Shown here one piece after another: positions 1 to 64,000 of a DNA stretch of 64,000 nt. The position numbers and the translations under genes are program-made. The notes beneath the pieces were generated by a model that was not told the origin of the DNA, ran no database searches, and worked only from the letters and a program-made list of their open reading frames with translations. The DNA is from Naegleria gruberi. Lineage: Eukaryota. The stretch lies in NCBI GenBank assembly GCA_000004985.1, contig GG738864.1. One strand, given 5' to 3'. How positions within the stretch are numbered: the stretch's first letter is position 1; each line of letters starts with the position of its first letter.

Positions 1-307
1 GAACATAGGTTTGTTGATTGACAGAAGGAGCCATAACCTTTTCATTGGTAGGTTGTTCACCGAAAAAGTCATCAAAATCAGTGTCTTCTTGATCAAACCA
101 ATTACTATTAGAGGCTTGTTGTTGTTGCTGTTGCTGTTGTTGCCTTGGGAAGATTAAATTACGTTCCTCTGGAGGAATATGAGACTTATTCTTGTGGGAA
201 TGTTTGGCATATTGAATACTTTCAGTATAGAATGGTGATTGTTCTGAAAGGAAGTCAATAGATTCGGTAACAACGGAAGTAAGTTCCTTGTGATTATGTG
301 GCAACAT
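1..307 (-). CDS. 5' portion of an unidentified gene (Met at 307..305, continues leftwards out of the window); Gln/Ser-rich N-terminus with a poly-Gln tract
   Basis: The minus-strand frame is open from the ATG at 305-307 to the window edge, giving MLPHNHKELTSVVTESIDF...QQQQQQQQ. The poly-Q is encoded by the ttgttgctg repeat at ~118-150. It is absent from the ORF track only because it is unterminated. Confidence 0.35.
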   Translation of the reverse strand, partial: MLPHNHKELTSVVTESIDFLSEQSPFYTESIQYAKHSHKNKSHIPPEERNLIFPRQQQQQQQQQASNSNWFDQEDTDFDDFFGEQPTNEKVMAPSVNQQTYV

Positions 308-2014
308 GTTGTATTAATAGATATTGAAAAAGGCTTTTTGATTGTTTTTTTCTTTGGAAAGATTCTACTCTGGTAAGCTTGACTATGTTGTATTAATAAT
401 ACACAAAAAAACTTTGGATGATCAATGATGATGGGTAATGAAAGCTATATCTCTTAATATACTCTCAATATTAATATTATTAGGTAACAAAGCAAAAAAC
501 ACACAATACTATCTGGGAGAAGATACGACTTGATATTGCACTAGTAGGATCAGCAGCTTGTGTTAAGCTAGGCTTGTTGGTGTCTTTTTTTTTTGTTTGG
601 GAAGTGAATGTTTCGTGTTCAAGCTGGAGCCAAAATAGATTTTGTGATTTTCTGCTCAGAATCGGATTTTGTATTACGTTATGAGGAGGCCTAAAAATGT
701 TGCGTCCATCACATCTGATGTCGCTTCTTCAACCCGATTGTGATGGAAGCACATTAATGGTGAGGACGCTGTAATTTTGCTTTTAACAGATAATTTATCA
801 AAGAATATTCTTATTGTTGAAAACGTGTTTCAAATCTGAACATGAAGGTAAAAATCATTGTGAAGTATCTGATGAATGATGCCTCAAGGAATTAGGAACT
901 GTAAGTGATGTTGTGGTTACAACTCGATTTTTCACTTCATTTCATCCATTTACACCTCCATAAGAGAACACCAAACTATTTTTAATGTTAAATGATGTTG
1001 CAGTCTTTGAACACTTTACAATAAAATGTAATAATTGATGACACAATATTGAGGTGTAGTGGATTAATGATATTGTAAACCAATGTTACCTTAAAGTCAT
1101 TTCTAATGATCAAGTCCTTTTGGATACTTTGTAAAGTTGAGACTGAGAAAATTCTAATTGGTGAGGAGTGCTACTATTTTGGATAATGGATTGACAAGAT
1201 TCGAAAGAAATAGTATTCATACAAAATGATGATCGTCATACAACAATATGCATTGTATAATAATTTTTGTTGAATCATCTGCAGCTGTAGTGTGGAAGAT
1301 TACAACGAAAATGATGGATTGTATTATTTGTTGAGTTGATCCTTATTAGCAGATCGCTTATTTTGTGAAACTGTAAATACGAGTGTATTCTATACTTGAT
1401 CTGAATGTCTATAACAAAAGTGAGTGGAATATACAGTTCAAAGGTTGAGGAAAGTTATTAATAAAGATAAATAACTAAATAAGAAAATAATTCAAATTTA
1501 ATTTTAATATGTTATCACTTGATGTCATCAGCACAATTAACAACTGTAAATTGCAATAATCAATTCACAGTGAAAACAAGTATTCCCAAATATTAGCTAG
1601 TCGAAAAGCAAATCTAAATCATGCCTAGAATCCTCTCTGTAAATCACCTTCATGTAGATCCATCTCTTGAACTCGAATTTAAATTCATTGATGATCCAAC
1701 TTGGAAAATTATCCAACATGATCATGCCTCCTTCCATATTCAAAATTTACGATTTAAATTCTTCGAGTAATGTGACCGAGAGCATCACCACCAAAATCAA
1801 CTCAATAGACATTAAGCTGTTCCAAAGAAAGATCATTTTACAAAAGCGAGGTCCCAAGTAAAAACGCGAAAAGCTCAACCTCGGGTTTTTATCAAAATTT
1901 GGGACAGTGGAAAATGGCCATTAAAAACTGCACAATGGATATCATCTTTAATATCAAAAAAACAAAACAAATACAATAACTTAAACATAATATATTAAAA
2001 CAATTCAAAAGAAG

Positions 2015-2773
2015 ATGAACTTCTCAATCAATCAATTAGCTAGCAAAAGATCAGTTTGCTTATTAACAACATTCATAATGATGGCCATTCTCTTATTGAT
2101 TCAATTATCAATGCCAATTCAAGCCATTAGTTTGAGTCTTGTCAAGGATGAGAAGGTGAGGAGTAGTTTTGAATCCACTTGGAAAAATTACATTCAGAAG
2201 AATTCTGATAATAGATGTTGTCTTCCAGATACCTATTCATTGAGTATGACCAATGGATTGAACAGAAAGAATATGCAAGTTCAAGGTGTTTCAATGATGA
2301 GAATTGAAACTTCTACTGTCAATTATTATCATGATAGAAAGACATTGAGAATGAGAATTGATTCTAATGGAACAAATGCTGAAGGTCAAGTTCTCAAGAC
2401 AAGCCAAATTACTTTCAGATTGGGTGAAAAGGATTTCGAATATAATATTGTCAATGGTGCATGCTCTTGCAGACTTACCAAATTGACCTGGGATAAGACA
2501 TGTTACAGTTTAGAACAAACAAGTTCAGTTGGAAAGATTGGTGATTTTGAAGCAACCAATGTTTTTGTCAACTCTGTTCCAAATCAATTCTTCTTCTCTC
2601 AATGGACTGTTAGAAGCAAATCTATGGACAAGTCAACCTGTTTCCCACTAAGTATTGAATTTGTTCATGATGATACTAGTTTACTTCAAAATGCTTTCAA
2701 TCAAGCAACAAATGTTGATCCATCTGTTTTCAGACTTCCACTCAATTGCCCAGTCTTTTCCTCATGTCAATAA
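2015..2773 (+). CDS. hypothetical secreted/type-II membrane protein (252 aa) with N-terminal hydrophobic signal-anchor and ~8 Cys
   Basis: ATG-initiated ORF with an A-rich Kozak-like context. It has a hydrophobic segment LLTTFIMMAILLLIQL. I do not recognise a family. Confidence 0.45.
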   Translation: MNFSINQLASKRSVCLLTTFIMMAILLLIQLSMPIQAISLSLVKDEKVRSSFESTWKNYIQKNSDNRCCLPDTYSLSMTNGLNRKNMQVQGVSMMRIETSTVNYYHDRKTLRMRIDSNGTNAEGQVLKTSQITFRLGEKDFEYNIVNGACSCRLTKLTWDKTCYSLEQTSSVGKIGDFEATNVFVNSVPNQFFFSQWTVRSKSMDKSTCFPLSIEFVHDDTSLLQNAFNQATNVDPSVFRLPLNCPVFSSCQ

Positions 2774-3700
2774 TCCACAAGTTCTGTATCATACTGTATC
2801 ACTAATTGTAAAAACTAATAAATTATAAAACTAATCTGCTTTCCTTTCGAATATTCTTCAAACAAAGCAAAAATCAATTCTTGAACTAGTCTCAATATAA
2901 TCTCAATTTCACTACAGTCAATCACAGAGTTGCAATTGTGATTTTCCATGAACAAGTTCCAACCTTATTCATCACTGAAAAGCGACGTCCTCACTCTCTA
3001 TTAATAACCTCAAACAACTCGTCCATCTATTTTTACAACAAAAAAATCAAACTAAAAAAAAGATCCTCAACCAACCTCTTTCAATTTTTTATCTCTTTGA
3101 AGCAGACCAAAAAACTACTTTTCCTAGTCCTCCTTTAAGATCTGCATTGCTCTGATCAAGCATTTTCAAAACAAACAAACAAACAAACCACAACAACATT
3201 ATGTACAGCACATTCTATACCTTGGTTCATAATACCACTCAAACTAAAAAGCCAAAGAGAGAATCCTTCCTCAACTCATCCCAACCACTCTCTATCAGAC
3301 CATCTATTCATGCTAGTAGTGGTGGAAATGGAGGTGATGATAGTGGCTTGTCGAGTAGTCCTCCAACCAAGTTTCAATTGTACACCACTAGTAACAAACC
3401 GAATGTTTCTAATTAATAATGGCAGATGAAAGAATGCTTTTTGAAGGACATTCCTTTGCATGAGATTGAAGGAATGTTTAATGTGTAATTCCTTTTCTTT
3501 TGGAAGAATTACTTGGTGAAATTTATATTGTAACAATTTTGTAAATAATAACTTATTGGACTAGAGTCCACACAACAACACTACAAAACTAGGGCCTTTG
3601 TTTTTAAGGGAGAATACTTAACCACAATTTTATTGAAATGATTGTTTAATAAACAATACAGAGTTTCGTTTTTTAAAGTTAATCCTGTTTTTGAATTCAT

Positions 3701-5785
3701 TCAATCCAAATCAGTTTGAATTTCAAATCTTGAACCTTTCAATTTCAATATTTGATTCATTTTCATTTTGAAGAGTGAAATCTTTTGTGAGATTGTTGTT
3801 CTGATAGTTCTGTATTTCTCACTTGTTGATTTGTAAAATTTTCTGATATTAGAAACAATTGGAGAAATCACACAATCATTTAAAATATCAACAAGAACTC
3901 TCCTTTGATGTCTTCCATCTTCTTCATACTCTTCTGGTTCATCTTCTTCATTATCCAAATAGTACAATTGCCTCCTAGTGAAAAGGAATGGTACAAGCCA
4001 CATTCGAATAGGAACCAATATCAAAATCAAGATTGGAAATGACAATGCAGCAGGTGATTCAGTAATGGCATAAATAATTCCAAGAAAACCCATTTGAATA
4101 CATGTAAAGACAATATTGTGAAATAATGGAAGAGTATTAACATAGGGAGAATGCAATTCTTTCCTTTGTGAACTTCTTACAAACCAGAGTTTGATTCTAT
4201 CCATCATTTGATTTCCATCGAATGAAGTAAATCCCATATAGAGGAAAATGCCAGTCATGGCACCCTTTGGAATTGTTTTCAGAACTACCTGTCCATACAT
4301 CATTAACACTCCAATGATAAGAGCATGAAGAAAATTTGAAACTCTATTCTCACGAACTGAGCCAATCACTTCCTTCTTCTTTCCATTCGGTAATTCTTTC
4401 ATTTCCACTCTACCTAAACTGGTTACATGAAGAGGAGCTTGTGGAATGAGTCCATGAGTGAAGGGAATTCCCACCAATGAGCAAACCAAAATATTCAATC
4501 CACACACGAATAAATCCCAATGAAATGCACTTCCCTTCTTCAAATTAAACTCCTTCTTTTGAGAGAGGAGTGAAGAAATGTTGTGATCAAAGAAAATCAA
4601 AGCTGCCAAAATGGATGCTGGAATGATGGCTGCAAAAATCGACCACAATGGCAAGCTGGAGTAATTGACCAGCCATGAACCATTCCTCTCTCCAAAAGTT
4701 GGTTCAAATGTTGAAGGAACATTCAAGAAGGGAATTTCAACCTGATCAAAAACTGGAAGGTGTGAAATTCCTGTAAATATTCCAACACTAATGGCAACAG
4801 CATAGGCCTTTAAAATCTTTACAATGAAATTTGGAAAATAAATCCAAGTAGTTGAGTAATGTAATTGATAGGAAACGTAAAATGATCCAATCGAAATAAT
4901 AAATGATAATAAGGCAGAATCCAAACTAAAGTTATTGAAATACTCAACAATATCCTCAACTGCTCCCACAATATAAATCACTCCAATTAAACATCCAAAT
5001 ATTTCAGCAGTAAATCTTGAAACATATTTCACCAGCGTTGATAAATTCAAAACAGCAATCATGAAACACAAAAAACTTGTGAAAAATCCAATAATTGACA
5101 GCCATGGCAGGAAGGGTATTTCAGCTCTCTTACAAATATCAAATATTGTGATGCAAAAGACACAAATAGGTCCAGTCACTCCAACAATCACTAATGGTTG
5201 ACCAGAAATTAATGAAAATATAATTCCACTTAAAGAGGTTGCAAATAGTACTTCCATAACTCCTAATTGATTTTCAGTACTTTTAGAAAGCAAAACTCCA
5301 AAACTTAAAGCAGGGAAAATACTCGAAAATAACATGAATAGGGCTGAGGCAAGAACTGTTGGATGGAAACCTTGTGTGAAATCATTGATATAATGAGGAG
5401 CTCTCCTCCGTATGTCAGTAATCATTCCATAACATGGAATACATGATTTTTTCATAAATATTCTTTTTAAAGTAAATTTCATTCGAAAGGCCATCGGAAT
5501 GTCATCCAAATTATCTGTTTTTTCATCATTTTGCATGTCAACTTTTGAATTGACTCTGTTCATCCCATCTTGTTGATTTTCCTCTTGAACATTCTCATCA
5601 AATGTGAGTGGATATCGTGAATCAACAGAAGTCAATGTAGATTCCGAAGTAATGGAGGGCAGAGAATTGTGCTGCTGGTGATTTGCACCATTTTCATTGT
5701 GTTCCGATGATGGTAGCATGTTGAATAACTTGAATTTGGTTGTTTTTTCTTCAGGAAAGTTTGTGAATGAAAATGGATTATCCAA
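3701..5785 (-). CDS. SLC4-family anion exchanger / borate (BOR1-like) transporter, single exon, 694 aa
   Basis: The motif GMITDIRRRAPHYINDF matches the SLC4/AE1 signature (FGGLxxDIRRRYPxYxSD). There are multiple TM helices throughout. The real ATG is at 5785..5783. Confidence 0.85.
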   Translation of the reverse strand: MDNPFSFTNFPEEKTTKFKLFNMLPSSEHNENGANHQQHNSLPSITSESTLTSVDSRYPLTFDENVQEENQQDGMNRVNSKVDMQNDEKTDNLDDIPMAFRMKFTLKRIFMKKSCIPCYGMITDIRRRAPHYINDFTQGFHPTVLASALFMLFSSIFPALSFGVLLSKSTENQLGVMEVLFATSLSGIIFSLISGQPLVIVGVTGPICVFCITIFDICKRAEIPFLPWLSIIGFFTSFLCFMIAVLNLSTLVKYVSRFTAEIFGCLIGVIYIVGAVEDIVEYFNNFSLDSALLSFIISIGSFYVSYQLHYSTTWIYFPNFIVKILKAYAVAISVGIFTGISHLPVFDQVEIPFLNVPSTFEPTFGERNGSWLVNYSSLPLWSIFAAIIPASILAALIFFDHNISSLLSQKKEFNLKKGSAFHWDLFVCGLNILVCSLVGIPFTHGLIPQAPLHVTSLGRVEMKELPNGKKKEVIGSVRENRVSNFLHALIIGVLMMYGQVVLKTIPKGAMTGIFLYMGFTSFDGNQMMDRIKLWFVRSSQRKELHSPYVNTLPLFHNIVFTCIQMGFLGIIYAITESPAALSFPILILILVPIRMWLVPFLFTRRQLYYLDNEEDEPEEYEEDGRHQRRVLVDILNDCVISPIVSNIRKFYKSTSEKYRTIRTTISQKISLFKMKMNQILKLKGSRFEIQTDLD

Positions 5786-6234
5786 AAATATTCACACTGT
5801 CAATCGAATATTAGAGATTACAATTCAAATTTCACTCAGTATTAGTAAGGCAGGGTATTAAGAGGATTTGTTAATCATTTTCAAAGATTTTCAATAAACT
5901 CTTTATCCATTGTTGGATATTTTTTCCAACCATTACAAAATTCCATAACTATTACTAACTGTAAACTCTCCAACTTGATAGTTCCAAAAGGACAACGACT
6001 CCATTATCTTCTTCCGCCTTCCACACTACAGCAACAAAGCCAAACCAAACCTGGTTGCATTCCCTATTCAATATCCCCCATCAATGTCAAATCCTAATCA
6101 TCAACTCCAATATCGAATATCGTACTTCCAAGCAGCGAAGAAACTCGACTTGTCTTGACTTCAGACTGAAAAAGTCCAAACAGAAATTCTAAAGAAAAAA
6201 TTTCTTAAAGGAAGGCTTTCGATTTTCTGCATCA

Positions 6235-6305
6235 GACGGCGCCTTTTTCCTTCAATCTTCCTCACCTCCCTCACCTCCTCTTTTCTGACCACCACAATCA
6301 TCAGT
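6235..6305. promoter_or_regulatory. CT-rich (pyrimidine) tract in the 640-bp divergent intergenic region between the SLC4 gene and the large gene at 6423
   Basis: The sequence is ccttcaatcttcctcacctccctcacctcctcttttctgaccaccac. It is locally more GC-rich than the flanks. CT-rich tracts are typical of fungal-type core promoters. Confidence 0.3.
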
Positions 6306-6422
6306 GTGTTTCAATATACGGGTGAGATCGTCTCTTCTATATTAGCAGTGTGGGAGAATTTAGAGAAATTAACTTGAAGTTTATTAATTTATTTATTGAT
6401 CATCAACAACAATAACAACAAG

Positions 6423-9400
6423 ATGGATGATAGTAGTGATGATGGAAGTTGCGATATTCCAATACCTCCAGGACCAATTATAGTCCAATCAATTGATGAT
6501 AATCATCTGAATGAAGAGGAAAATAATTCATCAAAAGTAATAGCAAATGTTCCTTCTTCTTCTTCGTCATCATCATCGATATCGGCTGTGGATGAAAATC
6601 AGATAGAAGAATATTCAGAGAATAATAATGGCCATCAAAAAGACTCGGACCCTACCATCCAGCCACCAGAATTACAAGCTTGCTCATCATTGGAAGATTC
6701 ATCCGATGAAGAAGAGGAAGACAACATTCAACCTCCTTTTAGACCTCCACCATCTTTACCTTCTCTGAATGTGCCAAATCTAGTCCCTAATTCTATCCCT
6801 ACCAATTCTACCACTCCAAATATTGTCACACAACCAAAATTTGTTGCAAAGGAAGAAATTGATGAATATACCAGTAGTGATGAATCTGATGACAAAATGA
6901 CAAAAGAAAATCCAGTAAGTATGAAATTAGACAAACTTGTTTCTAATTGACCAAATTTTAGCATGATGTTGTTATGGTACTTTCCCCTCCTCCACAACCA
7001 CCTTCTAATGGCAATAGCCCTGTAAATAATAGACCAAGCATTGTTCCAAAGTTGACCCTCACCAGCTCATCATCGTCTGATAATATTGTTCCAGGTCCTG
7101 TCAATACTACTCCTTCTTTTGAAATTTCTGTTACAACAACACCAAATACTGGAAAACAAAACACAACAAGTACAGCCCGATCATCTAATTCAACCTATTC
7201 TTCACATACTAATGGGTTGGCTGTTCCAAGTGGAGGAAGAACACCAGAAACTAATCTAGCCAAAAGATCACTTAAACTTGGAGATGATTTCGAACAACAG
7301 TCAAAATATCTTTTCCAAGTTAATGAAAAAGGATTTGTTGTCTCAGTAGCTGCGAGTATTTTAATGGAATTCCAACAATATGTCGAAAATGAATTTATTG
7401 AAAGTTCTAAATTAATACCTTATCAAGTACTAGCAGAAATGAAGGAAAAGAAAAAGGAGGATGTTAATTTTACCAAACTCTTTAGTTTTAGAAATTCTGA
7501 AGGGTATCTGAAACACTTGAAATTATTTAAAGAGACAACTTTTGAAAAGAGTTGCCAACTATATTGCCAACTTTTATTGGATTGGCTTCAATCTTCAACC
7601 TCTGAGGTTGCCATTCCTGAATGGTCGTACACAAGATTCACCTCCAGATTAATTCAAAAACTTAATTTATCTGGTGAAGAAAAAACTCACGTTCTTGTTC
7701 AATCCATTAACATTTTAATATGGCTCGTTGTCAGTGATGTATTCTCTATTATATTGAAGAGCTATCATCCAAATATTGTTGACTCTCACGTAACAGAAAA
7801 TATTATGGGCTATTGTTTTGATATTGTCATCTTTGAAACTCATACAAATGCTAAAATTTATACAGTTTGGAAACAAATGCAATCTGTAATTAATGATCAA
7901 TGGGCATTTGTTTTGAGAAGATTGTCAAGAAGAAATTTAACAGAAGTGTGCTCCTTCTTCCTTTCAAGAGTTAATAAGAAGGTTGAAAAAGGGCTCACAA
8001 AATGCTACTTACAATCCCTCAAGTATATAGATATAGACCTTACCGACAGTGCTGGTGCTACACGTGAGCTTTTAGATACCTTGCTCAAACTCTCGGAGCA
8101 TGAAAAGATTGTTAAATCCTCAATAACTTTGAGAAATTGTGCTCTAGCAGTTTTGCAAACTGTCTATTCCCAACTTGATTTTGAATTGGAAGAAAATTGC
8201 AATTTATTGGAAGATTTCAACTTGAAGGTTTATAATTTGGCCAACTCTTTTGAAAAGAGCAAGATTGGTCAAAAAGGATCATCAAAAGGTGAATCTATGA
8301 TTCTCAAATCCTTGATTGTTAAACATGCCACTTTTCAATTCCACAATAATCATGCTTCCAAATTGGCAGATGAAGTTATTGAATTTGCTCTCAAAAAGAA
8401 AGATCAAACTTCCTTGTTAAATCAAGCTCTTTACTCCTTGTGTGTTATTACTAAGGACAAATACAATGTGGATAGAAACATGTCGCCATTTACATTTATT
8501 GGAGGTCCATATAGTAACAAGCTTTTAAAGAACAAACCATTCGTTGACTTGGTGTATTCTGAAACAGACAAGAATATCTCATACTTTACTGAGGACCAAA
8601 CCTCCAAGTCGAAATATACCGAAGTGATGAAGAAAGTTCTTGTCAGTGTTCAAGCATTCTTGCAAAAATTGAACGTCAGTATTGAGGCGGAGCTATTCGA
8701 TACTACTTCCTTCTTTTTAATGCTCTTGATTATGAGAATTGCCTCTCATGACATTGAAAGTGTTTTGGGACCAGATGGAATTGTCAGAAAGTATCTGAGC
8801 CGTGACTTCCAAAAGAATAGTCTCTTCTCTGTAGCTGCTTTCCGAGTATTGAAGGCTATGCAAAACAATGCAAAGGATTCCTACAATGTTGATGTTTTGA
8901 GTTGTGAATCTGAAATAGAATCAATCAAGAGACAGAGCTCATTTACATCACTTTTGAGTGGTTTCAAGGCAGAGGGCTTCTATTTGAAGAAAGTACTAGA
9001 GCACTGTAATGAACGTATGAATGTTTCAATCTTGCAATATGCTGATTTTGACCTTCCAGTTGTAAAACCAGAGAATACTATTACTTTCATTCAAGACGAA
9101 AGTGACAATGATAGCGATATTTATATATTCAAATCAACATCATCAGAAAGACAGGACGATAATTATAGTTTCAACTCAAGTGCTACTAGTGCTAGTACAA
9201 TTTCTGATACTGACCATAATCTTTCTTCTGCATCAGCTAATGTAATGCCTGTTAGCCCTCGTGTCAGAAAATTGACCAAAAAGGGTGCCTCAGAAACTGA
9301 TATTTTCAAACCTCTAATGAGACGTAAGACAGCAACAACTTCTGATTTCAGTAATACTCTGAATCGTTATCCATCAGTTACTAGTTCTTCATCTACACAG

Positions 9401-12400
9401 GCATCCAATGAGCAACAATTAGAAAAGAGAAAGACAACAAAAGAAGAAAAGTTAAAGAAGGAAAGATATGGACTTGTAAAGATTCTTATCCACAGTATTT
9501 CTACATTGCCACTGTTTGCTAGTGAGGATATATTAGCCTACGACAAGTTGGAAAACTTTTTGGGCAACTTCTTGATATGTGGAGATGTAACCATTGCACA
9601 AGCCACTTCTGCTGCTTTACAGGAAACTATGAAGCAACATCCATTATTGAGATCGTCAATAATTAAGAAATTAACAGAATTGCTTATTTATCAATTGAAA
9701 CAATTTGATGAGGTGAAAAGTATCAAATACTTGTTAAAGAATATTATTCAACTCATTGGAATTTGGTCCGAGGACAAGGCTAACATTGACCGTAGTATTG
9801 ATGCATGGATTTTCAAACTTGAGGCCGGTTGTTTAATTAGTATGTGCTTTGTTGATAGACAGTTGAGATTGACAGCACTAGAATGCCTTTCAGTCATCTC
9901 TAACTTGTTCTATGAACATGTATCTGGATTGAGCTATAGAATTATCATAGAAAATCAATCTACAATCATTCAAAGATCTATTAGAAAGATTGAAGTTAGA
10001 GATGCTATGGGTGTTGATGAGTACATCATGTCTGACGATTTGTTGCTCAAGTTAGAAAGAGAGAGTTTGGAAAGTGTTTCTCAAAGTGAAACAGCAGCAA
10101 CTGTTCTCTATACCTACATTTTAGGTTTCATTGGAGAAACTTTAGCCGAGCAAAATTGCAAAATGTATCCTGACTTGTTATTTTTAATTAAGGACTTTTG
10201 TATAGGAGTATCTGAGTTAGCACTCGAAGATGAAAAGTATGCCCCACTTTGGACAGATTCACTTTGCTTAATGTCATCCCTGTGCGGTGTTCCTAATCCA
10301 GAGGATCAAAATATGCTTGCAGCTTTAGAGAACTATAGAGGAATTGTCAAAAACACGTTGAAACAAATAGATCTTTTCGATAAGTTCCTTTGTTCTGAAG
10401 AAGTTTGGCACCACAGAGCCATTGTAAATATTTGCTCCTGCTTTAATTATCAATCTCTGCCAACTTTAATGGACATACTCTATTCATTCTTGGAAAATAA
10501 GAGAGAAAAGAAGGTATCCGTTACTACTATTATTGCCCTTAAGGATATTGCAAGAATTTTGAACAGTATTACACAAACTCAAAGTTTTGCCAAATTGGTG
10601 AAATATCTATCCATCTTTTCTCAATTCCTAAGACAAGCATCCGATTTGATTCAAAAATCTTATGGTATACTTGCTTCTGAGAGAGATGTGAAAATTAAGG
10701 ATCCATTCCATTTGTATTGTATTTTCCATTCGTATGCAAACAATGCAGCTGCTTTGAATAATATTGCCAAGACATTATTCCTTACAAAGAATAGTCAAAC
10801 CAGACAAAAATCTATCAAAATTACAAATGCTCTCTTCTTGAGAAACGGAAATGTTTGGCAAGAAGATGCCCGTGTGAATTCCATCAACAGTCTCAGAGAA
10901 TGTTTGGATAAGATAACTCAAATGCAACAAGTGGCTGATGTAACTGTTGAAAGATTGAAGGATGAGAAAGCCAAAGAATATTGGAGGGGTGAATATGCAA
11001 ACATTCTCTCAGTCAAATTGAAACATCTTTGCTACAGAGGTATTTCCAGTATTTTGAAGGTGGATCCTATTCCTACCTTATTCTCTAATTCAACATTTGA
11101 TTATCAAACCTTTTTTATTTCTTCAGAACTCCAAGGATACAGAATGTTGGACGGTGTTCTTTGTCACCACTTTGAACATTTATTTACAGAGTTTATTTCA
11201 ACAATTTACACAACCACCGATGATGACATTTCCGAAGTGTATATTAATGCAATCTATGACAATTTACTTCCAAGCAGCACTGCCTTTGCACCACACTATT
11301 GTACAAATGAAGATCGTTTGGAGTGGATGTTAACACTGAAGGGTCAAGAATTATTCGAAGGTGCTCCATCATTCCTCAATGAAGATGATATCATTCACAC
11401 AGTGATACAAAAGAATATCTTCTCCATTTTGCTCTTGATGCTCTATTTGTTGAACCATCCATATGATTCTGTTCACTCTAAAGCTGGTGAAGTTGTTTGG
11501 GCTTTGGTACATAACAACTTTTGTGTTGATGAAGTGGAAAAGACAATCAATCCTACCCAAAAAGAAAGAGTAATGGCTGAATTGGAAATTTTAGATGTTT
11601 CACTGAGAACCAATTCAACTACCTTGGAATATGCTCTTAGAGTTTCTGATGCTGTTTCTACATTGGTTAGTTTCTGGAGTAATAGATTGTTCTTAGAAGC
11701 ATTCAAATACTTACCTACTGTAGCTGTTACTCAAAGAAAGTCATTTTTGGTCAATATACTCAAACCTTGGGGCAAGTACTTGGAAGTTTGTCCAATACCT
11801 CCTCCAATGGATATTAACGAAGTTATACATGTCATTATCAAATTCTCATTGGAAATTCAAAGATCTATTGGAGTTACAAAGGATTTACAATTCATTTGGC
11901 AAGAAGTATGCCAACAAGGTGGAATCCTCATGAATCCACTTGCAGAACAATCTAATCAAATCATGGGATTAGATTATTCTATTGATCTCAAATATCCAAG
12001 AAATCTTGTAATGATTATAGATTACATCAAGGCTCTCCTCTCCAATGCCTATGATATTGAAAAGGATAAGAAGACCAAGTATGATATTGAAACAGTATGC
12101 AGAGGAACTGCTTTGGCTCTCTTCTCAGTTCAACCAAAACTAACCCTCCAACTTTTACTCGGCAACATAACCTCTTGTGATGATAATTATGGTGATGCGA
12201 TCATGTGTTTGTTACACGATATTGTCTGTCACAATGAACACAAGACTGTGGTATTGGAGCAAGCTCACATTATTTTGGTTTATGCTTTAATAAGAATGGA
12301 CGGAATGAACGAATATGCCCACAACCTTTTCACCAGTATGCTTTTGAGTTTAATGTCCCACACCAGTTCTCAATTATTGACAAGAAAGTACTGGTTGTTG

Positions 12401-14569
12401 CTCATCAAATTATTGAAGGACAAGGTTATTGTTATCAATTGGGTTGATTGCCTCATTGACCATCAATCTTCAAAGCTCTCCCAATTGGATGTTGAATCAT
12501 TGGTTCCATTCACAACGGTACAGGGCTCAATCAGTGCTGGTTATCTCATCAAGATACTTGTAGATTGTATTGAATCTTCTGTTGGATCTTCATTGGTTGA
12601 CCATTTCGCTCAACATGCCCTCGAAATGGCCACAAGAGAAACCAAGAACGTTGCTTTCATTCACAATTATTTGAGCATTTTCTACTTCTCTCTCCATCAA
12701 ACCAAGAGTGTCTCACTCACATCATCAGTTTTGTACAGAGTACTTCATTGTGCCTACGTATTCACAGAATCATCAGATACAAACTCAACACAAGCATCCC
12801 TGTCACTGGCTAATAGAGTATCCAATATTTCAAACAGTGAGGTTCTCACCGATTCAAAGATTCTTGCATTAGATGTTTTGCACTTGATTATTAGCAGAAG
12901 CTCCGCCTTGGACTACAAACATGTATTCTGGTACCTTGTTTCCCTTCTCACAGCAACAAATGCAAACGCCAATAATGAGTATGTTGCTGCTATTGTTGAT
13001 TGTTTGTATGTTCTCAAGGATAATGAAGCCTGCTTCTTAAAGTACTTCTTAGTTGATAATGAAAAAGTTGTAAAGACTGAATTGGACAGATACATTGCTG
13101 ATAGAAGCTGGAGAGGTTTAATCTATATTTTGGCTGAACAAATACCAAATAAGGTTGTGCAACAAAAGGTTTTGGACTTGATCTTAATCTTTATGAAGGC
13201 AAATCCTTCCCACATGCTTGATGACGTTCCAGATAGAAAGCTCTTTACTATTCTCATATCACTCATGCCATACTTTATTTGTGAATTGGATAGTCTTGTT
13301 TGTCAAAATCTCATCAAGTGTATGAGAGAAGAATTGTCAAGCCCTCTCTTTGATTGTTTCACCAAGCTTGAAACTATTTCTCCTATCGATTTCTCTAACA
13401 AAGTTTGTTCAGAACTGGTAAAATTCTTTGTCAATGTAGAATATGCTATTCATGCTGCTGATGTTTTGACAAACATGTACTTGACAAGTACATCAAGACT
13501 TAGAGATTCTATTCTCCTCCTTGTATCTTCTCTGGTCAGATATTCACCAAAAGAAGCTAATGCATTTGCCTTGCTCTACAAGTTGGCAATTACTTCAGAT
13601 ACATCTGTTGCCAGCTCATTCCTTTCTGAGGTTTTGAATCCTGCTGTGAAAGACTTTAAGCAATTACTCAAGTACAACTCTGAAGATGTTCAAAGATTGA
13701 ATGATATTTGCAAATATACTCCAAAGGCCATTGTTGATGGTACCCAACAAAAGGTTTTGTGTAATAGATTGAAGATACTCGTTGAGGAGTCCTACGGTCT
13801 CAGTAACAAGAATGACAGACCAAAAGTTCTCTCTATCAAACCAACCTCTGCTCGTAAAGTCTCTAACCCTGCAGTTAGTGTTGCAACTACGTCATCAGCA
13901 TATGTTCCAAACACTCTTCCTATACAAACCCCAAGATTAATTTCTCCTTCTATCAATCCTCCTAGTAATGTTTCTGATAATTCTCATAACCCAACTATCC
14001 CTACAAATATCCCTGTTATTATTCCAGAACATCACAATGTACCACCGCCAGTTGATTCTCATATTTCAATTCCCCTCCCAGATATTGTTCCAGAGAAAAT
14101 CTATTCTATTAGCATGCTTTCTAATCCACCTCCACAACCTTCCTCTTCCTCCTCTCCTTCTCTTGATAAGACTAATCGTATTCCTGATCTTGCTAATTTA
14201 TTATACAATGAAAGCTATGCCATGTATTTCAAGAACTTTGCACTCACCAAGTCAGATAATACTGAAGCACTCGATTTCTGTGTATCTGCCCTCAAGTATG
14301 AGAAGGCAACAGATTCCATTCAAAGAGCTGTATTTGCAAAGAGAATAGTCCAACAATATGTCAATCAAGAAAACTCCAATGTTTTGAATGACAATCAAAA
14401 GCAAGCAGTTCTTTCCAAGTATAGAGAGAATGTCATTAATCCATCCACTGATTTATTCTCTGAAATTGTGACAACAGTTCAAGCTCAATTATTAGATTTG
14501 TATCAACAATTTTTAGAAAGTTCTCACTGTTCTGAATTGAGTAACAAGATTAAGAATAACCTTATTTAA
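6423..14569 (+). CDS. very large (~2700 aa) alpha-helical protein, 2 exons (6423..6914, 6962..14569; 47-nt phase-0 intron 6915..6961); acidic/Ser-rich N-terminal exon; family unresolved (Furry/Mor2-like morphogenesis protein is one possibility)
   Basis: Track ORFs 6396..6950 (real ATG at 6423) and 6974..14569 are in frame across a GTAAGT...TTTTAG intron, giving ...KENP|HDVVMVLSPP.... The protein has Ser/Thr/Pro-rich linkers and no catalytic motif I recognise. Confidence 0.7.
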
Positions 14570-14633
14570 ATAAATTATTAATATATGTATTTTCTAGATA
14601 TCTTAGTTGTTTGAATTATGTACACTATTTGAT

Positions 14634-15109
14634 TCAGTTCACGACATAACTTGTCAGAAGGAGGTCGGTAATTTCCTTAAATTCCAATCTATCAATCATC
14701 CTTCTCAGCTCTTTCATAAAATTATCCAAGTCTTCCTTTGATTTGTTAAATCTTGCCTCAACATCCTTTGTAAAGACATCAATATCAATAATTTCCTCCT
14801 CACCAACAACCATTTTCAATTCTAGTTCCTTCCAATAATTCTTTTCATATCTCAATACTTTTAGTAATTTTAATTCTTCCGAGAGCATGTTGACATCCTT
14901 ATCAATTTCTTCCTCAATCAATTTTGTATGAATATTTGTTTGATCGACAAGTTTTTCAATACTATGTAAACGTTCCGATATCCATCAACAAATTGCTAAA
15001 TTACCTACATTTGTACTGTATTTGAATTTCCTTCTTGTTGAGCGTCCATCACTTCCTTCTCCAATCTCAGTTGAATCTTTTTAAATTCCTCCTTAACATA
15101 TAATTTCAT
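14634..15109 (-). CDS. small coiled-coil protein (~142 aa), 2 exons (15109..15009, 14961..14634; 47-nt intron with GTAGGT donor)
   Basis: Track ORF 14634..14921 extends upstream through the intron 14962..15008 to MKLYVKEEFKKIQLRLEKEVMDAQQEGNSNTVQ. It has a heptad-like charge pattern. A further 5' exon around 15162-15235 is possible but I could not resolve the frame. Confidence 0.45.
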
Positions 15110-15311
15110 TTCCTTTTGTTTGGCCACAAGGTTTTTTATTTGTTGCTCCAATACTATATTTGCCTCAATATAAAATCATGATAATCAGCAGAGAGAACCT
15201 ACCCGAAAGCTCAAAATTGGAGAAGATTCTTTCATACATTTTTTTCTTATTAAAAGTTTTGTAGTAAGAGAGTTGAATAAATATGTTGTTATTGTATTAT
15301 TATTTACATTC

Positions 15312-15876
15312 TCAATCCTTCTTAACTTCTTCCGATGATGATTCAATCTTCTTTTCGTCAGCATCTTGTTGTTGTTGGTAGGTTGTGTACTTGTCGGATC
15401 TTCCTAATGATTTGCCAACTGGATACTTGAGAGCATTCTTCTTCATTTTCTGTTTAATAAAATCATCATCAATTATCCAATAATTTAAAATGTATATCAA
15501 TGTTCAAATTAATTAGTAATATATTCAATGTAATATAAATATTATTAATTAAATACTTTAATCAAAAACAAACCTCAAAAGCAACTTCAGGCAAATTAAC
15601 ACCACACAAATCAGACAATCTCAACAAGTAGAATAAACAATCCGATAATTCATCTTGTAAATTTTCCTTCTCTTTATCAGAAAAGTCTCGCTGCACATCT
15701 TCACACATTTGATCCGATTTCCATTGGAAAATTTCAGCCAACTCACCAATCTCACCTACCAATGCGAGAGTTACATTACGAGGGGTGTGATACTTTTTCC
15801 ACTCTCTCTCGTTTATGAAATCTTCGTGTAGTTTTCTCAACTCTTCTAAAGTAATGTTTGGATTAAATGGCGCCAT
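15312..15876 (-). CDS. dCTP pyrophosphatase 1-like (MazG-type all-alpha NTP pyrophosphohydrolase), 2 exons (15876..15574, 15449..15312)
   Basis: Exon 1 (...RNVTLALVGEIGELAEIFQWK...ELSDCLFYLLRLSDLCGVNLPEVAFE) aligns with DCTPP1 (LLALVGEVGELAELFQWK / ELSDVLIYLV). A 124-nt intron with a GTTTGT donor splices to KMKKNALKYPVGKSLGRSDKYTTY, which matches the DCTPP1 C-terminus (KMDINRRRYPAHLARSSSRKYTE). Confidence 0.7.
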
Positions 15877-15898
15877 TTTATTTTTTAAATTTTTAAAA

Positions 15899-17077
15899 AT
15901 GCAAAAAGTGAAACAACATTTATTGGCGGCAAATCAATTCTTTGGTAAAAAGAGGCTTTTTAATGCATCTTTAATTAATTGCTCTGCTTCTTTAAATTAT
16001 TATTTATTTATTAATGATTCAAAGTACCAATATAACAGACAATATTCTAACAACATTGAAAAATCATGTGATTGTCAAATAGAAAAACATTCTCTCTTCG
16101 GAAGGGAAATATTCATTGCACAAGATGTTATTGGGAATGATGAGTTTTCAAAGTATGTGAGTGGAAACAAGTGGAGAAAGTTGCAATTTCTCATCAATCC
16201 AAGTGATGTTGAATATTTAACACAACAAATTAGGGAAATTCATTCGTATGGTTCTTTACAATCGAATGCCATGTTATCGATGGCTTATTTGTGTTTATTG
16301 AATGGATGGAAATTTAAATATCATGTCGACAGGAGTTTGGAATATATTGAGGATCAAGTGAATATTAGAAAGGTTGGGAATTTGTTTGAAACTGTCAAGT
16401 TGAGGGAGAGAGGTTTAGATTTGGAATTTATAGACTCGAGGGATTGTTATGAGAAATTGAAGGACGATTTCACACAGAGGTGTATTTTGAATGAAACTAT
16501 TCAGAATGATGGAATTTTATATGTGAGGGAGGGAGTAGCTCAGAAAGAAGCAGAATTTGGTTACGCTTTACTAGCTAGAGAAATATTTGAAAAGATGGCA
16601 GACAATACTCATTTGAATGTTTTTCTTCCTTCAGGTAAGTTTTTATTGAAATGCTACAAGTGAGACTATGAAATAATTTGAGAAGGAACTGGAACATCTG
16701 CTCTCTTTCTTTGTAAACACTTGAAAAAGTTAGCACCTAACAAATTTACTGTATATACCACAAATTGTGTTGGAAATGAGGAGTATTTAAAAAAGCAATT
16801 TCTTGAATTGGAAAGTGATGTAAGCATGCATCCCAAAATTATTAGCACCCGAAAGAATTATCGTTATGGACAATTATATCCTGAAATTTATCAAATTATT
16901 GAGGAGGTGAAACAACAGACAGGTATTCAATTTGATTACCTTTATGATGGTAAAGGATTATTGACAGTTAAAGAATACCTTGTCTCATCTAAATCACCAC
17001 CACTCTTGTACATTCACTCTGGTGGTCTTATTGGAAATGAAACAATGAGAGAACGTTATCAAACATCTACAAAATAA
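15899..17077 (+). CDS. ACC deaminase / D-cysteine desulfhydrase-family PLP enzyme (~375 aa), 2 exons (15899..16634, 16686..17077)
   Basis: The signature YVSGNKWRKL (GNKxRKL, PLP-Lys) is present. A 51-nt GTAAGT...AAG intron joins ...FLPSG|TGTSALFL, a Gly-rich PLP phosphate loop. The true ATG is at 15899, only ~22 bp from the divergent DCTPP1 start codon. Confidence 0.7.
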
Positions 17078-17118
17078 TACATGCTTCATTTACTATAATT
17101 TTTTATTAAGCTAGCTAA

Positions 17119-19110
17119 CTAGTATTGCATCATTACAAGAGTGACAGCAGAGTACATTGTAACAAGAGCTGTAACAGACTTTACAATAGCTCTATCATAT
17201 GAGTTTGAGGCACTACTACAGAAAAAGACACCAAAGAAACATGGACCCTTGCTGGTGTGAGGCTTTTGAGGTTCAGTGGTTGTGCCTTCCTCTGTTGTAC
17301 CTCCGTCTTCAACAAATGAACCATTGATGGCATAATTGGTTGTCTTGATAATCTTATTCTTGCAAAGAATTTCATATCCATTAATTGGACACTTGACATA
17401 GCCAGTGTAGGTTGCAGGCATGTTAGTTTTAGTTTCAGCTGATTGATCAGATGGACAACTGAACTTGGTTGTTCCAACATAGAATCCAAGAACACCATCA
17501 TCACATGAAATTCTCAAACATCTAGAATCCTTAGTCTTTTGACTTGATAAGATTCTCACAATATTTGCATCAAAACAAGCAGAAGATTCTCCAAATACTT
17601 CAGCTTCATATTTTGATGTATAACCAGTGACACAATCACCCTCTGCATATGAAGAAACAATAGGACAATAATCCATCAAGGCATCTGAACCACCTGCTTT
17701 TGGACTTCCTGGAACATGTTCATAATAACCCATGGAAGAGACATACGTATTAAGGGAACAATAACCCTTCTTTTTCAAATCAAATGTACATGTTGAAATG
17801 GATGGATCATCAGTACAGTAATAACCTGGTCTATCAGTTACTGACCAATCTTCACATCTTCCATCGGCCATTGGACATCCCATTCCCTTGCCCCATAATA
17901 GAGGTTCAGAGTGACTAAAGTTTCCTCTATACCATCCAGAATCTTCCAAAAAGGCAATAGTGAAACTACTCATAACTAATTCACCACTCACACTACCAAC
18001 CATAAGCTCATTCTTCATAATTCTCTTTTCCCAGTGAGAAAATGCTGTTCCTGAACCACCTCCTTCTTCAAATTGAACACCATCCAATGTTGGACATCCA
18101 TAGTATTTTCTGGCAATGTCCAATACTTTTGGAGTTTTAATCTTCATCACTGAAGCAGTTTTAACAGATCCAGTACTATCTGTAAACTTTTTAGTTTCCA
18201 TAGAGTAAACAGATGAAGCAGGTGTTACCTTTGTGGTATTTCTATCATAGAAATAGTTCAAAAATGTTTGAGAAAATCCAAGAGCATGCAAAGATTCGTG
18301 TCTGGCGACAGAAATCTTTTCCTTGAGTGTATAACTGATAAGTCTAGGTGATAAATTGAGTTGTCCTGCAATAGGTCTATTATTATCAGCTGATGAAACG
18401 CAAGCAACAGCCCATCCCAAAACGCCTTCTTGAGTCGGTCTAGTAGTAACAAAGATGACAACATCTGTATTCTTTCCATCAAATCCTGATTGTTTGATAT
18501 CATCTGGAATTGGAACGCCTCCTCTCGGTCCACATCTTGAAATACCTCTGAATGCAGTTGTATAGTCACCATCTTGAACAGTTCTAGTTTGAGCCATAAG
18601 GTAAAAGTCCTCTCTAACACTAGGAATCAAATCATTCTTGATAATGTTAACAAAATCAGTGGTAGGAACATCAGCACTTGTACATTGTCTCCAGCAATTT
18701 TGACTTGTTGCAGAGGCGCACAATGGTGTTCCAGGAAGATTTGTAGGAGTATCCACACCTTCCCAATAATAAGCACCTACTGAGGCACAACTTCTTTGTT
18801 CAACATCCTTACTGGCCAAATAATCATATCTAAAGGTAACTCTGAGATTGGACCAAATTTCAGCACTTAATGATCTCTTTAGGTTTTTCCCTTGTGAGGC
18901 ATGACTTTGTGCTATTTGACTAAATACACTTCTCGGATGATATCTATTATTCAATTCTTGTTCCATAATTTCATCATGAATACACTTGTGAGGTAAAGCT
19001 CCCTCTTCATCATGATCATGATGTTTATGTGCTAACGTTATGGAGTTATTCAAAACTAATACAACCATGAAAATAAGAACCAAGAGGTTCCTTAATATTA
19101 TAATCTTCAT
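17119..19110 (-). CDS. leishmanolysin (GP63) family M8 zinc metallopeptidase, single exon, signal peptide and C-terminal hydrophobic tail (GPI/TM)
   Basis: It has the HExxH zinc site (ARHESLHALGF) and a HKCIHDE N-terminal motif typical of leishmanolysins. It also has many conserved Cys, an N-terminal signal and a C-terminal hydrophobic stretch. The track ORF starts at a GTG. The real ATG is the next codon. Confidence 0.85.
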   Translation of the reverse strand: MKIIILRNLLVLIFMVVLVLNNSITLAHKHHDHDEEGALPHKCIHDEIMEQELNNRYHPRSVFSQIAQSHASQGKNLKRSLSAEIWSNLRVTFRYDYLASKDVEQRSCASVGAYYWEGVDTPTNLPGTPLCASATSQNCWRQCTSADVPTTDFVNIIKNDLIPSVREDFYLMAQTRTVQDGDYTTAFRGISRCGPRGGVPIPDDIKQSGFDGKNTDVVIFVTTRPTQEGVLGWAVACVSSADNNRPIAGQLNLSPRLISYTLKEKISVARHESLHALGFSQTFLNYFYDRNTTKVTPASSVYSMETKKFTDSTGSVKTASVMKIKTPKVLDIARKYYGCPTLDGVQFEEGGGSGTAFSHWEKRIMKNELMVGSVSGELVMSSFTIAFLEDSGWYRGNFSHSEPLLWGKGMGCPMADGRCEDWSVTDRPGYYCTDDPSISTCTFDLKKKGYCSLNTYVSSMGYYEHVPGSPKAGGSDALMDYCPIVSSYAEGDCVTGYTSKYEAEVFGESSACFDANIVRILSSQKTKDSRCLRISCDDGVLGFYVGTTKFSCPSDQSAETKTNMPATYTGYVKCPINGYEILCKNKIIKTTNYAINGSFVEDGGTTEEGTTTEPQKPHTSKGPCFFGVFFCSSASNSYDRAIVKSVTALVTMYSAVTLVMMQY

Positions 19111-19497
19111 CACTCAATAAAGTATATACAAAATAAATTAATTTTTATATTAAGCGTCGTGTATCGTCGATGGTGTGATGTAATATGATGATTTCCAAGT
19201 AAAAACAACAACAATAACAATTTAACGCTCTCTCTGTTGAATCTTTTTGGAAGGTTTTCTCGCCAATCTAATTTTTTTTATTGAATAAAACGTTATATTC
19301 CCTTAAAAGGCGACTGTTGAGAGTGTTGATATTCGTTCATGTTTAAGGCGCCAAAAGAAACAAAGGAAATCATGACCCTTAAATTAGAAGACTACCGAGG
19401 AAACCCTGACACATATTTGTAATTTCGCTCTCTGTTTTAACAGATTTATTAGGAAAGGGTTATTTTGGCATTAGTATGAATGCTTCAGTTGATTCAC

Positions 19498-22400
19498 CTA
19501 AGCATGCTTTTCAATTTGAACATGCTCTTCTATTTGATTATCATCAAACACGCCCAAACTATCATAATGCTTGAAGAATTCATTCGTGTACTTGAGACAT
19601 GATGTTTCCACAAGGGAGAGAACACTGCTGTTTCTTGATACATGGTTTGCCTTGTCACTTTCAAGTGTTTTGGTGTGAAAACGTTGCTTCTTGAGTGAGA
19701 ACAATGCCAATTCATAAGGAGATACAACCAATTGGTCTTGTTCATATGCCTCCTCTATTTCAATAAGTGGATAATCTTGTCTATACTCTTTAAGAAATGC
19801 TTGCAAGTTCTTCAAACAATTCGAATCATATCTCATCAATTCCTTATCCAATCTTCTCTTCTCATTGCTTTCATTCTCTTGAATTGATTGAACTGAATAA
19901 TCATCTCTCAATAGAATAAATTTATCACCGCTTGCCATCAACATTAAATGAAGAAAGTTCAATTCTTTCATGTAAATATTCTGTGTAAATTGCCTGTTCA
20001 CACAAAGTTTGAATTCTGGAGATTGTTTCATCAATCGAACAAGTTCAAACCAGCCAATTGAGAAGAGATCAAATTCTGGAGAATCTTGGTTCAGATTTTG
20101 TTCAGATCTTTCAAGGAATAGACATTGAAGTAAAATGTAAATTAGGCACGTGTAAATTTCTCTTCTGATTTGTTGGTCTTCTGTTTCGTGAACATTAGTT
20201 TCATCTTCAGGTGGAAGAAAATCAGAAGAATCAACACTTCTTGGAGAATTACATTCTTCGTTTGATTCCACAGTGGACAATTCAGTTTCTAATAAAGAAA
20301 GTAAACTTTGAGAAATAACTGGAAGTATTCTACATGCCTCATTCTTCAAATTATCCAATTCCAATTTCTCATCTTGCATTATACCAGTATTATCGTCCAA
20401 ATAGTTTAGGATAAATTTGTGAAGAATCATTAAAAGAATAGGAGGTGCATCGTTTTCCATGAAAATTTCACGATAACTGAATTTCCATCTATCAATTTGA
20501 ATATTATCAAGGAATTCATTTGATTTGAAGGAGACATCGAATGGTTTCTTATCGTTTTTAGAAGAAACTTGATCGTCACTATTCGATTCTTCCATTAATT
20601 GACCATCATTACTTGAATAGTGTATTTTCCTGGAAGAAACATTCATCAACTTGAGAATTTGTCTTCCCAATTCTAAATTCCTGTAAAATCTTGAACTTTT
20701 CACAATTGTCATTGGAAGAAGTCTTTCTAATCTATTACAATTATTCAAGCAACTTGTTAGACAGTCATTTTCTAAAAGGAAAGTCAATAAGAAGGAAGAA
20801 TCCTTGGCTATTTGTATACACATTGTTTCTTCATCATTATTCGAAAGACTTTTCAATGAATCGGATAAGAAACAATTCAAATCATAAACAGTACTTTGAT
20901 TCCAATTCAACTTTTCAACCGATTCACTCAAACATAAAATTAAACTAAATGCAAATGAAGTTGAACCCAAGCAATTTTTCAAAATTTCACTTTCCTTTTC
21001 CATTGTTAACTCCACTTTCTTATTCGAAACTTTGTAAACTTCTGGATTAAACATTCTTCCCGCCATTTCCATAAAGAATTCCAACAAGCATTGAATATAA
21101 TCCTTAAACGAATCAAAATGTTTCAATGTCAATCTCAACAATTCAGTCATCACTTGAATTGTGTTAAATTCTGTCAAAATCAAAATTATCAAACTTTGAT
21201 ATTTTGAAAGTTTACAAAGAGTTGTAATGGAGTTTACAATATTACAACTAGTTTCGTGAGAGTTGTATAGGGAAATGGATTTGAAATGTCTTACTTGTGT
21301 TAGAATTTCCAAATCGGATTGAAGTTTTCTTGTGGAAAGTTTTAACATTTCGGCAACATTCAATGGAGAAAGGTCAATAATTTCGTTTGGAGGAAATGAG
21401 TGGATAATCTCAAGATGCTTGTATAATCTTTGATATCCTTTGAATTTGGAACAGTTTAAATCACTGTAGAGTCTTGTCAAAAGTGAAGGAATTTGATATC
21501 CTAAATAGTAAGAACTATTCGAAAGGATATTAGAAAAGAATGGAAAGACTTGCTTACTTACTGTTCGAAAATGATATTCTCTAAATCAACAATTAGTTGG
21601 CTATTGTCAAATTCTTCAATAATTGGAGAAATTAGAGACTTGGATAATTCTTCCAATTTGTTCGAAAGTTTCTTTCTATACGATTCACACTTGTAAATGG
21701 AACACAAAGCAAGACATGAATATCCCATAGTAATAATAGTTTCCAATCTATTCTTAACTGTTTGTTCTTCCATTTTAAGTTGAATATCCTTTCGAATACT
21801 ATGTTTCGTATTACCATCTTTCAAAGCTTGACACCTTTCGAATATTTCTTGATGTTCTTTAGCCTGTTCTTCCAACTGTTCAACTTCCTTTTCTAATAAA
21901 TCCAATTCTCTCAATTCTCTAGAAGGATCTTTCTTGATCGCAAAGAGCTTTCGTTTCGGTGTTGTTTCTCCATGTTTCGTTTTTCGTTGTTTTTCAGTTT
22001 TTGGAGAATTTACCTTCTTTTCCTGATTACTATTTCTAATAGGGCTGTCAAATATTTTACATTCCTCTTCGAAAGAAACTTGTCTCAAATATTCGATTGG
22101 AATTTCACAAACTCCATCGTTATCAAACTTGTTCAATATCAGTTCTTTCAATTCGAATATTTCAGGTTGGTTTCTACTCAACAGTTGACACAATTTTGAA
22201 ACATTTTGCTCGTTTCCATCCAAGCAGAAAACATAGGATAATGGTGGTTTGGAAAAAACCGAAACCATATTCGAATCTTGACTCATACTTTTACAATGAT
22301 CCAATTCCTTCTTTACATTTCTCACCATTTCATGCATTTGGAAGGAAGTCAATAAATTTTCAAAGCTTTCTGAAAATTCATGACCAAATCTTGTGAATGA

Positions 22401-23759
22401 GCTTTTCAAATCTTTATACGAAACTTCAAGTGAACGATTCTTCTTTCTTTCCTTAAATTGACTAAATTTTTCTTTCAAATTCTGATTTACCAATTCATTT
22501 TCTCTCAAATGATTAGAACACAACTCGATAATCGTAAATGGTTTTTCAATTACCAAATCTTGTGGAATTTCCTTGAATTCATGTTCGTGATGGTCGAAAC
22601 CTCTGACTTTATGGAGATACGAAACAAGATATTCATTACAAATAGTTTGAAAGTAGAGAAATAAATCTTGGTAGAGTTGATTGATTTGGTGAGTGATGAA
22701 AGTTGGTTTTTCCTCTTGTGGAATTTCAGACGAAAGTAGTTCCAAGTAATTTTCTAACAAACTTTCTAATAAACAGTCGCAGTTGATGGGATCTCTGGAG
22801 AGGTATTGATCCAAATTGAACATCATTGTCTTGAATTGTTCAAAATTTTCTTGTTGATTCTCGAAAATTCTCTTTACACATTTGGAAAATTCATCTCCAA
22901 AACTTTCCATTTCTAGAAATAGCTCAAATATCTTTGTTCTTCTAGATTTCAAATTTTTATATTCTAATATTTGAGAATCTTCACAATTGTCCAATAAATT
23001 CTCAATTGGTTCATAATGAATATTAACATATCTCAAAATCTCTTTCATAAATGTTGGAGCTTTAGATTGATAATCGTGAGTTAATTTCACATACGGAGTT
23101 GACTGGAACGAGGTCGATCTATTAGCCAACCAATCATTCTCTCCACATCTTATCCAAAACAATGCCAACACTTCCTTTACCATATTAACTTCATTCAGAA
23201 ATTCGACACGTTTCGAATTATTCAACAGGAGACGACTCTTCATCATTTGAAACAATGAAGATTTGTAATTTGTTCTATCATGCCCATACTCCCCTTCCTG
23301 AATCATTGAATTGCTAATAACAATTGGACTCGGATTCGAACTCTGACTCCATTGAGAAAAAGAATCCAAATCCTTAAAGTACCGCAAGTGGAAGGATGAA
23401 GAGTTTTGATTGGGAGAAGTTGGTGAGACACTTCCCTCAATGATTGTATTCCTAAAGATATTCCTCTCGATAATGAGATGAGAGAGTTTCAATTGTTGAA
23501 AGCATTGGCAGAGAAATTGATCGGAGCTTAATTTTGGACTTGTTGTTTGCGGGGAAGAAATATTGAGGGACGTGTTGATGATATTGGGAGGAGAGGATTC
23601 TTCTAGGGTGATTTTGTTGGATGGTGTTGATTGTGAAGGTGTGGGTTTTCTTGAGGGGAGTGAAAATGTTTTCATTCTTTTTTTTAATAGTAATAAAACA
23701 GGAAATTTCCAAAATAGCTGTTTTATAAACTGTTGTATTTTCCATAGATGAATGAACAT
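19498..23759 (-). CDS. large hypothetical protein (~1400 aa), 2 exons (23759..21562, 21514..19498) joined by a 47-nt GTAAGT...AATAG intron
   Basis: Track ORFs 21558..23759 and 19498..21480 (TTG pseudo-start) are contiguous in frame across the intron, giving ...ENIIFEH|SYYLGYQIPSLLTRLYSD.... The N-terminus is Ser/Pro-rich and a coiled-coil lies around residues 770-820. No family recognised. Confidence 0.55.
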
Positions 23760-23831
23760 TTCAATTCCACATTAATTGAATCGTTTTGAGGATAAGAAGA
23801 TAATCGAACAAATTAACCAAAGGTGAGCAAT

Positions 23832-25808
23832 TTATTGTATCTTCCATTGCATGATACAAACATCACCTCCACCAGCACTGAAGAGATAATCACCATTTTC
23901 TGTAAATTTGACATTTGTAACATGTGAACAGTGACCCAAATATTCGACTCGTTGAGGAGTTGTTGTGGCTGTTGGATAGTGGAATGTTGTCACTCTTCCA
24001 TTATCACCTGCTGATACAAGTAATTGTCTTCCAAAATGAACAGCTGTTGCATTGATATCAGTTCCATCCATGTCTGATTTCCAAACACCTCTAACTTTCC
24101 AAGCAACTGTACAAGTAACACTTGCCCAGTCAAATTCTTCCAAATGACCATCATGAGTAAGTTGCTTGCCTTGAGAAACATCCCACAATAAAACTTCGTA
24201 ATCTCCACTCAATGTTCTCATCAATTTACCATCTGTAGTAAAGTCAATTGATTTAACAAATGAAGTGTGACCCACCAACTTTTTGATAACCTTAAAGGTA
24301 CTTGTTTCATACAAATAGATATTATTATCGTGAGAACCAGCTGCGAGGTATTTTCCATCTGGTGAAAATTGAAGAGCAGCAATTTCTTCTTTAGCATCTC
24401 TGGAATTTACAATAGGTTGAGATGAAATAGAGTCTCCATTGAAAGAATAAACGAAAAGAGTTCCATATTTAGTACCTGTTGCAATGTAGTGGCCAAAATA
24501 TGCTACCGATCTCAAATCCCCCTTTGTTGTAACCTTAATTTGTTGTACATGTTTTCTTGTTCCATAATTCCACAAGATTAATCTTCCATCGTCACCGCAA
24601 GAGCAAAAGTATGGGGTTTGTGGAATTGTACATAATCCCCACAATTCAGTTTGTTGATCTCCGTAGTGAGAAACCAATAAGAGCTCGACCTTGGACTTGT
24701 TAGAAATTCTTACCAAATCACCATTTGTCCTGGAAGCATAAACTACATCATCCTCCACTGTTGAAGGAACAACACTTCTAACTTGATCCATTAAATTGAG
24801 GGAGGCAACATCTTTGAACATGTTTACACCTTCAACTTTTTCATTTGTGAATTGCCACCAAATAACTTTACCATCTCTACCGCTTGAAATGAATCCATTA
24901 CTAGTTCTATAAATACAATATACAGTTCCTGAGTGAGCTTGTTTTTTAAAGACAAGTTTGTTTGAAGAAAAGACATAGAGAGAACCGTCCTTCATACCAC
25001 AAATTGGATTTCCCTCCAAATCGTAGCAGGATGTGTAGGATGATTGAGCAGTACCTCTTGGTGAAAAGATTGCTTGATTAAAATGTTCAGTATTGAGACA
25101 CAACGTATCAAAACATACCTTGTTTTGCTTTGAGACCTTCGTTGATTTCAAAGAATTTGGCAGTATTTTTACCTCCAAGTAAAATCTTACTGTCATCTGG
25201 ACTAAAGCTCAAATCAAAAACTTCTCCGTTATGAGCTTTACAATGACCTAGAAGAGTTCCACTTTGCCAATCATAGACCAATAGAAGATTATCTAACTCA
25301 GGACCTCCAACAGCTGCCAATTTGGTTCCATCATTTGAAAAAGCAAGTGTATAAACACCACCATTTTTGAAAAAGATATGTGAATCCAAAACTTGAATTG
25401 GTTCATAAGGGTTACTACTATTCCAAACACAAATTATATTATTCTTTCCCAAATTACCTGTTGCAAATGTTTCTCCATTCGGACTAGAGAATTTCATTAA
25501 TATATTACATCCACTTTTAAAACCTACTGTTTGGCAATACAAGTAACATCATCAGTGTGCTTGATAAATATCTTTTGAGCATTAATTTCTGGATTATAAA
25601 CAACACCACAAGCAGCAGCAGGATAGACCAATTCTCCACTATTATTCATATGGAAAATATTACCATTACATCCCTTCTTACTACACCCATGAATAAATTC
25701 CAACTCGAGATTATTTGGAGGAGGAATATCCAGCAATGAGGAGGCATCCGAAGGAGCATGTAAGGTTGTTTTCAAAAAGCGAGGATGACGGCCAGCAGAG
25801 GTTATCAT
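23832..25808 (-). CDS. EML/EMAP (echinoderm microtubule-associated protein-like) WD40 protein, ~628 aa, 3 exons (25808..~25528, 25483..25119, 25072..23832)
   Basis: The HELP motif region LELEFIHGCSKKGCNGNIFHMNNSGELVYPAAACGVVYNPEINAQKIFIKHTDDVTCIA|KHPNGETFATGNLG matches EML (LELEWVYGYRG...HTDDVKCLAIHPDKIRIATGQ). WD40 blades run throughout. The introns are 44 and 46 nt with GTAGGT and GTATGT donors. Confidence 0.85.
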
Positions 25809-26044
25809 TTTTTTTCAAGTAGTGTTGCTTGTTTGGTTCAATTAAGGGGTTGTGATGGTGTAACGGAAACCTTTAACTACAGAATGGAGAAAAAAAATTT
25901 GGAGGGAAAAATTTGCATCTCGAGAAAAGACATGTTTTTATTGAATCAATTATCACTCAATCATCAAGGAAGGAAATAATACTTTTGCATTGAGGAATGA
26001 TTTTGAAATAAAATTGATAGAAACAATTTAAAGATTACAAAAAA

Positions 26045-26581
26045 ATGGAACAACAATCATTAATGGTGGCCAAATTACCTCCGACTATTCGATTTCTGTT
26101 AGATAAGGCCTTCCGTAGACAAGTATTGGACAAGTGGAGTGATTGTAGTACTTTTACACAATTTATACAAATGTACAGAGTGGAGGCAGTGAGTGGAATT
26201 TTAGGATTAATAGGAAGTTGGGTTCTTGTAAATTGGAGATGGTTGTCTCATCCTGTTAGAGTGTCGTGGACTGCTGATCAAGAGTCGAGTAAAATTGTAT
26301 ATATTTTGACATCAAATAGTAAGAATTTTACAAAGGAATTGGCTATTGAAGCACTCAAAGAATTGAGATATATTCCCGATGATTTTCCAATTGCCACAAC
26401 TAATGTTCAAGTGTTGAGTGACAAGGAAATGCAAGTCACAATCGGAAAACAATCAAAGGAACAATTGAAAGCTTTTGTGGAGGAGAGGGATTTAATGTTT
26501 TCATCAAGTATTAAATCAACATTGTTTGGTACCTTGTTTAGTATTGGAATTGTTAATTGGATGAGAGCAATGACGAAATAG
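26045..26581 (+). CDS. hypothetical 178-aa protein with one predicted TM helix (SGILGLIGSWVLVNW); function unknown
   Basis: ATG-initiated ORF sharing a 236-bp divergent promoter with the EML gene. Confidence 0.4.
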   Translation: MEQQSLMVAKLPPTIRFLLDKAFRRQVLDKWSDCSTFTQFIQMYRVEAVSGILGLIGSWVLVNWRWLSHPVRVSWTADQESSKIVYILTSNSKNFTKELAIEALKELRYIPDDFPIATTNVQVLSDKEMQVTIGKQSKEQLKAFVEERDLMFSSSIKSTLFGTLFSIGIVNWMRAMTK

Positions 26582-26615
26582 TTAAATTTTAATTAAAAAA
26601 TATTATTTTCAATTT

Positions 26616-27071
26616 TATTGTAAGTTTCCAGAAAGCGTTTACGCAAAAAATTAACTTTTTTGATCGACTTGGTGCGACCTGACTTGATTTTGGATGACGT
26701 TAAAAACAGACGACTTTTGATTGATCCCCAAATCAACTAACACCAACCTGCAGTTGAAAGAAGAATTAACTCAATTTATTTTCTTTTGATATATTTGCAT
26801 AATTTGGTGTCAATTCTTCTTACTTTAACCTTTATTTCTCTCCAAGTTCTTTAGAAGTCTATTTGATAATAGTTCCACTGCAGTGCAAGCAATTAAAACA
26901 AGAATTGGATCGACCTTGAATCGATTGTAGTTGATTGCCGGTAGTCTGTGAATCGACTTTGAATCGATTTTGTTGCCAGTAAATTGACTTTTTTTTTCGA
27001 CTTAAAATGACTTTAGACGACTTGACTTGAAGTTAACTTTTGGCGTAAACGCTTTCTGGAAACTTACAATA
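26616..27071. mobile_element. MITE-like non-autonomous DNA transposon (~452 bp) with 27-29-bp perfect terminal inverted repeats and candidate TA target-site duplication (Tc1/mariner-Stowaway-like)
   Basis: The left end is TAttgtaagtttccagaaagcgtttacgc (26616-26644). The right end gcgtaaacgctttctggaaacttacaaTA (27043-27071) is its exact reverse complement. The TIR continues imperfectly inward to ~50 bp (aaaaaattaactt / aagttaactttt). The interior has no ORF and is rich in gacttga / gaatcgat subrepeats. Confidence 0.55.
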
Positions 27072-27187
27072 TCTCATTGATTTAAAATTAAAACAATAAT
27101 AGAGAATTATCTATGAACACATTGTAAATAACAAATATGAAAATTATTACGAAATTTTAAATTGAACTTTCATAATTTTACAAAAAT

Positions 27188-28336
27188 TTATTTGTTTTCG
27201 AAAAGCTTGGCAATATTCTTGCGAGCTTGTTGAAACTTAGTATTTGGACTCATATTTTCCTTATCCATATCGTTAGGGGTTGAGAGTTGCTTATTGACAA
27301 CCTTTGGAGAAACCTTTGGTGAGGCTACAACCTTGGAAAGAGGAACAGGTTTTCTAATTGGAGAACAAGTAAAGCTAGAGCTAGATTCCACATCTGACTC
27401 GGCATCATCTTGTCTTTGTAAATTATGAACACTACTGAACTTATTCTTAATGGCAGCAAACAATTCACCTTGGAATGCATTTGGATTCTTCTTCATTGGA
27501 GTACCACCTGGAGACTTTTGAATTGGTCTTAATTTTACAGAACCAGCCTTCTTAATCAAATCAGATATGGACATTGGTTGTTGATGAAGTGGTTCAGCCT
27601 TAGGTTGCTCGTTGTCGTCTTTTTTAACTATAGTGAATTTTGGTTTGGTAAGAACAATTGGTACTGTTGGAATACTCAACAATGGTGGTGGAGGAACACC
27701 AGCAGCAGCAGCTCCACCTGGAATCATCATCATTGGAGGAGGTTGAGGAATGTTAGAAATTGGAGGAGGTGGTGGAATATTGGTGGCTTGTTGTTGAATG
27801 GAGGATTTGACCCTCTTCTCGACTGTATTTCTGGCCACTGTTTTTCTGAGTGATGAAGATTGCTCGTTTTTAGAAACAATGGCAATTTGTTCCTTGAGCA
27901 TCATCAATTGTTGTTCCAAATCTTCCATCTTGGTGAGTGAATCCAAAGTAGATTCCAGACCTTCTAATGGTGATGTATTGTATGATGATTCTTGTTGTTT
28001 CTTCTTCTTATCGGGAGTAAAGTATCCCATTTGATGTCTCAAACGTTGAAAGTAAGCCTTCTTCTTTCGCTTTCTCTCCTTCATATCCTTCAAGGAGGAG
28101 ACATCATAGTTCTGAGTTATGGCATTAAAGACATCCTTTGCATACTCAACAAACCAATCTCTTGTATTGGAGAGAAGGGCCCACATGAAGAGGAAAGCTC
28201 GTTCGCCAAACACTGGCTGTTCAGATGATGCTGATGATGATTGATAATTGTGAAGACTTGAACTTCCTTGACGATTCATCATCCTAGCATGAGAGTTGTA
28301 ATTATTATTGGGTTGATAGTAATATTGGCCGTTCAT
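27188..28336 (-). CDS. proline-rich protein with WH2-like and C/A-like C-terminal motifs (possible WASP/WAVE-type actin nucleation-promoting factor), 382 aa
   Basis: A coiled-coil segment is followed by polyproline (NIPPPPPISNIPQPPPMMMIPGG...VPPPP). After that comes DLIKKAGSVKLRP (WH2-like), then GELFAAIKNKFSSVH (amphipathic C-like helix) and an acidic tail DDAESDVESS. Confidence 0.5.
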   Translation of the reverse strand: MNGQYYYQPNNNYNSHARMMNRQGSSSLHNYQSSSASSEQPVFGERAFLFMWALLSNTRDWFVEYAKDVFNAITQNYDVSSLKDMKERKRKKKAYFQRLRHQMGYFTPDKKKKQQESSYNTSPLEGLESTLDSLTKMEDLEQQLMMLKEQIAIVSKNEQSSSLRKTVARNTVEKRVKSSIQQQATNIPPPPPISNIPQPPPMMMIPGGAAAAGVPPPPLLSIPTVPIVLTKPKFTIVKKDDNEQPKAEPLHQQPMSISDLIKKAGSVKLRPIQKSPGGTPMKKNPNAFQGELFAAIKNKFSSVHNLQRQDDAESDVESSSSFTCSPIRKPVPLSKVVASPKVSPKVVNKQLSTPNDMDKENMSPNTKFQQARKNIAKLFENK

Positions 28337-28622
28337 ATTATTGTTGTTGTTGTCTTGATGATGCTCGCAGAAATGTAATTAATCATCAACAATAATGTGT
28401 CTAGTGGTTGTTTTTTTTGCTGATGAATTTTAATTTGTTTTGTGAATAAATGTAACGTTCGAATTTTTAATTCAAAACGGTCTTGTTTGGCGCCAAAGAT
28501 TTTATTTACCGTTTTGGATCTCTATTTAATTTAACTGCTGTCAGCCTTCTCTTTGAAACAAAAGCAATGTTGATTGTTATCCATCTGCCAGGAACAGTCA
28601 TCCACAGATTACGAATTGTCTT

Positions 28623-28716
28623 GAGTATCAACAATAATACCCTGATCTTATCTAATATTCAAAACAATATTTGACATTTAAGATATTTCAAGATTAGGGT
28701 ATTATTGTTGATACTC
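28623..28716. repeat. intergenic hairpin: 26-bp inverted repeat (1 mismatch) separated by ~40 nt
   Basis: The arm gagtatcaacaataataccctgatct (28623-28648) pairs with agattagggtattattgttgatactc (28691-28716). It lies in the ~1-kb divergent region between genes starting at 28336(-) and 29361(+). Confidence 0.5.
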
Positions 28717-29360
28717 AAACCAACTCTGACAAAGTATTGATCATCACCACTACTATTCATGCCATTGGAGGAATCATTCTGATATTGAGAAGACTATTGA
28801 GGCTAACATTTGTTTATTTTTCAACAAGGGTTAACATTTTGTTCAAAACAATTACAAAATCATTATTCAAAAAGTAATTATTTTATGGATGGCCCATGGA
28901 AAAAAGCTCTAAATCGACTCGGCATATCCTCACTTCATTATAATTCTACAATGCTCAATATCCTCTCCAAAGGATCAACAAGGATCGTCGAAATGTAGGC
29001 TCAAACTCTGAAAAATATTGCGCATTCTCACTCCGTAAAAAATATCTCTTTTGGTTGGTGATTTTTTCAAACTCCATTGCAATACTACTTCTTGGAGTAT
29101 TAATATCTTTCATCATCACATCTTGTTTATATAATTATAAATAATTATTTTGAGAAAGGATTTTTTTGGAAGATACTATCCCTCTCAATCCGATAATTAG
29201 ATCATCATCATTGGGTGAATTCACTTTTCCAATTTTTTTAAATTGTTGTAGGAGTTTAATATTTCAAACTGTACTTTTTTGCTAGTTGTAAACTCCATCA
29301 ACTCCGTTTAATAGAGAAAGAACATCCTTTTTGTTAGAAGAAGATAAATAACAGTTCAAC

Positions 29361-31787
29361 ATGCAGCCACCATCTGTTCTTCCACCACCACCCTTCTCCG
29401 AGCTTTACGTAAAAAGAGAATCAAATTATGAAGCAGCTGAACAAGTGAGTCATGCCAATAACCATCATCCATCTTTATCACCAGCAGAATCATCCAATAA
29501 CAATTCATCATCAGTAGTTGCTATATCCAATTTCCCACCAATCCTACCTCACCCAATACCAGTAAATACCGTCTCTAACCAACATCCATCCACTCATCAA
29601 CAACAACACTATTCAACAACAACCACCACTATTTTGGATCATGGACCAATGTTGTTAAATAATTCATACCATCAACCACAATCGACATCTTTTAATCCAG
29701 TATCCGCTTCAACAAACACCTCTGAAAAACAACCAAAGAAGAGAAAACAATCATCAGCGTCCATTCCTGTAAACAATATGATGACTGATGTAAACAATGG
29801 TGACTCACCAAAAAAGAAAAAGAAGAGAAAACAAGTGAAAAGAGCTTGTATTAATTGTCATAAGAGCCATGCTGGGTGTGATGAAGTTAGACCATGCAAG
29901 AGATGTGTTTCGTTAGGTTTAGAAGCAACATGTCTCGATGTTGAACCTAGAAATACCAAGAGAAAGTCAAGTGATGTTAAGAGTGAATCAAATAGTAATG
30001 CTGGAAATGGTTTGAGTGCTCCTCATTCTGGAAATCAGAATGTCGTGCAACAGACCTCATCTAATTCAATGCTTTCCAATTCTCATCTCCATTCTCTCCA
30101 CCATCACAACCCTAATAGTACAAATAATACCTCTCAAACAACAGCTAGTTTACCTCCTCCAATTTCTGCTTTGGGAGCTGCTTCATTGGGGGCAACAGTC
30201 AATTTGCATTCTCCACCTCAATTCACTCATCCAGGTCATCATTATTCAGCAGGTGGTCATCATTATGGAGCTTCTAGTGCACCAGGTTCATCTTACTTGC
30301 ATCATCCACTGTATCCACCTTCTGGTTCATTGATGGCTTCTCCTTCACTTTCACAAAATTCTGGAGGTTCAGGAGGATCCTATCAACAATATTCACAATC
30401 CTATCAGAGACACGCATTGTTACCTCCTCCATCATCTCTGATAAATTCAACAGATTATGATAATACACAAAATCCTGCTCAAAGAGGAGTTAATCCTGCA
30501 GGCCAACCAATTTCTGCACAATCACATTTGGCCTTAATTAATAGTGTAATGATGCAACAACAATTACTCATTCAAGCATTACAAAAACTTGAATCAGGTT
30601 CTACATTGGATCCAAGTATTACCAATAGCTTAATTGCTGGAAATAACATGATTGGACAAACATTGGATAACATGCCAACTAAATCTCAAGCATTACCAAA
30701 CTTGGCAGAGAAGACTCCATTAACCAGTTTAGACCCACATCTCAGACCTTCGGGTTACTTTTTACCACCATCTAGTCATTCATTATCTCCACCTAATTTA
30801 CTACCATCTGTAAATAGCAATTTATTATCACCAGGTACAAATACTAACCAAACCCCAATGAATAGAACCTACTCTTCAAGTTCATTGGAAGGATTACTTG
30901 GTCCAGCAACACCAACTGCAGCAACCCCCCTCTCTCATGTTGTTACAACACCTCTCAATTTGCATCCAGAAAGTGGTCCAATTACACCAATGCAAGAAGC
31001 TAGTCTTGCATTGTCAGGTCATTCTAATAGCCAAACTTTGAGTGCAAACAAGAATATTGAACAAACTCATCAACAACATCAACCATTATCACAACATCAA
31101 CATATTCAACAACCTCAAAAGGAAATGCAAAGAAAGGAACCAGAAAATTCTCCTTTACAGGAGAAACAACCAGAGCAAGAGCAAAAAGATGATGAACCAG
31201 AGGAATACGTTGTCAGTCTCTTTAGAAAACCAAATAATGACGTAGATATTATCGATGACTATTTTGCTCTTTTCAACAGCAATATTTCTGATGATGGCTA
31301 TGAGGAATATAATGTGGCCGAAACTCAAAACGAAAATACAACAGAAAGACCATCATCTGAGAATATTGTTGACGATTCGGAATTTAATACTTGTATAATA
31401 GGCAGGGATAATATTAATGATCCTTCACAATGTTCTGGAAGTGTATTCCTACCAGCTGGAGACGTTTGTGTTGCTGTTTGGAAATTGAATGGAGTACTGT
31501 ATTCAGGAAATAAGAACTTTTTCTCAGTTTTTGGAGTGCCAAGCCTTGTTGAAGGCAATCAAATTAATTTTTCATCGATTTTAGATATGGATTCAGATCC
31601 AGATTTGAAACAACTGTTTAGTTGTCGATCTGATTTTTATGCAAAGAAGACTAAATTGCACAGATATGTGGAAAAGAGAGATCAACCTGCAGATACTATT
31701 GAAGGTTTTTTACAGGCCTATGTTATCAGAGACTCTCAAGGAATTTTGCCAATCTATATCACCACCCACATATCTATTGCTAAATAA
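29361..31787 (+). CDS. Zn(II)2Cys6 binuclear-cluster (Gal4-type) transcription factor with C-terminal PAS-like domain, 808 aa
   Basis: A basic run KKKKKRKQVKRA is followed by CINCHKSHAGCDEVRPCKRCVSLGLEATC, which fits CX2CX6CX5CX2CX8C. Long His/Gln/Ser/Asn/Pro low-complexity regions follow. The C-terminal ~130 aa (VAVWKLNGVLYSGNKNFFSVFGV...IEGFLQAYVIRDSQGILPIYITTHISI) looks like a PAS fold. Confidence 0.8.
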   Translation: MQPPSVLPPPPFSELYVKRESNYEAAEQVSHANNHHPSLSPAESSNNNSSSVVAISNFPPILPHPIPVNTVSNQHPSTHQQQHYSTTTTTILDHGPMLLNNSYHQPQSTSFNPVSASTNTSEKQPKKRKQSSASIPVNNMMTDVNNGDSPKKKKKRKQVKRACINCHKSHAGCDEVRPCKRCVSLGLEATCLDVEPRNTKRKSSDVKSESNSNAGNGLSAPHSGNQNVVQQTSSNSMLSNSHLHSLHHHNPNSTNNTSQTTASLPPPISALGAASLGATVNLHSPPQFTHPGHHYSAGGHHYGASSAPGSSYLHHPLYPPSGSLMASPSLSQNSGGSGGSYQQYSQSYQRHALLPPPSSLINSTDYDNTQNPAQRGVNPAGQPISAQSHLALINSVMMQQQLLIQALQKLESGSTLDPSITNSLIAGNNMIGQTLDNMPTKSQALPNLAEKTPLTSLDPHLRPSGYFLPPSSHSLSPPNLLPSVNSNLLSPGTNTNQTPMNRTYSSSSLEGLLGPATPTAATPLSHVVTTPLNLHPESGPITPMQEASLALSGHSNSQTLSANKNIEQTHQQHQPLSQHQHIQQPQKEMQRKEPENSPLQEKQPEQEQKDDEPEEYVVSLFRKPNNDVDIIDDYFALFNSNISDDGYEEYNVAETQNENTTERPSSENIVDDSEFNTCIIGRDNINDPSQCSGSVFLPAGDVCVAVWKLNGVLYSGNKNFFSVFGVPSLVEGNQINFSSILDMDSDPDLKQLFSCRSDFYAKKTKLHRYVEKRDQPADTIEGFLQAYVIRDSQGILPIYITTHISIAK

Positions 31788-31894
31788 TACTTTAATAAAC
31801 ATTGATTCATTGTACATTTTTGAAATAATTCTGACAATATATTTATTTAATAATATGCCCTTCCTAATTTCAGGTTTAAGAAAATTAATAAGGT

Positions 31895-33688
31895 TTATTG
31901 ACTCTTGATTTTTTGAGTCGAGGTGGAATCCTTACTCAAAGCAAACTTGAGAATAATGTAAAGGAAAAGACCGAAGAAGACTGGACCACCCAAAGTTTCC
32001 TTCCAGATAAAGATGGAGTGTTCAACAGAGAGCAAAACGAATGAACAACCAATATAGTTGGTCATTGCTTGAGTGAAGAAGTATCCAAGAATATTGTAGA
32101 TGGCAATGGTTGGGGTAATGTGCTTCATAGATTCAATTGGGTGATAAATATCAAAGTTGTAATCGGCTGGAATAATGTGCTTTCTGAATAAGCTTCTGAA
32201 CACTGTTTTTCAAATGTGATTAATAATTTAGTTAATTGAAAACAACTTACTTCTACCGAATTCAACACCAACACCACAGAGAACAAAGAAAAGATAATAA
32301 CCAGGATAGAAACCGTGCCAAAAAGCAATGACGAGGAAAGTTTCGAACAATTCCTTAGTACCTGGTCTAGCGCCCTTTTTCTTATTTCTGAGATAGACAT
32401 CTAGATGAAACAATAATTAATAAATGTTAAAATAATGATTACTTACACTTCTTGACCCACTTGTGAACACCAATATTCCAGTGAATTGACAAGAGATATG
32501 GTGAAGAGGCAAGTTCAAATCTCCAGAAATCAATTTGAGAAACAGCAGACCAATCTTTCTTTACAGGATCATAACCAAAACCAGCCAACCAAGCAGAACC
32601 TTGAGCCATGTGCCAGACAAGATAATAACGGAATCTGAAAAATTCGACAACCAAAACAATAAAGAAGAATTTAGAGATCAAAGACATGGCAGCGAATTCT
32701 TCTCTATTATACATGATGAATTCTCTATCGAATTTATCAATTTGGGAGAAACCAATAAAGCTGATAACAATCATACCCAAATTATAGAAGAATCCACTAA
32801 GGGAGAATGGAATATGATCCAAATCGTACTATTAATTGTCACATCCAATCTATTCAATCACGAAAACTTACATTTCTCAAATAATGTCTAAAGTACTTCA
32901 AATCAAATGGTGGACCAGCCAACAATGCAGGATAGTAAAAGCAATAGGAAACATATTCCATGAATGAAGGAAGTTCAGACACACTAGCCTTAACCAATTC
33001 TTCATCGAGTTCTTCCTTAGCATTTGGATTGAGACCATCAGCATAGTTGAAAGCACAAGAGTTAATTCTCAAAACCATCATCATTAACATTGCACTATAG
33101 TCAACTCTTTGACTGGTGAAATCAGTTTGCATACGAATAAAGTGGCTATAATTTAACATTAGCAATCTTGAAAATGTGTGAAAATACATACGCAACAGAC
33201 AAGTAGGTCCATACAAAGGCAAAAACAAGTTTTGGAGCAATATTCTTTGGAAGAACAGCCATCATAAAATAGGAAAGGAAACTACAAGCAACACCATGGA
33301 AACCTTCATATCCGAAAGTAAAGATGGCATAAAACAATCCGAGAGTGCACAAATAAACAGTTTTCAAAAACACATTGTTTTTCAACAAGTTATTGTTAAA
33401 AATAATTCTATAAACAAAGCTCCAGAAATAGGTAAGGAGCAACATCAAAATGAAAATAGTTTGGTCAGCCTTCAATCCGATAGAGCTTCCCTTCTCATCC
33501 AAAAATTGATAAATAGGCTCGAAAATTGGATAAATTGGTTCTCCGACAGGTTCCAATAAATATTGTTGGGCATACTTTGCTCCATAACAAACGAAATTTG
33601 TTGGCATCACCAACCCCTCACAAGGAGTCATAAAATTCGGATGACTACTCAACAACCTCGGGAACAGCGAGTAATTAATTTCAGCCAT
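31895..33688 (-). CDS. MBOAT-family lysophospholipid acyltransferase (ALE1/LPCAT3-like), ~536 aa, 5 exons (33688..~33192, 33145..32873, 32829..32447, 32400..32251, 32202..31895)
   Basis: Six track ORFs join through introns of 43-48 nt with GTATGT or GTAAGT donors. The MBOAT signature VIAFWHGFYPGYYLFF with the catalytic His is present. Multiple TM helices are predicted. The exon junction ...EFGR|MFRSLFRKH... is in frame. Confidence 0.8.
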
Positions 33689-34070
33689 TTTTTTTTAAAA
33701 TTTTAAATAGTTCGCGCCACAGTTTTGCGATATCGTAATGCAAATCCGATAAGTCCTACAGAGTTTCAACTCTCTGCTCCGCATCATATTGTGGATGAAC
33801 AATTCATTGAAGTGAGAGAGGTGAGGAAGAAACAATATTGTTAAATTCTTGTTCTGAATGAAGATTGAAAGTAAGGTTTCGGAATATATATTATTATGGA
33901 AAGATGCTGAATTGTTAGAGTTTACAATGAGATATCTTGTTACCAAAATTGCACTCTTCACACTACAGTACATAATTATTTCACTATACCATCAATTGAG
34001 TATTATTGCATCAATGGTTACAATCTTTGTAATCATCATGAACCAATCATTAATTACTAATCAAAAAAAA

Positions 34071-35177
34071 ATGAGTGAACAACAATCTGTTTCATCCTCT
34101 TGCTGCTTTAAAGAAATTTCTCTCTCCGATATTGAAAATGCCTCGGAACGTATCAGAAAATATATTCATAAAACTCCTGTTCTTACCAATTCGACAATTT
34201 CACAAATGACCGGAATTCCTAATTGTACATTATATTTAAAATGTGAAAATTTGAACAAGGTCGGAGCTTTCAAGATTCGTGGAGCTTGTAATGCAGTATT
34301 GAATGCATTGAATAATTCTGATGAGGAAATTGTGAAAAAAATCAAGGAAGGAGGTGTGATTACACACTCTTCTGGTAATCATGCTGGAGCTTTGGCTAAA
34401 TCTGCTCAAATGTTGGGATTGACAGCTCATATCGTAATGCCAAGTAATTCTCCTGCAGTCAAGAAGAATGCAGTTGAATTGACTTATGGTGCCAGAGTAA
34501 TTTTGTGTGAACCAACTTTGAGATCAAGAGAGGAAACTTGTGAAAGAATTATTCAAGAAACTGGAGCTTTATTTATTCACCCATATGATAATGATGATGT
34601 AATTACTGGACAAGGAACTGCTGTTTTGGAAATGTTGGATCAAGTGAAGGAGGAAAGATTGACTGACGAGTTCCCACTCGATGCATTGATTGTCCCTGTA
34701 GGTGGGGGTGGACTTTCCTCTGGATCTAGTATTTGTTTCAAATCAAAGGCAGCTTTGGAAATTAAGGATTTGGAAAAATTGAAGAAAACCAAAGTTATTG
34801 GTGTTGAACCTCAAGTTGTCGATGATGCTAAGAGATCTATGGAGCAAGGAAAGCTTGTTGGAAACGATCCTAATGTCCCAGCCAATACAGTTTGTGATGG
34901 TTTAAAGACAAACTTGTCAGAGAGAACATTCCATCATATTTCTAAGAATATTGATAGAATTTTCACAGTGACAGATGAGCAAGTTATCAAAGCCATGAAA
35001 CTTGTTTGGGAGAGAATGAAAATTGTTATTGAACCAAGCTCTGCCACTGTCGTTGCTCTCACTCTATTCCATGATGAATTCAAACAAATGGCCACTGAAA
35101 ATCAATGGCAACATATTGGAATGGTAATTAGTGGAGGAAATTGTGATTTGGATGCTCTTCCTTGGACGAAGAAGTAA
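34071..35177 (+). CDS. serine racemase / serine-threonine dehydratase-like PLP (fold type II) enzyme, 369 aa
   Basis: HKTPVLTNSTISQMTG...KCENLNKVGAFKIRGACNAV matches the serine racemase PLP-Lys region (SFKIRGA). A GGGG Gly loop is present. The track ORF starts upstream at 33858. The first ATG at 34071 preceded by an A-run is the better start, divergent from the MBOAT gene. Confidence 0.8.
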   Translation: MSEQQSVSSSCCFKEISLSDIENASERIRKYIHKTPVLTNSTISQMTGIPNCTLYLKCENLNKVGAFKIRGACNAVLNALNNSDEEIVKKIKEGGVITHSSGNHAGALAKSAQMLGLTAHIVMPSNSPAVKKNAVELTYGARVILCEPTLRSREETCERIIQETGALFIHPYDNDDVITGQGTAVLEMLDQVKEERLTDEFPLDALIVPVGGGGLSSGSSICFKSKAALEIKDLEKLKKTKVIGVEPQVVDDAKRSMEQGKLVGNDPNVPANTVCDGLKTNLSERTFHHISKNIDRIFTVTDEQVIKAMKLVWERMKIVIEPSSATVVALTLFHDEFKQMATENQWQHIGMVISGGNCDLDALPWTKK

Positions 35178-35354
35178 ATATTAAATGAAGAAATTAAAAT
35201 TGTACTGCAACTATTTATCTGTACCAAATCCATTACTATTGTATACTTCAATGTTGGAGAGGTTTCATTCTCAATGGCTTTTTTCAAATACAGAATTGAA
35301 CCAATCCTTCTTGAAATCACCTTTCACAAACATGAACTTTAAGATCAAAAAAAA

Positions 35355-36407
35355 ATGCAAAGATCACAACAACAGCAAACCATCAAACTCGCCAAAGCAA
35401 AACAAAAGAAAACAATTTCTTCCGAAAGATTGCCAACAGAAACATTTACATCCATTGTAAGAGATTGTTTAAAATTAAAACTTGATATTCGACCTTTACA
35501 ATTCAAGAAGAAATTTTCTAACGGAACAGACTTTCTTTATGATAAGGTAAAGAATTTGAAGGCAGTTTGTCGAGAAATCAATAGAGGAGATAATGTCATG
35601 ATGAAAATAATTTTCACATGTCAAGATTCTCAACCAATAATTCCAAATTATATACAAGGAGCAGAGAGTAATATTGAAAAGCATAAAATTTCGTACCCAG
35701 ATAAGATCATGTCAATAGACACTTTACGAATTGATATTGAATTTCCATACCATAATTCAATAACAGAGGTTGCTAAGAAGATTAATTTACATGAGGAAGA
35801 ACTGATCAATTCTCTTATAACTATTATTGATATGGATGATCATCAAGTTTATTTCAAAATGAAAACTAATTATTTCAATGAGGATAAGGAGCATTTGTAT
35901 AGATATATTGTAATTGGAAAAATGGATCAAAGTGAACATGCTTTCATCTTTGATGTGAGCGATTTTTCAAATATTTGTGGTACCAATGGTGCTATTCCAA
36001 AAAATCTCAAAAAGATTTATGATTTGTGCATGCCACAGGATTTAGCCCAATATTTTGAAAAGACTGGATGCAGCTCAACAAATTCAGATACAAGTGTTAG
36101 AAGAGTTGGATTTGGAATGTTCTTCAGATCAGATACCAGACCAAGCAGAGAGCGTTGCAGAAGACACTACTATTCGGGTTGGGAATCAGATGGTTCAGTT
36201 GCAACCTTAGTGAACTCGTATTCAAGGAATGGAGATTATGGTATTCAAATATTGGCACAGGGTGCAAGAAAATTCTATCCAACTGAGTATTCTGGTGAGA
36301 TTGATGTAGGATATTACAAATTTAAAATGGGATGGTGTAGATTCACTTCATTCCATTCAGCCCAGCACTACACTTGCAAATTAATCCAGGAAGTTAAAAA
36401 TTCATAA
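35355..36407 (+). CDS. hypothetical protein, 350 aa
   Basis: ATG-initiated ORF with an A-rich context. No family recognised. Confidence 0.45.
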   Translation: MQRSQQQQTIKLAKAKQKKTISSERLPTETFTSIVRDCLKLKLDIRPLQFKKKFSNGTDFLYDKVKNLKAVCREINRGDNVMMKIIFTCQDSQPIIPNYIQGAESNIEKHKISYPDKIMSIDTLRIDIEFPYHNSITEVAKKINLHEEELINSLITIIDMDDHQVYFKMKTNYFNEDKEHLYRYIVIGKMDQSEHAFIFDVSDFSNICGTNGAIPKNLKKIYDLCMPQDLAQYFEKTGCSSTNSDTSVRRVGFGMFFRSDTRPSRERCRRHYYSGWESDGSVATLVNSYSRNGDYGIQILAQGARKFYPTEYSGEIDVGYYKFKMGWCRFTSFHSAQHYTCKLIQEVKNS

Positions 36408-36728
36408 ATATTGAATTGTATTCTGATATGCAGTTTCAACTTCGATATGATCAGAAAATTGGTAAGCAAAATTTTCATCATGTAGAACGTTCAATAAATA
36501 TAGAAGATTGAGCAACCGTTTCAAATTCTTCAACCAAACCTTACTGAACCAACAATCTAACGTTTCGGTCCAAGTGTATATTTTTATGTAAATACCAGAA
36601 ATTATAGACATAAATGACTATGGCCATCATCCCGTCCGATTTGAGAAGTTAAATATTGTCGAGTACTGAGGTTGGAGACAACTTGGGAACCTTTGCTAAT
36701 TGTAAAGTCAAAAAAAATACCCTCACTC

Positions 36729-38768
36729 ATGCCACAAGGGAATGCCATCATTTTTCTTGATTGTAAAATCTCATCCGACTTGCTATCGGGCATGTATCAA
36801 CACTCGAAACGAATACAACTCTACAAGCAGATAATTTTACAATTTTACATGTATAAAATGGATGTGCCACTCTCCGATACTTTGAAAAACGATCGTCAGT
36901 TTATTCTACAAGCACTCCAATACGATTTTATATTCCATAAATATGGAAAGAAATTTGTAGAAGAGTTTTTAAGGAAAGATGAAGAATTTATTATGGAAAT
37001 GATAAGAGTCAATCCAAGGATTATTAGATATTGTCCAAAAAGACCTAAATATTGTTTACAAGCTGTAAAGTATGATCCTCAAATGTTGTTGTATGCGCCA
37101 AAGGAGGTTAAAAGATCAGAATCAATTGTTTGGGAATTATTCAAGAGGGATGCTTCCTGTTTGAGATATGCAAGTCAACGATTGACAAGTGGACCATTTG
37201 CTTTTAAAGTTTTTGAGTACAATGAGAGTGCATTTAGAACATTTTGTAAACATCCATTTACAATTAATTCAATATCTAAAAGGGAGGATTTGTTAAAACT
37301 TGTGTCTATGGGCTCATACTATTCGAAAATTAGTCCTACATTGAGAGAGGATGAGGAGGTTCAATTGGCAGCTCTCAACCATGACGCATATGTTTGGCAA
37401 TTATTGAGAGATGATTTAAAAAATGATAGGAACTTGGCAATGGAATGGGTTAAGAAAAATAGAGAAATTCTTGGATATACGAAATTTATTCACGATTATG
37501 AATTTATGGTGGAGCTGATTGAGGAGAATACTATTTATTTTTGGGATTTCAAAGGAGAAATGAAAGAACAACTTTTCAGAAAGAACAAAAAACTCCTTAT
37601 GACTGCTTTGGAGGATTACAAAATATTGGACTATCATTGGATACCTATTATTTCTACAAGTTGGTATTCCCTTCCTTCATCAATAAGTCAAGATAGAGAA
37701 GTAATCATGTTGTTTTTGAGAAAATTATGTAAAAATGAAAATGGATATAGATACTTTACATTTACCGTTTCTGGAGGAAATATTACAATCAATTGTGACC
37801 AATATTTTAAGGTATGCCTTGAAAATTTCCAAACTGACAGAGATTTCTTCCATTTAAATTTATCTAAAATTGGGTTGAATAGAGTATACGCATATGCTGA
37901 TCAATCAATGAAGAGAGATCCCAAATTCATTGCTTTTGTATTCAATTCATATCCTAACAATAATATCACTTTTGAATATGACAAGAATATAGTGAGAGAA
38001 CTTATTCCGCTTCTCAAGACAAATCCGTCTCAATTATTCACGGATATCAGATCATTGATTTCGGATGACAAGGAGCTATTACTGTTATGCATCAAGAATA
38101 TTAGCCCTTATTGCTTTAATTATGCATCTGAACACTTGAAAACTAATGTGGATTTTATAGAGGAGTGCATGCGAGTTAATAATTCAGTCATAGCAACTGT
38201 TTCCTTGAAATTGGTTAGAATGAATAAGGAATTGGCAATCCTAGCATTCAAAAAGGCAGTAGAAATAGATATAATACTCCCTATTTTAAAAGAATATTTG
38301 GCTGATGATGAATTATTTCAACTGCTATTCCAACCTTATTCAAATATTACTAGCGATCGATTGCTGAAAATATGTGAGGAATTAAGAATTTCTGATAATT
38401 TGAAAAATGATTATGAGCTTGCAAGAAGGATAATGAATAGATCTATCAAGTTCAGTATCATATTCAAAGACGCACCATTCATCAAAGAATTGATAATTGA
38501 AAAACTCATTCAGGGTCCAATCTGCTATTTAGAATTGAACGATTGTTTTAAATTTGATTGGGATTTGTTTAGTACTGTATACAGAAAGGCAGATTACATG
38601 GGTAGAACTAATTTGGTGTATAATAATCAGCACCTCAAGAAAAAAGATGTTTTAGTTAAATTATTAGGGAAAGGAGTGTATATTAGTGATAATGATAATG
38701 GTTTTATTGATAAGAAAATTACAAATGTGGATTTCATGTTGGAAAACTGTTCTCAAATGTTGATTTGA
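36729..38768 (+). CDS. repeat protein (~680 aa) built from tandem ~25-50-aa helical repeats resembling DUF4116
   Basis: Repeats of the form xFILQALQYDxxxLxYAPKEVKRDxExV recur throughout, for example LQAVKYDPQMLLYAPKEVKRSESIVWELFKRDASCLRYASQRL. The track ORF begins at a TTG (36672). The first in-frame ATG is at 36729. Confidence 0.45.
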   Translation: MPQGNAIIFLDCKISSDLLSGMYQHSKRIQLYKQIILQFYMYKMDVPLSDTLKNDRQFILQALQYDFIFHKYGKKFVEEFLRKDEEFIMEMIRVNPRIIRYCPKRPKYCLQAVKYDPQMLLYAPKEVKRSESIVWELFKRDASCLRYASQRLTSGPFAFKVFEYNESAFRTFCKHPFTINSISKREDLLKLVSMGSYYSKISPTLREDEEVQLAALNHDAYVWQLLRDDLKNDRNLAMEWVKKNREILGYTKFIHDYEFMVELIEENTIYFWDFKGEMKEQLFRKNKKLLMTALEDYKILDYHWIPIISTSWYSLPSSISQDREVIMLFLRKLCKNENGYRYFTFTVSGGNITINCDQYFKVCLENFQTDRDFFHLNLSKIGLNRVYAYADQSMKRDPKFIAFVFNSYPNNNITFEYDKNIVRELIPLLKTNPSQLFTDIRSLISDDKELLLLCIKNISPYCFNYASEHLKTNVDFIEECMRVNNSVIATVSLKLVRMNKELAILAFKKAVEIDIILPILKEYLADDELFQLLFQPYSNITSDRLLKICEELRISDNLKNDYELARRIMNRSIKFSIIFKDAPFIKELIIEKLIQGPICYLELNDCFKFDWDLFSTVYRKADYMGRTNLVYNNQHLKKKDVLVKLLGKGVYISDNDNGFIDKKITNVDFMLENCSQMLI

Positions 38769-39083
38769 TTTTTTCAATACTATTTATTTAATGGATAGTG
38801 CTTTGGTACTGTTGGTGTTAATCCATTGAGATCCACTGAATATTAATTCCCTTCATTACATGTGCTTATCATGTGATCTGCTGGAATATCTCTATTTCCA
38901 TGTTTTCCAATCCAAACAGATTGAAATTCTTCAAAGAGATTTCTTGCTTGGTCAACTAAACCTTGTTCTAATAATTGAATGGCTTGATTGTAGGTTTTCC
39001 ACTTGTCTCCCGATTCTTTCTGTTCCAATTCATACATCCTTAAAAAATATATTGTTAAATCTTGTTAGAATGTAAAACAAAAC

Positions 39084-41257
39084 TTACCATTCATCCATAG
39101 CTACCTGCTTTGAAGCCCCCACTTCATATATTGGAATTTTAGTAACCGATTGACTATAATTATCCATCAACAAATTATTCCATGAAACAATTCTCGTGTG
39201 GAACATTTGGTCAATCCCCTTTTCCTGAACTGCTTTTGTAACTGCCAAATCAACCTTCAAATGTTTCATAATATTAATCATATGTTCCAAATTTTGTTGA
39301 TAACTGCCAATAATTGTAAAGGTCTTGACTGCGTTTGTTCCAATATTACCTGCCTTACACAATTGACTCACAACGGCAATGCAAGGTTTGATATTCTTGT
39401 CAACAAGTTTCAGAGCTGTTAACATTTGTGAAAGAGTTGACAAGGCCTTTTCTTCTGGTTTCTGTACACTTGTATACGAATTCCAACTCACAATTATTGA
39501 ACTCTTCTCCAAAGTTCCAACCATTGCATTTGAAGTATTTGCAAACTTTTGAATAACTCCAAAAATATTCGTAAACAAGTTGACCAATTCATTTTCTTTC
39601 AAATTTGTACTAATTTCTTCCATTCCCTCAAAATAAATCATGGCACTTACAACCTGTCTCTGTTCAACTCCCAATTTGAAAAGAAACTTATTCTTTGGGT
39701 TGTGAACTGATGAGGAATGAGCATGATCTGAATCCATCTTTTTGCTGCTGAATTTACTGCTGATTGATGGCTCTGTCATGGATTCGTTATTGTCCAATTT
39801 GGCTAACAAGTGTTGTGGAATGAAAGCTCTGTAAGATTTCATCTTCCTAATCATGGTTGAGATGTGTTGTTGGAATTCTTCAATTTCGGTTAGGTTCGAA
39901 GAGATTTTCATAGCTTCTGCAACATCCAATTGCATTTCTGAAATAAATTCAAACTGATTCAACAGCTGCTTGAATGGCTTTACAATTCTTGAACTAAATC
40001 CCAAACTAATCAATGTTGCACACACAGTAATCACCACACTGACAACTGACGCAACAATGACAGCAATAATAATTGAGGAAATATAATTCCATTGAGGAAC
40101 TGAAAATATAATCAACCAATTCAATCCAGTTGCAGTACATAATCTATAAACACCAACATAATAATCTTCAACACTGGTATACATAAAGGTTGAGCATTTC
40201 ATTGATTTCAAATCATTTCCTAATTGGGAATAAACGGCTTTTCCAACAATTTGAACATTTTCGTCCTCGAATGTGAAGACTGTTTTTCTGTGGGATGTTC
40301 CATTTTTGTAAAATATGGTAGGTGGAATGTCAGGAAAACTATCTAAGTCAAATGTCATTTTTGTCATGTCTAAAATCAATACTTACTAGCAATCAATGCA
40401 TTACTCTCAATCTCTATCACAATTGCCATCGAATTTTGAATCTTACTCGTAAAATCTGATAAGAAAACCGAAAGTGAATGCGCAGTAATATCTATAGCAA
40501 AATACCAATCAAAATTATTTGCACCAGGTTTCGTATAAGCACTCACACAAGTAAACCAAACCCATAATGGAAAACTTGAATGGACATAGGAAGTTGAAAA
40601 GATTGTCGTATTCTTTGCCTTACTGGCATAGTTGACCACATAACTCATATCAAAAGCTCCATAATCAAAATCATATTCTGCATCACCATCTGGAACACAA
40701 TTAGTCACAGATTTGTAATAATCACATCTTTTAAAAAAACCGTTCGTGTCATTTCCAAGCATTTTATATCTGTAGAGTAGTGGCAGGTTTAATTGTCTGG
40801 CGACACTTGTGGTGATTCCAATATATCCACCTAAACCTATTCGATTCCCAAAATAGGCATTGATGGTGAGACCATTGACAAAGTTTTCTTGAGATTTGTA
40901 AACCATGAATGTTGTATCAAATATCCATTGATTTCTATTGTAATCAAATTCGTTTAGTACTGCGTTTCGTGTAGTTTCGGCTGACATGGCAATTTTCTTC
41001 ATTGAATTATCGACAAAGTCAATAATTTGCCCAAAGTTAGATTCTAATAACTTTTGACTCATGGTTACAACTGATCCTGTAAAGCTTGATGCCCAAACTA
41101 TAGTCAAGAATAGGACACATGCAATGACTAAACCTAATAGCAAGAGAATTAAACTCAATTTAATGGAAATAGTCTTGTTTCCACCATTTAAATCAGCACT
41201 AGTTGTAGATTCTGAGCTGACTGAATCAGCTTCTTGAGAGATGGGTTGTATTTTCAT
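39084..41257 (-). CDS. two-TM receptor with extracellular sensor domain and cytoplasmic class-III nucleotidyl-cyclase-homology (CHD)-like domain with non-canonical catalytic residues; 709 aa, 2 exons (41257..40387, 40342..39084)
   Basis: Track ORFs 40376..41257 and 39084..40379 look like a 4-nt overlap, but they are joined by a 44-nt GTAAGT...TTAG intron that restores frame. TM1 is LILLLLGLVIACVLFL, followed by a ~250-aa extracellular region, then TM2 IIIAVIVASVVSVVITV. The C-terminal region (MIYFEGMEEIS...AMVGTLEKSS...CKAGNIGTNAVKTFTIIGSYQQNLEHMI) aligns with cyclase motifs (FADIVGFT...KTIGDAYM...AGVVGxxxPRYxxFGDTVNxASRME), but the metal-binding Asp positions are substituted. Confidence 0.55.
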
Positions 41258-41657
41258 TGCACTATTCGAAAGTTAGTTTTTTTTTGGTTTTTGAACTAAA
41301 TGATTTTGTAGTTGGCAAGTGGGAGAACGGTAAATATTTGATATCAAATGATGGAGATATTTATTGGCAAGCTAAATGCATCAAAATTCAATAGAAAAAG
41401 AATTATACAAAACGTCAGCAATCATCAAGGTCTTTTTGAGTTTCAGTGTTGTTTCAAGAAAGCAAATTTCCCATAGCACTGAAAGTTCTGTTTCAAAAAC
41501 TCTACAGATTCAACAAATTGCTGATTCATTCAAAATTCTACAGAAAACCTCAAAATTCATTTTGATCTTTTTTCTTCACCTAAAATTAGAATTTTCTTGA
41601 TCAGCAAAATTTCAAACAATAAAAAAACAAACAAAATTCAAAATCACTCAATTTACA

Positions 41658-42308
41658 ATGCAAAATTACACCACTAAGCAACAATTCACAGCTGAAAAGT
41701 CCATTGATGAAGCAATATCTTGTATTTCAATCAGTCAACCTTCAATGTCATCTGTTACAAAAAAGAACAGAAGAGGTGGAAGAGGATTGAGAAGAAATAG
41801 GACAATTCATCATGGACAGTCATCATTCACTGATCGTTTCTCATTCAAAACTCGTGCTAATCAAGTTTTATTAAGAAATGATCAAATGATTGCTGACAAT
41901 CAAACAAGACCGTCATGGGGAAGTTTGTTCACAACTTCTCAAAACATGTCAAATGCAGAGAAAGAATCTGCAGAAAGAATTGGATTGAATGATAATTTTA
42001 TCATGTCACCAATTTCTGGTTGCTTTTTGAAGTGGTTTGCTGGTGATGATTTGACAATTGACAGGCAAGCAATTTCAATTGTTAATAAGGTGTACATTCA
42101 AGAGGGTGTTTCAGTTAGTGTTGAAACAATGAAAGAATTGGAGGGAAAGGCTAATGTGGAAATAGTTGACTTTCGTAACATTTCGTTTATGCAATTATTA
42201 AACGAAACTAGAGATAAAAATTGTGTGTTGAGTATTCTTCCAATTTCAAACACCACTAACATGGAAACAGTCATGTTTCTCATTAGTGAATTCAAATTTA
42301 AAATGTGA
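41658..42308 (+). CDS. hypothetical protein, 216 aa
   Basis: ATG-initiated ORF. No family recognised. Confidence 0.35.
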   Translation: MQNYTTKQQFTAEKSIDEAISCISISQPSMSSVTKKNRRGGRGLRRNRTIHHGQSSFTDRFSFKTRANQVLLRNDQMIADNQTRPSWGSLFTTSQNMSNAEKESAERIGLNDNFIMSPISGCFLKWFAGDDLTIDRQAISIVNKVYIQEGVSVSVETMKELEGKANVEIVDFRNISFMQLLNETRDKNCVLSILPISNTTNMETVMFLISEFKFKM

Positions 42309-42374
42309 GATTCTATCAACTTGGGATTAGAATTGAACAAATGTTTTAGATCCCCATATATTATAAAGAAACTG

Positions 42375-42790
42375 AAAACTTTACCACTGGTACAATCAAT
42401 TGACATATCTATTTAAATATTCTAATTGAATCATCTTGTTGATCTGTATATCAACAATTCTTAATGTCATAATCTGAAAGAAATATTTTCCCTCCTGTTC
42501 TATCAATTGCCATTCCATACAAAAATCTTTCAATTTTCCAAATACAATCAGCACTTGATCCTAATCTCATTAAATTCTTCACTCTATATTTGAAAGTATA
42601 CTTATTCTCTCCAAAATAAATAGCATCATTTTATTGATCATCAAAATTCTCTTCAATTAACAAACCAGGCACTCCTCCTTCGACAAGAAAGGCTCCTAAA
42701 TATTCATGAGTAATCAAATCAAAAAATTTCACTTCAGAATTTGAAACATCAGAGATGCACAAACAATTGTGTGAGAAATATTGGCATGGT
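42375..42790 (-). pseudogene. degraded partial copy (3' half plus 3' flank) of the soluble NHL-propeller gene at 61841..62800, lying immediately downstream of kinase gene A's stop codon
   Basis: The reverse complement of 42375-42790 aligns with 62020-62820 at about 90% identity in the retained blocks, for example tttctcacacaattgtttgtgcatctctgat...gatttgattactcatgaatatttaggag.... It carries a CAA>TAA stop in gatcaaTaaaatgatgc. Two internal deletions of ~275 and ~100 bp are each bounded by short direct repeats (ggcaatt, aattgttg). Similarity continues past the parental TAG into the 3' flank. Confidence 0.6.
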
Positions 42791-42795
42791 TCTTT

Positions 42796-45700
42796 TCAAT
42801 AGTCAAATAAATCATTCAAAGTTTCAAGTATTGACATGATTGGTGGTCGTTTCTCTTCCTCAGCTTTCCAACACTCCTGAATTAATCCACATAGACTGTA
42901 TACTTTGCTAGCTTCCAATGAATCAAAAGTTTGTGGATTATTTCTCTTACACCACTGAAAACATTCTTCCTTAGAATGGAAAGGGATGAGAGGTCTGAGA
43001 TTATCTTGACAAATCTTACTGGTGAGGAAGGGAGTACTTGGGAATTTTCTTTCCTTATCAAGATTTAATCGTTGTAAAGTTCTTGGTTCAGTGTAAGTGT
43101 AGGCATCTTGACATTCGAATAATAATTGCCACATGATAATGCCAAATGCATAAACATCACATGATTTGGCATCTTGAATAGTTCCATTAATCAATTGAGG
43201 GCTCATGAAATTATGTGTACCAATCAAGTGTGTCATTATTGAATTATTCTTATCTGACATTTTGCGTGACAATCCAAAATCACATAATTTACAAATTCCA
43301 TCTTTGGTTAATAAAACATTTCCTGGTTTGAGATCTCTGTGGACAATTGGAGTTGGTAAAGTGTGTAAATACTCAATACCTCTTGCAATACCTAAAAACA
43401 TTTGAATTTTACGATCAAATGTCATTATGACAGTTCCCTTTTCTAACTCATGAATTACATCAACTAGAGATTTGTCCAATCGTTCCATTACTATAAATCC
43501 CTTGTTAGGCATTATTGAAACTCCATAGAAAGATGTAATATTAGGATGTCTCAATTTGACCAGTATTTTGACCTCATTGATAAATTCCTGATCTTGAATG
43601 TCAGAATCCATTTCGAATACTTTTACAGCAACACTAATTCCTTTCCACATACTTTCTATAACCATTCCTTGTCCTCCTTTTCCAAGTCTCTTTCTATTTC
43701 TCAAGTCCAAATCACCAATAGGAATGATAAAATCATTTTGTGGACTAGATTCTGGATCTTGCAGCTCTATTGGTTTGTAATCATCACCAAATAACAATTG
43801 CTTTGATAGAGAATCTGCATCTCCAATAATTTTCTTCTGTTTTCCATATTTTCTGCACAGGAATACCAATAAAGACACCAATAATATCAAAAGTGCTAAA
43901 AAGACAATACTCAAAACGATTGGAACAATTGCTGAAATAACGGAATCATTCTTTTCACAATAATCTCCAGAAGATCCACTTAAACATTTGCAATCATCCA
44001 CGGAATTACACATTCCACGACCACTACATACGTTTGGATCATTCTGTGCTAAGCCATAACACATGGTAAATTGGCATTGGTTTCCTGTATATCTATTCTT
44101 ACTGCATGTACACTTATCAATATCGGTGCAATTTCCTCGACTTTTGGCACCTCCACACGCATCCGGGTTGACCTTTCCATAGCAGGTTGCAGTTTCACAA
44201 TTACTTCCCAAATATTGATCACTATTGCATTTGCAAGAGTTGGATGATTGGCATGTTCCTCTTCCATTACACACGTCCTTATTTGCATTGGTCAATCCAA
44301 AACACACAGGTATATCACATTCCTTTCCAGTAAATCCAGATTGACATTCACATTGATTATATCCTATGCATTTTCCTTTTCCACAAGCATCCCCCTCTGT
44401 TTTTCCATAACAAACAGGCAAACACAATGTGAAATTATCATTCAAAATGTAGCCATTAATTTCACAGTGTGGTGTCAATGTATAAATTGCTGTTCGAGTG
44501 CAATAAATGATTGAGCCAGTAAGTGGGTCGAATTCAATATCTAAGGCATTCTCATTCAGATTTGAAATAGTTTCCACTTCTCTTTCTGATTTGATTAAAC
44601 TAATTTTCCTTCCATATTTGTGAAGGACAATTATTTTGTTATCTAAATTGAATACAGGTGAAAATGGACCCTCCAATCCTGATTCAGCAATTGTTGTAAT
44701 TATTCCATTCTTATTAATTCTTCTAATTCTGTCATTTAACATGTCGCAAAATACTAGATCTCCGAAATCATTAATCAATAGTCCAGTAGGTTTGTTGAGA
44801 GAGGATTTCGTTGCTTGGATGTAGTTCGATCCTCTACCAACATCTCCGTCTCCTGCAAGAGTTGTCAGCATGCCATTTCTGTCAAGTTTTCTAATATTTG
44901 AAAATAAGTCATCTGTGAAATAAACAACATTGAAACTATCCACAACAACAGAATATGGATAAGCAATGCTCAATCTTTCAGTAATATTATCTCTTCCGTA
45001 TCCACCTAAAAATCATTTGATTAGAATCTTTGAGATTCTATGAAAATTTCAACATACCAGAAATGAATGTAATTTCTTTAGTTCTAATTGAATCTTCACC
45101 AGTCATGTTCAATCCTAAAACTCGGTGATTTCTCGAATCTAGAAAATAAAGCATGTCGCCATCCACAAATAAACCTTTAGGGCTGTTCAATTTAATCTTT
45201 GCTGGACTAGTGTCTCTGTTAAATCCAGAAACTCCAACTCCAATTGCTGTTGAAATAAAATGTGAATTCACATTAATTAGTCTAATACGATTATTGAAAG
45301 TATCTGAAACGAAAATTAATTCATTTCCATCGTGATCTGTATAATATTCAGCAAATGTTGGATAGAGAAAGCTGATAAAATTATTAGAAAGACTATGAAA
45401 GAAGCACATGTACTCACCTTGCACTCAGGGAGGAGCCACCATCACCTCCATAACCATCGCTTCTTCCTGCTATTGTTTGAGTATTGGAATTGGCATTGCC
45501 ATTTTGTAAAATTATCTTTCTAATTCTATGATTTGCTAATATAATTAGAATAGTTTGGAAAATTTGAAAACTTACCAGAATCTACAATATACAAATGGGT
45601 AATCTTCTCTGGTTTTTCAACACATAATAAACCATACGGTTGATTGAATGCTGATGCAAGAGGAGCCCCATCAATATATCCTTGATATCCAACACCTGCT

Positions 45701-47577
45701 AATAAGTATCCTCTAGTTTCTTTTAAAGGAAATTCCAAAATACGATGATTGAATGTATCTGAAACATATAGAGTATCTGAATTTGCAGAATATTTAATGT
45801 CAGTAGGAGCATTCATTTGGATTGCACGTCTTGGCTTACCACTATATGGAATAGCTGACCCATCATTGGGAATGGTGAATGTTGGAATTCCAGCAAATGT
45901 ATCAATTATTCCAGTAAGTAACGAAACGTTTCTGATCAATCCATTTCTTGAATCCACAATATACATGACATTTTTCACTATGCATAATCCTTTAGGAGTG
46001 GATAACTGAGCATTAATAGCTAATCCTCCATCACCACTAAATCCAGATTGTCCAGTACCGGCTACAACATAGATTTTCCCCTCTTTGGTAATTTTTCTCA
46101 CCATATTATTTCCTGATTCAGTGAAATAAATATTTCCATCATCTGCTTTGTAAATCGATAAAGGGGTGTCCAGAACTGCATTACTGGCATCCATTCCATC
46201 TTTCTGCTTATTTTTTTTCGAAGAATCAATTAGTACTGTTTTAACTTTCTTCTTGATAACAGCTAAGGATGTGACAGAGGTTTCTGGATCAATAGATGTC
46301 ACGTAAACGCTCTCATCTTCTCCTAAATCGAGCTCTGTATAAATTACACTTTGAGATGAGGAAATTTCAGTACTACTACCCTCCAAAGAGGATACTCTTC
46401 CTGTTGTGAGCGAAATATTTCGAATAATATTACCATCAGTCACGTACAAATTCCTCAATAGTGGAGATAAGGTAATTTTCTCCATTCCCGAAAATCCATA
46501 TTTTAACATGGGTATTCCGTCTAAACTCAATCCATCCTCTGAGAAGATTTTCATCAGATTTCCATTAATAATTGTTAAAATTGCATCGTGATAGGCAATG
46601 AATACATTACTTCCAATATACATATCAGTTACTTCTCCTAGTTCAACTTTGAGGGCAGGTCCATAACTGTACTCTGTTGAATCCTTTCCAGAACCAACAA
46701 TTGCCTTACTTGTTCCATTTCTATTAATTTCGAATATTCTCTGGTAGCAAAAGGCAAATAATTGATCTTGATAAATAGTGGAGGTTCTTAAAATTGTTTT
46801 TGAATTGATAAATTCTTCTTGGTTATTACCAGCTATGGTTACATTCATTGAAAATAGATATTTTGGTTGATTGCCAATTTCATCAAGAATAATGTAGAGA
46901 GAATCATCCTTCAACACGACGAATATTTCATTAGAATCCAAATTAATCGACATGGTAGCTATTGTCATATTAAAAGCAGCAACAGGTTCCGTCCTCAACT
47001 CATTCGTTGTAACATTAAAAGCCATAATCCTATTCGAATCGGCAAAATACAGCATTCCTCTATTAATGACTGCTCTGAGTGGTGGATTGGTCAATTGAGT
47101 TGGTTTCACAAGTGTAGTTGCCTTCCCTGACTTGGTATCAAATTTCCTAATGGCAGGTATTCCTTTATCAATGAAATACACTTGATCATAGGCAATTCCA
47201 TCATCATGAATACTTTTCGAAATGAAAATCGATGAAGGATTTGAAATTAAAGTACCATTCCAACCACCCTGTTTGCTATTAAATGGTTTTCCATACTCTC
47301 CAATCACAGTTTCCACATCACCACTCGACATGTTCACTCGCATGATGCTATTTTTCGAATGTGAAAAGTAGAAACAATTTGGATGAGAAACGGATGGAAA
47401 TACAGAGAGAATATTTCCGAGTTGAATATCTTGGGATTGAGCCAAGATGTTTTCTGCATAATTTACAGGAAGGGACAATTGGGATTGAACGTGATGATGA
47501 TGATAGAAACAAAGAAGAAGAAATGAAACTAAACAAAACGTGAATGATGTGAATAGTTGCATTTTTTTAAATATCAT
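42796..47577 (-). CDS. receptor kinase A: signal peptide - ~25-30 NHL beta-propeller repeats - 4-5 EGF-like Cys modules - TM - Ser/Thr (TKL-like) kinase; ~1547 aa, 4 exons (47577..45576, 45535..45418, 45371..45058, 45005..42796)
   Basis: Introns are 40, 46 and 52 nt with GTAAGT, GTGAGT and GTATGT donors. A 46-nt intron was chosen over a 25-nt alternative because it conserves the NHL spacing GDGGxxxxAxFxxPxF. The NHL consensus recurs, for example GFSGDGGLAINAQLSTPKGL...YIVDSRNGLIRNV. The EGF-like region is CNGRGTCQSSNSCKCNSDQYLGSNCETATCYG. The TM helix is IVPIVLSIVFLALLILLVSLLVFLC. Kinase motifs are LGKGGQGMV, VAVKV, HRDLKPGNVLL and DFGLS, with APE replaced by SPQ. Confidence 0.8.
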
Positions 47578-48421
47578 AGTGGAACCCGCTCATTGACAGC
47601 AGTTACTTACTCACCTTTCACTGCTGTTGAACTGACCATACCTGGAAGTTAAATAGTGATGGAATACGCTAAATAGTACGAACAAAAGATATTACACAAA
47701 TTACAATAACACAAAACCTCACAAGATGAAAGATTTATACAGCTCTTGCTATGAGAAGGGATTTTGGTTTTGTCAACACACGGTGTTGTTAACAATGTGC
47801 TGTTTACAGTGGTAATCATATCATCTTCGTGCTACTATCTTCTTCAACAACATGATGAGGTGTGGCTCCAAGTCTTTCTACTCACCAAACCAGAAGTTTT
47901 GCACGTAGATTTTGGTGAGTTAAAACAATATATTCTATTAATTCTAAAGAATATTCATCTTCTCTTGCGTTCGTCTTATCATACTTTTTGCAAATAAATA
48001 TTACCTGATGAGAGGGTTGGGTCATATTGCCAACAAGCGTTGCTGGTTTGTTGAGAGTGTTCAAAGTAGCAATTACCACATGTTGTTCTAGAAACAACAG
48101 TACTTCTGGGTTCTTGTACATGAACCTTCATTACCAACAATTTCAAGTAAATGGGCAGGCACTTACTAGATGATGTTTTGGTGAATGTAGTAATGGCTGG
48201 TGTGGAAGGAAGCAAAGGGATAGTCTCAAGGTAGCATGCTGCAGATTGGTATAGCGATGATGAAATCGTGATGAGTTATTATTGTTTTTTTGTTGAATAT
48301 TTAACGGTCAAAACAAACAACTTTCAGCGCGAAATTACAACATAACTACAAAAAACAATAAATTCAAGGTATAGACAAGTGTAGTAACCCCATCAAGGAA
48401 AAATACTTGTTGTGAATGTAA

Positions 48422-48493
48422 TCCCGTGTAGTCCAATGGCTAGGATACCTGGCTTTCACCCAGGAGGTCCGGGTTCAATTCCCGGCATGGGAG
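48422..48493 (+). tRNA. tRNA-Glu (anticodon UUC), 72 nt, no intron
   Basis: The cloverleaf folds by hand. The acceptor TCCCGTG pairs with CATGGGA (one G-U). The D stem is GTCC/GGAT. The anticodon stem CCTGG/CCAGG carries the loop CT-TTC-AC. The variable loop is 4 nt. The T stem CCGGG/CCCGG has the loop TTCAATT. The A box is TAGTCCAATGG and the B box GGTTCAATTCC. Overall it resembles eukaryotic tRNA-Glu-TTC. Confidence 0.9.
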
Positions 48494-48498
48494 GATAA

Positions 48499-48540
48499 TT
48501 TTCCATTTACGATTTAATGTTTATTTCTCACGTTTTTTTA
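48499..48540 (+). terminator. RNA polymerase III terminator T-runs downstream of tRNA-Glu (TTTT at ~48499-48502; T7 at ~48534-48540)
   Basis: The first oligo-T run lies 5-6 nt past the tRNA 3' end. A second longer run lies ~40 nt downstream. Confidence 0.4.
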
Positions 48541-48566
48541 AAAGAAAGTCAATTATATATTCCCAA

Positions 48567-49511
48567 TCATGGCTTCTTACTTGTTTTTTTCTTAATGCAA
48601 ATCTTCTTCTTAATTGACTTGCAACACTTCTTCTTTCCACCAACTAATTTGAATTTCTTACAAATCTTCTTTCCCTTTGAACGTTTCAAGCATTTCTTAT
48701 AATACTTCTTCTTGATACATCTTGGTGGAATGACAATTGACTTTGCACAATACTTCTTCTTTTGATATTTGACACATTTGGAAATAGTCTTCTTGTGCTT
48801 ACAGAACTTGATTGTCTTATGCTTGGCACAGAAGAATTTCTTCTTAATGAGACAACATTTCTTGATGGATTTTCTCTCCTTACAATATTTAACCTTCTTA
48901 TACTTGGCACATTTCTTTGCCCATGCAACAATCTTGCACTTTTTAACATATCTACATTTGGCGACCTTCTTTTTGTAGGAATCAATAGTGTACTTGTCGC
49001 AAATCTTCCTCTTTTCACACTTCTTGATTGGAACCTTCTTGAATTTCTTACAGACCTTCTTAACTCCCTTCTTGAAACACTTGTTGATAATCTTGTGTTT
49101 GGCACAGAATTTCTTGAAACTCTTCTTGATGCAAATCTTTCTAGTTCCATAAGAATCACAAACTTTCCAATACTTCTTCTTGGCACATCCAACAATCTTG
49201 TACGCGTGCAAGACACACTTCTTTGTTGGCTTGCTGTACTTGTCACATTTGGAATATTTCTTATGTTTGAGACATTTGCCAGCACCGACGATGGCATATT
49301 TATCACAGACTTTCTTTTGACCGACGAGTTTGTGTTTCAAACACTTCTTAATCCACTTGTGCTTTAAGCATTTTCTCTTACAATGCTTTGGTTTGTGATA
49401 CTTGTCAACTATGGCGACTGGAGGTTTAGTTCGATAGGTGTCACTTGCTTGAACTGAGAGGATTGCAAGTAAGAGAAGAATTGCAAATGAAAAGATTAGA
49501 TTTGCTTTCAT
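48567..49511 (-). CDS. secreted, extremely Lys/Cys-rich repetitive protein (314 aa; signal peptide MKANLIFSFAILLLLAILSVQA; ~35% Lys, ~12% Cys in CxK / KKC / CxKHK periodic motifs)
   Basis: ATG-initiated ORF. Its composition is far outside this window's norm. The long antisense ORFs over it (48686..49306, 48762..49367) are low-complexity shadows. Confidence 0.6.
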   Translation of the reverse strand: MKANLIFSFAILLLLAILSVQASDTYRTKPPVAIVDKYHKPKHCKRKCLKHKWIKKCLKHKLVGQKKVCDKYAIVGAGKCLKHKKYSKCDKYSKPTKKCVLHAYKIVGCAKKKYWKVCDSYGTRKICIKKSFKKFCAKHKIINKCFKKGVKKVCKKFKKVPIKKCEKRKICDKYTIDSYKKKVAKCRYVKKCKIVAWAKKCAKYKKVKYCKERKSIKKCCLIKKKFFCAKHKTIKFCKHKKTISKCVKYQKKKYCAKSIVIPPRCIKKKYYKKCLKRSKGKKICKKFKLVGGKKKCCKSIKKKICIKKKTSKKP

Positions 49512-49736
49512 TTTTTTTTGTTATTGGATGGAATAGTTCAACAAGTGGGTGATAATTTAAACCCTTTCGAATAGTTTTGCATTAGGAACAAACTAAAACA
49601 AGTTGCATGTAAGGTTCCAATTTTGGATAGAAAGCTGATCTCCATTCGAAATCTTTAACTAATTCAATTTGCAATTCATCTTTCAAAAGAATTCATAATC
49701 TTAAGGTATTGTTTCTCAGAAAATCATTAGATTAAG

Positions 49737-51119
49737 ATGAATCTTGAGTTGCATCGTTTGAAACGCGAACTCATTTCTAATGAACTTTCCAATAAAAAAT
49801 CATCAAAAAAAATGTCAAAAGAACTGCTCATTCAAGACACTTACGAATTTGTGGATATTTTCTCTCAAGTTTTCCAATTCATGGAAATTAAAGATATCTA
49901 TCCACTACAAAGAGTTTCTGGTTTCTTCTATCGGATGATTGAAAACTTGAAGGAAACTTACATTCGTCCAGTTTACGAAATCGGAGTTGTGGCCACAAAC
50001 GAAGAGCAGTTAGAAAATTTTATTCGAATCTATTTAAATTCATCACAACCACCAAAGAAATATCCAACAATGGACGAATTTATTGCTTCGGATAATTTCA
50101 CAGACGAAATTGCTTCCATTAATAATGTTTTTACAGTTTATGAGAAATACGAAAGGCAGTTTATTTTCAAACAAGATAGATTTAGGGCAATTTTCTATCC
50201 GATTCTGTGTCATAGACATGGAAGTTTGGGAAGAGATGAGCTGAATAGATTGGAAGGGTTTATTTTCCTTTCGCCAGAATATTCGACAGGTTATGCACTC
50301 ATGCCTGAGGGTGTTGATATTTGTGCAACTGTTTTGGATGATCACTATTATTCCAGTAAGCATTTCGTTAAGGAGGAAGAAAAGGAAAAGCTTACAGATA
50401 GAGGATTAGGATTTGTTAAAAATCCAAATTCGAATCCACCAAATACGAATCCACCTTTTGTAAAATTGAAGAAAATTCGAATGCCAGTCATTGAATTTGG
50501 AACTGTTGAAGTGGATGAGAAAGTTTACAAGTACCAGGAGGAATCTCTTGTACAATGCTTAATGTATATTGTGAGTCATTCTAAGAGATGTCTAGATTTG
50601 GATCACTCACTTTCGAATAAGAAACAAAATATGGAAGAATTGAAAGGTTCTCAAAAATTATTTGAAAAAATTACAAAATTAATCAAATTGAAAGATGAAG
50701 AGTTGATGAAAACATTGAAAAGTCTTTTCAAAAATCGATTTGAATATTACAATTTGTTGACCACAGACAATTTGGTCTACATGACGAAACGTCTATGTTT
50801 CTTCCACATTCCTCTTGGAGTTCAAGTTGTTTTATTGAAGAAATTATACACTACACTTGTAAAGAATACTGCATCCCTTTCTGTTAATAATGGAAAAGCT
50901 TCTGTCAAAGTGGAAAGTGAATTTATCAGTGTCCAGTACAAGCAATTAGTTTCCACCGACGATTATGAGTATGTTTATGGATATCATACAAGGAAAAATA
51001 AGAAGGACATTCGGATGGTAACTATTCGATTCTATTATGGAGAGAAAATTGAATTTAAATATGAAAATATTGGAAAGGAAAATACCACACAAAAAGAAGA
51101 TAAATGTTCTTTACAATAG
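49737..51119 (+). CDS. hypothetical protein, 460 aa, with an N-terminal F-box-like segment
   Basis: LLIQDTYEFVDIFSQVFQFMEIKDIYPLQRVSGFFYRMI resembles the F-box consensus LPxEILxxIFxxL...LxxVCKxW. The rest is unassigned. Confidence 0.45.
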   Translation: MNLELHRLKRELISNELSNKKSSKKMSKELLIQDTYEFVDIFSQVFQFMEIKDIYPLQRVSGFFYRMIENLKETYIRPVYEIGVVATNEEQLENFIRIYLNSSQPPKKYPTMDEFIASDNFTDEIASINNVFTVYEKYERQFIFKQDRFRAIFYPILCHRHGSLGRDELNRLEGFIFLSPEYSTGYALMPEGVDICATVLDDHYYSSKHFVKEEEKEKLTDRGLGFVKNPNSNPPNTNPPFVKLKKIRMPVIEFGTVEVDEKVYKYQEESLVQCLMYIVSHSKRCLDLDHSLSNKKQNMEELKGSQKLFEKITKLIKLKDEELMKTLKSLFKNRFEYYNLLTTDNLVYMTKRLCFFHIPLGVQVVLLKKLYTTLVKNTASLSVNNGKASVKVESEFISVQYKQLVSTDDYEYVYGYHTRKNKKDIRMVTIRFYYGEKIEFKYENIGKENTTQKEDKCSLQ

Positions 51120-51159
51120 AGTTGAAAAGAGCTGTCAAAAAAGGAAAATAATTGAAATT

Positions 51160-54100
51160 TTATTTGAAATAATTGAGGGAAAGAAGTTGAGATGCATTTG
51201 GTCTTTGTTTTGAATCTTTTTCTAACATTTGCAATACAATTTCAATTAAATCATTCGAATATTCATTATCATTGGATTGTTTCATTTGTTTTGTTAGAAT
51301 GTTGATTGCGTTTTGTGATTGAATTCCCATCAACAAGTTGCTGATTGATGTTTCCTTGTCTTTTGTCATGATTTGATAAATTGAAACACCCAAAGAGAAA
51401 ATATCAGTATTAAAGGAATAGGAACTGCCAAGGGCAATTTCTGGACTCATATCTGAATGGTTTAGTTTCGTCTAAATAAAAAAATAAACTTACATAAAGG
51501 AGTTCCAGCATAGGATTGACCTTTTGATTCTTGAAACTTTTTAGCCAATCCAAAATCTGCCAAAACAATTTCAATTTTTTCACTTTCCAACTTTTTTATA
51601 AATATATTTGTTGGCTTAATATCTCTATTTTTCCAAAATTGATTTTACAAATTCCTAATATATACTTACCTATGAATAATATGCATCTCCTCATGAACAA
51701 GTTTCAATGCACTCAACATTTGTTTCAATATTTGCTTCAATAATTTCTCACTCACTACTTCGTCGTGTTTCAATAAATTTGTCAAATCTCCACATTCATA
51801 ATAATCCATGTCAATAATCAATAAATTGTCGTTGGTGATGAAATAATCATTCACCTTGATGATATTTGGATGATTGATATGGCTCAATTGGGATGCCTCT
51901 TTCATGATGGTATTCAAATCAGTGAATGATTCAAATCTGATAAGTTTGATTGCTTTCAGTTTGTTTCCATGTTTAATATCTGAAACTTTGAAAACACTTC
52001 CAAATGCTCCTTGTCCAATTCTTACAATATTCGAATATCTTGAGAAGGGATTTTCTTCAGAACTACTGGACGAGCCATTTGATGAAGAAATAATCATTGA
52101 GCTGGTGGAAGGAAATTCATTATCCGAAAGTTCAATATTGTTAGTATTGACCTGAACAATTTCCAATTTCTTATTCTTTCTTTTTCTTGAATTGAAGCAC
52201 ATTACCATAATGACTACTATTACAATTATTGTAAACAAAATTAATAAAGATCCAACAATAGGAATAACAATTGCAACTATTAATACTGATGAGTTGGTCG
52301 ATAATTGTCTTGCAATCTTAGTTATTTCACAATACTTTCCTTCAAAATCATCTTTACATTGACACGTGTCAAAATCCGAACAAATTCCATTTCCATTGCA
52401 AACACTTGAATTAGTTGCCAAAGTTCCATTACAATTCAATAGCATATCACACGTATTATTCCAAGTATTGAAAACATAATTTTCCTCACATTGTGGAATA
52501 ATCTTTCGAATATAAGTTGTTGCATCAATGAAGAAAATTTCACCTGAACTTTCGTCAAATTCAACTTGTTTTGTGAAGGAAGTAAATATTGTATCGGAAC
52601 CCTTTCCATCTCCATTGAATGCAGGAGAGGATGACCTCTTTCCAGCCAAGTCAATCAATAATCCACTCTTTTTCTCGTACATTCGAATAAGATTAGGAGC
52701 GCCTTTACTAGTTACTGTTCCATCTAACAATATAATATCACCATTCTTCTTGACAAAGATAGCAGAGGGGTTATCAATCGAAGATTCTAGTGCTGGTAAT
52801 CTGTCTCCTGAATATCCTTGAGAGAAAGTTCCCACCAAAGTTCTCAAATAAAATTGATTATTCGAAATCTTTTCAATTCTTCTAATGGTTTCCATTGTAC
52901 TTAAATAAAGATTTCCATCAATATAAAAAAGTGAAGTAATTAATCCAGGATACGTTTGAAAATTAACAACTATTCCGTCAGTAGATATTGGATTTGAGGA
53001 ATTGAACGTAAATTCCAGATTTAGTAGTTGAGTTTCCAAGCTGTATCTGTAAATATGCAAGATGTCTGATATTACTAAATCACCATTTGATTCATCTATT
53101 GTAAACCCTGACATTGCATTTGGTGGACAAGGTGAAAGTGTTCCCTTGACATTTGGTACAAAAGCTCCACAAGCACTTCCAATCACTCTTTCATAATTCA
53201 TAGTTTCTGGATCAAGTCTGATAATTCTACATGTTTCCTTAATGTATATCTTGTTATCAAATTTGGAAAGTTTACCAAAAGTTTTTAAACCAAGTATTGA
53301 CATGGTGATTGTCAAATAAGGAAAATCAAAAACTGGAATAGAAGGCAATAAAAACCAGCTAAGTGAAATTGACTTGCCTGTTTTTTCGTCAAACTTTTTT
53401 AAAACTCGATAATTATCAATGAAATAGTTTATCTTTTTAGCCGAATCTCTCATCAACAAAACAGGACTCAATGTTTTAGCTAATGGATTGAGTCCAGCTA
53501 TGGTTTTGATTGTTCCATTTGAAATTTCACTGATATAATTGGAGCAGGAGATGTAAATTCTTGAATCTTCTCTGTTCACTTGAATTGCATAACTTTGTAT
53601 TTGATTGTAATCTAATTTCAGTTTACAAAAATTACTTACGTTGCTGAAGTTTCAATAGGAATGTCATCACCATTGAATCCAGATGTATAAATATTAGTAT
53701 TTGAAATGTTAACCGCATCAAGTCCAACAATTTTCTTTAATGAAAGTGAATCCCATGAATATTCATAAACTTGTGAATAAATATAGAAATAGAAAATTCT
53801 GCCAAATGTAGTAAATCCATTAAATGATATATCTGATATTTTTCTAATACTAGTTGTATAATTTCCATTCTTATAATCAATATATTCATAAATACTGTTA
53901 CCAGAATAATATAACAGAGAATTAGTTCCATTTATGGTTAAATCTGGAATAACACGTATCAAACCTAACCCAGGGATATCAATTTTCAGGATATACAATA
54001 GATTGGATTTGTGAAAAACTGAAAAGGTTTGAACGTAAGTTTGATAATAAATTGTTGAATTCTCATAGGAATCCCCTGTTGCAGTAATGGCACTCGAATA

Positions 54101-55548
54101 ATATTTTGGATCGTGAACAAGTGTCAAATTTTGAGTTTCCATATTGAATACGTATAATCCCAAATTTATACTACCAGTAATCAAAATTTCTCCATTTCCA
54201 AAATGATGTAAAAAGCCAATTGAGAAGAAAATTCGACTAGGTTTGTTGGAGGGGTATTTCAATTCTTTGGAAGAGCCAAATACTGTTGTCATTTTCCCAT
54301 TCGAAACCTTTCGAATTACTAAAGATTGTTCAACAAAATAGAGATCGTTCTTGTATCGAAATGGAAATGTAGTAGCTCCGTAAGTGTACATTTTGAGAGG
54401 TGAAATATTTTCACCATACGGATGATTGATTATTCCACCTGCAAGTGTAGAAACCATCTTGCTTTGTAAATCAATCTTTCGAATACAACTGTTCGATTTA
54501 TCCGCAACCAAAATTGAATTACGAGTCACAATCAAAGAAGAAGGTTCATAAAACTTGATACTAGAGGTATCATATAATTGATTATCACCTTCATATCCAC
54601 TTTCAGATACAGAACTTCCAATAAATAAAAGAGTAGAGGATGATTTTTCCTTTTTCATCTGAATGAAATGATTTGATTGTGAAGAGGTGTAAATTTCACC
54701 TTCATTCGAAACATAAATTCCATATCTGAAAGTAAATATTAAATTTCATCATTATTACTATTCGAAACTTACAAATTAGATTGAGATAATCCTCCATCCA
54801 CAATTCTATAAAATCCATTTTCATCAATTGACTTGACTCTTTCCTCATCTGTGAAATATACAATATCATTCTTTCCATTATTAGAATAAACATATATATT
54901 CTTTGGTGATTTTAAAAGTAATGACTTGGCATCAACTCCATCATAATCTCCATTTAGATAACCACCTCCTCCTAATATGGAAAGTGTTTGAGTGGCAATT
55001 TCATATTTCCAAATTAAGTTATTATTAGTATCTGCAATGTAGGCATTTCCATTCTTTGAAACACTGACACCTTTTGGTTTGTTAAAGGTATGCGAAATGG
55101 AAGAAACCAATTTGGTCGAATACGAAACTATTCGAATCATATCATTCAAAGTATCGGCAATAAACAAATCACCATTCAATGGATTCACTGCCACAGATGT
55201 TGGTGTATTCAGTAGAGTACCAACAGCACTCTGTCCATCTCCATTAAACCCACTCGTTGTAAATCCAGCATAAACTTCCAAAGTTGACCAATTTTGATCA
55301 TAAATTCTATAAATTAAATGTCTTTCAATATCAGAAATATAAATCTCACCATTCAATCCTTCACATAATCCACTCGGTGATAACATGTAAGCAAATTTCG
55401 CATCCACCACATCAAAATTAGTTGTACTTCCTTCAATTGTTTTGGTTGAGTAATATTTCACATTCTTCGATCTTTCCACAGCAGCACATGTGCTGGCCAA
55501 CAAGTTGCTGAGCAGGAGTAGTAGTAGTATTGAAGTGGTGACCTCCAT
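51160..55548 (-). CDS. receptor kinase B (paralog of A/C): signal peptide - NHL propeller repeats - EGF-like modules - TM - Ser/Thr kinase; ~1402 aa, 5 exons (55548..54773, 54725..53640, 53592..51670, 51624..51494, 51452..51160)
   Basis: The signal peptide MEVTTSILLLLLLSNLLASTCAA starts at an internal Met of track ORF 54769..55824. Introns are 47, 47, 45 and 41 nt, all with GTAAGT donors. A kinase exon missed by the ORF track encodes HRDIKPTNIFIKKLESEKIEIVLADFGLAKKFQESKGQSYAGTPLY|MSPEIALG. Other kinase motifs are IGQGAFGSV and AIKLI. The TM helix is LIVAIVIPIVGSLLILFTIIVIVVIMV. EGF-like modules include CNGNGICSDFDTCQCKDDFEGKYC. Confidence 0.8.
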
Positions 55549-56212
55549 TGAAAGACACCTGCCAACTGTCGCATGTCTTGAGTAATGGTACAACATGTTT
55601 GCTTTATTTTTGTTTATTTTGAACAATACATCTTGTGCGTCTATTTCCGAATAATCAATGTGGGTTAAAGGATAATTGTTCCAACTCCATAACAGATGTT
55701 GTAAAGAAATTGATGTATGGTGATTGGATGAATATTCCTCTTTTTTGGCAAGTTTCGTCATCATCTCATGCGGGTAAATTAGTGTTACTGTACCGTTGTA
55801 GTAGCTCGAACATTCTATGTTCAAAGGATTAGTCTAAATTCGAATAAAAATTAAAGATCTAATTAAACTCCACATGATTCATTTCTTGTGTAATATGCAA
55901 ATTATCAGCAATAGATTCAGGAAATTGTAAACTCCATCTTCATGATCCAATTCATAATATTCATTGTTTTCCAAATTTACAATAACTGAACAAACAAACC
56001 TTGCTTCAAAAAATCAACCAAACTCTCGTAATACCTTGCTTGGTTTTCGTTCCAACAATTCATCTCTTGCTGTAAATTAAGATGAATTACTGTGTGATCA
56101 AGTTTTTTCCTTAGATTCTAGTTGTAAAAGAGAATTCTCCATTTCTAAAAGAGATCCAAAGGAGGATTGACTAAAGTGCATACATATAAGTGTTAAAGTG
56201 ATTGTTTATTAA

Positions 56213-59200
56213 TTAATTTTTGAGTGAATTTTTCAATAGAGAAAGAATTTCATTAAAGTGGTGAATAGAAGGTCTTTGAGAAGGATTAGTTTCCCATCCC
56301 TTCTTAATTAAATCAAGTAATTGGTAGATTACTGTACTTTCTTGGAGTGAATAGGCCTTTTTCATTTCACACCAAGATTGACAATCTTCCAAAGTTTCGA
56401 ATGGAATGAGTGGACGATGTCCAGATGCAATCTTTGGAAGCAGTTGGCTTAATAAATTTTGATATTGAACTGGTTGTTCAAGATTCAACTTGTTTAATAT
56501 CAATGGATTCGTATAATAATAAGGATCCATAATTTCAAATAGAATTTGCCACATGATTATTGACAAACTATAAATGTCAACAGCAGTTAACAATTGCCTT
56601 TCAATTTCACCAAATGATTCAGGACTATTAATCAAAATCATTAGAAAGATAATAAATAGTAATACTCTACCTCATATAATAAAAAGTTCCAATTTGATTT
56701 GTAATTTGCGTGTTGTTTTGCTTATTCAAGAGTCTGGACAAACCAAAATCACACAACTTGCTCACTCCATGAACATCTTGCAAAATATTGGCAGGTTTCA
56801 AATCTCTGTGCACGATCGTTGGTTTCAGATTGTGTAAATATTCGATTCCTTTGCAGATATCAAGCATAATATCCATCTTTTGACTCAATGACAATTTCAT
56901 TCTATTAGATTGGAGTTCAGCAATAATATTTTCAAGACTTCTCTCCATTTTCTCCATTACAATATATCTCTTGGTTGGAGTAGAAGAAACTCCAAAGAAG
57001 GAAATAATATTTGGATGTCTCAATCTGGAAAGAACTGTTGCTTCAGACCTAAAATCATTTTCATCAATATTCATATTATTCAAATCGAAAACCTTAATAG
57101 CTACTTCAGTTCCAATCCATTGAGATTGATAAACTGATCCATAGCCACCAGAACCAAGTTTCTTCATTTTACCCAAATCCAACTTGTTAATAGAAATGAA
57201 GAATGAATCTGCTTCATCCTTCTTCTTTCCATCATTGTCAATTTCCAGTTCAAGCATGTTATCAGTAACAAATTGATCAGTTTTAATGATCTTTCTCTGA
57301 ACATAATACTTTCTGAATAGACCAATAATAATGAAAAGTGAACCACCAATGCAAAAGACAAGAACTGCAACACCTATTAAAGCACCAATAAGAGCCCACA
57401 GTTCATCAGAATGTTGACATTGTTCACCTGAATAACCAAATTGACAGGTGCATTGATTTGGAAGTGAACAACTGCCTCTTCCATTACAAACGTCTGCCTC
57501 TTTTTCATTCCTTCCAAAACATGTCATTAATTCACATTCTAAACCAGTATATCCAGTATTACAAGAACATTGATTCTTGTCAAGGCAACTTCCTCTTACT
57601 GAACCACCACAAGCCCCGTCAAGAATCTTTCTGAAACAAATTGGCGTTTGACACATTGAGGAAGTATATCCTTCTTTACAAATGCAAGTATTTGGAGCTG
57701 TGCAGTTACCTCTTCCATTTGTGCAAACACTGGAACTATTAGAAGCTTCTCCATAACAAACTGGTATTTCACATTCGAAACCTGTATATCGAGACGAGTC
57801 ATAACATTGACACAAATCTGGTGAAAGACATTCTCCATTATTATTGCAAACATTTCCACTCAACAGTTTGATCTTTCCATAACAAATTGGAAGGCAAGTA
57901 TCATTCTTTGAATAGACATGACCATTCTCACAGAAAGCTTCCAATTTTCTAACATTATTCAATGAAGAATCGATAAAGAATAATACATTTCCTTCATTGT
58001 TAATTGTCATGGAGGTGGGTGAAATACTGAAAGGTTTTGATTTGGTTTGAGATGGAGCAGATCCATCCCCCGCAATTACATCAAATGGATGACTAGCAAT
58101 GGTTGAAATCTTTCTAATAAAATTGTTTTTGCTATCTGAAATAATTGTTTGTCCCTTATAAGAAACAACTGAGGAAGGTGAATTTAAGGAACTTGTTTTT
58201 GGATCAGAGGTTTGAGAGAAGCCAGTGAACCCATTACCTGCTACAGTTTCCAATAATCCTTTCTTGTTAATTTTTCTCACCTTACTAATTCCAGATTCGA
58301 CAAAGATTAATTCACCCTCTTCATTGACATACAATCCTTTAGGTGCTGCAATATCTGATGAAATGGCCAATCTTCCATCCTCGGAGATTCCAAACAATCC
58401 AGTTCCTGCAATAGTTGAAATTACTCCATTTGTGGAAATCTTTCTAATTCTATTCTGAGCTGTTTCACTAACGTACATTTCACCACTCGAGGAGAAGGCA
58501 ACATACGAAGCCTCAACTTGTGAATAAAGAGCCAAGTTATTGTCGCCAATTCCTCCAGCAAATTTCTTTACCCACTTTCCTTCAATTTGACTTTCCAATA
58601 TTCTATTGTTACCTTTTCAAATTTCTTAATAAAATAATTCTAAATACTTTTAACTTACCTGAATCAGCAATAAATAAAATAGATTTGGAATGGTCAAAGA
58701 AGGTACATTGTGGATTATTCAATTTGACATTAGAACCTGTAATGTTTCCTTCGAAATAATTATAACCTGCAAAACCATTACCAACAACTGAATAAGTGGA
58801 CGAAAGGACAGCAAATCTAATTCTATGAGATTGGGAATCAGTAATGTGGATATCAGTTAAAGCAGATCCAACTGAGTTTACACTCGAAACACAAGTTGGT
58901 GTATTGTAAATTGCATTTGGTAAATTAAAATCATCTGTGTAACCCTTAGCTCCACTACCACTATGCGTAGTTACAGTTACTGGATCATTAAAAAGTGGTT
59001 GTAGATCAACATATCTAATACGATTATTTCCAGAGTCTGCAAAATAGATAATCCAATCTGAATTGAGAGAGAATCCCATAGGTGTGTCCAAATGAGTGGA
59101 GAGAGCTGGCCCATCACCATTGAATCCCTTTACACCACTTCCAGCAATGGTTTGAATAATACCAGTACTAAGAGTAATTTGTCTTAATCTATTATTGAAA

Positions 59201-61022
59201 GTATCAGAAAAAAACAATTCATGATAATAATTGACTTGGAGATAGGTTGGAGAATTCAATTGAGCAGTAAGGGCATTAATATTGTCTCCATTGTAACCTT
59301 GTATTCCATTTCCTGCAATGGTTTGGATGATTCCAGATGTTATGTTGACAGCTCTAATTCTATGATTATTGGTATCGGCAACATAGAGCACATTATTATC
59401 CAAATAGATTCCAGTTGGAGAATTAAGCTTGGCCAATGTTGCTAAACCACCATCACCATCAAATCCAGAAGTTCCACATCCAGCAACACCAATTACCACA
59501 CCACTAGTTCTGTGAACCTTAATAATTCTATGATTTCCAGAATCAGAAATGTATACATAACTAGTTGTTGCAAAAATTCCCTTTGGAGAGTTTAGAACTA
59601 GTTGATCTTTGTGTTGCTGTAAAAGCCTGGATGCTGTTATTGGACCTGCAAACATTGTTGAAATGCTTCCATTATATTTGTGAATGAAACCCTTTGATGA
59701 GACAACATATAGATCACTGTTATTGGTTGAGACTGAAACTGGATTGAGAGCAAAAGGTTGATAGGTATCAATGAAATTCAACTCCTTCTCTGGGGCTATC
59801 ATTTCAAGTTTGTTGTTTGCTGAGATTTTTCGTACAGCTCCATAGTCAGAAACGTAAAGGTTTCCACTTTGCTGATCCAGAACTATTCCAGTTGGAGAAT
59901 GAAGTGTTGTCTCACTAGAATTGTATCCATCAATAAATGGACCAATAACAGCTCCATCATAATTAATAAACAAGATCAATGATATTGTTTCATCAATCAT
60001 TGAAATTTTTCTAATTGTTTTCAGTCCAAAATCGCTAACGTACATGAAACCATTATGAATACCAAAATACTGATTTATGGCAATGAATTCAGCATCACTT
60101 GCCTTTCCACCATCTCCAAAAGTGGTTGCTTCCAAACTAGCCTGTTTACCATTTCCAACAAATCTTGAAATATTTCCATTTCTCAAATCCATTTTCCTTA
60201 TTGTCGAAGAAAGCTCTTTAGTATCCACGTATAGCAAGTAATTATCCACTCTCAACAGTCCTGGATGAGTAAAATCTAAATTTTCTACCAACAGCTCTTC
60301 ACCATTATCAATGGTCCATCTACAAAGTGATTTCACATCAATATCTTTAAATTTGAAATAATAAACGACACCATCATCATCCACATAGACATCCAAAACA
60401 TTTGATGATGTTGAAATGTAGGTGCTGACAATACCATTCTCTACTTTTCTAATTGCATCATTATACCCATCTGCAATGTACATAATTCCATCTTTATCAA
60501 TGAACATTGAATAGATCCTAGTGTGTATGAAATGTGTTAGATAAAGAACAAATAATTGAACACATACCCATCAAAGAGAGCTTCTCTTGCATCTCCTCCA
60601 TCACCACTATATCCTGATTCATCTTTGATTCCGACAATTACTGTATAATTAGCCTCAACTTTTTCATTGATAATACTTATGGAAGTGGAATCGGAACAAT
60701 AAACAACACCACTTTTAACATTCACGTATAATGAACAAATGAATGGCTTCTTGAGGAGTGTCATCTTTTTTGATACTGCATCTATTTTAGCAATGAAACT
60801 ATCATCCACGGTATCACATTCAAAATAAATGTGTCCTTCATTAGTAACATGGACAGCTCCTAAACCACTGAATACATTCTGTTTGTGAGGTTTGGTTACA
60901 TCACTCAGTGAGTATTTTGGTGTTGTTTGACCAAAGGATTCCCTTAGTAGGAATTGTGTGAAAAAGCAACAAGCTAACAACACTAAGGCAATGACGGATT
61001 GGAAAGGAAGGTGTTGCTTCAT
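56213..61022 (-). CDS. receptor kinase C (paralog of A/B): signal peptide - NHL propeller repeats - EGF-like modules - TM - Ser/Thr kinase; ~1555 aa, 4 exons (61022..60568, 60517..58659, 58612..56671, 56624..56213)
   Basis: The signal peptide is MKQHLPFQSVIALVLLACCFF. Introns are 50, 46 and 46 nt with GTATGT, GTAAGT and GTAGAG donors. The exon junctions ...EALFDG|IYSMFIDKDG and ...IADSG|GNNRILES fall inside NHL repeats, and ...GTFYYM|SPESFG inside the kinase. NHL consensus examples are YVADTNNHRIRAV, FFSDTFNNRLRQI and ADSGNNRIRYV. EGF-like modules include CNNNGECLSPDLCQCYDSSRYTGFECEIPVCYG. The TM helix is LIGALIGVAVLVFCIGGSLFIIIGLF. Kinase motifs are LGSGGYGSVY, VAIKV, HRDLKPANIL, DFGLS and YMSPE. 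Confidence 0.8.
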
Positions 61023-61774
61023 ATTTTTTCTTCTTGTTCAACAAGTCTAATGAATGTTTGGTCAGTGCTAATAATTGGTTTTGCCTTTTCCAAGATTGGA
61101 GAATATATATGGAAATACTGTATTTTCCTTTACTGATCCTCTATTTTATATACAGGTAAAGATTATTATTAAGCAAAGAAATGTTCATAATATTGAATCA
61201 TTTTCAATACAACCCTTCAACTCTGTTTTGTCTGATTCTTTATTCACTATTACTACTCACTATATCACAATGAAATATAATGACGATGCATAACATTTCT
61301 AAGGAAAGTTTAAAAAATTTAGGAAACAAAGTGGCTTCACTTCTTCTCATCATTGTTGCTACCCTCATCAAACCTCAAAAGAGAGGAGGAATATTTCATG
61401 ATGAATAGAGGTACTCTAAGAGAATTAAGCTCTGAAACATTTATCAACTCACAAATGTCATCTCTTTAGTAAAACTTAAATTCGGAGCACAACAATTAAT
61501 CATAATAAATTAATACTCGGAGAAGATACACCAACAACAGATGAACTTAATTAACACTAGTGGAAGTTGGATGTAAACATTAGTATTACGCTAATTTCCT
61601 ATTCAACAATGGGACAATAATTGTGTGTTCCTTTAAGCATTCCTTCTTTTGAAATGTACACTGTCGAAAGTTGATCAAGTATTATCCTCCTACTTGTTGT
61701 AAAGACACAGTTCCTTAAATGAATTTAAGAGAATTTCCTCCTGTGACTCCAAATGGAGTTGACTTAAGTGGCAA

Positions 61775-61830
61775 ATGAAGCAACCTTTCACACAACTTGC
61801 TCACTCCATCGTAAATCAAAGTTTTTCTTC
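61775..61830 (-). pseudogene. short antisense footprint of a kinase catalytic-loop/DFG region (remnant of a further paralog)
   Basis: A 22-nt exact match tcacacaacttgctcactccat occurs with kinase C at ~56745-56766 on the plus strand. The minus-strand translation ...LIYDGVSKLCERLLH matches kinase C's DVHGVSKLCDFGLSRLL. It overlaps the first 18 codons of track ORF 61775..62800. Confidence 0.4.
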
Positions 61831-61840
61831 AACTTGGAAC

Positions 61841-62800
61841 ATGTCAAAAATTACGAAAAAAAATGCAAGACGATTGTCTCTCATTAATCACAATCCTTCC
61901 CTACAGCTGAACGATGCCTTGTTCGAAAAATTTAAAATTCATATGAGAAGTTATCGGAATTGTGTGCCATTTTCAATGAAGTTTGAAGAGATGAATAATA
62001 TCAAGTCGATCGAACATAAATTGCACTGTCCCTCCCAAGCCAAGATTTCTCACTCACACAATTGTTTGTGCATCTCTGATAATTTAGATTCTGAACTGAA
62101 ATTTTTTGATTTGATTACTCATGAATATTTAGGAGGCTTTCTTGTTGAAGGAGTGACTGGTTTGTTAATTGAAGAGAATTTTGATGATCAACAAAATGAT
62201 GCTATTTATTTTGGAAAGAATAAGTATACTTTCAAATATAGAGTGAAGGATTTAATGAGATTAGGATCAAGTGCTGATTGTATTTGGAAAATTGAAAGAA
62301 ATCATATGTATGGAATGGCAATTAGAACAATTGGAAATCAGAAACAATTATTCAGATATAGTGCTTCCCAAGGAGTTATGGATATTATAGATACTGTGAA
62401 TGGAAAGGTCATTAAAGAGTTGAAACTTGAAAAACTCGACAGAGTAATGGATATTATTTTCATCAATCCAAAAAGAATGCTTGTTGCTGAACTTTTTCAT
62501 AATGCATGTTTTATTTATGATGAAATGAACGAAAATGAATGGAAATTGATACAAACAATTGAAAAAGCAGAGAATATTTATTTTAGTCAACCATTAGGAT
62601 TGGCAATTGACAGAACAGGAGGGAAAATATTTCTTTCAGATTATGACATTAAGAGAATTGTTGTATTTAATGAGAGTTTAGATTTGATTGATTGTCATTA
62701 TCCAGAATCTCTGAATCCATTTCGTCTCGATTTTGATGAAACAACAGGATTACTCTATATTACTGATCAACAAGATGATTCCATTAGAATATTTAAATAG
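61841..62800 (+). CDS. soluble NHL-repeat beta-propeller protein (~320 aa) with a Cys/His-rich N-terminal segment (possibly B-box-like); no signal peptide or TM
   Basis: About 5-6 NHL-like blades are present, for example LGLAIDRTGGKIFLSDYDIKRIVVFNES and TGLLYITDQQDDSIRIFK. The start is moved from 61775 to the in-frame ATG at 61841 because the first codons overlap the kinase footprint. The parent of the degraded copy is at 42375-42790. Confidence 0.6.
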   Translation: MSKITKKNARRLSLINHNPSLQLNDALFEKFKIHMRSYRNCVPFSMKFEEMNNIKSIEHKLHCPSQAKISHSHNCLCISDNLDSELKFFDLITHEYLGGFLVEGVTGLLIEENFDDQQNDAIYFGKNKYTFKYRVKDLMRLGSSADCIWKIERNHMYGMAIRTIGNQKQLFRYSASQGVMDIIDTVNGKVIKELKLEKLDRVMDIIFINPKRMLVAELFHNACFIYDEMNENEWKLIQTIEKAENIYFSQPLGLAIDRTGGKIFLSDYDIKRIVVFNESLDLIDCHYPESLNPFRLDFDETTGLLYITDQQDDSIRIFK

Positions 62801-62875
62801 ATATGTCAATTTATTGTACCACTGGTAAAGTATCCACAGTTCCTTAAATGAAATTAAGAGAAGATTGAAATTTTA

Positions 62876-63964
62876 TTACAAGTTTCTTATTCCTAATGGA
62901 TCTGGATCTGGATTGACTAAACTTCCACATGAAGAAACACTTCCATAATTCTTGCATTGAGAAATGGTCATTGTTCTTTCGGTTGTTTCAGTCTTTCCTT
63001 CCATTCCAACAAATCTCATGTTATCCACCAAGAATTCGACATAATTAGTTTGATCTACCAAGTAGATGGTAATTCTTTGGATTAATTGAACAGGATCGAA
63101 ACTTAAAGACGAAACTGGAATTCTCACACGAGTTGCTCTGTTTCCATCGATTTTGTACAAGTGTTGGAAGTTGCTTGTGGTTGCAACGTATCTGCCAGCT
63201 TCTACCAATTTCGAATTATTGTAATAACTAAATACGAAACCAATACTTTGAATACTGTAAATTGGATTCGCAGTCTTGATGAATAATTCAAAGTATTTGT
63301 AAATGCTAGTGTCAACAAACAACTTTGGACCAATCTTGTTGAATGAAATATCGCCCTTTCTTAAACCAAAATGCAATGAAGTATTTCCACAAATTGCAGG
63401 ACTATAGGATACATTGAAGAATGAGTTTCTGACATCGGTTGGACTGTATGCAGTCAATGACCATTCTCCACTCAAAGCACTAGCTTCATTGTAAATGGAA
63501 ATAACGTGAGATGAATTTTTCACGTTAGGACTGTCACATGGTTTGACAGACGAAACCAAAGGAGGTAAATTACAACTTGTGGAAGTTCCATTACTTAAAT
63601 ATAATTGAGCCCTCAAATGACCATTTGGATTTTCACTAGTTGACAATTTTACAAACATTTTTCCCTGAAGCAAGTAATTCCACTCCTCGTAGGATAATTT
63701 ATATCCGAATCTACTTTGAGAATAGGGAACAGTCTTTGAAGTTGGAGTGGCAATGTAATCTTCCTTACCAGGTTGACCAAATCCAACATCCAAACTTGTT
63801 ACAATAGAACTCAAACTGTGTGGAACTGTAAAATCAAGTGAAGCTGCTTCTGTATCCAAGAAGGCAAACACTAATCCACCACCAACTGTTGATCCAGAGG
63901 CCAATGGTTGTATATTTGATTGCTGACAGGTTTCCAATCTACCAACAAATCGATCTTCTCTCAT
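62876..63964 (-). CDS. CHRD (chordin-like) domain protein, >=362 aa; 5' end may lie beyond the window
   Basis: KMFVKLSTSENPNGHLRAQL matches the CHRD hallmark LYVNVHTxxNPxGEIRGQL. The upstream part (GGGLVFAFLD...VGFGQPGKEDYIATP) fits the CHRD N-terminal half. The frame stays open to the Met at 63964, and sequence continues to 64000. Confidence 0.45.
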   Translation of the reverse strand: MREDRFVGRLETCQQSNIQPLASGSTVGGGLVFAFLDTEAASLDFTVPHSLSSIVTSLDVGFGQPGKEDYIATPTSKTVPYSQSRFGYKLSYEEWNYLLQGKMFVKLSTSENPNGHLRAQLYLSNGTSTSCNLPPLVSSVKPCDSPNVKNSSHVISIYNEASALSGEWSLTAYSPTDVRNSFFNVSYSPAICGNTSLHFGLRKGDISFNKIGPKLFVDTSIYKYFELFIKTANPIYSIQSIGFVFSYYNNSKLVEAGRYVATTSNFQHLYKIDGNRATRVRIPVSSLSFDPVQLIQRITIYLVDQTNYVEFLVDNMRFVGMEGKTETTERTMTISQCKNYGSVSSCGSLVNPDPDPLGIRNL

Positions 63965-64000
63965 GAGTGCCTTGTAGGTAGCTCCAGGATTCTTTGGATT

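What the first reader, a model, noticed from the sequence alone, without database searches (positions are those of the whole stretch)
42796..61022. Tandem array of three paralogous receptor kinases with extracellular NHL beta-propeller + EGF-like ectodomains
Three consecutive minus-strand multi-exon genes (A 42796-47577, B 51160-55548, C 56213-61022) each encode a predicted type-I receptor. Each has a signal peptide, about 25-30 NHL repeats (enough for several six-bladed propellers), 4-5 EGF/tenascin-like Cys modules, a single TM helix and a Ser/Thr kinase of TKL/Pelle-like type (HRDLKPxN, DFGLS/DFGLA). The NHL propeller as a sensor fused to a Ser/Thr kinase is known from bacterial PknD. NHL propellers plus EGF arrays are known from animal teneurin/tenascin-type proteins. 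I know of no described eukaryotic receptor-kinase family with this combination. The paralogs are strongly diverged in their ectodomains but keep intron positions inside NHL repeats and inside the kinase. That pattern indicates an old, actively diversifying family, a candidate self/non-self or environmental ligand-sensing system. Kinase A has the APE motif replaced by SPQ, so it may be catalytically altered.
Basis: partly seen in the sequence, partly recalled or inferred. Interest (0 to 1): 0.85.

Follow-up and report, generated by a model that had tools for sequence, protein, structure and literature searches.

The report
Naegleria NHL-propeller/EGF receptor kinases
Three neighbouring genes of the amoeba Naegleria gruberi encode single-pass membrane receptors that join a very large outside part (about 18 NHL beta-propeller blades plus EGF modules) to an inside protein kinase, an unusual and undescribed but not revolutionary receptor design whose ligand is unknown.

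Summary
The window is Naegleria gruberi. My gene C model (1555 aa) is identical to the annotated 'predicted protein' XP_002677980.1. All three minus-strand genes have the stated start and stop coordinates. Each encodes an N-terminal hydrophobic leader, NHL blades, EGF module(s), one TM helix and a kinase with all catalytic residues.

Several details are wrong:
- There are about 16-18 blades of ~57 aa, enough for three six-bladed propellers, not 25-30 repeats.
- EGF modules number 4, 1 and 4 in A, B and C.
- A and C are collinear paralogs (31.6% identity) with TKL-type kinases. B has a kinase of another group (best matches STE20/NEK/ULK).
- No intron position is shared.
- The array is interrupted by a tRNA gene and two ORFs.

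The A/C kinase lineage was found only in Naegleria. There it also sits under beta-helix or EGF-array ectodomains. A further NHL-EGF-kinase occurs in N. lovaniensis, and a near-complete one on a metagenome contig.

They are most likely type I receptor Ser/Thr kinases activated by extracellular binding to the propellers; the ligand is unknown. They are neither teneurins nor PknD homologues by architecture. I found no literature on them. I rate them a new variant of a known kind, of moderate interest.

The parts
42796..47577 (-). Gene A, 1547 aa. Exons: 47577-45576, 45535-45418, 45371-45058, 45005-42796 (stop included). Introns of 40, 46 and 52 nt.
   Evidence: The only intron combination giving one open frame. 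This exact model is not in the protein collection, so the public annotation differs somewhere.
44470..47412 (-). Gene A NHL blade region (aa ~56-990). 13 HMM hits plus degenerate stretches, about 16-17 blades.
   Evidence: Blade HMM. Pfam TEN_NHL 8.8e-11 and NHL 1.9e-5.
43954..44466 (-). Gene A: Cys-linker and four 6-Cys EGF modules (aa 992-1162).
   Evidence: Pfam EGF_2 3.7e-8 and EGF_TEN 1.9e-8. Cys pattern read in the sequence.
43858..43941 (-). Gene A transmembrane helix (aa ~1167-1194), followed by RKYGKQKK.
   Evidence: Kyte-Doolittle 19-residue peak of 3.35.
42820..43704 (-). Gene A TKL-type kinase domain (aa 1246-1540): GKGGQG, VAVK, HRDLKPGN, DFG, SPQ. No intron.
   Evidence: Pfam Pkinase 6e-43. 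Motifs. Clade with C, 89% bootstrap.
51160..55548 (-). Gene B, 1402 aa (or 1395 aa with the alternative acceptor at 53572). Exons: 55548-54773, 54725-53640, 53592-51670, 51624-51494, 51452-51160.
   Evidence: The exact model is not in the collection.
52491..55449 (-). Gene B NHL blade region (aa 34-988). About 10 clear blades; the middle part (aa ~405-780) is degenerate.
   Evidence: Blade HMM. Pfam NHL 3.3e-13 and TEN_NHL 1.2e-10.
52344..52490 (-). Gene B: Cys-linker and a single EGF module (aa 989-1037).
   Evidence: Pfam EGF_2 4.2e-4. Linker motif CEENYVFNTWNNTCDMLLNCNG, shared with the family.
52215..52304 (-). Gene B transmembrane helix (aa ~1051-1080), followed by NSRKRKNKK.
   Evidence: Kyte-Doolittle peak of 3.27.
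51163..52040 (-). Gene B kinase domain (aa 1139-1402): GQGAFG, AIK, HRDIKPTN, DFGLAK, SPE. Two introns. Not TKL.
   Evidence: Pfam Pkinase 78 bits against PK_Tyr_Ser-Thr 44.5 bits. Best solved relatives are STK25/MST3, ULK3 and NEK1/7.
56213..61022 (-). Gene C, 1555 aa, equal to XP_002677980.1 / D2VDH5_NAEGR. Exons: 61022-60568, 60517-58659, 58612-56671, 56624-56213.
   Evidence: Exact match to the public protein.
57936..60890 (-). Gene C NHL region (aa 45-997): 18 blades, taken as three six-bladed propellers.
   Evidence: Blade HMM. The AlphaFold2 model shows 18 four-stranded units and is confident for C aa ~356-661. Foldseek matches six-bladed NHL propellers: SOQ1 TM 0.78, NHLRC2 0.76.
57441..57932 (-). 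Gene C: Cys-linker and four EGF modules (aa 999-1162).
   Evidence: Pfam EGF_2 9.7e-14 and EGF_TEN 7.9e-13.
57312..57428 (-). Gene C transmembrane helix (aa ~1167-1205), followed by RKYYVQRK.
   Evidence: Kyte-Doolittle peak of 2.86.
56237..57176 (-). Gene C TKL-type kinase domain (aa 1251-1548): GSGGYG, VAIK, HRDLKPAN, DFGLSR, SPE. One intron just before SPE.
   Evidence: Pfam Pkinase 2.4e-38. Best solved relatives are CTR1, ZAK/MLT, TNNI3K and SOBIR1.

Best explanation
Genes A, B and C encode type I single-pass receptor serine/threonine kinases of Naegleria gruberi.

Shown:
- Each protein has a leader-like N-terminus and an ectodomain of roughly 950 residues. The ectodomain is built of about 18 NHL blades of ~57 aa, enough for three six-bladed beta-propellers. 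At least the central propeller of C models confidently as a closed six-bladed NHL propeller.
- A conserved two-Cys linker follows the last blade. After it comes a stalk of teneurin/tenascin-type EGF modules (four in A and C, one in B), one TM helix with a positive-inside flank, a juxtamembrane segment of about 50-60 residues and a C-terminal kinase with a complete catalytic apparatus.
- A and C are whole-length duplicates whose kinase belongs to a TKL-type receptor-kinase radiation found here only in Naegleria. Other members of that radiation carry beta-helix/PMP-repeat or EGF-array ectodomains.
- B carries the same NHL-linker-EGF cassette on a kinase of a different group.

Inferred: the NHL-EGF cassette and the kinases have been recombined as modules. 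The propellers bind an extracellular ligand or surface, for example bacterial prey, substrate or other cells. The EGF stalk holds them away from the membrane. Binding changes receptor oligomerisation and lets the RD-type kinases phosphorylate each other's activation loops and downstream substrates. The ligand and the pathway are unknown.
For: - Organism and gene model.
- Open frames and splice sites.
- Domains.
- Blades.
- Topology.
- Catalytic residues invariant across the family.
- Kinase group.
- A-C collinearity (31.6% over ~1300 aa) and the distance of B.
- One uninterrupted ORF per gene joining NHL, EGF, TM and kinase.
- Same architecture in N. lovaniensis XP_044551476.1. On an environmental contig the same parts are present in two reading frames.
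- The same kinase lineage under other ectodomains.
- Shared linker motif.
Against: - There is no transcript, protein, localisation or activity data.
- Signal peptide and TM helix rest on hydropathy only; no dedicated predictor was available.
- The structure model is poor overall (mean pLDDT 59, pTM 0.50). The first propeller is low-confidence, the third only moderate (pLDDT about 55-88), and the EGF stalk is below 50. 'Three stacked six-bladed propellers' is therefore a count, not a demonstrated arrangement.
- My A and B models differ from the public annotation somewhere.
- Ligand-induced dimerisation is by analogy with other receptor kinases.
- A has Gln in place of the APE Glu.
- The database tools failed to retrieve known family members, so family size and distribution are poorly sampled.
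Confidence: 0.72

Rival explanations
1. They are chiefly adhesion or self/non-self (kin) recognition molecules. The propellers would bind homophilically or to polymorphic partners on other Naegleria cells, with the kinase reporting contact.
For: The ectodomain resembles adhesion proteins: teneurin-type NHL and EGF. Propellers are more diverged than kinases between A and C. The genes are clustered.
Against: No polymorphism or population data exist. The divergence is between old paralogs at about 31% identity, not between alleles. Faster ectodomain evolution is usual for any receptor. No paired ligand gene is evident in the cluster.
Confidence: 0.12
2. The ectodomain is an enzyme rather than a binding module, for example a lactonase or hydrolase of the six-bladed SGL/arylesterase/Vgb-lyase kind acting on bacterial metabolites. 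The kinase would report or be unrelated to catalysis.
For: Weak Pfam matches to SGL (3.5e-5), Arylesterase (3.8e-4) and Vgb_lyase (7.6e-3), all below or near their cut-offs. Many bacterial relatives are auto-named 'sugar lactone lactonase YvrE'.
Against: These matches fall under the stronger NHL/TEN_NHL hits and reflect the shared fold. No active-site or metal-binding residues were identified. Three tandem propellers on an EGF stalk look like a binding platform.
Confidence: 0.05
3. One or more of the three genes is a pseudokinase or decaying duplicate that acts, if at all, as a scaffold or decoy. A (SPQ for APE) and B (degenerate middle blades) are the candidates.
For: APE Glu replaced by Gln in A. 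The region of B at aa ~405-780 gives only weak blade matches. The A and B models are not identical to the annotation.
Against: All reading frames are intact over 1400-1550 codons. The G-loop, catalytic Lys, alphaC Glu, HRD, Asn and DFG are present in all three. The APE position varies among clearly intact family members.
Confidence: 0.07
4. Annotation artefact: the ectodomain and kinase parts are separate genes wrongly joined.
For: Gene models were built here by ORF and splice-site logic only.
Against: In each gene a single uninterrupted ORF runs from NHL blades through EGF and TM into the kinase. The C model equals the independent public model. The same fusion occurs in N. lovaniensis.
Confidence: 0.02

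Closest known systems
Mycobacterium tuberculosis PknD (Hanks-type kinase with an extracellular NHL beta-propeller sensor; PDB 1RWI/1RWL)
   Same: A Ser/Thr kinase joined through one TM helix to an extracellular six-bladed NHL propeller of unknown ligand. There is weak direct sequence similarity of the blades (1rwi, E 1.3e-6). One PknD-like locus was seen among the metagenome kinase loci (L024).
   Different: PknD has its kinase at the N-terminus and one propeller at the C-terminus (from my knowledge of the published structure). Here the order is reversed, with a cleavable-type leader, about three propellers, an EGF stalk and a eukaryotic TKL-type (A, C) or STE/NEK-like (B) kinase.
Teneurins and bacterial teneurin-like proteins (for example B. 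inaquosorum TLP, PDB 9pt5/9ifo; PMC13018210)
   Same: The best solved-structure sequence match of the blades is 195 bits, E 2.5e-56. The Pfam models that hit are TEN_NHL, EGF_TEN and EGF_Teneurin. Both combine an NHL propeller and EGF modules in one ectodomain.
   Different: There is no FN-plug, no YD/RHS shell and no toxin domain. Topology is type I rather than type II. The EGF modules lie membrane-proximal after the propellers. There are three propellers instead of one, and a cytoplasmic kinase.
Plant RLK/Pelle receptor kinases and Raf-like TKL kinases (CTR1/EDR1)
   Same: The A and C kinase domains find CTR1, EDR1/SIS8, cysteine-rich RLKs, SOBIR1 and FERONIA as their best matches outside Naegleria. 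The overall logic is shared: leader, variable ectodomain, one TM helix and an RD Ser/Thr kinase. So is the family habit of swapping ectodomains.
   Different: Identity is only 30-40%. A neighbour-joining tree does not place them inside the plant clades. NHL ectodomains are, to my knowledge, not among plant RLK ectodomains. The kinase carries a family-specific C-lobe insert with the invariant motif RPxIPF...W.
Entamoeba/Dictyostelium/Acanthamoeba transmembrane kinases (protist TMKs; PMC10463195, PMC4053784)
   Same: Amoeboid protists with lineage-specific expansions of single-pass Ser/Thr(/Tyr)-type kinases carrying grouping-specific ectodomains.
   Different: The TMKome survey does not mention Naegleria or NHL domains. 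The kinase lineage here was found only in Naegleria.
LRP4/LRP5/6/megalin YWTD-propeller-EGF modules
   Same: Tandem six-bladed propellers alternating with or followed by EGF modules in a type I ectodomain. They appear as loose global structural analogues.
   Different: The repeat family is different: YWTD/LDL-receptor class B, not NHL. The rmsd exceeds 20 A over the long alignments. They have no kinase.

Membership tests
Eukaryotic protein kinase superfamily (active ePK) | Gly-rich loop, VAIK Lys, alphaC Glu, HRD catalytic loop with Asn, DFG | tested here: met
   All are present in A, B and C and invariant in the family alignment. Pfam Pkinase scores are far above the cut-off.
Eukaryotic protein kinase superfamily (active ePK) | APE motif Glu pairing with the subdomain XI Arg | tested here: inconclusive
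   B and C have SPE. A has SPQ. Relatives have ANE or AEL. The effect on activity was not testable.
TKL kinase group | Kinase domain closest to the TKL families (Raf/MLK/RLK-Pelle/RIPK), with the Ser/Thr-type HRDLKxxN loop | tested here: met
   This holds for A and C only. Best PDB matches are CTR1, ZAK, TNNI3K, SOBIR1, RIPK2 and FERONIA. Best database matches are EDR1/CTR1/CRKs. B does not meet it: its best matches are STK25/MST3, ULK3 and NEK, and Pkinase scores well above PK_Tyr_Ser-Thr.
RLK/Pelle (IRAK) family | Kinase domain nested within the RLK/Pelle/IRAK clade | tested here: inconclusive
   In a small neighbour-joining tree, A and C group with Naegleria receptors, not with the plant CRKs or CTR1/EDR1, and the deep nodes are weak (44%, 28%). 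No proper kinome-wide phylogeny was done.
NHL-repeat six-bladed beta-propeller | Pfam NHL/TEN_NHL matches above the gathering score | tested here: met
   NHL scores 49.4 bits (B) and 49.0 bits (C) against a cut-off of 20. TEN_NHL scores 41.8 (A), 41.4 (B) and 74.7 (C) against 27.1.
NHL-repeat six-bladed beta-propeller | Closed six-bladed fold of four-stranded blades | tested here: met
   Met for the central propeller of C: pLDDT above 90 over about 300 residues, and TM 0.76-0.82 to SOQ1, NHLRC2 and Pizza6 over about 340 columns. For propellers 1 and 3, and for A and B, it is inferred from blade counts only.
Teneurin / teneurin-like proteins | FN-plug + NHL + YD(RHS)-shell superfold (PMC13018210) | tested here: not met
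   No YD/RHS, FN or toxin family appears among the Pfam matches at E <= 0.01. The sequence between the blades and the TM helix is fully accounted for by EGF modules.
PknD-type bacterial sensor kinases | N-terminal cytoplasmic Hanks kinase, one TM helix, C-terminal extracellular single NHL propeller | tested here: not met
   The domain order here is the reverse, with about 18 blades and EGF modules. The kinase is closest to eukaryotic TKL or STE/NEK kinases.
Type I single-pass receptor | Cleavable signal peptide and one TM helix, N-out/C-in | tested here: inconclusive
   The hydropathy profile, the positive-inside flank and 10-13 N-x-S/T sequons outside against 1-3 inside fit this topology. No signal-peptide or topology predictor, nor any experiment, was available.
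LDL-receptor class B (YWTD) propeller-EGF receptors | Ldl_recept_b repeats | tested here: not met
   There is no PF00058 match in A, B or C. The resemblance is only a loose structural one.

The most novel reading that the evidence does not exclude
In Naegleria an NHL-propeller + Cys-linker + EGF cassette is a portable extracellular sensor. Its blades most resemble bacterial surface-protein NHL repeats, so it may have been acquired from bacteria. The cassette has been wired independently to at least two unrelated kinase groups (TKL-type in A and C, STE/NEK-like in B) and to non-kinase membrane proteins. It would form a lineage-specific pattern-recognition system for bacterial prey or for other cells. 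That would be an independent invention of receptor-kinase sensing in Discoba, parallel to plant RLKs and animal receptor kinases.
Probability: 0.2. Interest if true: 0.7.

Novelty: new variant of a known kind. Interest (0 to 1): 0.45.

Why it matters
Receptor kinases are well understood in animals and plants. They are barely studied in Discoba, a deep-branching eukaryotic group that includes the brain-eating N. fowleri.

These genes show that Naegleria builds single-pass receptor Ser/Thr kinases by combining a genus-restricted TKL-type kinase lineage, and at least one other kinase group, with interchangeable ectodomains. One of these ectodomains is a triple NHL-propeller/EGF design, which I could not find described for any eukaryotic kinase.

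They give concrete candidates for how a free-living amoeba senses prey, substrate or conspecifics. They also offer a eukaryotic counterpart for the still ligand-less PknD sensor.

The significance is limited because nothing is known of expression, ligand or pathway, and because the sequences are already public as uncharacterised predictions.

Tried and rejected
1. Word-indexed homology searches.
- With full-length C, the search was swamped by bacterial NHL proteins.
- With the EGF-TM-kinase part and with a four-member family profile, plant kinases swamped the results.
- None of these searches retrieved gene A or the N. lovaniensis homologue. They are therefore uninformative on family size.

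2. Exact look-ups of my A and B models found nothing. I could not compare them with the public annotation. The N. gruberi scaffold is not in the contig index.

3. Metagenome scans.
- The single-protein query found no relative.
- The profile query picked the generic motifs HRDLKP[AG]N and RHPN... and returned 80 generic kinase loci at 27-37% identity in the listed rows. Only one of these (L024) is PknD-like.

The rerun with per-exon rows gave a mediocre model.

5. The afdb50 fold library was not available. That would have been the way to find other eukaryotic NHL-kinases by description.

6. My first neighbour-joining tree was invalid: NaN distances from the Kimura correction. I redid it with Poisson distances.

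7. Teneurin membership was considered and rejected for lack of a YD shell. LRP-type membership was rejected for lack of YWTD repeats.

8. A GPS/GAIN reading of the N. lovaniensis neighbour gene rests on a motif seen by eye. Pfam did not support it.

9. Eight literature searches found nothing on these proteins. The N. gruberi genome paper is not held, so I cannot exclude a passing mention there.

Full report
**What the window is.** The window has about 33% G+C. Long ORFs are interrupted by GTAAGT...AG introns of 40-52 nt. Its gene content fits Naegleria: DUF4116 repeats, leishmanolysin, an EML-like WD40 protein and a bicarbonate transporter. The identification is direct. My spliced model of gene C (1555 aa) is residue-for-residue identical to XP_002677980.1 / NAEGRDRAFT_66846 / D2VDH5_NAEGR, a 'predicted protein' of N. 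gruberi. The neighbouring ORF 61775-62797 equals XP_002677886.1.

**Checking the observation.** For each gene only one or two combinations of strong donors and nearby acceptors give a single open frame:
- A: 47577..42796, three introns, 1547 aa.
- B: 55548..51160, four introns, 1402 aa, or 1395 aa with an alternative in-frame acceptor.
- C: 61022..56213, three introns, 1555 aa.

Pfam finds Pkinase/PK_Tyr_Ser-Thr, NHL/TEN_NHL and EGF_2/EGF_TEN/EGF_Teneurin in all three. The join between ectodomain and kinase does not rest on any predicted splice. In each gene one uninterrupted ORF contains NHL blades, the EGF module(s), the hydrophobic helix and the kinase. For A that ORF (42796-44973) holds the whole kinase. 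For B (51666-53579) it runs to the HRD motif, and for C (56667-58598) through DFG and the activation loop, stopping just before the SPE motif. This disposes of the 'separate genes' refutation for the core architecture. At this base composition a 725-codon open frame has a chance probability of about 4e-25 (my arithmetic).

**Topology.** Each protein has a hydrophobic N-terminal segment preceded by charged residues. Each also has exactly one very hydrophobic stretch (Kyte-Doolittle 2.9-3.4 over 19 residues). That stretch lies after the EGF region and is followed directly by a basic cluster: RKYGKQKK, NSRKRKNKK and RKYYVQRK. There are 10-13 N-x-S/T sequons on the N-terminal side and 1-3 on the kinase side. 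This fits a type I receptor. It is not a substitute for a signal-peptide or topology predictor, which I did not have.

**Blade and EGF counts.**
- I built a blade HMM from the clear DxxN-x-x-IR motifs and iterated it on the three proteins. The repeat unit is about 57 aa. It has the 'AG-G--G--GDGG-A--A-L--P-G' loop followed by 'G-LY-AD--N--IRK'.
- C has about 13 significant blades plus short degenerate ones.
- The AlphaFold2 model of the C ectodomain shows 18 successive four-stranded units, which is three times six.
- A and B have 13 and about 10 clear blades. The degenerate stretches between them keep the strand pattern, so I estimate 16-18 blades each.
- Reading the Cys pattern, A and C have a two-Cys linker followed by four six-Cys EGF modules. 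B has the linker and one module (sequences).

**Structure.** The model is mediocre overall, with mean pLDDT 59 and pTM 0.50. The alignment is deep only over the four or five most canonical blades. For model residues about 325-630 (C residues about 356-661) pLDDT is mostly above 90. Foldseek against the PDB superposes about 340 columns on known six-bladed NHL propellers: SOQ1 lumenal domain (TM 0.78), NHLRC2 (0.76) and the designed Pizza6 (0.82). The central propeller is thus a closed six-bladed NHL propeller. The arrangement of the three propellers and the EGF stalk (pLDDT below 50) remains unknown. By sequence, the nearest solved relatives of the blades are:
- the bacterial teneurin-like protein of Bacillus inaquosorum (195 bits; identified through PMC13018210);
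- SOQ1 and NHLRC2;
- teneurin-2;
- PknD, far weaker (E 1e-6).

**The kinases.**
- A and C carry GxGxxG, the catalytic Lys, the alphaC Glu, HRDLKPxN and DFG.
- Their best solved relatives are CTR1, ZAK/MLT, TNNI3K, SOBIR1, RIPK2 and FERONIA.
- Their best database relatives outside Naegleria are plant Raf-like EDR1/CTR1/SIS8 and cysteine-rich RLKs. They are TKL-type Ser/Thr kinases.
- B is different. It has HRDIKPTN, DFGLAK and GTPLYMSPE, and Pkinase scores far above PK_Tyr_Ser-Thr. Its best relatives are STK25/MST3, ULK3 and NEK1/7.
- A does have SPQ where C and B have SPE.
- In a family alignment that position reads SPE, SPQ, ANE or AEL, while every catalytic residue is invariant. I therefore expect A to be active. 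The missing Glu-Arg salt bridge could affect stability or regulation.

**Relationship of the three genes.**
- A and C align collinearly over about 1300 residues at 31.6% identity.
- B gives only local matches of 24-27%.
- Between A and C the propellers are 21, 33 and 27.5% identical. The EGF region is 44% identical and the kinase 42%.
- No intron lies in the same alignment column in any two genes.
- A's first intron and C's second intron fall at the same point of the repeat unit (after 'DS', phase 1), but in blades that do not align with each other.
- B's and C's introns near SPE are two codons apart and in different phases.
- Kinase A has no intron.
- The array is not contiguous. A tRNA-Glu gene, a Lys/Cys-rich secreted-looking ORF and a 460-aa plus-strand ORF separate A from B.

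**The wider family.**
- An exhaustive HMMER search with the TM-plus-kinase part of C against 1.84 billion cluster representatives returned many multi-kinase proteins. It also returned a set of single-kinase proteins of 1000-1240 aa that match end to end.
- All ten of these that I looked up with the exact-sequence tool, apart from one unnamed environmental fragment, are N. gruberi or N. lovaniensis 'predicted/hypothetical' proteins.
- Their ectodomains differ. P0255 (N. lovaniensis XP_044551476.1) has 12 NHL blades, one EGF module, a TM helix and a kinase. P0311 has an EGF array. P0283, P0285, P0287, P0342 and P0369 have beta-helix or PMP repeats.
- A JGI metagenome contig (L001) carries NHL blades, four EGF modules and a TM helix in one ORF. 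The kinase, 51% identical to C, lies in an overlapping ORF in another frame, so a frameshift or a tiny intron separates them.
- In a neighbour-joining tree of kinase domains, A, C, the L001 kinase and an N. gruberi kinase-only model (XP_002679619.1) form a clade with 89% support. XP_002679619.1 may be a truncated annotation of a fourth member.
- P0255 groups with the beta-helix and EGF-array receptors with 94% support.
- A linker motif (C-E-x-G-aromatic ... C ... C-[YFN]-G) directly after the last blade is shared by A, B, C, P0255, L001 and an NHL-EGF gene without a kinase next to P0255.
- Together these results point to modular recombination. One NHL-linker-EGF cassette sits on at least two kinase groups and on non-kinase proteins. 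One kinase lineage sits under several ectodomains.

**Mechanism.** Shown: the architecture, the intact catalytic residues and the propeller fold of the central domain. Inferred from the general behaviour of single-pass receptor kinases and RD kinases: ligand or surface binding by the propellers changes oligomerisation, which permits trans-phosphorylation of the activation loops (rich in Ser/Thr: '...NKQNNTQITNQIGTFYYMSPE') and downstream signalling. The EGF stalk would act as a rigid spacer. Nothing identifies the ligand. The strongest similarity of the blades to bacterial surface proteins makes bacterial origin of the module plausible. Prey or surface sensing is an attractive guess, but neither was tested.

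**Comparison with known systems.**
- Functionally the closest analogue is PknD, but domain order, propeller number, EGF modules and kinase type all differ.
- The Pfam models that fit best are teneurin-derived. The defining FN-plug/NHL/YD-shell superfold is absent, so these are not teneurins.
- They behave like plant RLKs and protist TMKs in logic: variable ectodomains on an expanded kinase lineage.
- The TMKome survey that I could read mentions neither Naegleria nor NHL.
- Eight full-text searches found no paper on these proteins.
- The N. gruberi genome paper is not in the library, so a passing mention there cannot be excluded.

**Verdict.** The finding is real and the core interpretation is right, with several overstated details. 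The genes are already public as uncharacterised predictions. What is new is the recognition of the architecture and of its modular context. I rate it a new variant of a known kind (single-pass receptor Ser/Thr kinases), of moderate interest.

Noticed in passing
window 61775-62797 (+): The gene head-to-head with gene C (XP_002677886.1, 341 aa, no leader) has NHL-like blades in its C-terminal half. The blade HMM gives E 2.9e-5, and Pfam NHL scores 19.3 bits, just under the cut-off of 20. A cytosolic NHL-like protein therefore sits next to the receptor cluster.
   Followed up: partly
window 48567-49511 (-): A 314-aa ORF between genes A and B has a signal-peptide-like start and an extreme Lys/Cys-rich repetitive sequence (CxKHK and KKC motifs). 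It has no Pfam match, and this exact sequence is not in the protein collection.
   Followed up: partly
window 48422-48493 (+): A tRNA-Glu(TTC) gene lies inside the cluster, between gene A and the Lys/Cys-rich ORF.
   Followed up: no
window 49737-51119 (+): A 460-aa ORF on the opposite strand between the Lys/Cys-rich ORF and gene B has no Pfam match, and this exact sequence is not in the collection.
   Followed up: no
L002 15481-17568 (N. lovaniensis PYSW02000013.1): 1.7 kb downstream of the N. lovaniensis NHL-EGF-kinase lies a gene with about 6 NHL blades, EGF modules and a C-terminal 'C-I-T-N-H-L-T-S-F-G' motif. By eye the motif resembles a GPS autoproteolysis site, but Pfam GPS/GAIN was not detected. 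The NHL-EGF cassette is thus also used without a kinase. The giant N. lovaniensis proteins P0021 and P0027 also have NHL + EGF, and P0027 carries a precomputed REJ domain hit.
   Followed up: partly
P0246 = N. gruberi XP_002679619.1 (another scaffold): This 303-aa kinase-only gene model is 50% identical to kinase C. It is sister (99% bootstrap) to the kinase of the metagenome contig that carries NHL-EGF. It may be a truncated annotation of a fourth NHL-EGF receptor kinase.
   Followed up: partly
window 6974-14569 (+): A single 2531-aa ORF whose only Pfam match is a C-terminal RGS domain.
   Followed up: no
window 19498-21480 and 21558-23759 (-): Two long ORFs (660 and 733 aa) have no Pfam match at E 1e-3. 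They lie next to an EML-like WD40 ORF (23832-25196).
   Followed up: no
L024 5668-7773 (groundwater metagenome contig ERZ1292640...270): Among 80 generic kinase loci, one ORF joins a Hanks-type kinase to NHL blades. It is a PknD-like bacterial sensor kinase.
   Followed up: no
genes A and C, kinase C-lobe (for example C aa ~1455-1520): The Naegleria receptor-kinase lineage has a family-specific insert between subdomains X and XI. Its invariant motif is R-P-x-I-P-F ... E ... W, with an additional conserved Cys-x-x-W-Cys in the A/C subgroup. Its function is unknown.
   Followed up: no

What the first reader, a model, noticed from the sequence alone, without database searches (positions are those of the whole stretch)
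48567..49511. Secreted 314-aa protein made almost entirely of Lys and Cys periodic motifs
After a canonical signal peptide, the protein is about 35% Lys and 12% Cys arranged as recurring CxKHK / KKC / KYxKC units, with Cys every ~7-10 residues. It has no acidic residues to speak of and no recognisable domain. This is far from the window's normal composition. It suggests a polycationic disulfide-rich secreted product, perhaps antimicrobial or defensin-like, an adhesive, or a metal or polyanion binder. It sits convergently next to a tRNA-Glu gene.
Basis: seen in the sequence. Interest (0 to 1): 0.6.

Follow-up and report, generated by a model that had tools for sequence, protein, structure and literature searches.

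The report
Lysine-coated disulfide-ladder protein of Naegleria
This is a real gene of the amoeba Naegleria for a secreted, extremely lysine-rich protein whose 31 cysteines are spaced as mirror images in its two halves, which suggests one long hairpin rod zipped by about 14 disulfide bridges; it belongs to an undescribed family and its role, possibly in the cyst wall, is untested.

Summary
Window 48567-49511 (-) is an intact 314-aa ORF with a signal-peptide-like N-terminus. It has 34% Lys, 9.9% Cys (not 12%) and net charge about +105. The commonest Cys spacing is 9 residues.

It is not a low-complexity artefact:
- The DNA has no tandem repeat.
- Homologues exist in Naegleria gruberi (4 paralogues), N. 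fowleri, N. lovaniensis, Willaertia magna and environmental contigs.
- Cys is 87-95% conserved, against 31-63% for other non-Lys residues.
- Codon position 3 is far more diverged than positions 1 and 2.

Pfam, PDB sequence and PDB fold searches found nothing.

New findings:
- The Cys spacings of the N-half mirror those of the C-half about a 14-residue Cys-free loop. No permutation did as well (0 of 5000) in six members; two more gave p=0.0006.
- AlphaFold gives near-continuous beta structure (pLDDT 77) with mirrored breaks. This fits one giant hairpin with about 14 disulfide rungs.
- All 7 Asp residues sit in D-x-Y motifs, four of them in the N-terminal tail and tip loop.

My best inference is a stiff polycationic extracellular cross-linker, most likely of the cyst wall (function untested, about 0.35-0.4). 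An antimicrobial or adhesive role remains open. Defensin, thionin and metallothionein membership is not supported.

The parts
48567..49511 (-). Complete single-exon CDS (314 aa plus TGA) of the Lys/Cys-rich secreted protein
   Evidence: ORF listing. Homologues in Naegleria and Willaertia. Codon-position identity of 0.75/0.72/0.47 against environmental homologue L004.
49446..49511 (-). Signal peptide, aa 1-22 (MKANLIFSFAILLLLAILSVQA); predicted cleavage after VQA
   Evidence: Read from the sequence. Equivalent hydrophobic N-termini occur in the full-length homologues. Modelled as a helix over residues 2-22. Not run through a dedicated predictor.
49383..49445 (-). Cys-free N-terminal tail, aa 23-43 (SDTYRTKPPVAIVDKYHKPKH), carrying two D-x-Y motifs
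   Evidence: pLDDT below 50. Asp24 and Tyr26 are invariant in alignment A1.
48999..49382 (-). N-arm of the ladder, aa 44-171. It holds 15 Cys, mostly 9 residues apart, of which C48-C171 form the 14 proposed rungs
   Evidence: Cys gap analysis. Mirror test. Predicted beta strands E46-63, E66-85, E87-92 and E96-171.
48957..48998 (-). Tip loop, aa 172-185 (DKYTIDSYKKKVAK). This is the only 14-residue Cys-free stretch inside the ladder and carries two D-x-Y motifs; it is the proposed hairpin turn
   Evidence: It is the centre of the mirror symmetry. It is the only long non-strand, low-pLDDT segment (177-181) between the two 76-residue strands.
48597..48956 (-). C-arm of the ladder, aa 186-305. It holds 16 Cys at 14 sites (two CC doublets) that mirror the N-arm
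   Evidence: Proposed rungs: C171-C186, C165-C192, C154-C201, C145-C210, C136-C219, C127-C228, C118-C237, C109-C246, C99-C255, C89-C265, C80-C274, C69-C284, C57-C296, C48-C305. Strands E186-261 through E305-310.
48567..48596 (-). C-terminal tail IKKKTSKKP plus stop. Ser312 stands where relatives have the last ladder Cys
   Evidence: P0002 (N. gruberi NEG-M) reads ...KRKTCKKPSKP, and L004 reads ...KKKICRRK.
48520..48525 (-). AATAAA polyadenylation-type signal beginning 42 nt after the stop codon
   Evidence: Read from the sequence. The same GAGAAAATAAA context follows the stop codon in L004. Function inferred, not tested.

Best explanation
The gene is real and belongs to an undescribed protein family. 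All named members come from heterolobosean amoebae (Naegleria and Willaertia).

Proposed mechanism:
1. The product enters the secretory pathway through an N-terminal signal peptide.
2. The mature 292-aa chain folds back on itself at a Cys-free loop (residues 172-185).
3. The two roughly 125-residue halves run antiparallel as a long two-stranded beta ribbon.
4. About 14 Cys-Cys rungs, one every 9 residues, lock the ribbon together. If fully extended, the rod would be tens of nanometres long (about 40 nm).
5. The rod surface is covered with lysines (net charge about +105).
6. D-x-Y motifs mark both ends: the N-terminal tail at one end and the tip loop at the other. Relatives also carry them in C-terminal tails.

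Proposed function: an extracellular structural cross-linker. The cationic rod would bind anionic or polysaccharide matrix material. Spare cysteines (31 is an odd number) and the Tyr/Lys end motifs would give covalent or end-wise links. The most likely location is the cyst wall.

Status of each step:
- Shown: real gene under purifying selection; family membership; Cys periodicity; mirror symmetry; D-x-Y enrichment; absence of known domains.
- Inferred: secretion; disulfide pairing; hairpin shape.
- Conjecture by analogy: wall or cross-linker function.
For: Real gene under selection:
- Homologues have E-values from 1e-17 to 1e-125.
- Cys is conserved at 87-95%, against 31-63% for other non-Lys residues.
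- Against L004, dN is 0.30 with dS saturated, and codon-position identity is 0.75/0.72/0.47.
- TRF finds no DNA tandem repeat.

Fold-back ladder:
- The N-arm gaps 9,12,11,9,10,10,9,9,9,9,9,11,6 match the reversed C-arm gaps 9,12,10,9,10,9,9,9,9,9,9,9,6 about a 15-residue centre gap. No permutation out of 5000 did as well.
- The same symmetry holds in P0004, P0005, P0025, P0026 and L004 (0 of 5000 each) and in P0013 and P0011 (p=0.0006).
- Irregular long gaps occur at the same rung index in both arms: 17/18, 15/21, 17/21, 17/24 and 13/13.
- Rung number differs between members (13 to 17) but stays equal in the two arms.
- Mirror cost is far lower than direct-repeat cost: 6 vs 34, 19 vs 41 and 22 vs 48.

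Structure prediction:
- AlphaFold2 on 10 sequences gives pLDDT 77.2 with blocks above 90.
- It predicts two 76-residue strands (96-171 and 186-261) flanking the loop.
- Strand breaks at 64-65, 86 and 93-95 are mirrored by breaks at 291-292, 271 and 262-264.
- The nearest, non-significant Foldseek neighbours are very long beta hairpins.

End motifs:
- D-x-Y accounts for 7 of 7 Asp (expected 0.4; 0 of 100,000 shuffles).
- Relatives show 5/6 to 12/17, and 8/8 in L004.
- N. fowleri P0004 ends in (IDSYKP)x4.

Analogy to wall proteins: Acanthamoeba cyst-wall lectins are lineage-specific, have signal peptides and Cys-rich domains, and carry Thr/Lys/Cys-rich or Thr/Lys/His-rich basic segments (PMC6541295).
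Against: - There is no expression, localisation or binding data for any family member. Literature searches on all identifiers returned nothing, and no Naegleria cyst-wall proteome was found.
- The hairpin rests on a shallow-alignment AlphaFold model (pTM 0.29). Its coordinates could not be inspected.
- The first AlphaFold run, with 4 sequences, gave pLDDT of only 41.7.
- Mirror symmetry fits an antiparallel homodimer equally well.
- A 9-residue (odd) pitch would put every second rung at a hydrogen-bonded pair. From general knowledge, cross-strand disulfides are disfavoured at such sites. The real ribbon must therefore be bulged or irregular.
- Paralogue P0003 does not pass the mirror test (p=0.37), and P0027 passes only weakly (p=0.03).
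- The window protein itself is poor in Pro and lacks the tandem YKP tail seen in N. fowleri.
Confidence: 0.4

Rival explanations
1. Antimicrobial or prey-killing polycation. The protein would be released into phagosomes or the medium. It would act like a giant version of the cationic disulfide-stapled beta-hairpin peptides (protegrin, tachyplesin, theta-defensin), binding and disrupting anionic bacterial envelopes. It might first be cut into smaller pieces.
For: - It has a signal peptide, extreme positive charge and conserved Cys.
- The predicted single antiparallel hairpin with cross-strand Cys matches part of the published definition of beta-hairpin antimicrobial peptides: cationic, a single antiparallel pair, disulfide-cyclised (PMC13001179).
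- Naegleria feeds on bacteria (general knowledge).
Against: - The class is defined as short, typically 16-21 residues with 1-4 disulfides. This protein is 292 aa with about 14.
- The facing-residue table shows no clear hydrophobic face. About 42% of residues are basic and about 30% hydrophobic.
- The Cys scaffold, the rung count symmetry and the end motifs are conserved from Naegleria to Willaertia. Orthologue identities are 54-63% between Naegleria species. From general knowledge, this fits a structural scaffold better than a fast-evolving effector.
- The Tyr-Lys-Pro tail repeats have no obvious role in killing.
Confidence: 0.2
2. Extracellular adhesive or coating protein of the trophozoite or cyst. 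It would act like a secreted poly-lysine that sticks the cell, or prey, to negatively charged surfaces such as mineral, glass or bacteria. Functional analogues are Lys/Tyr/Cys-rich mussel foot proteins and flatworm adhesives.
For: - Composition of 34% Lys, 5-12% Tyr and 10% Cys across the family.
- D-x-Y-K-P end motifs.
- An odd Cys count, allowing intermolecular links.
- The analogy to marine adhesives comes from general knowledge, not from a test.
Against: No data on localisation or adhesion exist. There is no homology to any adhesive family. This reading overlaps with the wall or matrix reading and cannot be separated from it by sequence.
Confidence: 0.15
3. Same family and same secretion, but the mirror-symmetric Cys pattern reflects antiparallel intermolecular pairing rather than an intramolecular hairpin. 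Chains would form disulfide-linked homodimers or staggered polymers, that is, fibres or sheets.
For: A palindromic Cys spacing satisfies antiparallel chain-to-chain pairing exactly as well as a fold-back. The odd Cys number and the non-conserved CC doublets leave spare thiols.
Against: - The AlphaFold monomer model folds back at residues 172-185 with high local confidence.
- The symmetry centre always coincides with a Cys-free segment that varies in length (14 to 43 residues) and is rich in turn-type motifs, as expected for a loop.
- Intramolecular pairing is kinetically simpler (inference).
Confidence: 0.2
4. Not a gene. The ORF would be a chance product of an AAR/TGY-rich low-complexity stretch, or a metallothionein-like metal binder mis-read as secreted.
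For: Two long shadow ORFs overlap it: 48686-49306 (-) and 48762-49367 (+). This shows that the composition keeps several frames open.
Against: - Only the Lys/Cys frame has homologues, with conserved Cys and signal peptide, in at least four species.
- Third-codon-position divergence shows purifying selection in this frame.
- There is no DNA tandem repeat.
- Cys is 9.9%, with only two CC pairs, one Cx3C and no CxC or CxxC clusters. Pfam gives no hit.
Confidence: 0.02

Closest known systems
Cationic beta-hairpin antimicrobial peptides (protegrins, tachyplesins, gomesin, arenicins, theta-defensins)
   Same: They are cationic and form a single pair of antiparallel strands held by cross-strand disulfides (a 'cystine ladder'). 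Definition from PMC13001179. The predicted architecture here is that, scaled up.
   Different: Those peptides have 16-21 residues and 1-4 disulfides; this protein has 292 residues and about 14. Rungs here are 9 residues apart, not 2-4. The protein is Lys-rich rather than Arg-rich and has no clear amphipathic face. There is no sequence relationship, and no activity has been shown.
Lineage-specific Cys-rich cyst-wall and oocyst-wall proteins of protists (Acanthamoeba Leo and Jonah, Entamoeba Jacob, Giardia CWPs, Cryptosporidium COWPs)
   Same: They have signal peptides and repeated Cys-containing modules. They are restricted to one lineage and lack wider homologues. Some have basic Lys-rich low-complexity segments, such as the Thr/Lys/Cys-rich domain of Jonah and the Thr/Lys/His spacer of Leo (PMC6541295). 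Several paralogues occur per genome.
   Different: Those proteins have compact 6-Cys or 8-Cys lectin domains, or LRR domains, separated by spacers. None has a continuous mirror-symmetric ladder. No homology was found. Wall localisation and encystation-specific expression are shown for them and unknown here.
Tyr-Lys-Pro repeat structural proteins (plant proline-rich proteins and extensins, mussel foot protein 1); from general knowledge
   Same: Short tandem motifs combine Tyr, Lys and Pro: IDSYKP x4 in N. fowleri P0004, VDTY.P in P0016 and DVYK in P0019. The proteins are highly basic and extracellular.
   Different: In this family the motifs are confined to the tails and loops, and the bulk of the protein is the Cys ladder. 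The window protein has only 2.5% Pro. Hydroxylation, DOPA or dityrosine chemistry is untested.
Midkine and pleiotrophin (Lys- and Cys-rich secreted heparin-binding proteins); from general knowledge
   Same: They are secreted, basic, rich in Lys and Cys, all-beta, and bind polyanions.
   Different: They consist of two small domains with 5 disulfides in about 120-135 aa. No profile or fold similarity was found. They are animal-specific.
Metallothioneins, defensins and thionins
   Same: They are small, Cys-rich and often Lys-rich.
   Different: Metallothioneins are cytosolic, with about 30% Cys in CxC and CxxC clusters (general knowledge). Defensins and thionins are 30-50 aa with 6-8 Cys. None is matched by sequence or fold.

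Membership tests
Unnamed Naegleria/Willaertia 'mirror-ladder' family (NAEGRDRAFT_76199, NAEGRDRAFT_67458, NAEGRDRAFT_66117, FDP41_004030, C9374_009239, ABK040_005866) | Significant full-length sequence similarity to the other members | tested here: met
   E-values of 9e-81 to 7e-17 with the single sequence. The profile gave 21 hits in 1.84 billion representatives, 15 of them at E<=1e-10. Sources were named.
Unnamed Naegleria/Willaertia 'mirror-ladder' family | [quoted passage not shown] | tested here: met
   For the window protein the mean mirrored gap difference is 0.31 residues, and no permutation out of 5000 did as well. Of the nine other full-length members tested, seven pass at p<=0.0006, one at p=0.03 and one fails.
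Unnamed Naegleria/Willaertia 'mirror-ladder' family | Asp almost exclusively in D-x-Y motifs (Naegleria members) | tested here: met
   7/7 in the window protein. Also 7/8, 5/6, 10/13, 11/19, 12/17 and 8/8 in P0001, P0003, P0004, P0005, P0025 and L004. Expected counts are 0.2-1.5. The motif is absent from the distant members P0011 and P0013.
Beta-hairpin antimicrobial peptides (definition in PMC13001179) | Short polypeptide (about 16-21 residues in the families described there) | tested here: not met
   The mature chain is 292 aa.
Beta-hairpin antimicrobial peptides | Cationic, single antiparallel strand pair, cyclised by intramolecular disulfides | tested here: inconclusive
   The cationic criterion is met. 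The single hairpin is supported only by AlphaFold (pLDDT 77, pTM 0.29) and by Cys mirror symmetry. Disulfides have not been determined.
Beta-hairpin antimicrobial peptides | Experimentally shown antimicrobial activity | not testable with these tools
   No data exist for any family member.
Defensins, thionins and other catalogued Cys-rich antimicrobial domains | Match to the family profile or fold | tested here: not met
Metallothioneins | Very high Cys content arranged in CxC, CxxC or CC clusters, and cytosolic (no signal peptide) | tested here: not met
   Cys is 9.9% and the gaps are mostly 9 residues. There are only two CC pairs, one Cx3C and no CxC or CxxC. A signal-peptide-like N-terminus is present.
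Protist cyst-wall Cys-rich lectins (Leo, Jonah, Jacob, CWP, COWP) | Homology to one of these families | tested here: not met
   No Pfam or PDB match. Leo is reported as unique to Acanthamoeba.
Protist cyst-wall Cys-rich lectins | Encystation-specific expression, presence in purified walls, and binding to the wall polysaccharide | not testable with these tools
   No Naegleria cyst-wall proteome or encystation dataset listing these genes was found.
Midkine/pleiotrophin | Match to the family's Pfam domains or solved structures | tested here: not met
   No hits.

The most novel reading that the evidence does not exclude
This would be a previously undescribed protein architecture and material. A single polypeptide would form one giant two-stranded beta ribbon of about 125 residues per arm. 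About 14 mirror-paired disulfide rungs at a 9-residue pitch would zip it together. The result would be a lysine-coated rod, about 40 nm long if fully extended, with reactive D-x-Y(K)P ends. Naegleria, including the pathogen N. fowleri, would use such rods as a main structural cross-linker of the cyst wall. Standard tryptic proteomics would probably not see this component, because at 36% Lys the peptides would be too short.
Probability: 0.25. Interest if true: 0.8.

Novelty: categorically new. Interest (0 to 1): 0.6.

Why it matters
- **Cyst wall biology.** No proteome of the Naegleria cyst wall was found in the searched literature. Cysts underlie the environmental persistence of the brain-eating amoeba N. 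fowleri, which has a family member (FDP41_004030). A secreted, abundant, lineage-specific wall component would be a candidate diagnostic or disinfection target.
- **Practical point.** At 36% Lys the protein would yield tryptic peptides too short to detect. The N. gruberi reference gene model also appears to be a chimera lacking the first 186 residues. The family may therefore have been overlooked.
- **If it is a prey-killing polycation instead.** It would then extend the beta-hairpin antimicrobial class by more than ten-fold in size.

Tried and rejected
- **First AlphaFold run.** With only 4 sequences it gave pLDDT 41.7. I did not use it.
- **First fold-back scoring.** A strict DP with 1-residue tolerance, then a fixed-end mirror cost, gave mixed results. 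Terminal Cys are missing in some members and mirrored long gaps differ by several residues. I replaced both with a mirror cost that allows up to 2 terminal sites to be trimmed, applied identically to the permutations.
- **Same-rung loss.** I tried to show that P0004 lacks both partners of the same homologous rung as in the window protein. I gave this up because alignment of the repeated units is ambiguous: A1 and A2 place the insertions differently. Only the geometric statement (mirrored long gaps) is claimed.
- **Self-BLAST for internal duplication.** It returned only the identity hit.
- **Poly(A)-track avoidance.** I tested this as an explanation for the AAG preference and it was not significant. 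The AAG bias remains unexplained.
- **Genomic context.** No syntenic or informative neighbours were found around N. fowleri, N. lovaniensis or environmental relatives.
- **Lookups that failed.** N. gruberi loci could not be fetched. The afdb50 fold library was unavailable.
- **Literature.** There were no hits on any accession. No Naegleria cyst-wall or encystation dataset lists the family.
- **Rejected identities.** Histone-like or nuclear protein was rejected because the signal peptide and about 30 Cys are conserved. Metallothionein, defensin, thionin and midkine were rejected because no profile or fold match was found.
Full report
**1. What is in the sequence**

Window 48567-49511 (-) is an uninterrupted ORF from ATG to TGA encoding 314 aa. 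Its composition:
- Lys 34.1% (36.3% of the mature chain).
- Cys 9.9%, that is 31 residues.
- Only 7 Asp and 2 Glu.
- pI about 10.2 and net charge about +105.

Twenty-five other long ORFs in the window average Lys 6.9%, Cys 2.1% and Asp+Glu 10.8%.

After residue 44, almost every Cys closes a 9-residue unit (x-K-x-K-x-[IV]-K-K-C). Fourteen of 30 Cys-Cys gaps are exactly 9 and four are 10. Cys autocorrelation at lag 9 is 0.46. None of 100,000 shuffles of the mature chain reached 14 gaps of 9; the maximum was 9.

The N-terminus MKANLIFSFAILLLLAILSVQA|SD has the charged, hydrophobic and small-residue layout of a signal peptide. The equivalent segment is present in the full-length relatives. No dedicated predictor was available, so secretion is inferred.

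An AATAAA lies at 48520-48525 (-), starting 42 nt after the stop. tRNA-Glu(UUC) lies at 48422-48493 (+), convergent.

**2. The window's origin**

The window has 34% GC and is packed with long ORFs. These encode eukaryotic proteins: EGF/NHL receptor kinases, leishmanolysin, a bicarbonate transporter and an RGS protein.

The C-terminal 128 aa of the target ORF are 94.5% identical to N. gruberi NEG-M NAEGRDRAFT_76199. The window therefore comes from N. gruberi or a very close relative, but not from the NEG-M reference sequence itself.

**3. Real gene, not a low-complexity artefact**

- TRF finds no tandem repeat in the DNA. The periodicity is maintained at the protein level.
- The single-sequence search found four relatives.
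- An exhaustive profile search of 1.84 billion representatives found 21 relatives, 15 of them at E<=1e-10. A second indexed search added three more.
- Named sources are N. gruberi (four paralogues), N. fowleri (FDP41_004030), N. lovaniensis (C9374_009239) and Willaertia magna (ABK040_005866). The rest are environmental contigs.
- In pairwise alignments, 87-95% of Cys are conserved, against 39-85% of Lys and 31-63% of other residues.
- A full-length environmental homologue (L004, 326 aa, 62% identical) keeps 30 of 31 Cys. Nucleotide identity is 0.75/0.72/0.47 at codon positions 1/2/3, with dN=0.30 and dS saturated.

The two overlapping shadow ORFs have no such support.

**4. No known family**

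- Pfam gave nothing at E<=10 for the window protein and five of the six relatives scanned; the sixth (P0011) had only two sub-threshold chance hits.
- The profile search against all PDB sequences gave no hit at E<=10.
- No paper in the searchable library mentions any of the accessions.

**5. New structural observation**

With a 4-sequence alignment, AlphaFold2 was uninformative (pLDDT 41.7). With 10 sequences, pLDDT rose to 77.2, with long blocks above 90. The model shows:
- The chain is almost entirely beta.
- Two uninterrupted 76-residue strands (96-171 and 186-261) flank a low-confidence loop at 172-185.
- The smaller strand breaks are mirrored about that loop: 64-65 with 291-292, 86 with 271, and 93-95 with 262-264.

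The Cys spacing supports this independently of the model. Reading outwards from the 15-residue centre gap, the N-arm gaps are 6,11,9,9,9,9,9,10,10,9,11,12,9. The C-arm gaps are 6,9,9,9,9,9,9,9,10,9,10,12,9. The mean difference is 0.31 residues, and no permutation out of 5000 did as well.

The same mirror symmetry holds elsewhere:
- P0004, P0005, P0025, P0026 and L004: 0 of 5000 permutations each.
- P0013 and P0011: p=0.0006.
- P0027: weakly (p=0.03).
- P0003: not significant (p=0.37).

The most telling detail is that irregular gaps sit at the same rung index in both arms: 17/18 in P0004, 15/21, 17/21 and 17/24 in the P0005 group, and 13/13 and 12/12 in P0013. Members with different numbers of units (13 to 17 rungs) still keep equal numbers in the two arms.

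A direct-repeat arrangement fits much worse: cost 34 vs 6, 41 vs 19 and 48 vs 22. Tandem duplication would give direct symmetry, not mirror symmetry, so the pattern points to a structural constraint.

The simplest reading is a chain that folds back at residues 172-185, with these rungs: C171-C186, C165-C192, C154-C201, C145-C210, C136-C219, C127-C228, C118-C237, C109-C246, C99-C255, C89-C265, C80-C274, C69-C284, C57-C296 and C48-C305. The two 12-residue segments that face each other both contain the L-V-G motif (CLKHKLVGQKKVC and CKKFKLVGGKKKC).

Three Cys are left over: C44 and one Cys of each CC doublet. C44's expected partner is Ser312 here, whereas the NEG-M orthologue and L004 have Cys at that position.

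Caveats:
- I could not inspect the model coordinates.
- pTM is 0.29.
- An antiparallel homodimer would satisfy the same symmetry.
- From general knowledge, an odd 9-residue pitch places alternate rungs at hydrogen-bonded pairs, where cross-strand disulfides are disfavoured. The real ribbon is probably bulged.

**6. Second new observation**

All 7 Asp in the window protein lie in D-x-Y motifs (DTY, DKY x4, DSY x2). The expected count is 0.4, and none of 100,000 shuffles reached 7.

Relatives show the same bias: 7/8, 5/6, 10/13, 11/19 and 12/17, and 8/8 in L004. The motifs cluster in the Cys-free parts:
- the N-terminal tail;
- the tip loop;
- C-terminal tails of relatives, for example (IDSYKP)x4 in N. 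fowleri, VDTY..P in P0016 and DVYK in P0019;
- the mirrored long gaps of the P0005 group, for example PDPY opposite VDGYVPPDNYVPKP.

In a hairpin these positions lie at the two ends of the rod and in paired bulges.

**7. Charge is tunable; the scaffold is not**

Net charge ranges from +106 (window protein) through +60 to +90 (other Naegleria members) to about +30 in distant environmental members. These distant members keep the Cys ladder but replace many Lys with Glu, Thr or Gln.

The window protein belongs to a hyper-basic subgroup. That subgroup was seen only in N. gruberi-like sequences and environmental contigs.

**8. Function**

Nothing here measures function. The features are:
- a signal peptide;
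- a covalently braced elongated scaffold;
- a uniformly cationic surface without position-specific Lys conservation;
- spare thiols;
- Tyr/Lys(/Pro) end motifs;
- several paralogues per genome;
- ordinary evolutionary rates (54-63% identity between Naegleria species).

I consider an extracellular structural or cross-linking role most likely, with the cyst wall as the obvious site. The nearest functional analogues are the lineage-specific Cys-rich cyst-wall lectins of Acanthamoeba and Entamoeba. Some of those carry Thr/Lys/Cys-rich or Thr/Lys/His-rich basic segments (PMC6541295). Confidence is about 0.35-0.4.

An antimicrobial role is the main rival, at about 0.2. The predicted architecture is a more than ten-fold enlargement of the cationic, disulfide-cyclised single hairpin that defines beta-hairpin antimicrobial peptides. 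It fails the 'short' criterion and shows no evident amphipathicity. An adhesive role (about 0.15) cannot be separated from the wall role by sequence.

**9. Novelty and verdict**

The family exists in databases only as 'predicted protein' or 'hypothetical protein'. It has no Pfam model, no structure and no literature. The inferred architecture has no counterpart in the PDB.

I rate it categorically new at the level of family and architecture. The architecture is a prediction and the function is conjecture. Interest is 0.6. It would rise to about 0.8 if the ladder and the wall role were confirmed.

Noticed in passing
window 48422-48525: tRNA-Glu(UUC) (48422-48493, +) has a T-run at 48499-48502. 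That run lies only about 20 nt from the AATAAA (48520-48525, -) of the convergent Lys/Cys gene. The 3' ends of a Pol III gene and a Pol II gene must therefore abut or overlap within a few bases.
   Followed up: partly
P0002 (NAEGRDRAFT_76199) versus window 48570-48953: The N. gruberi NEG-M reference model for the orthologue looks chimeric. Its first roughly 300 aa carry SAM and PB1 domains and have no counterpart in the window. Only its last 128 aa match this gene, at 94.5% identity. The signal peptide and N-arm are missing from the reference proteome.
   Followed up: partly
window 48567-48596: This allele has Ser312 (AGT) where NEG-M and L004 have the last ladder Cys. It also stops 9 codons earlier than NEG-M (…KKP* versus …KKPSKPIIKPSL). 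This leaves C44 without a mirror partner and makes the Cys count odd.
   Followed up: partly
window 48686-49306 (-) and 48762-49367 (+): Two long overlapping ORFs (206 aa, Arg/Ser-rich; 201 aa, Leu/Phe-rich) lie in other frames of the same DNA. All tblastn matches of the family proteins lie in the Lys/Cys frame, so these look like by-products of the AAG/TGT-rich composition.
   Followed up: partly
window 48567-49511: Lys codons are 70% AAG (75 of 107), against 45% AAG in 25 other ORFs of the window. A test for poly(A)-track avoidance was not significant, so the bias is unexplained. High expression is one possibility.
   Followed up: partly
window 42796-44973, 45526-47577, 51666-53579, 56667-58598, 58609-60507: The gene sits inside a cluster of paralogous secreted or receptor-like genes. 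They combine NHL repeats, teneurin-type EGF repeats and protein kinase domains. Some kinase ORFs appear truncated, perhaps by introns. The NHL protein at 45526-47577 has an HHHH run just after its signal peptide.
   Followed up: no
window 3701-5785, 6974-14569, 17119-19113, 36672-38768: Other genes noted: an HCO3- transporter homologue, a 2531-aa protein with a C-terminal RGS domain, a leishmanolysin (gp63, M8 peptidase) homologue and a DUF4116-repeat protein.
   Followed up: no
L002 4825-7053 (P0024; also P0011): A distant environmental family member (742 aa, JGI sample 3300002220) carries an extra N-terminal half of about 375 aa. It is built from a different Cys-rich repeat, roughly 35 aa long (CP..C.AGKK…C….C). 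This half has no Pfam match. The host organism is unidentified.
   Followed up: no
L004 1-1078: The 1078-bp environmental contig holds just the complete homologous ORF, with 17 nt upstream and 80 nt downstream including an AATAAA. It looks like a transcript-sized assembly and may hint at expression in nature. The sample type could not be checked.
   Followed up: no
L001 8001-9343: The N. fowleri family member spans 1343 bp for 379 aa and no single ORF covers it, so it has introns. The window gene and L004 are intronless.
   Followed up: partly
P0017 (539 aa, ENA contig): The profile also hit a protein with about 25 tandem copies of an 11-residue unit (CDRHKLIGAGH) fused to an unrelated C-terminal region. 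The unit resembles the CDKYAIVGAGKC unit of this family. It may be a mispredicted gene or an independent expansion.
   Followed up: no

What the first reader, a model, noticed from the sequence alone, without database searches (positions are those of the whole stretch)
61775..63964. Soluble NHL-propeller gene, kinase-domain footprint and CHRD-domain gene flank the receptor array
Divergent from kinase C lies a small cytosolic-type NHL propeller protein with a Cys/His-rich N-terminus, a mini TRIM-NHL-like layout without RING. Its annotated start overlaps an antisense relic of a kinase DFG region. Next comes a CHRD-domain protein, a domain family of unknown ligand specificity. The same NHL fold thus occurs here in both an extracellular receptor context and an intracellular context. 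Shuffling of the NHL gene relative to the kinases may be how the receptor family arose.
Basis: partly seen in the sequence, partly recalled or inferred. Interest (0 to 1): 0.5.

Follow-up and report, generated by a model that had tools for sequence, protein, structure and literature searches.

The report
Small Naegleria NHL propeller gene neighbourhood
This stretch of the Naegleria gruberi genome holds an ordinary small soluble six-bladed NHL propeller gene of a Naegleria-only family, two short rearrangement scars around it, and a probable CHRD-domain gene cut by the window end; the propeller is not a close relative of the neighbouring receptor kinases' outer domains.

Summary
The features are mostly real. 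The evolutionary story built on them is not supported.

- **Kinase footprint.** It is an exact 22-nt copy of the codons just before DFG in the neighbouring kinase, with no similarity on either side. I read it as a repair or rearrangement scar.
- **CHRD gene.** The call is probable but below Pfam's threshold (22.3 against 24.1 bits, E 2.5e-4). No homologues were found, and the ORF is cut by the window end.
- **Relationship to the receptors.** Both directions of testing show no special affinity between the soluble propeller and the receptor ectodomains, which are teneurin-type. Five other family loci have no kinase neighbours.

Two features are new. A degraded pseudogene copy lies at 42378-42789, directly after another kinase's stop codon. 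A 28-bp direct repeat flanks the intact gene. Overall this is a new member of a known kind and of low interest.

The parts
61775..62800 (+). Intronless ORF of 341 codons plus stop: a soluble NHL beta-propeller protein, 100% identical to an annotated N. gruberi 'predicted protein' (P0001).
   Evidence: The family is defined.
61775..61876 (+). First 34 codons: not conserved among paralogues and predicted disordered. The real start may be M23 (61841), which would match the length of paralogue P0002's N-terminus.
   Evidence: Alignments. pLDDT is below 50 for residues 1-34.
61988..62794 (+). Six-bladed propeller, residues 72-340. The N-terminal strand 72-76 closes blade 6. A conserved helix (residues 48-58) and the FSMKF motif precede it.
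62582..62668 (+). The single Pfam NHL repeat match, residues 270-298 (blade 5).
   Evidence: 19.3 bits against a cut-off of 20. The same repeat passes in P0002 (36.3 bits) and P0003 (27.1 bits).
61788..61809 (.). The kinase footprint: an exact 22-nt copy of 56749-56770 in the same orientation. It is therefore antisense to the kinase reading frame and lies inside the non-conserved 5' end of the NHL ORF (codons 5-12).
   Evidence: 0 of 100 shuffles gave two matches..
56749..56770 (-). Source of the 22-mer: codons (H)GVSKLC(D), immediately before and including the first two bases of the DFG aspartate of the receptor kinase encoded by ORFs 60537-61022, 58609-60507, 56667-58598 and 56213-56641.
61706..61733 (+). 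Copy A of a 28-bp direct repeat, CACAGTTCCTTAAATGAATTTAAGAGAA, ending 41 bp before the ATG. It contains the palindrome CTTAAAT-GA-ATTTAAG.
62835..62862 (+). Copy B of the repeat (27 of 28 identical), starting 34 bp after the stop codon of the NHL gene and ending 13 bp before the stop codon of the convergent CHRD ORF. Its first half is also retained 3' of the pseudogene copy.
62876..64000 (-). 3' part (374 codons plus stop) of a gene that runs off the window end. A probable CHRD domain is followed by about 240 residues with no family match. This part has 6 Cys, 5 N-glycosylation sequons and no hydrophobic segment.
   Evidence: Not present in the protein collection.
63602..63907 (-). Sub-threshold Pfam CHRD match: residues 32-133 of the 374-aa translation, model positions 12-117 of 117.
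   Evidence: 22.3 bits against a cut-off of 24.1, E 2.5e-4.
61023..61774 (.). 752-bp divergent intergenic region between the receptor-kinase ATG and the NHL ATG. No RNA family or tRNA was found.
42378..42789 (-). Degraded pseudogene copy of the soluble NHL gene. It is 90-94% identical in nucleotides to 62035-62329, 62597-62663 and 62761-62831. It has two in-frame stops and two internal deletions (about residues 183-274 and 294-327), and the first ~87 codons are missing. It begins 7 nt after the stop codon of kinase ORF 42796-44973.

Best explanation
**The gene.** ORF 61775-62800 encodes a soluble, probably cytosolic, NHL-only protein. It has a disordered tail, one conserved helix and a closed six-bladed NHL beta-propeller. 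It is one of many paralogues of a family found so far only in Naegleria (N. gruberi, N. fowleri, N. lovaniensis).

**Likely function (inferred).** The propeller most likely acts as a ligand-binding platform for protein or RNA on one face. This is how its closest solved relatives, the NHL domains of TRIM2/3, TRIM71/LIN-41, Brat, Mei-P26 and Thin, work. The family's expansion would then reflect diversified binding specificity.

**Relation to the receptor kinases.** Its position next to the receptor kinases comes from local duplication and rearrangement, not from shared ancestry with the receptor ectodomains. The same region holds a broken second copy fused to the 3' end of another kinase gene.

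**The short repeats (inferred).**
- The 22-nt kinase fragment in the non-conserved 5' end is best read as filler DNA copied from 5 kb away during break repair.
- The 28-bp direct repeat flanking the gene is best read as a duplication or insertion junction.

**The CHRD gene.** The convergent neighbour is a separate, probably secreted, CHRD-domain gene truncated by the window. I see no sign of a functional link to the NHL gene.

**Shown:** identity, family, fold, repeats, pseudogene, and lack of affinity to the receptors. **Inferred:** ligand-binding role, repair-scar origin, secretion of the CHRD protein.
For: **Identity and family**
- 100% identity to an N. gruberi protein.
- 584 hits at E<=0.001. 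Those matching over nearly the full length are ~270-470 aa, and all named ones are Naegleria.
- Conserved N-terminal helix and FSMKF motif.

**Fold**
- AF2 pLDDT 86.9, pTM 0.81, six four-stranded blades.
- The family HMM scores 177 bits on Thin, 146 on TRIM71, 125 on TRIM2/3 and 100 on Brat.
- No signal peptide or membrane segment.

**No affinity to the receptors**
-, and teneurin ranks.
- No conserved linkage to kinases in five other loci.

**Local rearrangement**
- Pseudogene at 42378-42789 abutting a kinase stop codon.
- The 22-mer is exact with random-level flanks.
- The only exact repeats of 18 nt or more near this gene are the pseudogene segments, the 22-mer and the flanking repeat.
- The flanking repeat and the 22-mer are absent from seven loci (L001-L007) carrying other family genes.

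**CHRD**
- Near-full-length Pfam match at E 2.5e-4.
Against: - The window copy itself misses Pfam's NHL cut-off by 0.7 bits.
- No ligand, expression or localisation data exist, and no paper mentions this family.
- Two of the two copies in this window sit next to receptor kinases, which could hint at a functional tie.
- The filler-DNA reading of the 22-mer is an inference. There is no microhomology at its edges, and the window-wide chance expectation for an exact 22-mer is small but not negligible (about 0.002 by my base-composition estimate).
- The CHRD call is below the curated threshold and could not be confirmed by homologues or by structure.
Confidence: 0.78

Rival explanations
1. One reading: the soluble NHL gene and the receptor ectodomains are specifically related, and shuffling of this NHL gene next to kinases gave rise to the receptor family.
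For: - The same fold class occurs in both.
- The intact gene is divergent from one receptor kinase, and a broken copy is fused to the 3' end of another.
- A 22-nt kinase fragment lies in the NHL 5' end.
Against: - The soluble-family HMM scores 10-44.5 bits on the receptor ORFs, against 94-177 bits on TRIM-NHL domains.
- There is no kinase-bearing protein in the top 150 hits.
- The receptors score higher on prokaryote-type NHL proteins than on the soluble family; the first family member ranks 34th-55th.
- The pseudogene lies after the kinase's stop codon, in a position that cannot contribute an ectodomain.
Confidence: 0.04
2. Functional partnership: the soluble propeller is an intracellular partner or regulator of the NHL receptor kinases. 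It would be co-expressed from the shared 752-bp divergent promoter region.
For: - Head-to-head arrangement with the kinase.
- Both copies in the window are adjacent to receptor kinases.
Against: - Five other family loci (N. fowleri x2, N. lovaniensis x2, one N. gruberi-like contig) have unrelated neighbours and no kinase.
- The second copy is dead.
- There are no expression data.
Confidence: 0.07
3. The 22-nt segment is functional. The 5' end of the NHL transcript carries a small-RNA-sized stretch perfectly complementary to the kinase mRNA and acts as a natural antisense or siRNA source.
For: - The complementarity is exact, 22 nt long, and matches only this kinase in the window.
- Naegleria has candidate Dicer and Argonaute homologues (PMC13315211).
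Against: - There is no hairpin: the RNA fold z-score is 0.07.
- No Rfam match.
- The segment is absent from the other family loci examined, and the N-termini of paralogues P0002 and P0003 lack the TQLAHS peptide it encodes.
- A single 22-mer is what templated repair would also leave.
Confidence: 0.03
4. The soluble propeller is an enzyme of the PAL, lactonase or strictosidine-synthase type rather than a binding scaffold.
For: - UniRef names one family member 'SMP-30/Gluconolactonase/LRE-like'.
Against: - The sequence profile is far closer to TRIM-NHL (94-177 bits) than to PAL (45.9 bits).
- Pfam SGL and Arylesterase models do not hit this protein at E<=1.
- The only invariant residues after the start methionine are hydrophobic residues or glycines (F66, W171, G210, G325). 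There is no conserved His, Asp or Glu constellation.
Confidence: 0.12
5. The CHRD call is a false positive, and ORF 62876-64000 encodes an orphan, fast-evolving secreted protein of another fold.
For: - The score is below Pfam's gathering cut-off.
- No homologue was found at E<=10 or at E<=0.001.
- No PDB or NCBIfam match.
- The AF2 model has pLDDT 36.5.
Against: - E 2.5e-4 against the whole Pfam library, with near-complete model coverage (positions 12-117 of 117).
- From my memory of the Pfam consensus, not a tool result: the C-terminal 'GKMFVKLSTSENPNGHLRAQL' resembles the CHRD 'G.lYvnvHT..nP.GeiRGQ' motif.
Confidence: 0.25

Closest known systems
NHL domains of animal TRIM-NHL proteins (TRIM2/3, TRIM71/LIN-41, Brat, Mei-P26, Thin/TRIM32, NHL-2)
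   Same: - Six-bladed NHL propeller closed by an N-terminal strand.
- Both are intracellular.
   Different: - It has no RING, B-box, coiled coil or filamin domain.
- About 10-15% identity in structural alignments.
- It has a family-specific N-terminal helix with the FSMKF motif, and a helix inserted in blade 2 (residues 157-166).
- No evidence of RNA binding or ubiquitin-ligase association.
Teneurin-type NHL plus EGF ectodomains (the neighbouring Naegleria receptor kinases; Pfam TEN_NHL, EGF_TEN)
   Same: Same superfold. Both are encoded within a few kb of each other.
   Different: - Only weak, generic repeat-level similarity (10-44.5 bits; at most 14.6 bits in the reverse direction).
- Extracellular, with a signal peptide, EGF repeats, a membrane segment and a kinase domain.
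NHL-only and NHL-plus proteins such as human NHLRC2 and the bacterial PknD sensor domain
   Different: Different partner domains (a Trx-like domain in NHLRC2, a kinase in PknD). The Naegleria family is a separate, lineage-restricted expansion.
CHRD domain (Pfam PF07452; chordin/Sog and many microbial secreted proteins)
   Same: Near-full-length match to the model at E 2.5e-4. The context looks secreted, with Cys residues and N-glycosylation sequons.
   Different: - Below the curated cut-off.
- There are no von Willebrand type C domains in the part seen.
- The C-terminal ~240 residues match nothing.
- Chordin's CHRD domains bind sulfated glycosaminoglycans (PMC13382577). Nothing is known for this protein.
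Templated (filler) insertions at double-strand-break repair junctions, and duplicated pseudogene fragments
   Same: - A short exact copy of nearby sequence with sharply bounded, unrelated flanks.
- A truncated, internally deleted gene copy with in-frame stops elsewhere in the same region.
   Different: - No microhomology at the edges of the 22-mer.
- The donor is 5 kb away.
- The event itself cannot be reconstructed from one genome.

Membership tests
NHL repeat / six-bladed NHL beta-propeller | Pfam PF01436 match at or above the gathering score | tested here: inconclusive
   The window protein scores 19.3 bits against a cut-off of 20. Paralogues at 84% and 50% identity pass with 36.3 and 27.1 bits on the same repeat.
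NHL repeat / six-bladed NHL beta-propeller | Profile-level homology to solved NHL domains | tested here: met
   The family HMM (A2) against PDB gives Thin E 6e-51, TRIM71 1.5e-41, TRIM2 3e-35 and Brat 1.8e-27.
NHL repeat / six-bladed NHL beta-propeller | Six four-stranded blades forming a closed propeller | tested here: met
TRIM-NHL proteins | N-terminal RING finger | tested here: not met
   No RING hit in Pfam at E<=1. The N-terminal 34 residues are disordered and not conserved.
TRIM-NHL proteins | B-box zinc finger with conserved Cys/His ligands | tested here: not met
   No B-box or zinc-finger hit in residues 1-92 at E<=10. The Cys/His residues at 81-99 are blade-1 strands and are not conserved.
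TRIM-NHL proteins | Coiled-coil region between B-box and NHL | tested here: not met
   Only one 11-residue helix (48-58) precedes the propeller.
CHRD domain (PF07452) | Pfam match at or above the gathering score | tested here: not met
   22.3-22.4 bits against a cut-off of 24.1. E is 2.5e-4 and model positions 12-117 of 117 are covered. The match is statistically suggestive but sub-threshold.
CHRD domain (PF07452) | Confirmation by a homologue profile or by fold | tested here: inconclusive
   No homologues were found. No PDB or NCBIfam hit. The single-sequence AF2 model has pLDDT 36.5 and is unusable. The gene is truncated by the window end.
Decayed protein-kinase pseudogene (the 'footprint') | Residual similarity to a kinase domain beyond the short core | tested here: not met
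   The exact 22-mer has flanks at random-level identity. No other part of 61023-61900 matches any kinase.
Duplicated pseudogene (42378-42789) | High nucleotide identity to a parent gene plus disabling lesions | tested here: met
   90-94% identity in three segments, two in-frame stops, two internal deletions, and a missing 5' third.
Retroposed or transposon-borne gene (flanking direct repeats as target-site duplication) | Poly(A) tract or terminal inverted repeats inside the direct repeats | tested here: not met
   There is no poly(A) before copy B and no inverted termini in the sequence. The first half of the repeat also travels with the pseudogene copy. The motif is absent from other family loci.

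The most novel reading that the evidence does not exclude
The 22-nt stretch at 61788-61809 is not a scar but a working element. The soluble NHL transcript would carry a small-RNA-sized sequence perfectly complementary to the catalytic-core codons of the divergently transcribed receptor kinase. Expression of the propeller gene would then feed an Argonaute/Dicer pathway, or direct mRNA-mRNA pairing, that tunes the neighbouring kinase.
Probability: 0.03. Interest if true: 0.6.

Novelty: new member of a known kind. Interest (0 to 1): 0.2.

Why it matters
It matters little beyond annotation.

- The analysis gives a fold and a family to about 25 or more clusters of "uncharacterized" Naegleria proteins. 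It shows that a protist outside the animals has expanded a TRIM-NHL-like propeller without the TRIM part.
- It removes an attractive but unsupported story about the origin of the NHL receptor kinases.
- The pseudogene, the 22-mer and the flanking repeat document recent small-scale rearrangement in this receptor-kinase region. That is useful context for anyone studying how the array evolves.
- The CHRD ORF appears to be missing from the public protein set and may deserve annotation.

Tried and rejected
**Genomic context and homologue searches that failed**
- Exact look-ups of P0001, P0002 and P0003 to obtain N. gruberi context found nothing on record. I therefore could not extend the sequence past base 64000 or inspect the P0002 and P0003 loci.
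- Homologue searches for the CHRD ORF found nothing, either full length at E<=0.001 or the CHRD part at E<=10.
- PDB and NCBIfam searches with the CHRD ORF were empty.
- The single-sequence AF2 model of the CHRD ORF was unusable, with pLDDT 36.5, so I did not attempt a fold search on it.

**Public collection scans**
- The scan for the 22-mer found nothing.
- The afdb50 fold library was unavailable.

**Ideas tested and rejected**
- B-box or zinc-finger reading of the N-terminus.
- Decayed kinase pseudogene under the NHL start.
- A decayed tandem NHL copy upstream of repeat copy A: local alignment score 29, against a shuffle maximum of 30.
- The flanking motif as a general 3' signal of the family.
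- A hairpin or miRNA-like precursor around the 22-mer: z-score 0.07.
- Any RNA gene in 60500-64000.
- Conserved synteny with kinases.
Full report
**Source and layout.** The window is Naegleria gruberi. ORF 61775-62800 (+) translates to a protein 100% identical to an NCBI "predicted protein [Naegleria gruberi]" on a 441,990-bp contig. The window's G+C content is 31-37%.

On the minus strand, four consecutive ORFs form one receptor-kinase gene: 60537-61022, 58609-60507, 56667-58598 and 56213-56641. Together they carry a signal-peptide-like start, teneurin-type NHL repeats, EGF repeats, a hydrophobic segment and a protein kinase domain.

Downstream, a minus-strand ORF (62876-63964 from its first ATG) converges on the NHL gene, with 75 bp between the two stop codons. 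Its reading frame stays open to base 64000, so the gene is cut by the window.

**The soluble NHL protein: sequence evidence.**
- Pfam finds one NHL repeat (residues 270-298) at 19.3 bits, just under the cut-off of 20.
- The same repeat passes in two N. gruberi paralogues: P0002 (84% identity, 36.3 bits) and P0003 (50% identity, 27.1 bits).
- An exhaustive HMMER search of 1.84 billion representative proteins gave 584 hits at E<=0.001.
- The hits that match over nearly the full length are ~270-470 residues long. Every one that carries a name is from N. gruberi, N. fowleri or N. lovaniensis and is listed as uncharacterised.
- The remaining hits are long, multi-repeat NHL proteins with alanine-, glycine-, arginine- and proline-rich, prokaryote-like composition. 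They match only the last two blades.
- An alignment of 26 family members (A2) shows a variable N-terminal tail. It is followed by a conserved strand, a helix (LF.KLK.KMR) and an FSM.F motif, then the propeller. The only invariant residues after the start methionine are F66, W171, G210 and G325.

**The soluble NHL protein: structure.** AlphaFold2 run with this alignment gives a confident model with mean pLDDT 86.9 and pTM 0.81.
- Residues 1-34 are disordered.
- A helix spans residues 48-58.
- Residues 72-340 form six four-stranded blades, with strand 72-76 completing the last blade.

The family HMM scores 177 bits on Thin, 146 on TRIM71, 125 on TRIM2/3 and 100 on Brat. The protein has no hydrophobic segment (maximum 19-residue hydropathy 1.10). 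"Small soluble NHL propeller" is therefore confirmed.

**No B-box.** The Cys/His-rich N-terminus is not a zinc-binding module.
- Residues 1-92 give no zinc-finger or B-box hit even at E<=10.
- The Cys/His cluster at residues 81-99 forms the first two strands of blade 1 in the model.
- These residues are not conserved in the family. H95 and C97 are common but not invariant.

The protein is NHL-only. It resembles TRIM-NHL proteins in the propeller and in nothing else.

**The kinase footprint.**
- BLASTN of 61023-61900 against the window finds an exact 22-nt match between 61788-61809 and 56749-56770, same orientation, E 2.6e-5.
- On the minus strand these bases encode (H)GVSKLC(D) of the neighbouring kinase, ending at the first two bases of the DFG aspartate.
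- The flanks show only random-level identity.
- No other site in the window matches within three mismatches, and none of 100 shuffles gave two matches.
- In the whole 64-kb window there are only 12 non-trivial exact repeats of 18 nt or more. Eight belong to the pseudogene described below, two are unrelated inverted repeats, and the other two are this 22-mer and the core of the flanking repeat.

The paralogous kinases themselves share no exact 18-mer. The 22-mer is therefore a recent copy, not a relic of an old kinase domain. It sits in codons 5-12, inside the 34 N-terminal codons that are not conserved in paralogues and are predicted to be disordered. If the true start is M23 (61841), it lies in the 5' UTR.

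I read it as filler DNA copied during break repair. That is an inference. The surrounding RNA does not fold better than shuffles (z-score 0.07), and no Rfam family matches.

**Other rearrangement marks.**
- **Pseudogene.** TBLASTN and BLASTN with the NHL gene reveal a second, broken copy at 42378-42789 on the minus strand. It is 90-94% identical in three segments, has two in-frame stops and two internal deletions, and lacks the first ~87 codons. It begins 7 nt after the stop codon of kinase ORF 42796-44973.
- **Flanking repeat.** A 28-bp direct repeat (27 of 28 identical) flanks the intact gene at 61706-61733 and 62835-62862.
- The pseudogene's 3' flank stays homologous into the first half of copy B. 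At least part of the motif therefore belongs to the gene's own 3' flank.
- The sequence upstream of copy A shows no significant similarity to the 3' part of the gene: score 29 against a shuffle maximum of 30.
- The motif is not found near family genes in seven other loci.

I cannot say which mechanism made the repeat. A duplication or insertion junction is the simplest reading.

- The soluble-family HMM scores 44.5, 44.2, 17.2, 12.6, 10.9 and 10.0 bits on the receptor ORFs in the window, through generic matches to the last two blades. This is far below its scores on animal TRIM-NHL domains.
- None of the 150 best representative hits contains a kinase domain.
- In the reverse direction, three receptor ectodomain ORFs have best single-domain scores of 57.5, 49.4 and 25.7 bits on prokaryote-type NHL proteins. 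They score only 14.6, 14.6 and 6.3 bits on the soluble family, whose first member ranks 51st, 34th and 55th.
- The receptors match the teneurin NHL and teneurin EGF models of Pfam. The soluble protein does not.

Gene neighbourhoods of five other family members contain no kinase or NHL receptor. These loci are two from N. fowleri, two from N. lovaniensis and one N. gruberi-like metagenome contig. The proximity in this window is therefore local. It is best explained by the same duplications and rearrangements that left the pseudogene.

**The CHRD gene.**
- The 374-codon open frame is far too long to be chance in DNA of this composition. At roughly 7% stop codons per position, the probability is about 5e-13 (my estimate from base composition).
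- Pfam gives a single CHRD match at 22.3 bits (cut-off 24.1), E 2.5e-4, covering model positions 12-117 of 117.
- Nothing else could be brought to bear. No homologue was found in 5.8 billion clusters, not even the protein itself, so the ORF seems to be unannotated.
- There is no PDB or NCBIfam match, and the single-sequence AlphaFold model is useless at pLDDT 36.5.
- The C-terminal ~240 residues match no family.
- The fragment has six cysteines, five N-glycosylation sequons and no membrane segment, which fits a secreted protein.

I rate the CHRD call as probable, about 0.75. [quoted passage not shown]

**Function and verdict.** No paper in the library mentions this family. By analogy with its closest solved relatives, the propeller most likely serves as a protein- or RNA-binding platform. 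An enzymatic role is less likely, because the sequence profile is much closer to TRIM-NHL than to PAL (46 bits) and no polar residue is invariant.

What is there is a new member of a known kind, surrounded by small rearrangement scars.

The only unusual reading left open is that the 22-nt antisense match to the kinase mRNA is functional. Naegleria does have candidate Dicer and Argonaute genes (PMC13315211), but nothing here supports that reading beyond the match itself.

Noticed in passing
window 42378-42789 (-): A degraded, internally deleted pseudogene copy of the soluble NHL gene (90-94% nucleotide identity, in-frame stops) starts 7 nt after the stop codon of receptor-kinase ORF 42796-44973. 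It probably lies in that kinase's 3' UTR. The larger deletion joins 'GMAI' of blade 3 to 'AIDRTGG' of blade 5, which suggests recombination between blade repeats.
   Followed up: yes
window 61706-61733 and 62835-62862 (+): A 28-bp direct repeat (27 of 28 identical) containing the palindrome CTTAAAT-GA-ATTTAAG flanks the intact NHL gene. It occurs nowhere else in the window or in seven other Naegleria loci. Its origin is unexplained.
   Followed up: partly
window 62876-64000 (-): The 374-codon CHRD-like ORF has no match at all in the 5.8-billion-cluster protein collection, although its neighbour is there. It appears to be missing from the public N. gruberi gene set.
   Followed up: partly
window 26616-26644 / 27043-27071 and 28621-28643 / 28696-28718: Two exact inverted-repeat pairs (29 bp about 400 bp apart, and 23 bp about 50 bp apart) are the only other long exact repeats in the window. 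They could be hairpins or the ends of a small mobile element.
   Followed up: no
window 42796-47577, 51666-55824 and 56213-61022 (-): The receptor-kinase genes match Pfam's teneurin-specific NHL and EGF models (TEN_NHL up to 74.7 bits, EGF_TEN, EGF_Teneurin). Their ectodomains therefore resemble a teneurin-like NHL-plus-EGF cassette joined to a kinase.
   Followed up: partly
window 6974-14569 (+): A single very long ORF of 2,531 codons. It was not examined.
   Followed up: no
P0064 / P0158 (N. fowleri, 880 aa) against P0160 / P0161 (342 aa) in the same 90% cluster: One N. fowleri family member is annotated as an 880-residue protein that UniRef names 'RecA family profile 1 domain-containing'. 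Shorter 342-residue versions exist, so this is probably a merged gene model.
   Followed up: no
L001 1-177 (N. fowleri VFQX01000022.1): A reverse-transcriptase/RNase H gene (a retroelement) lies about 10 kb from a family member in N. fowleri. No link to the family was seen.
   Followed up: no
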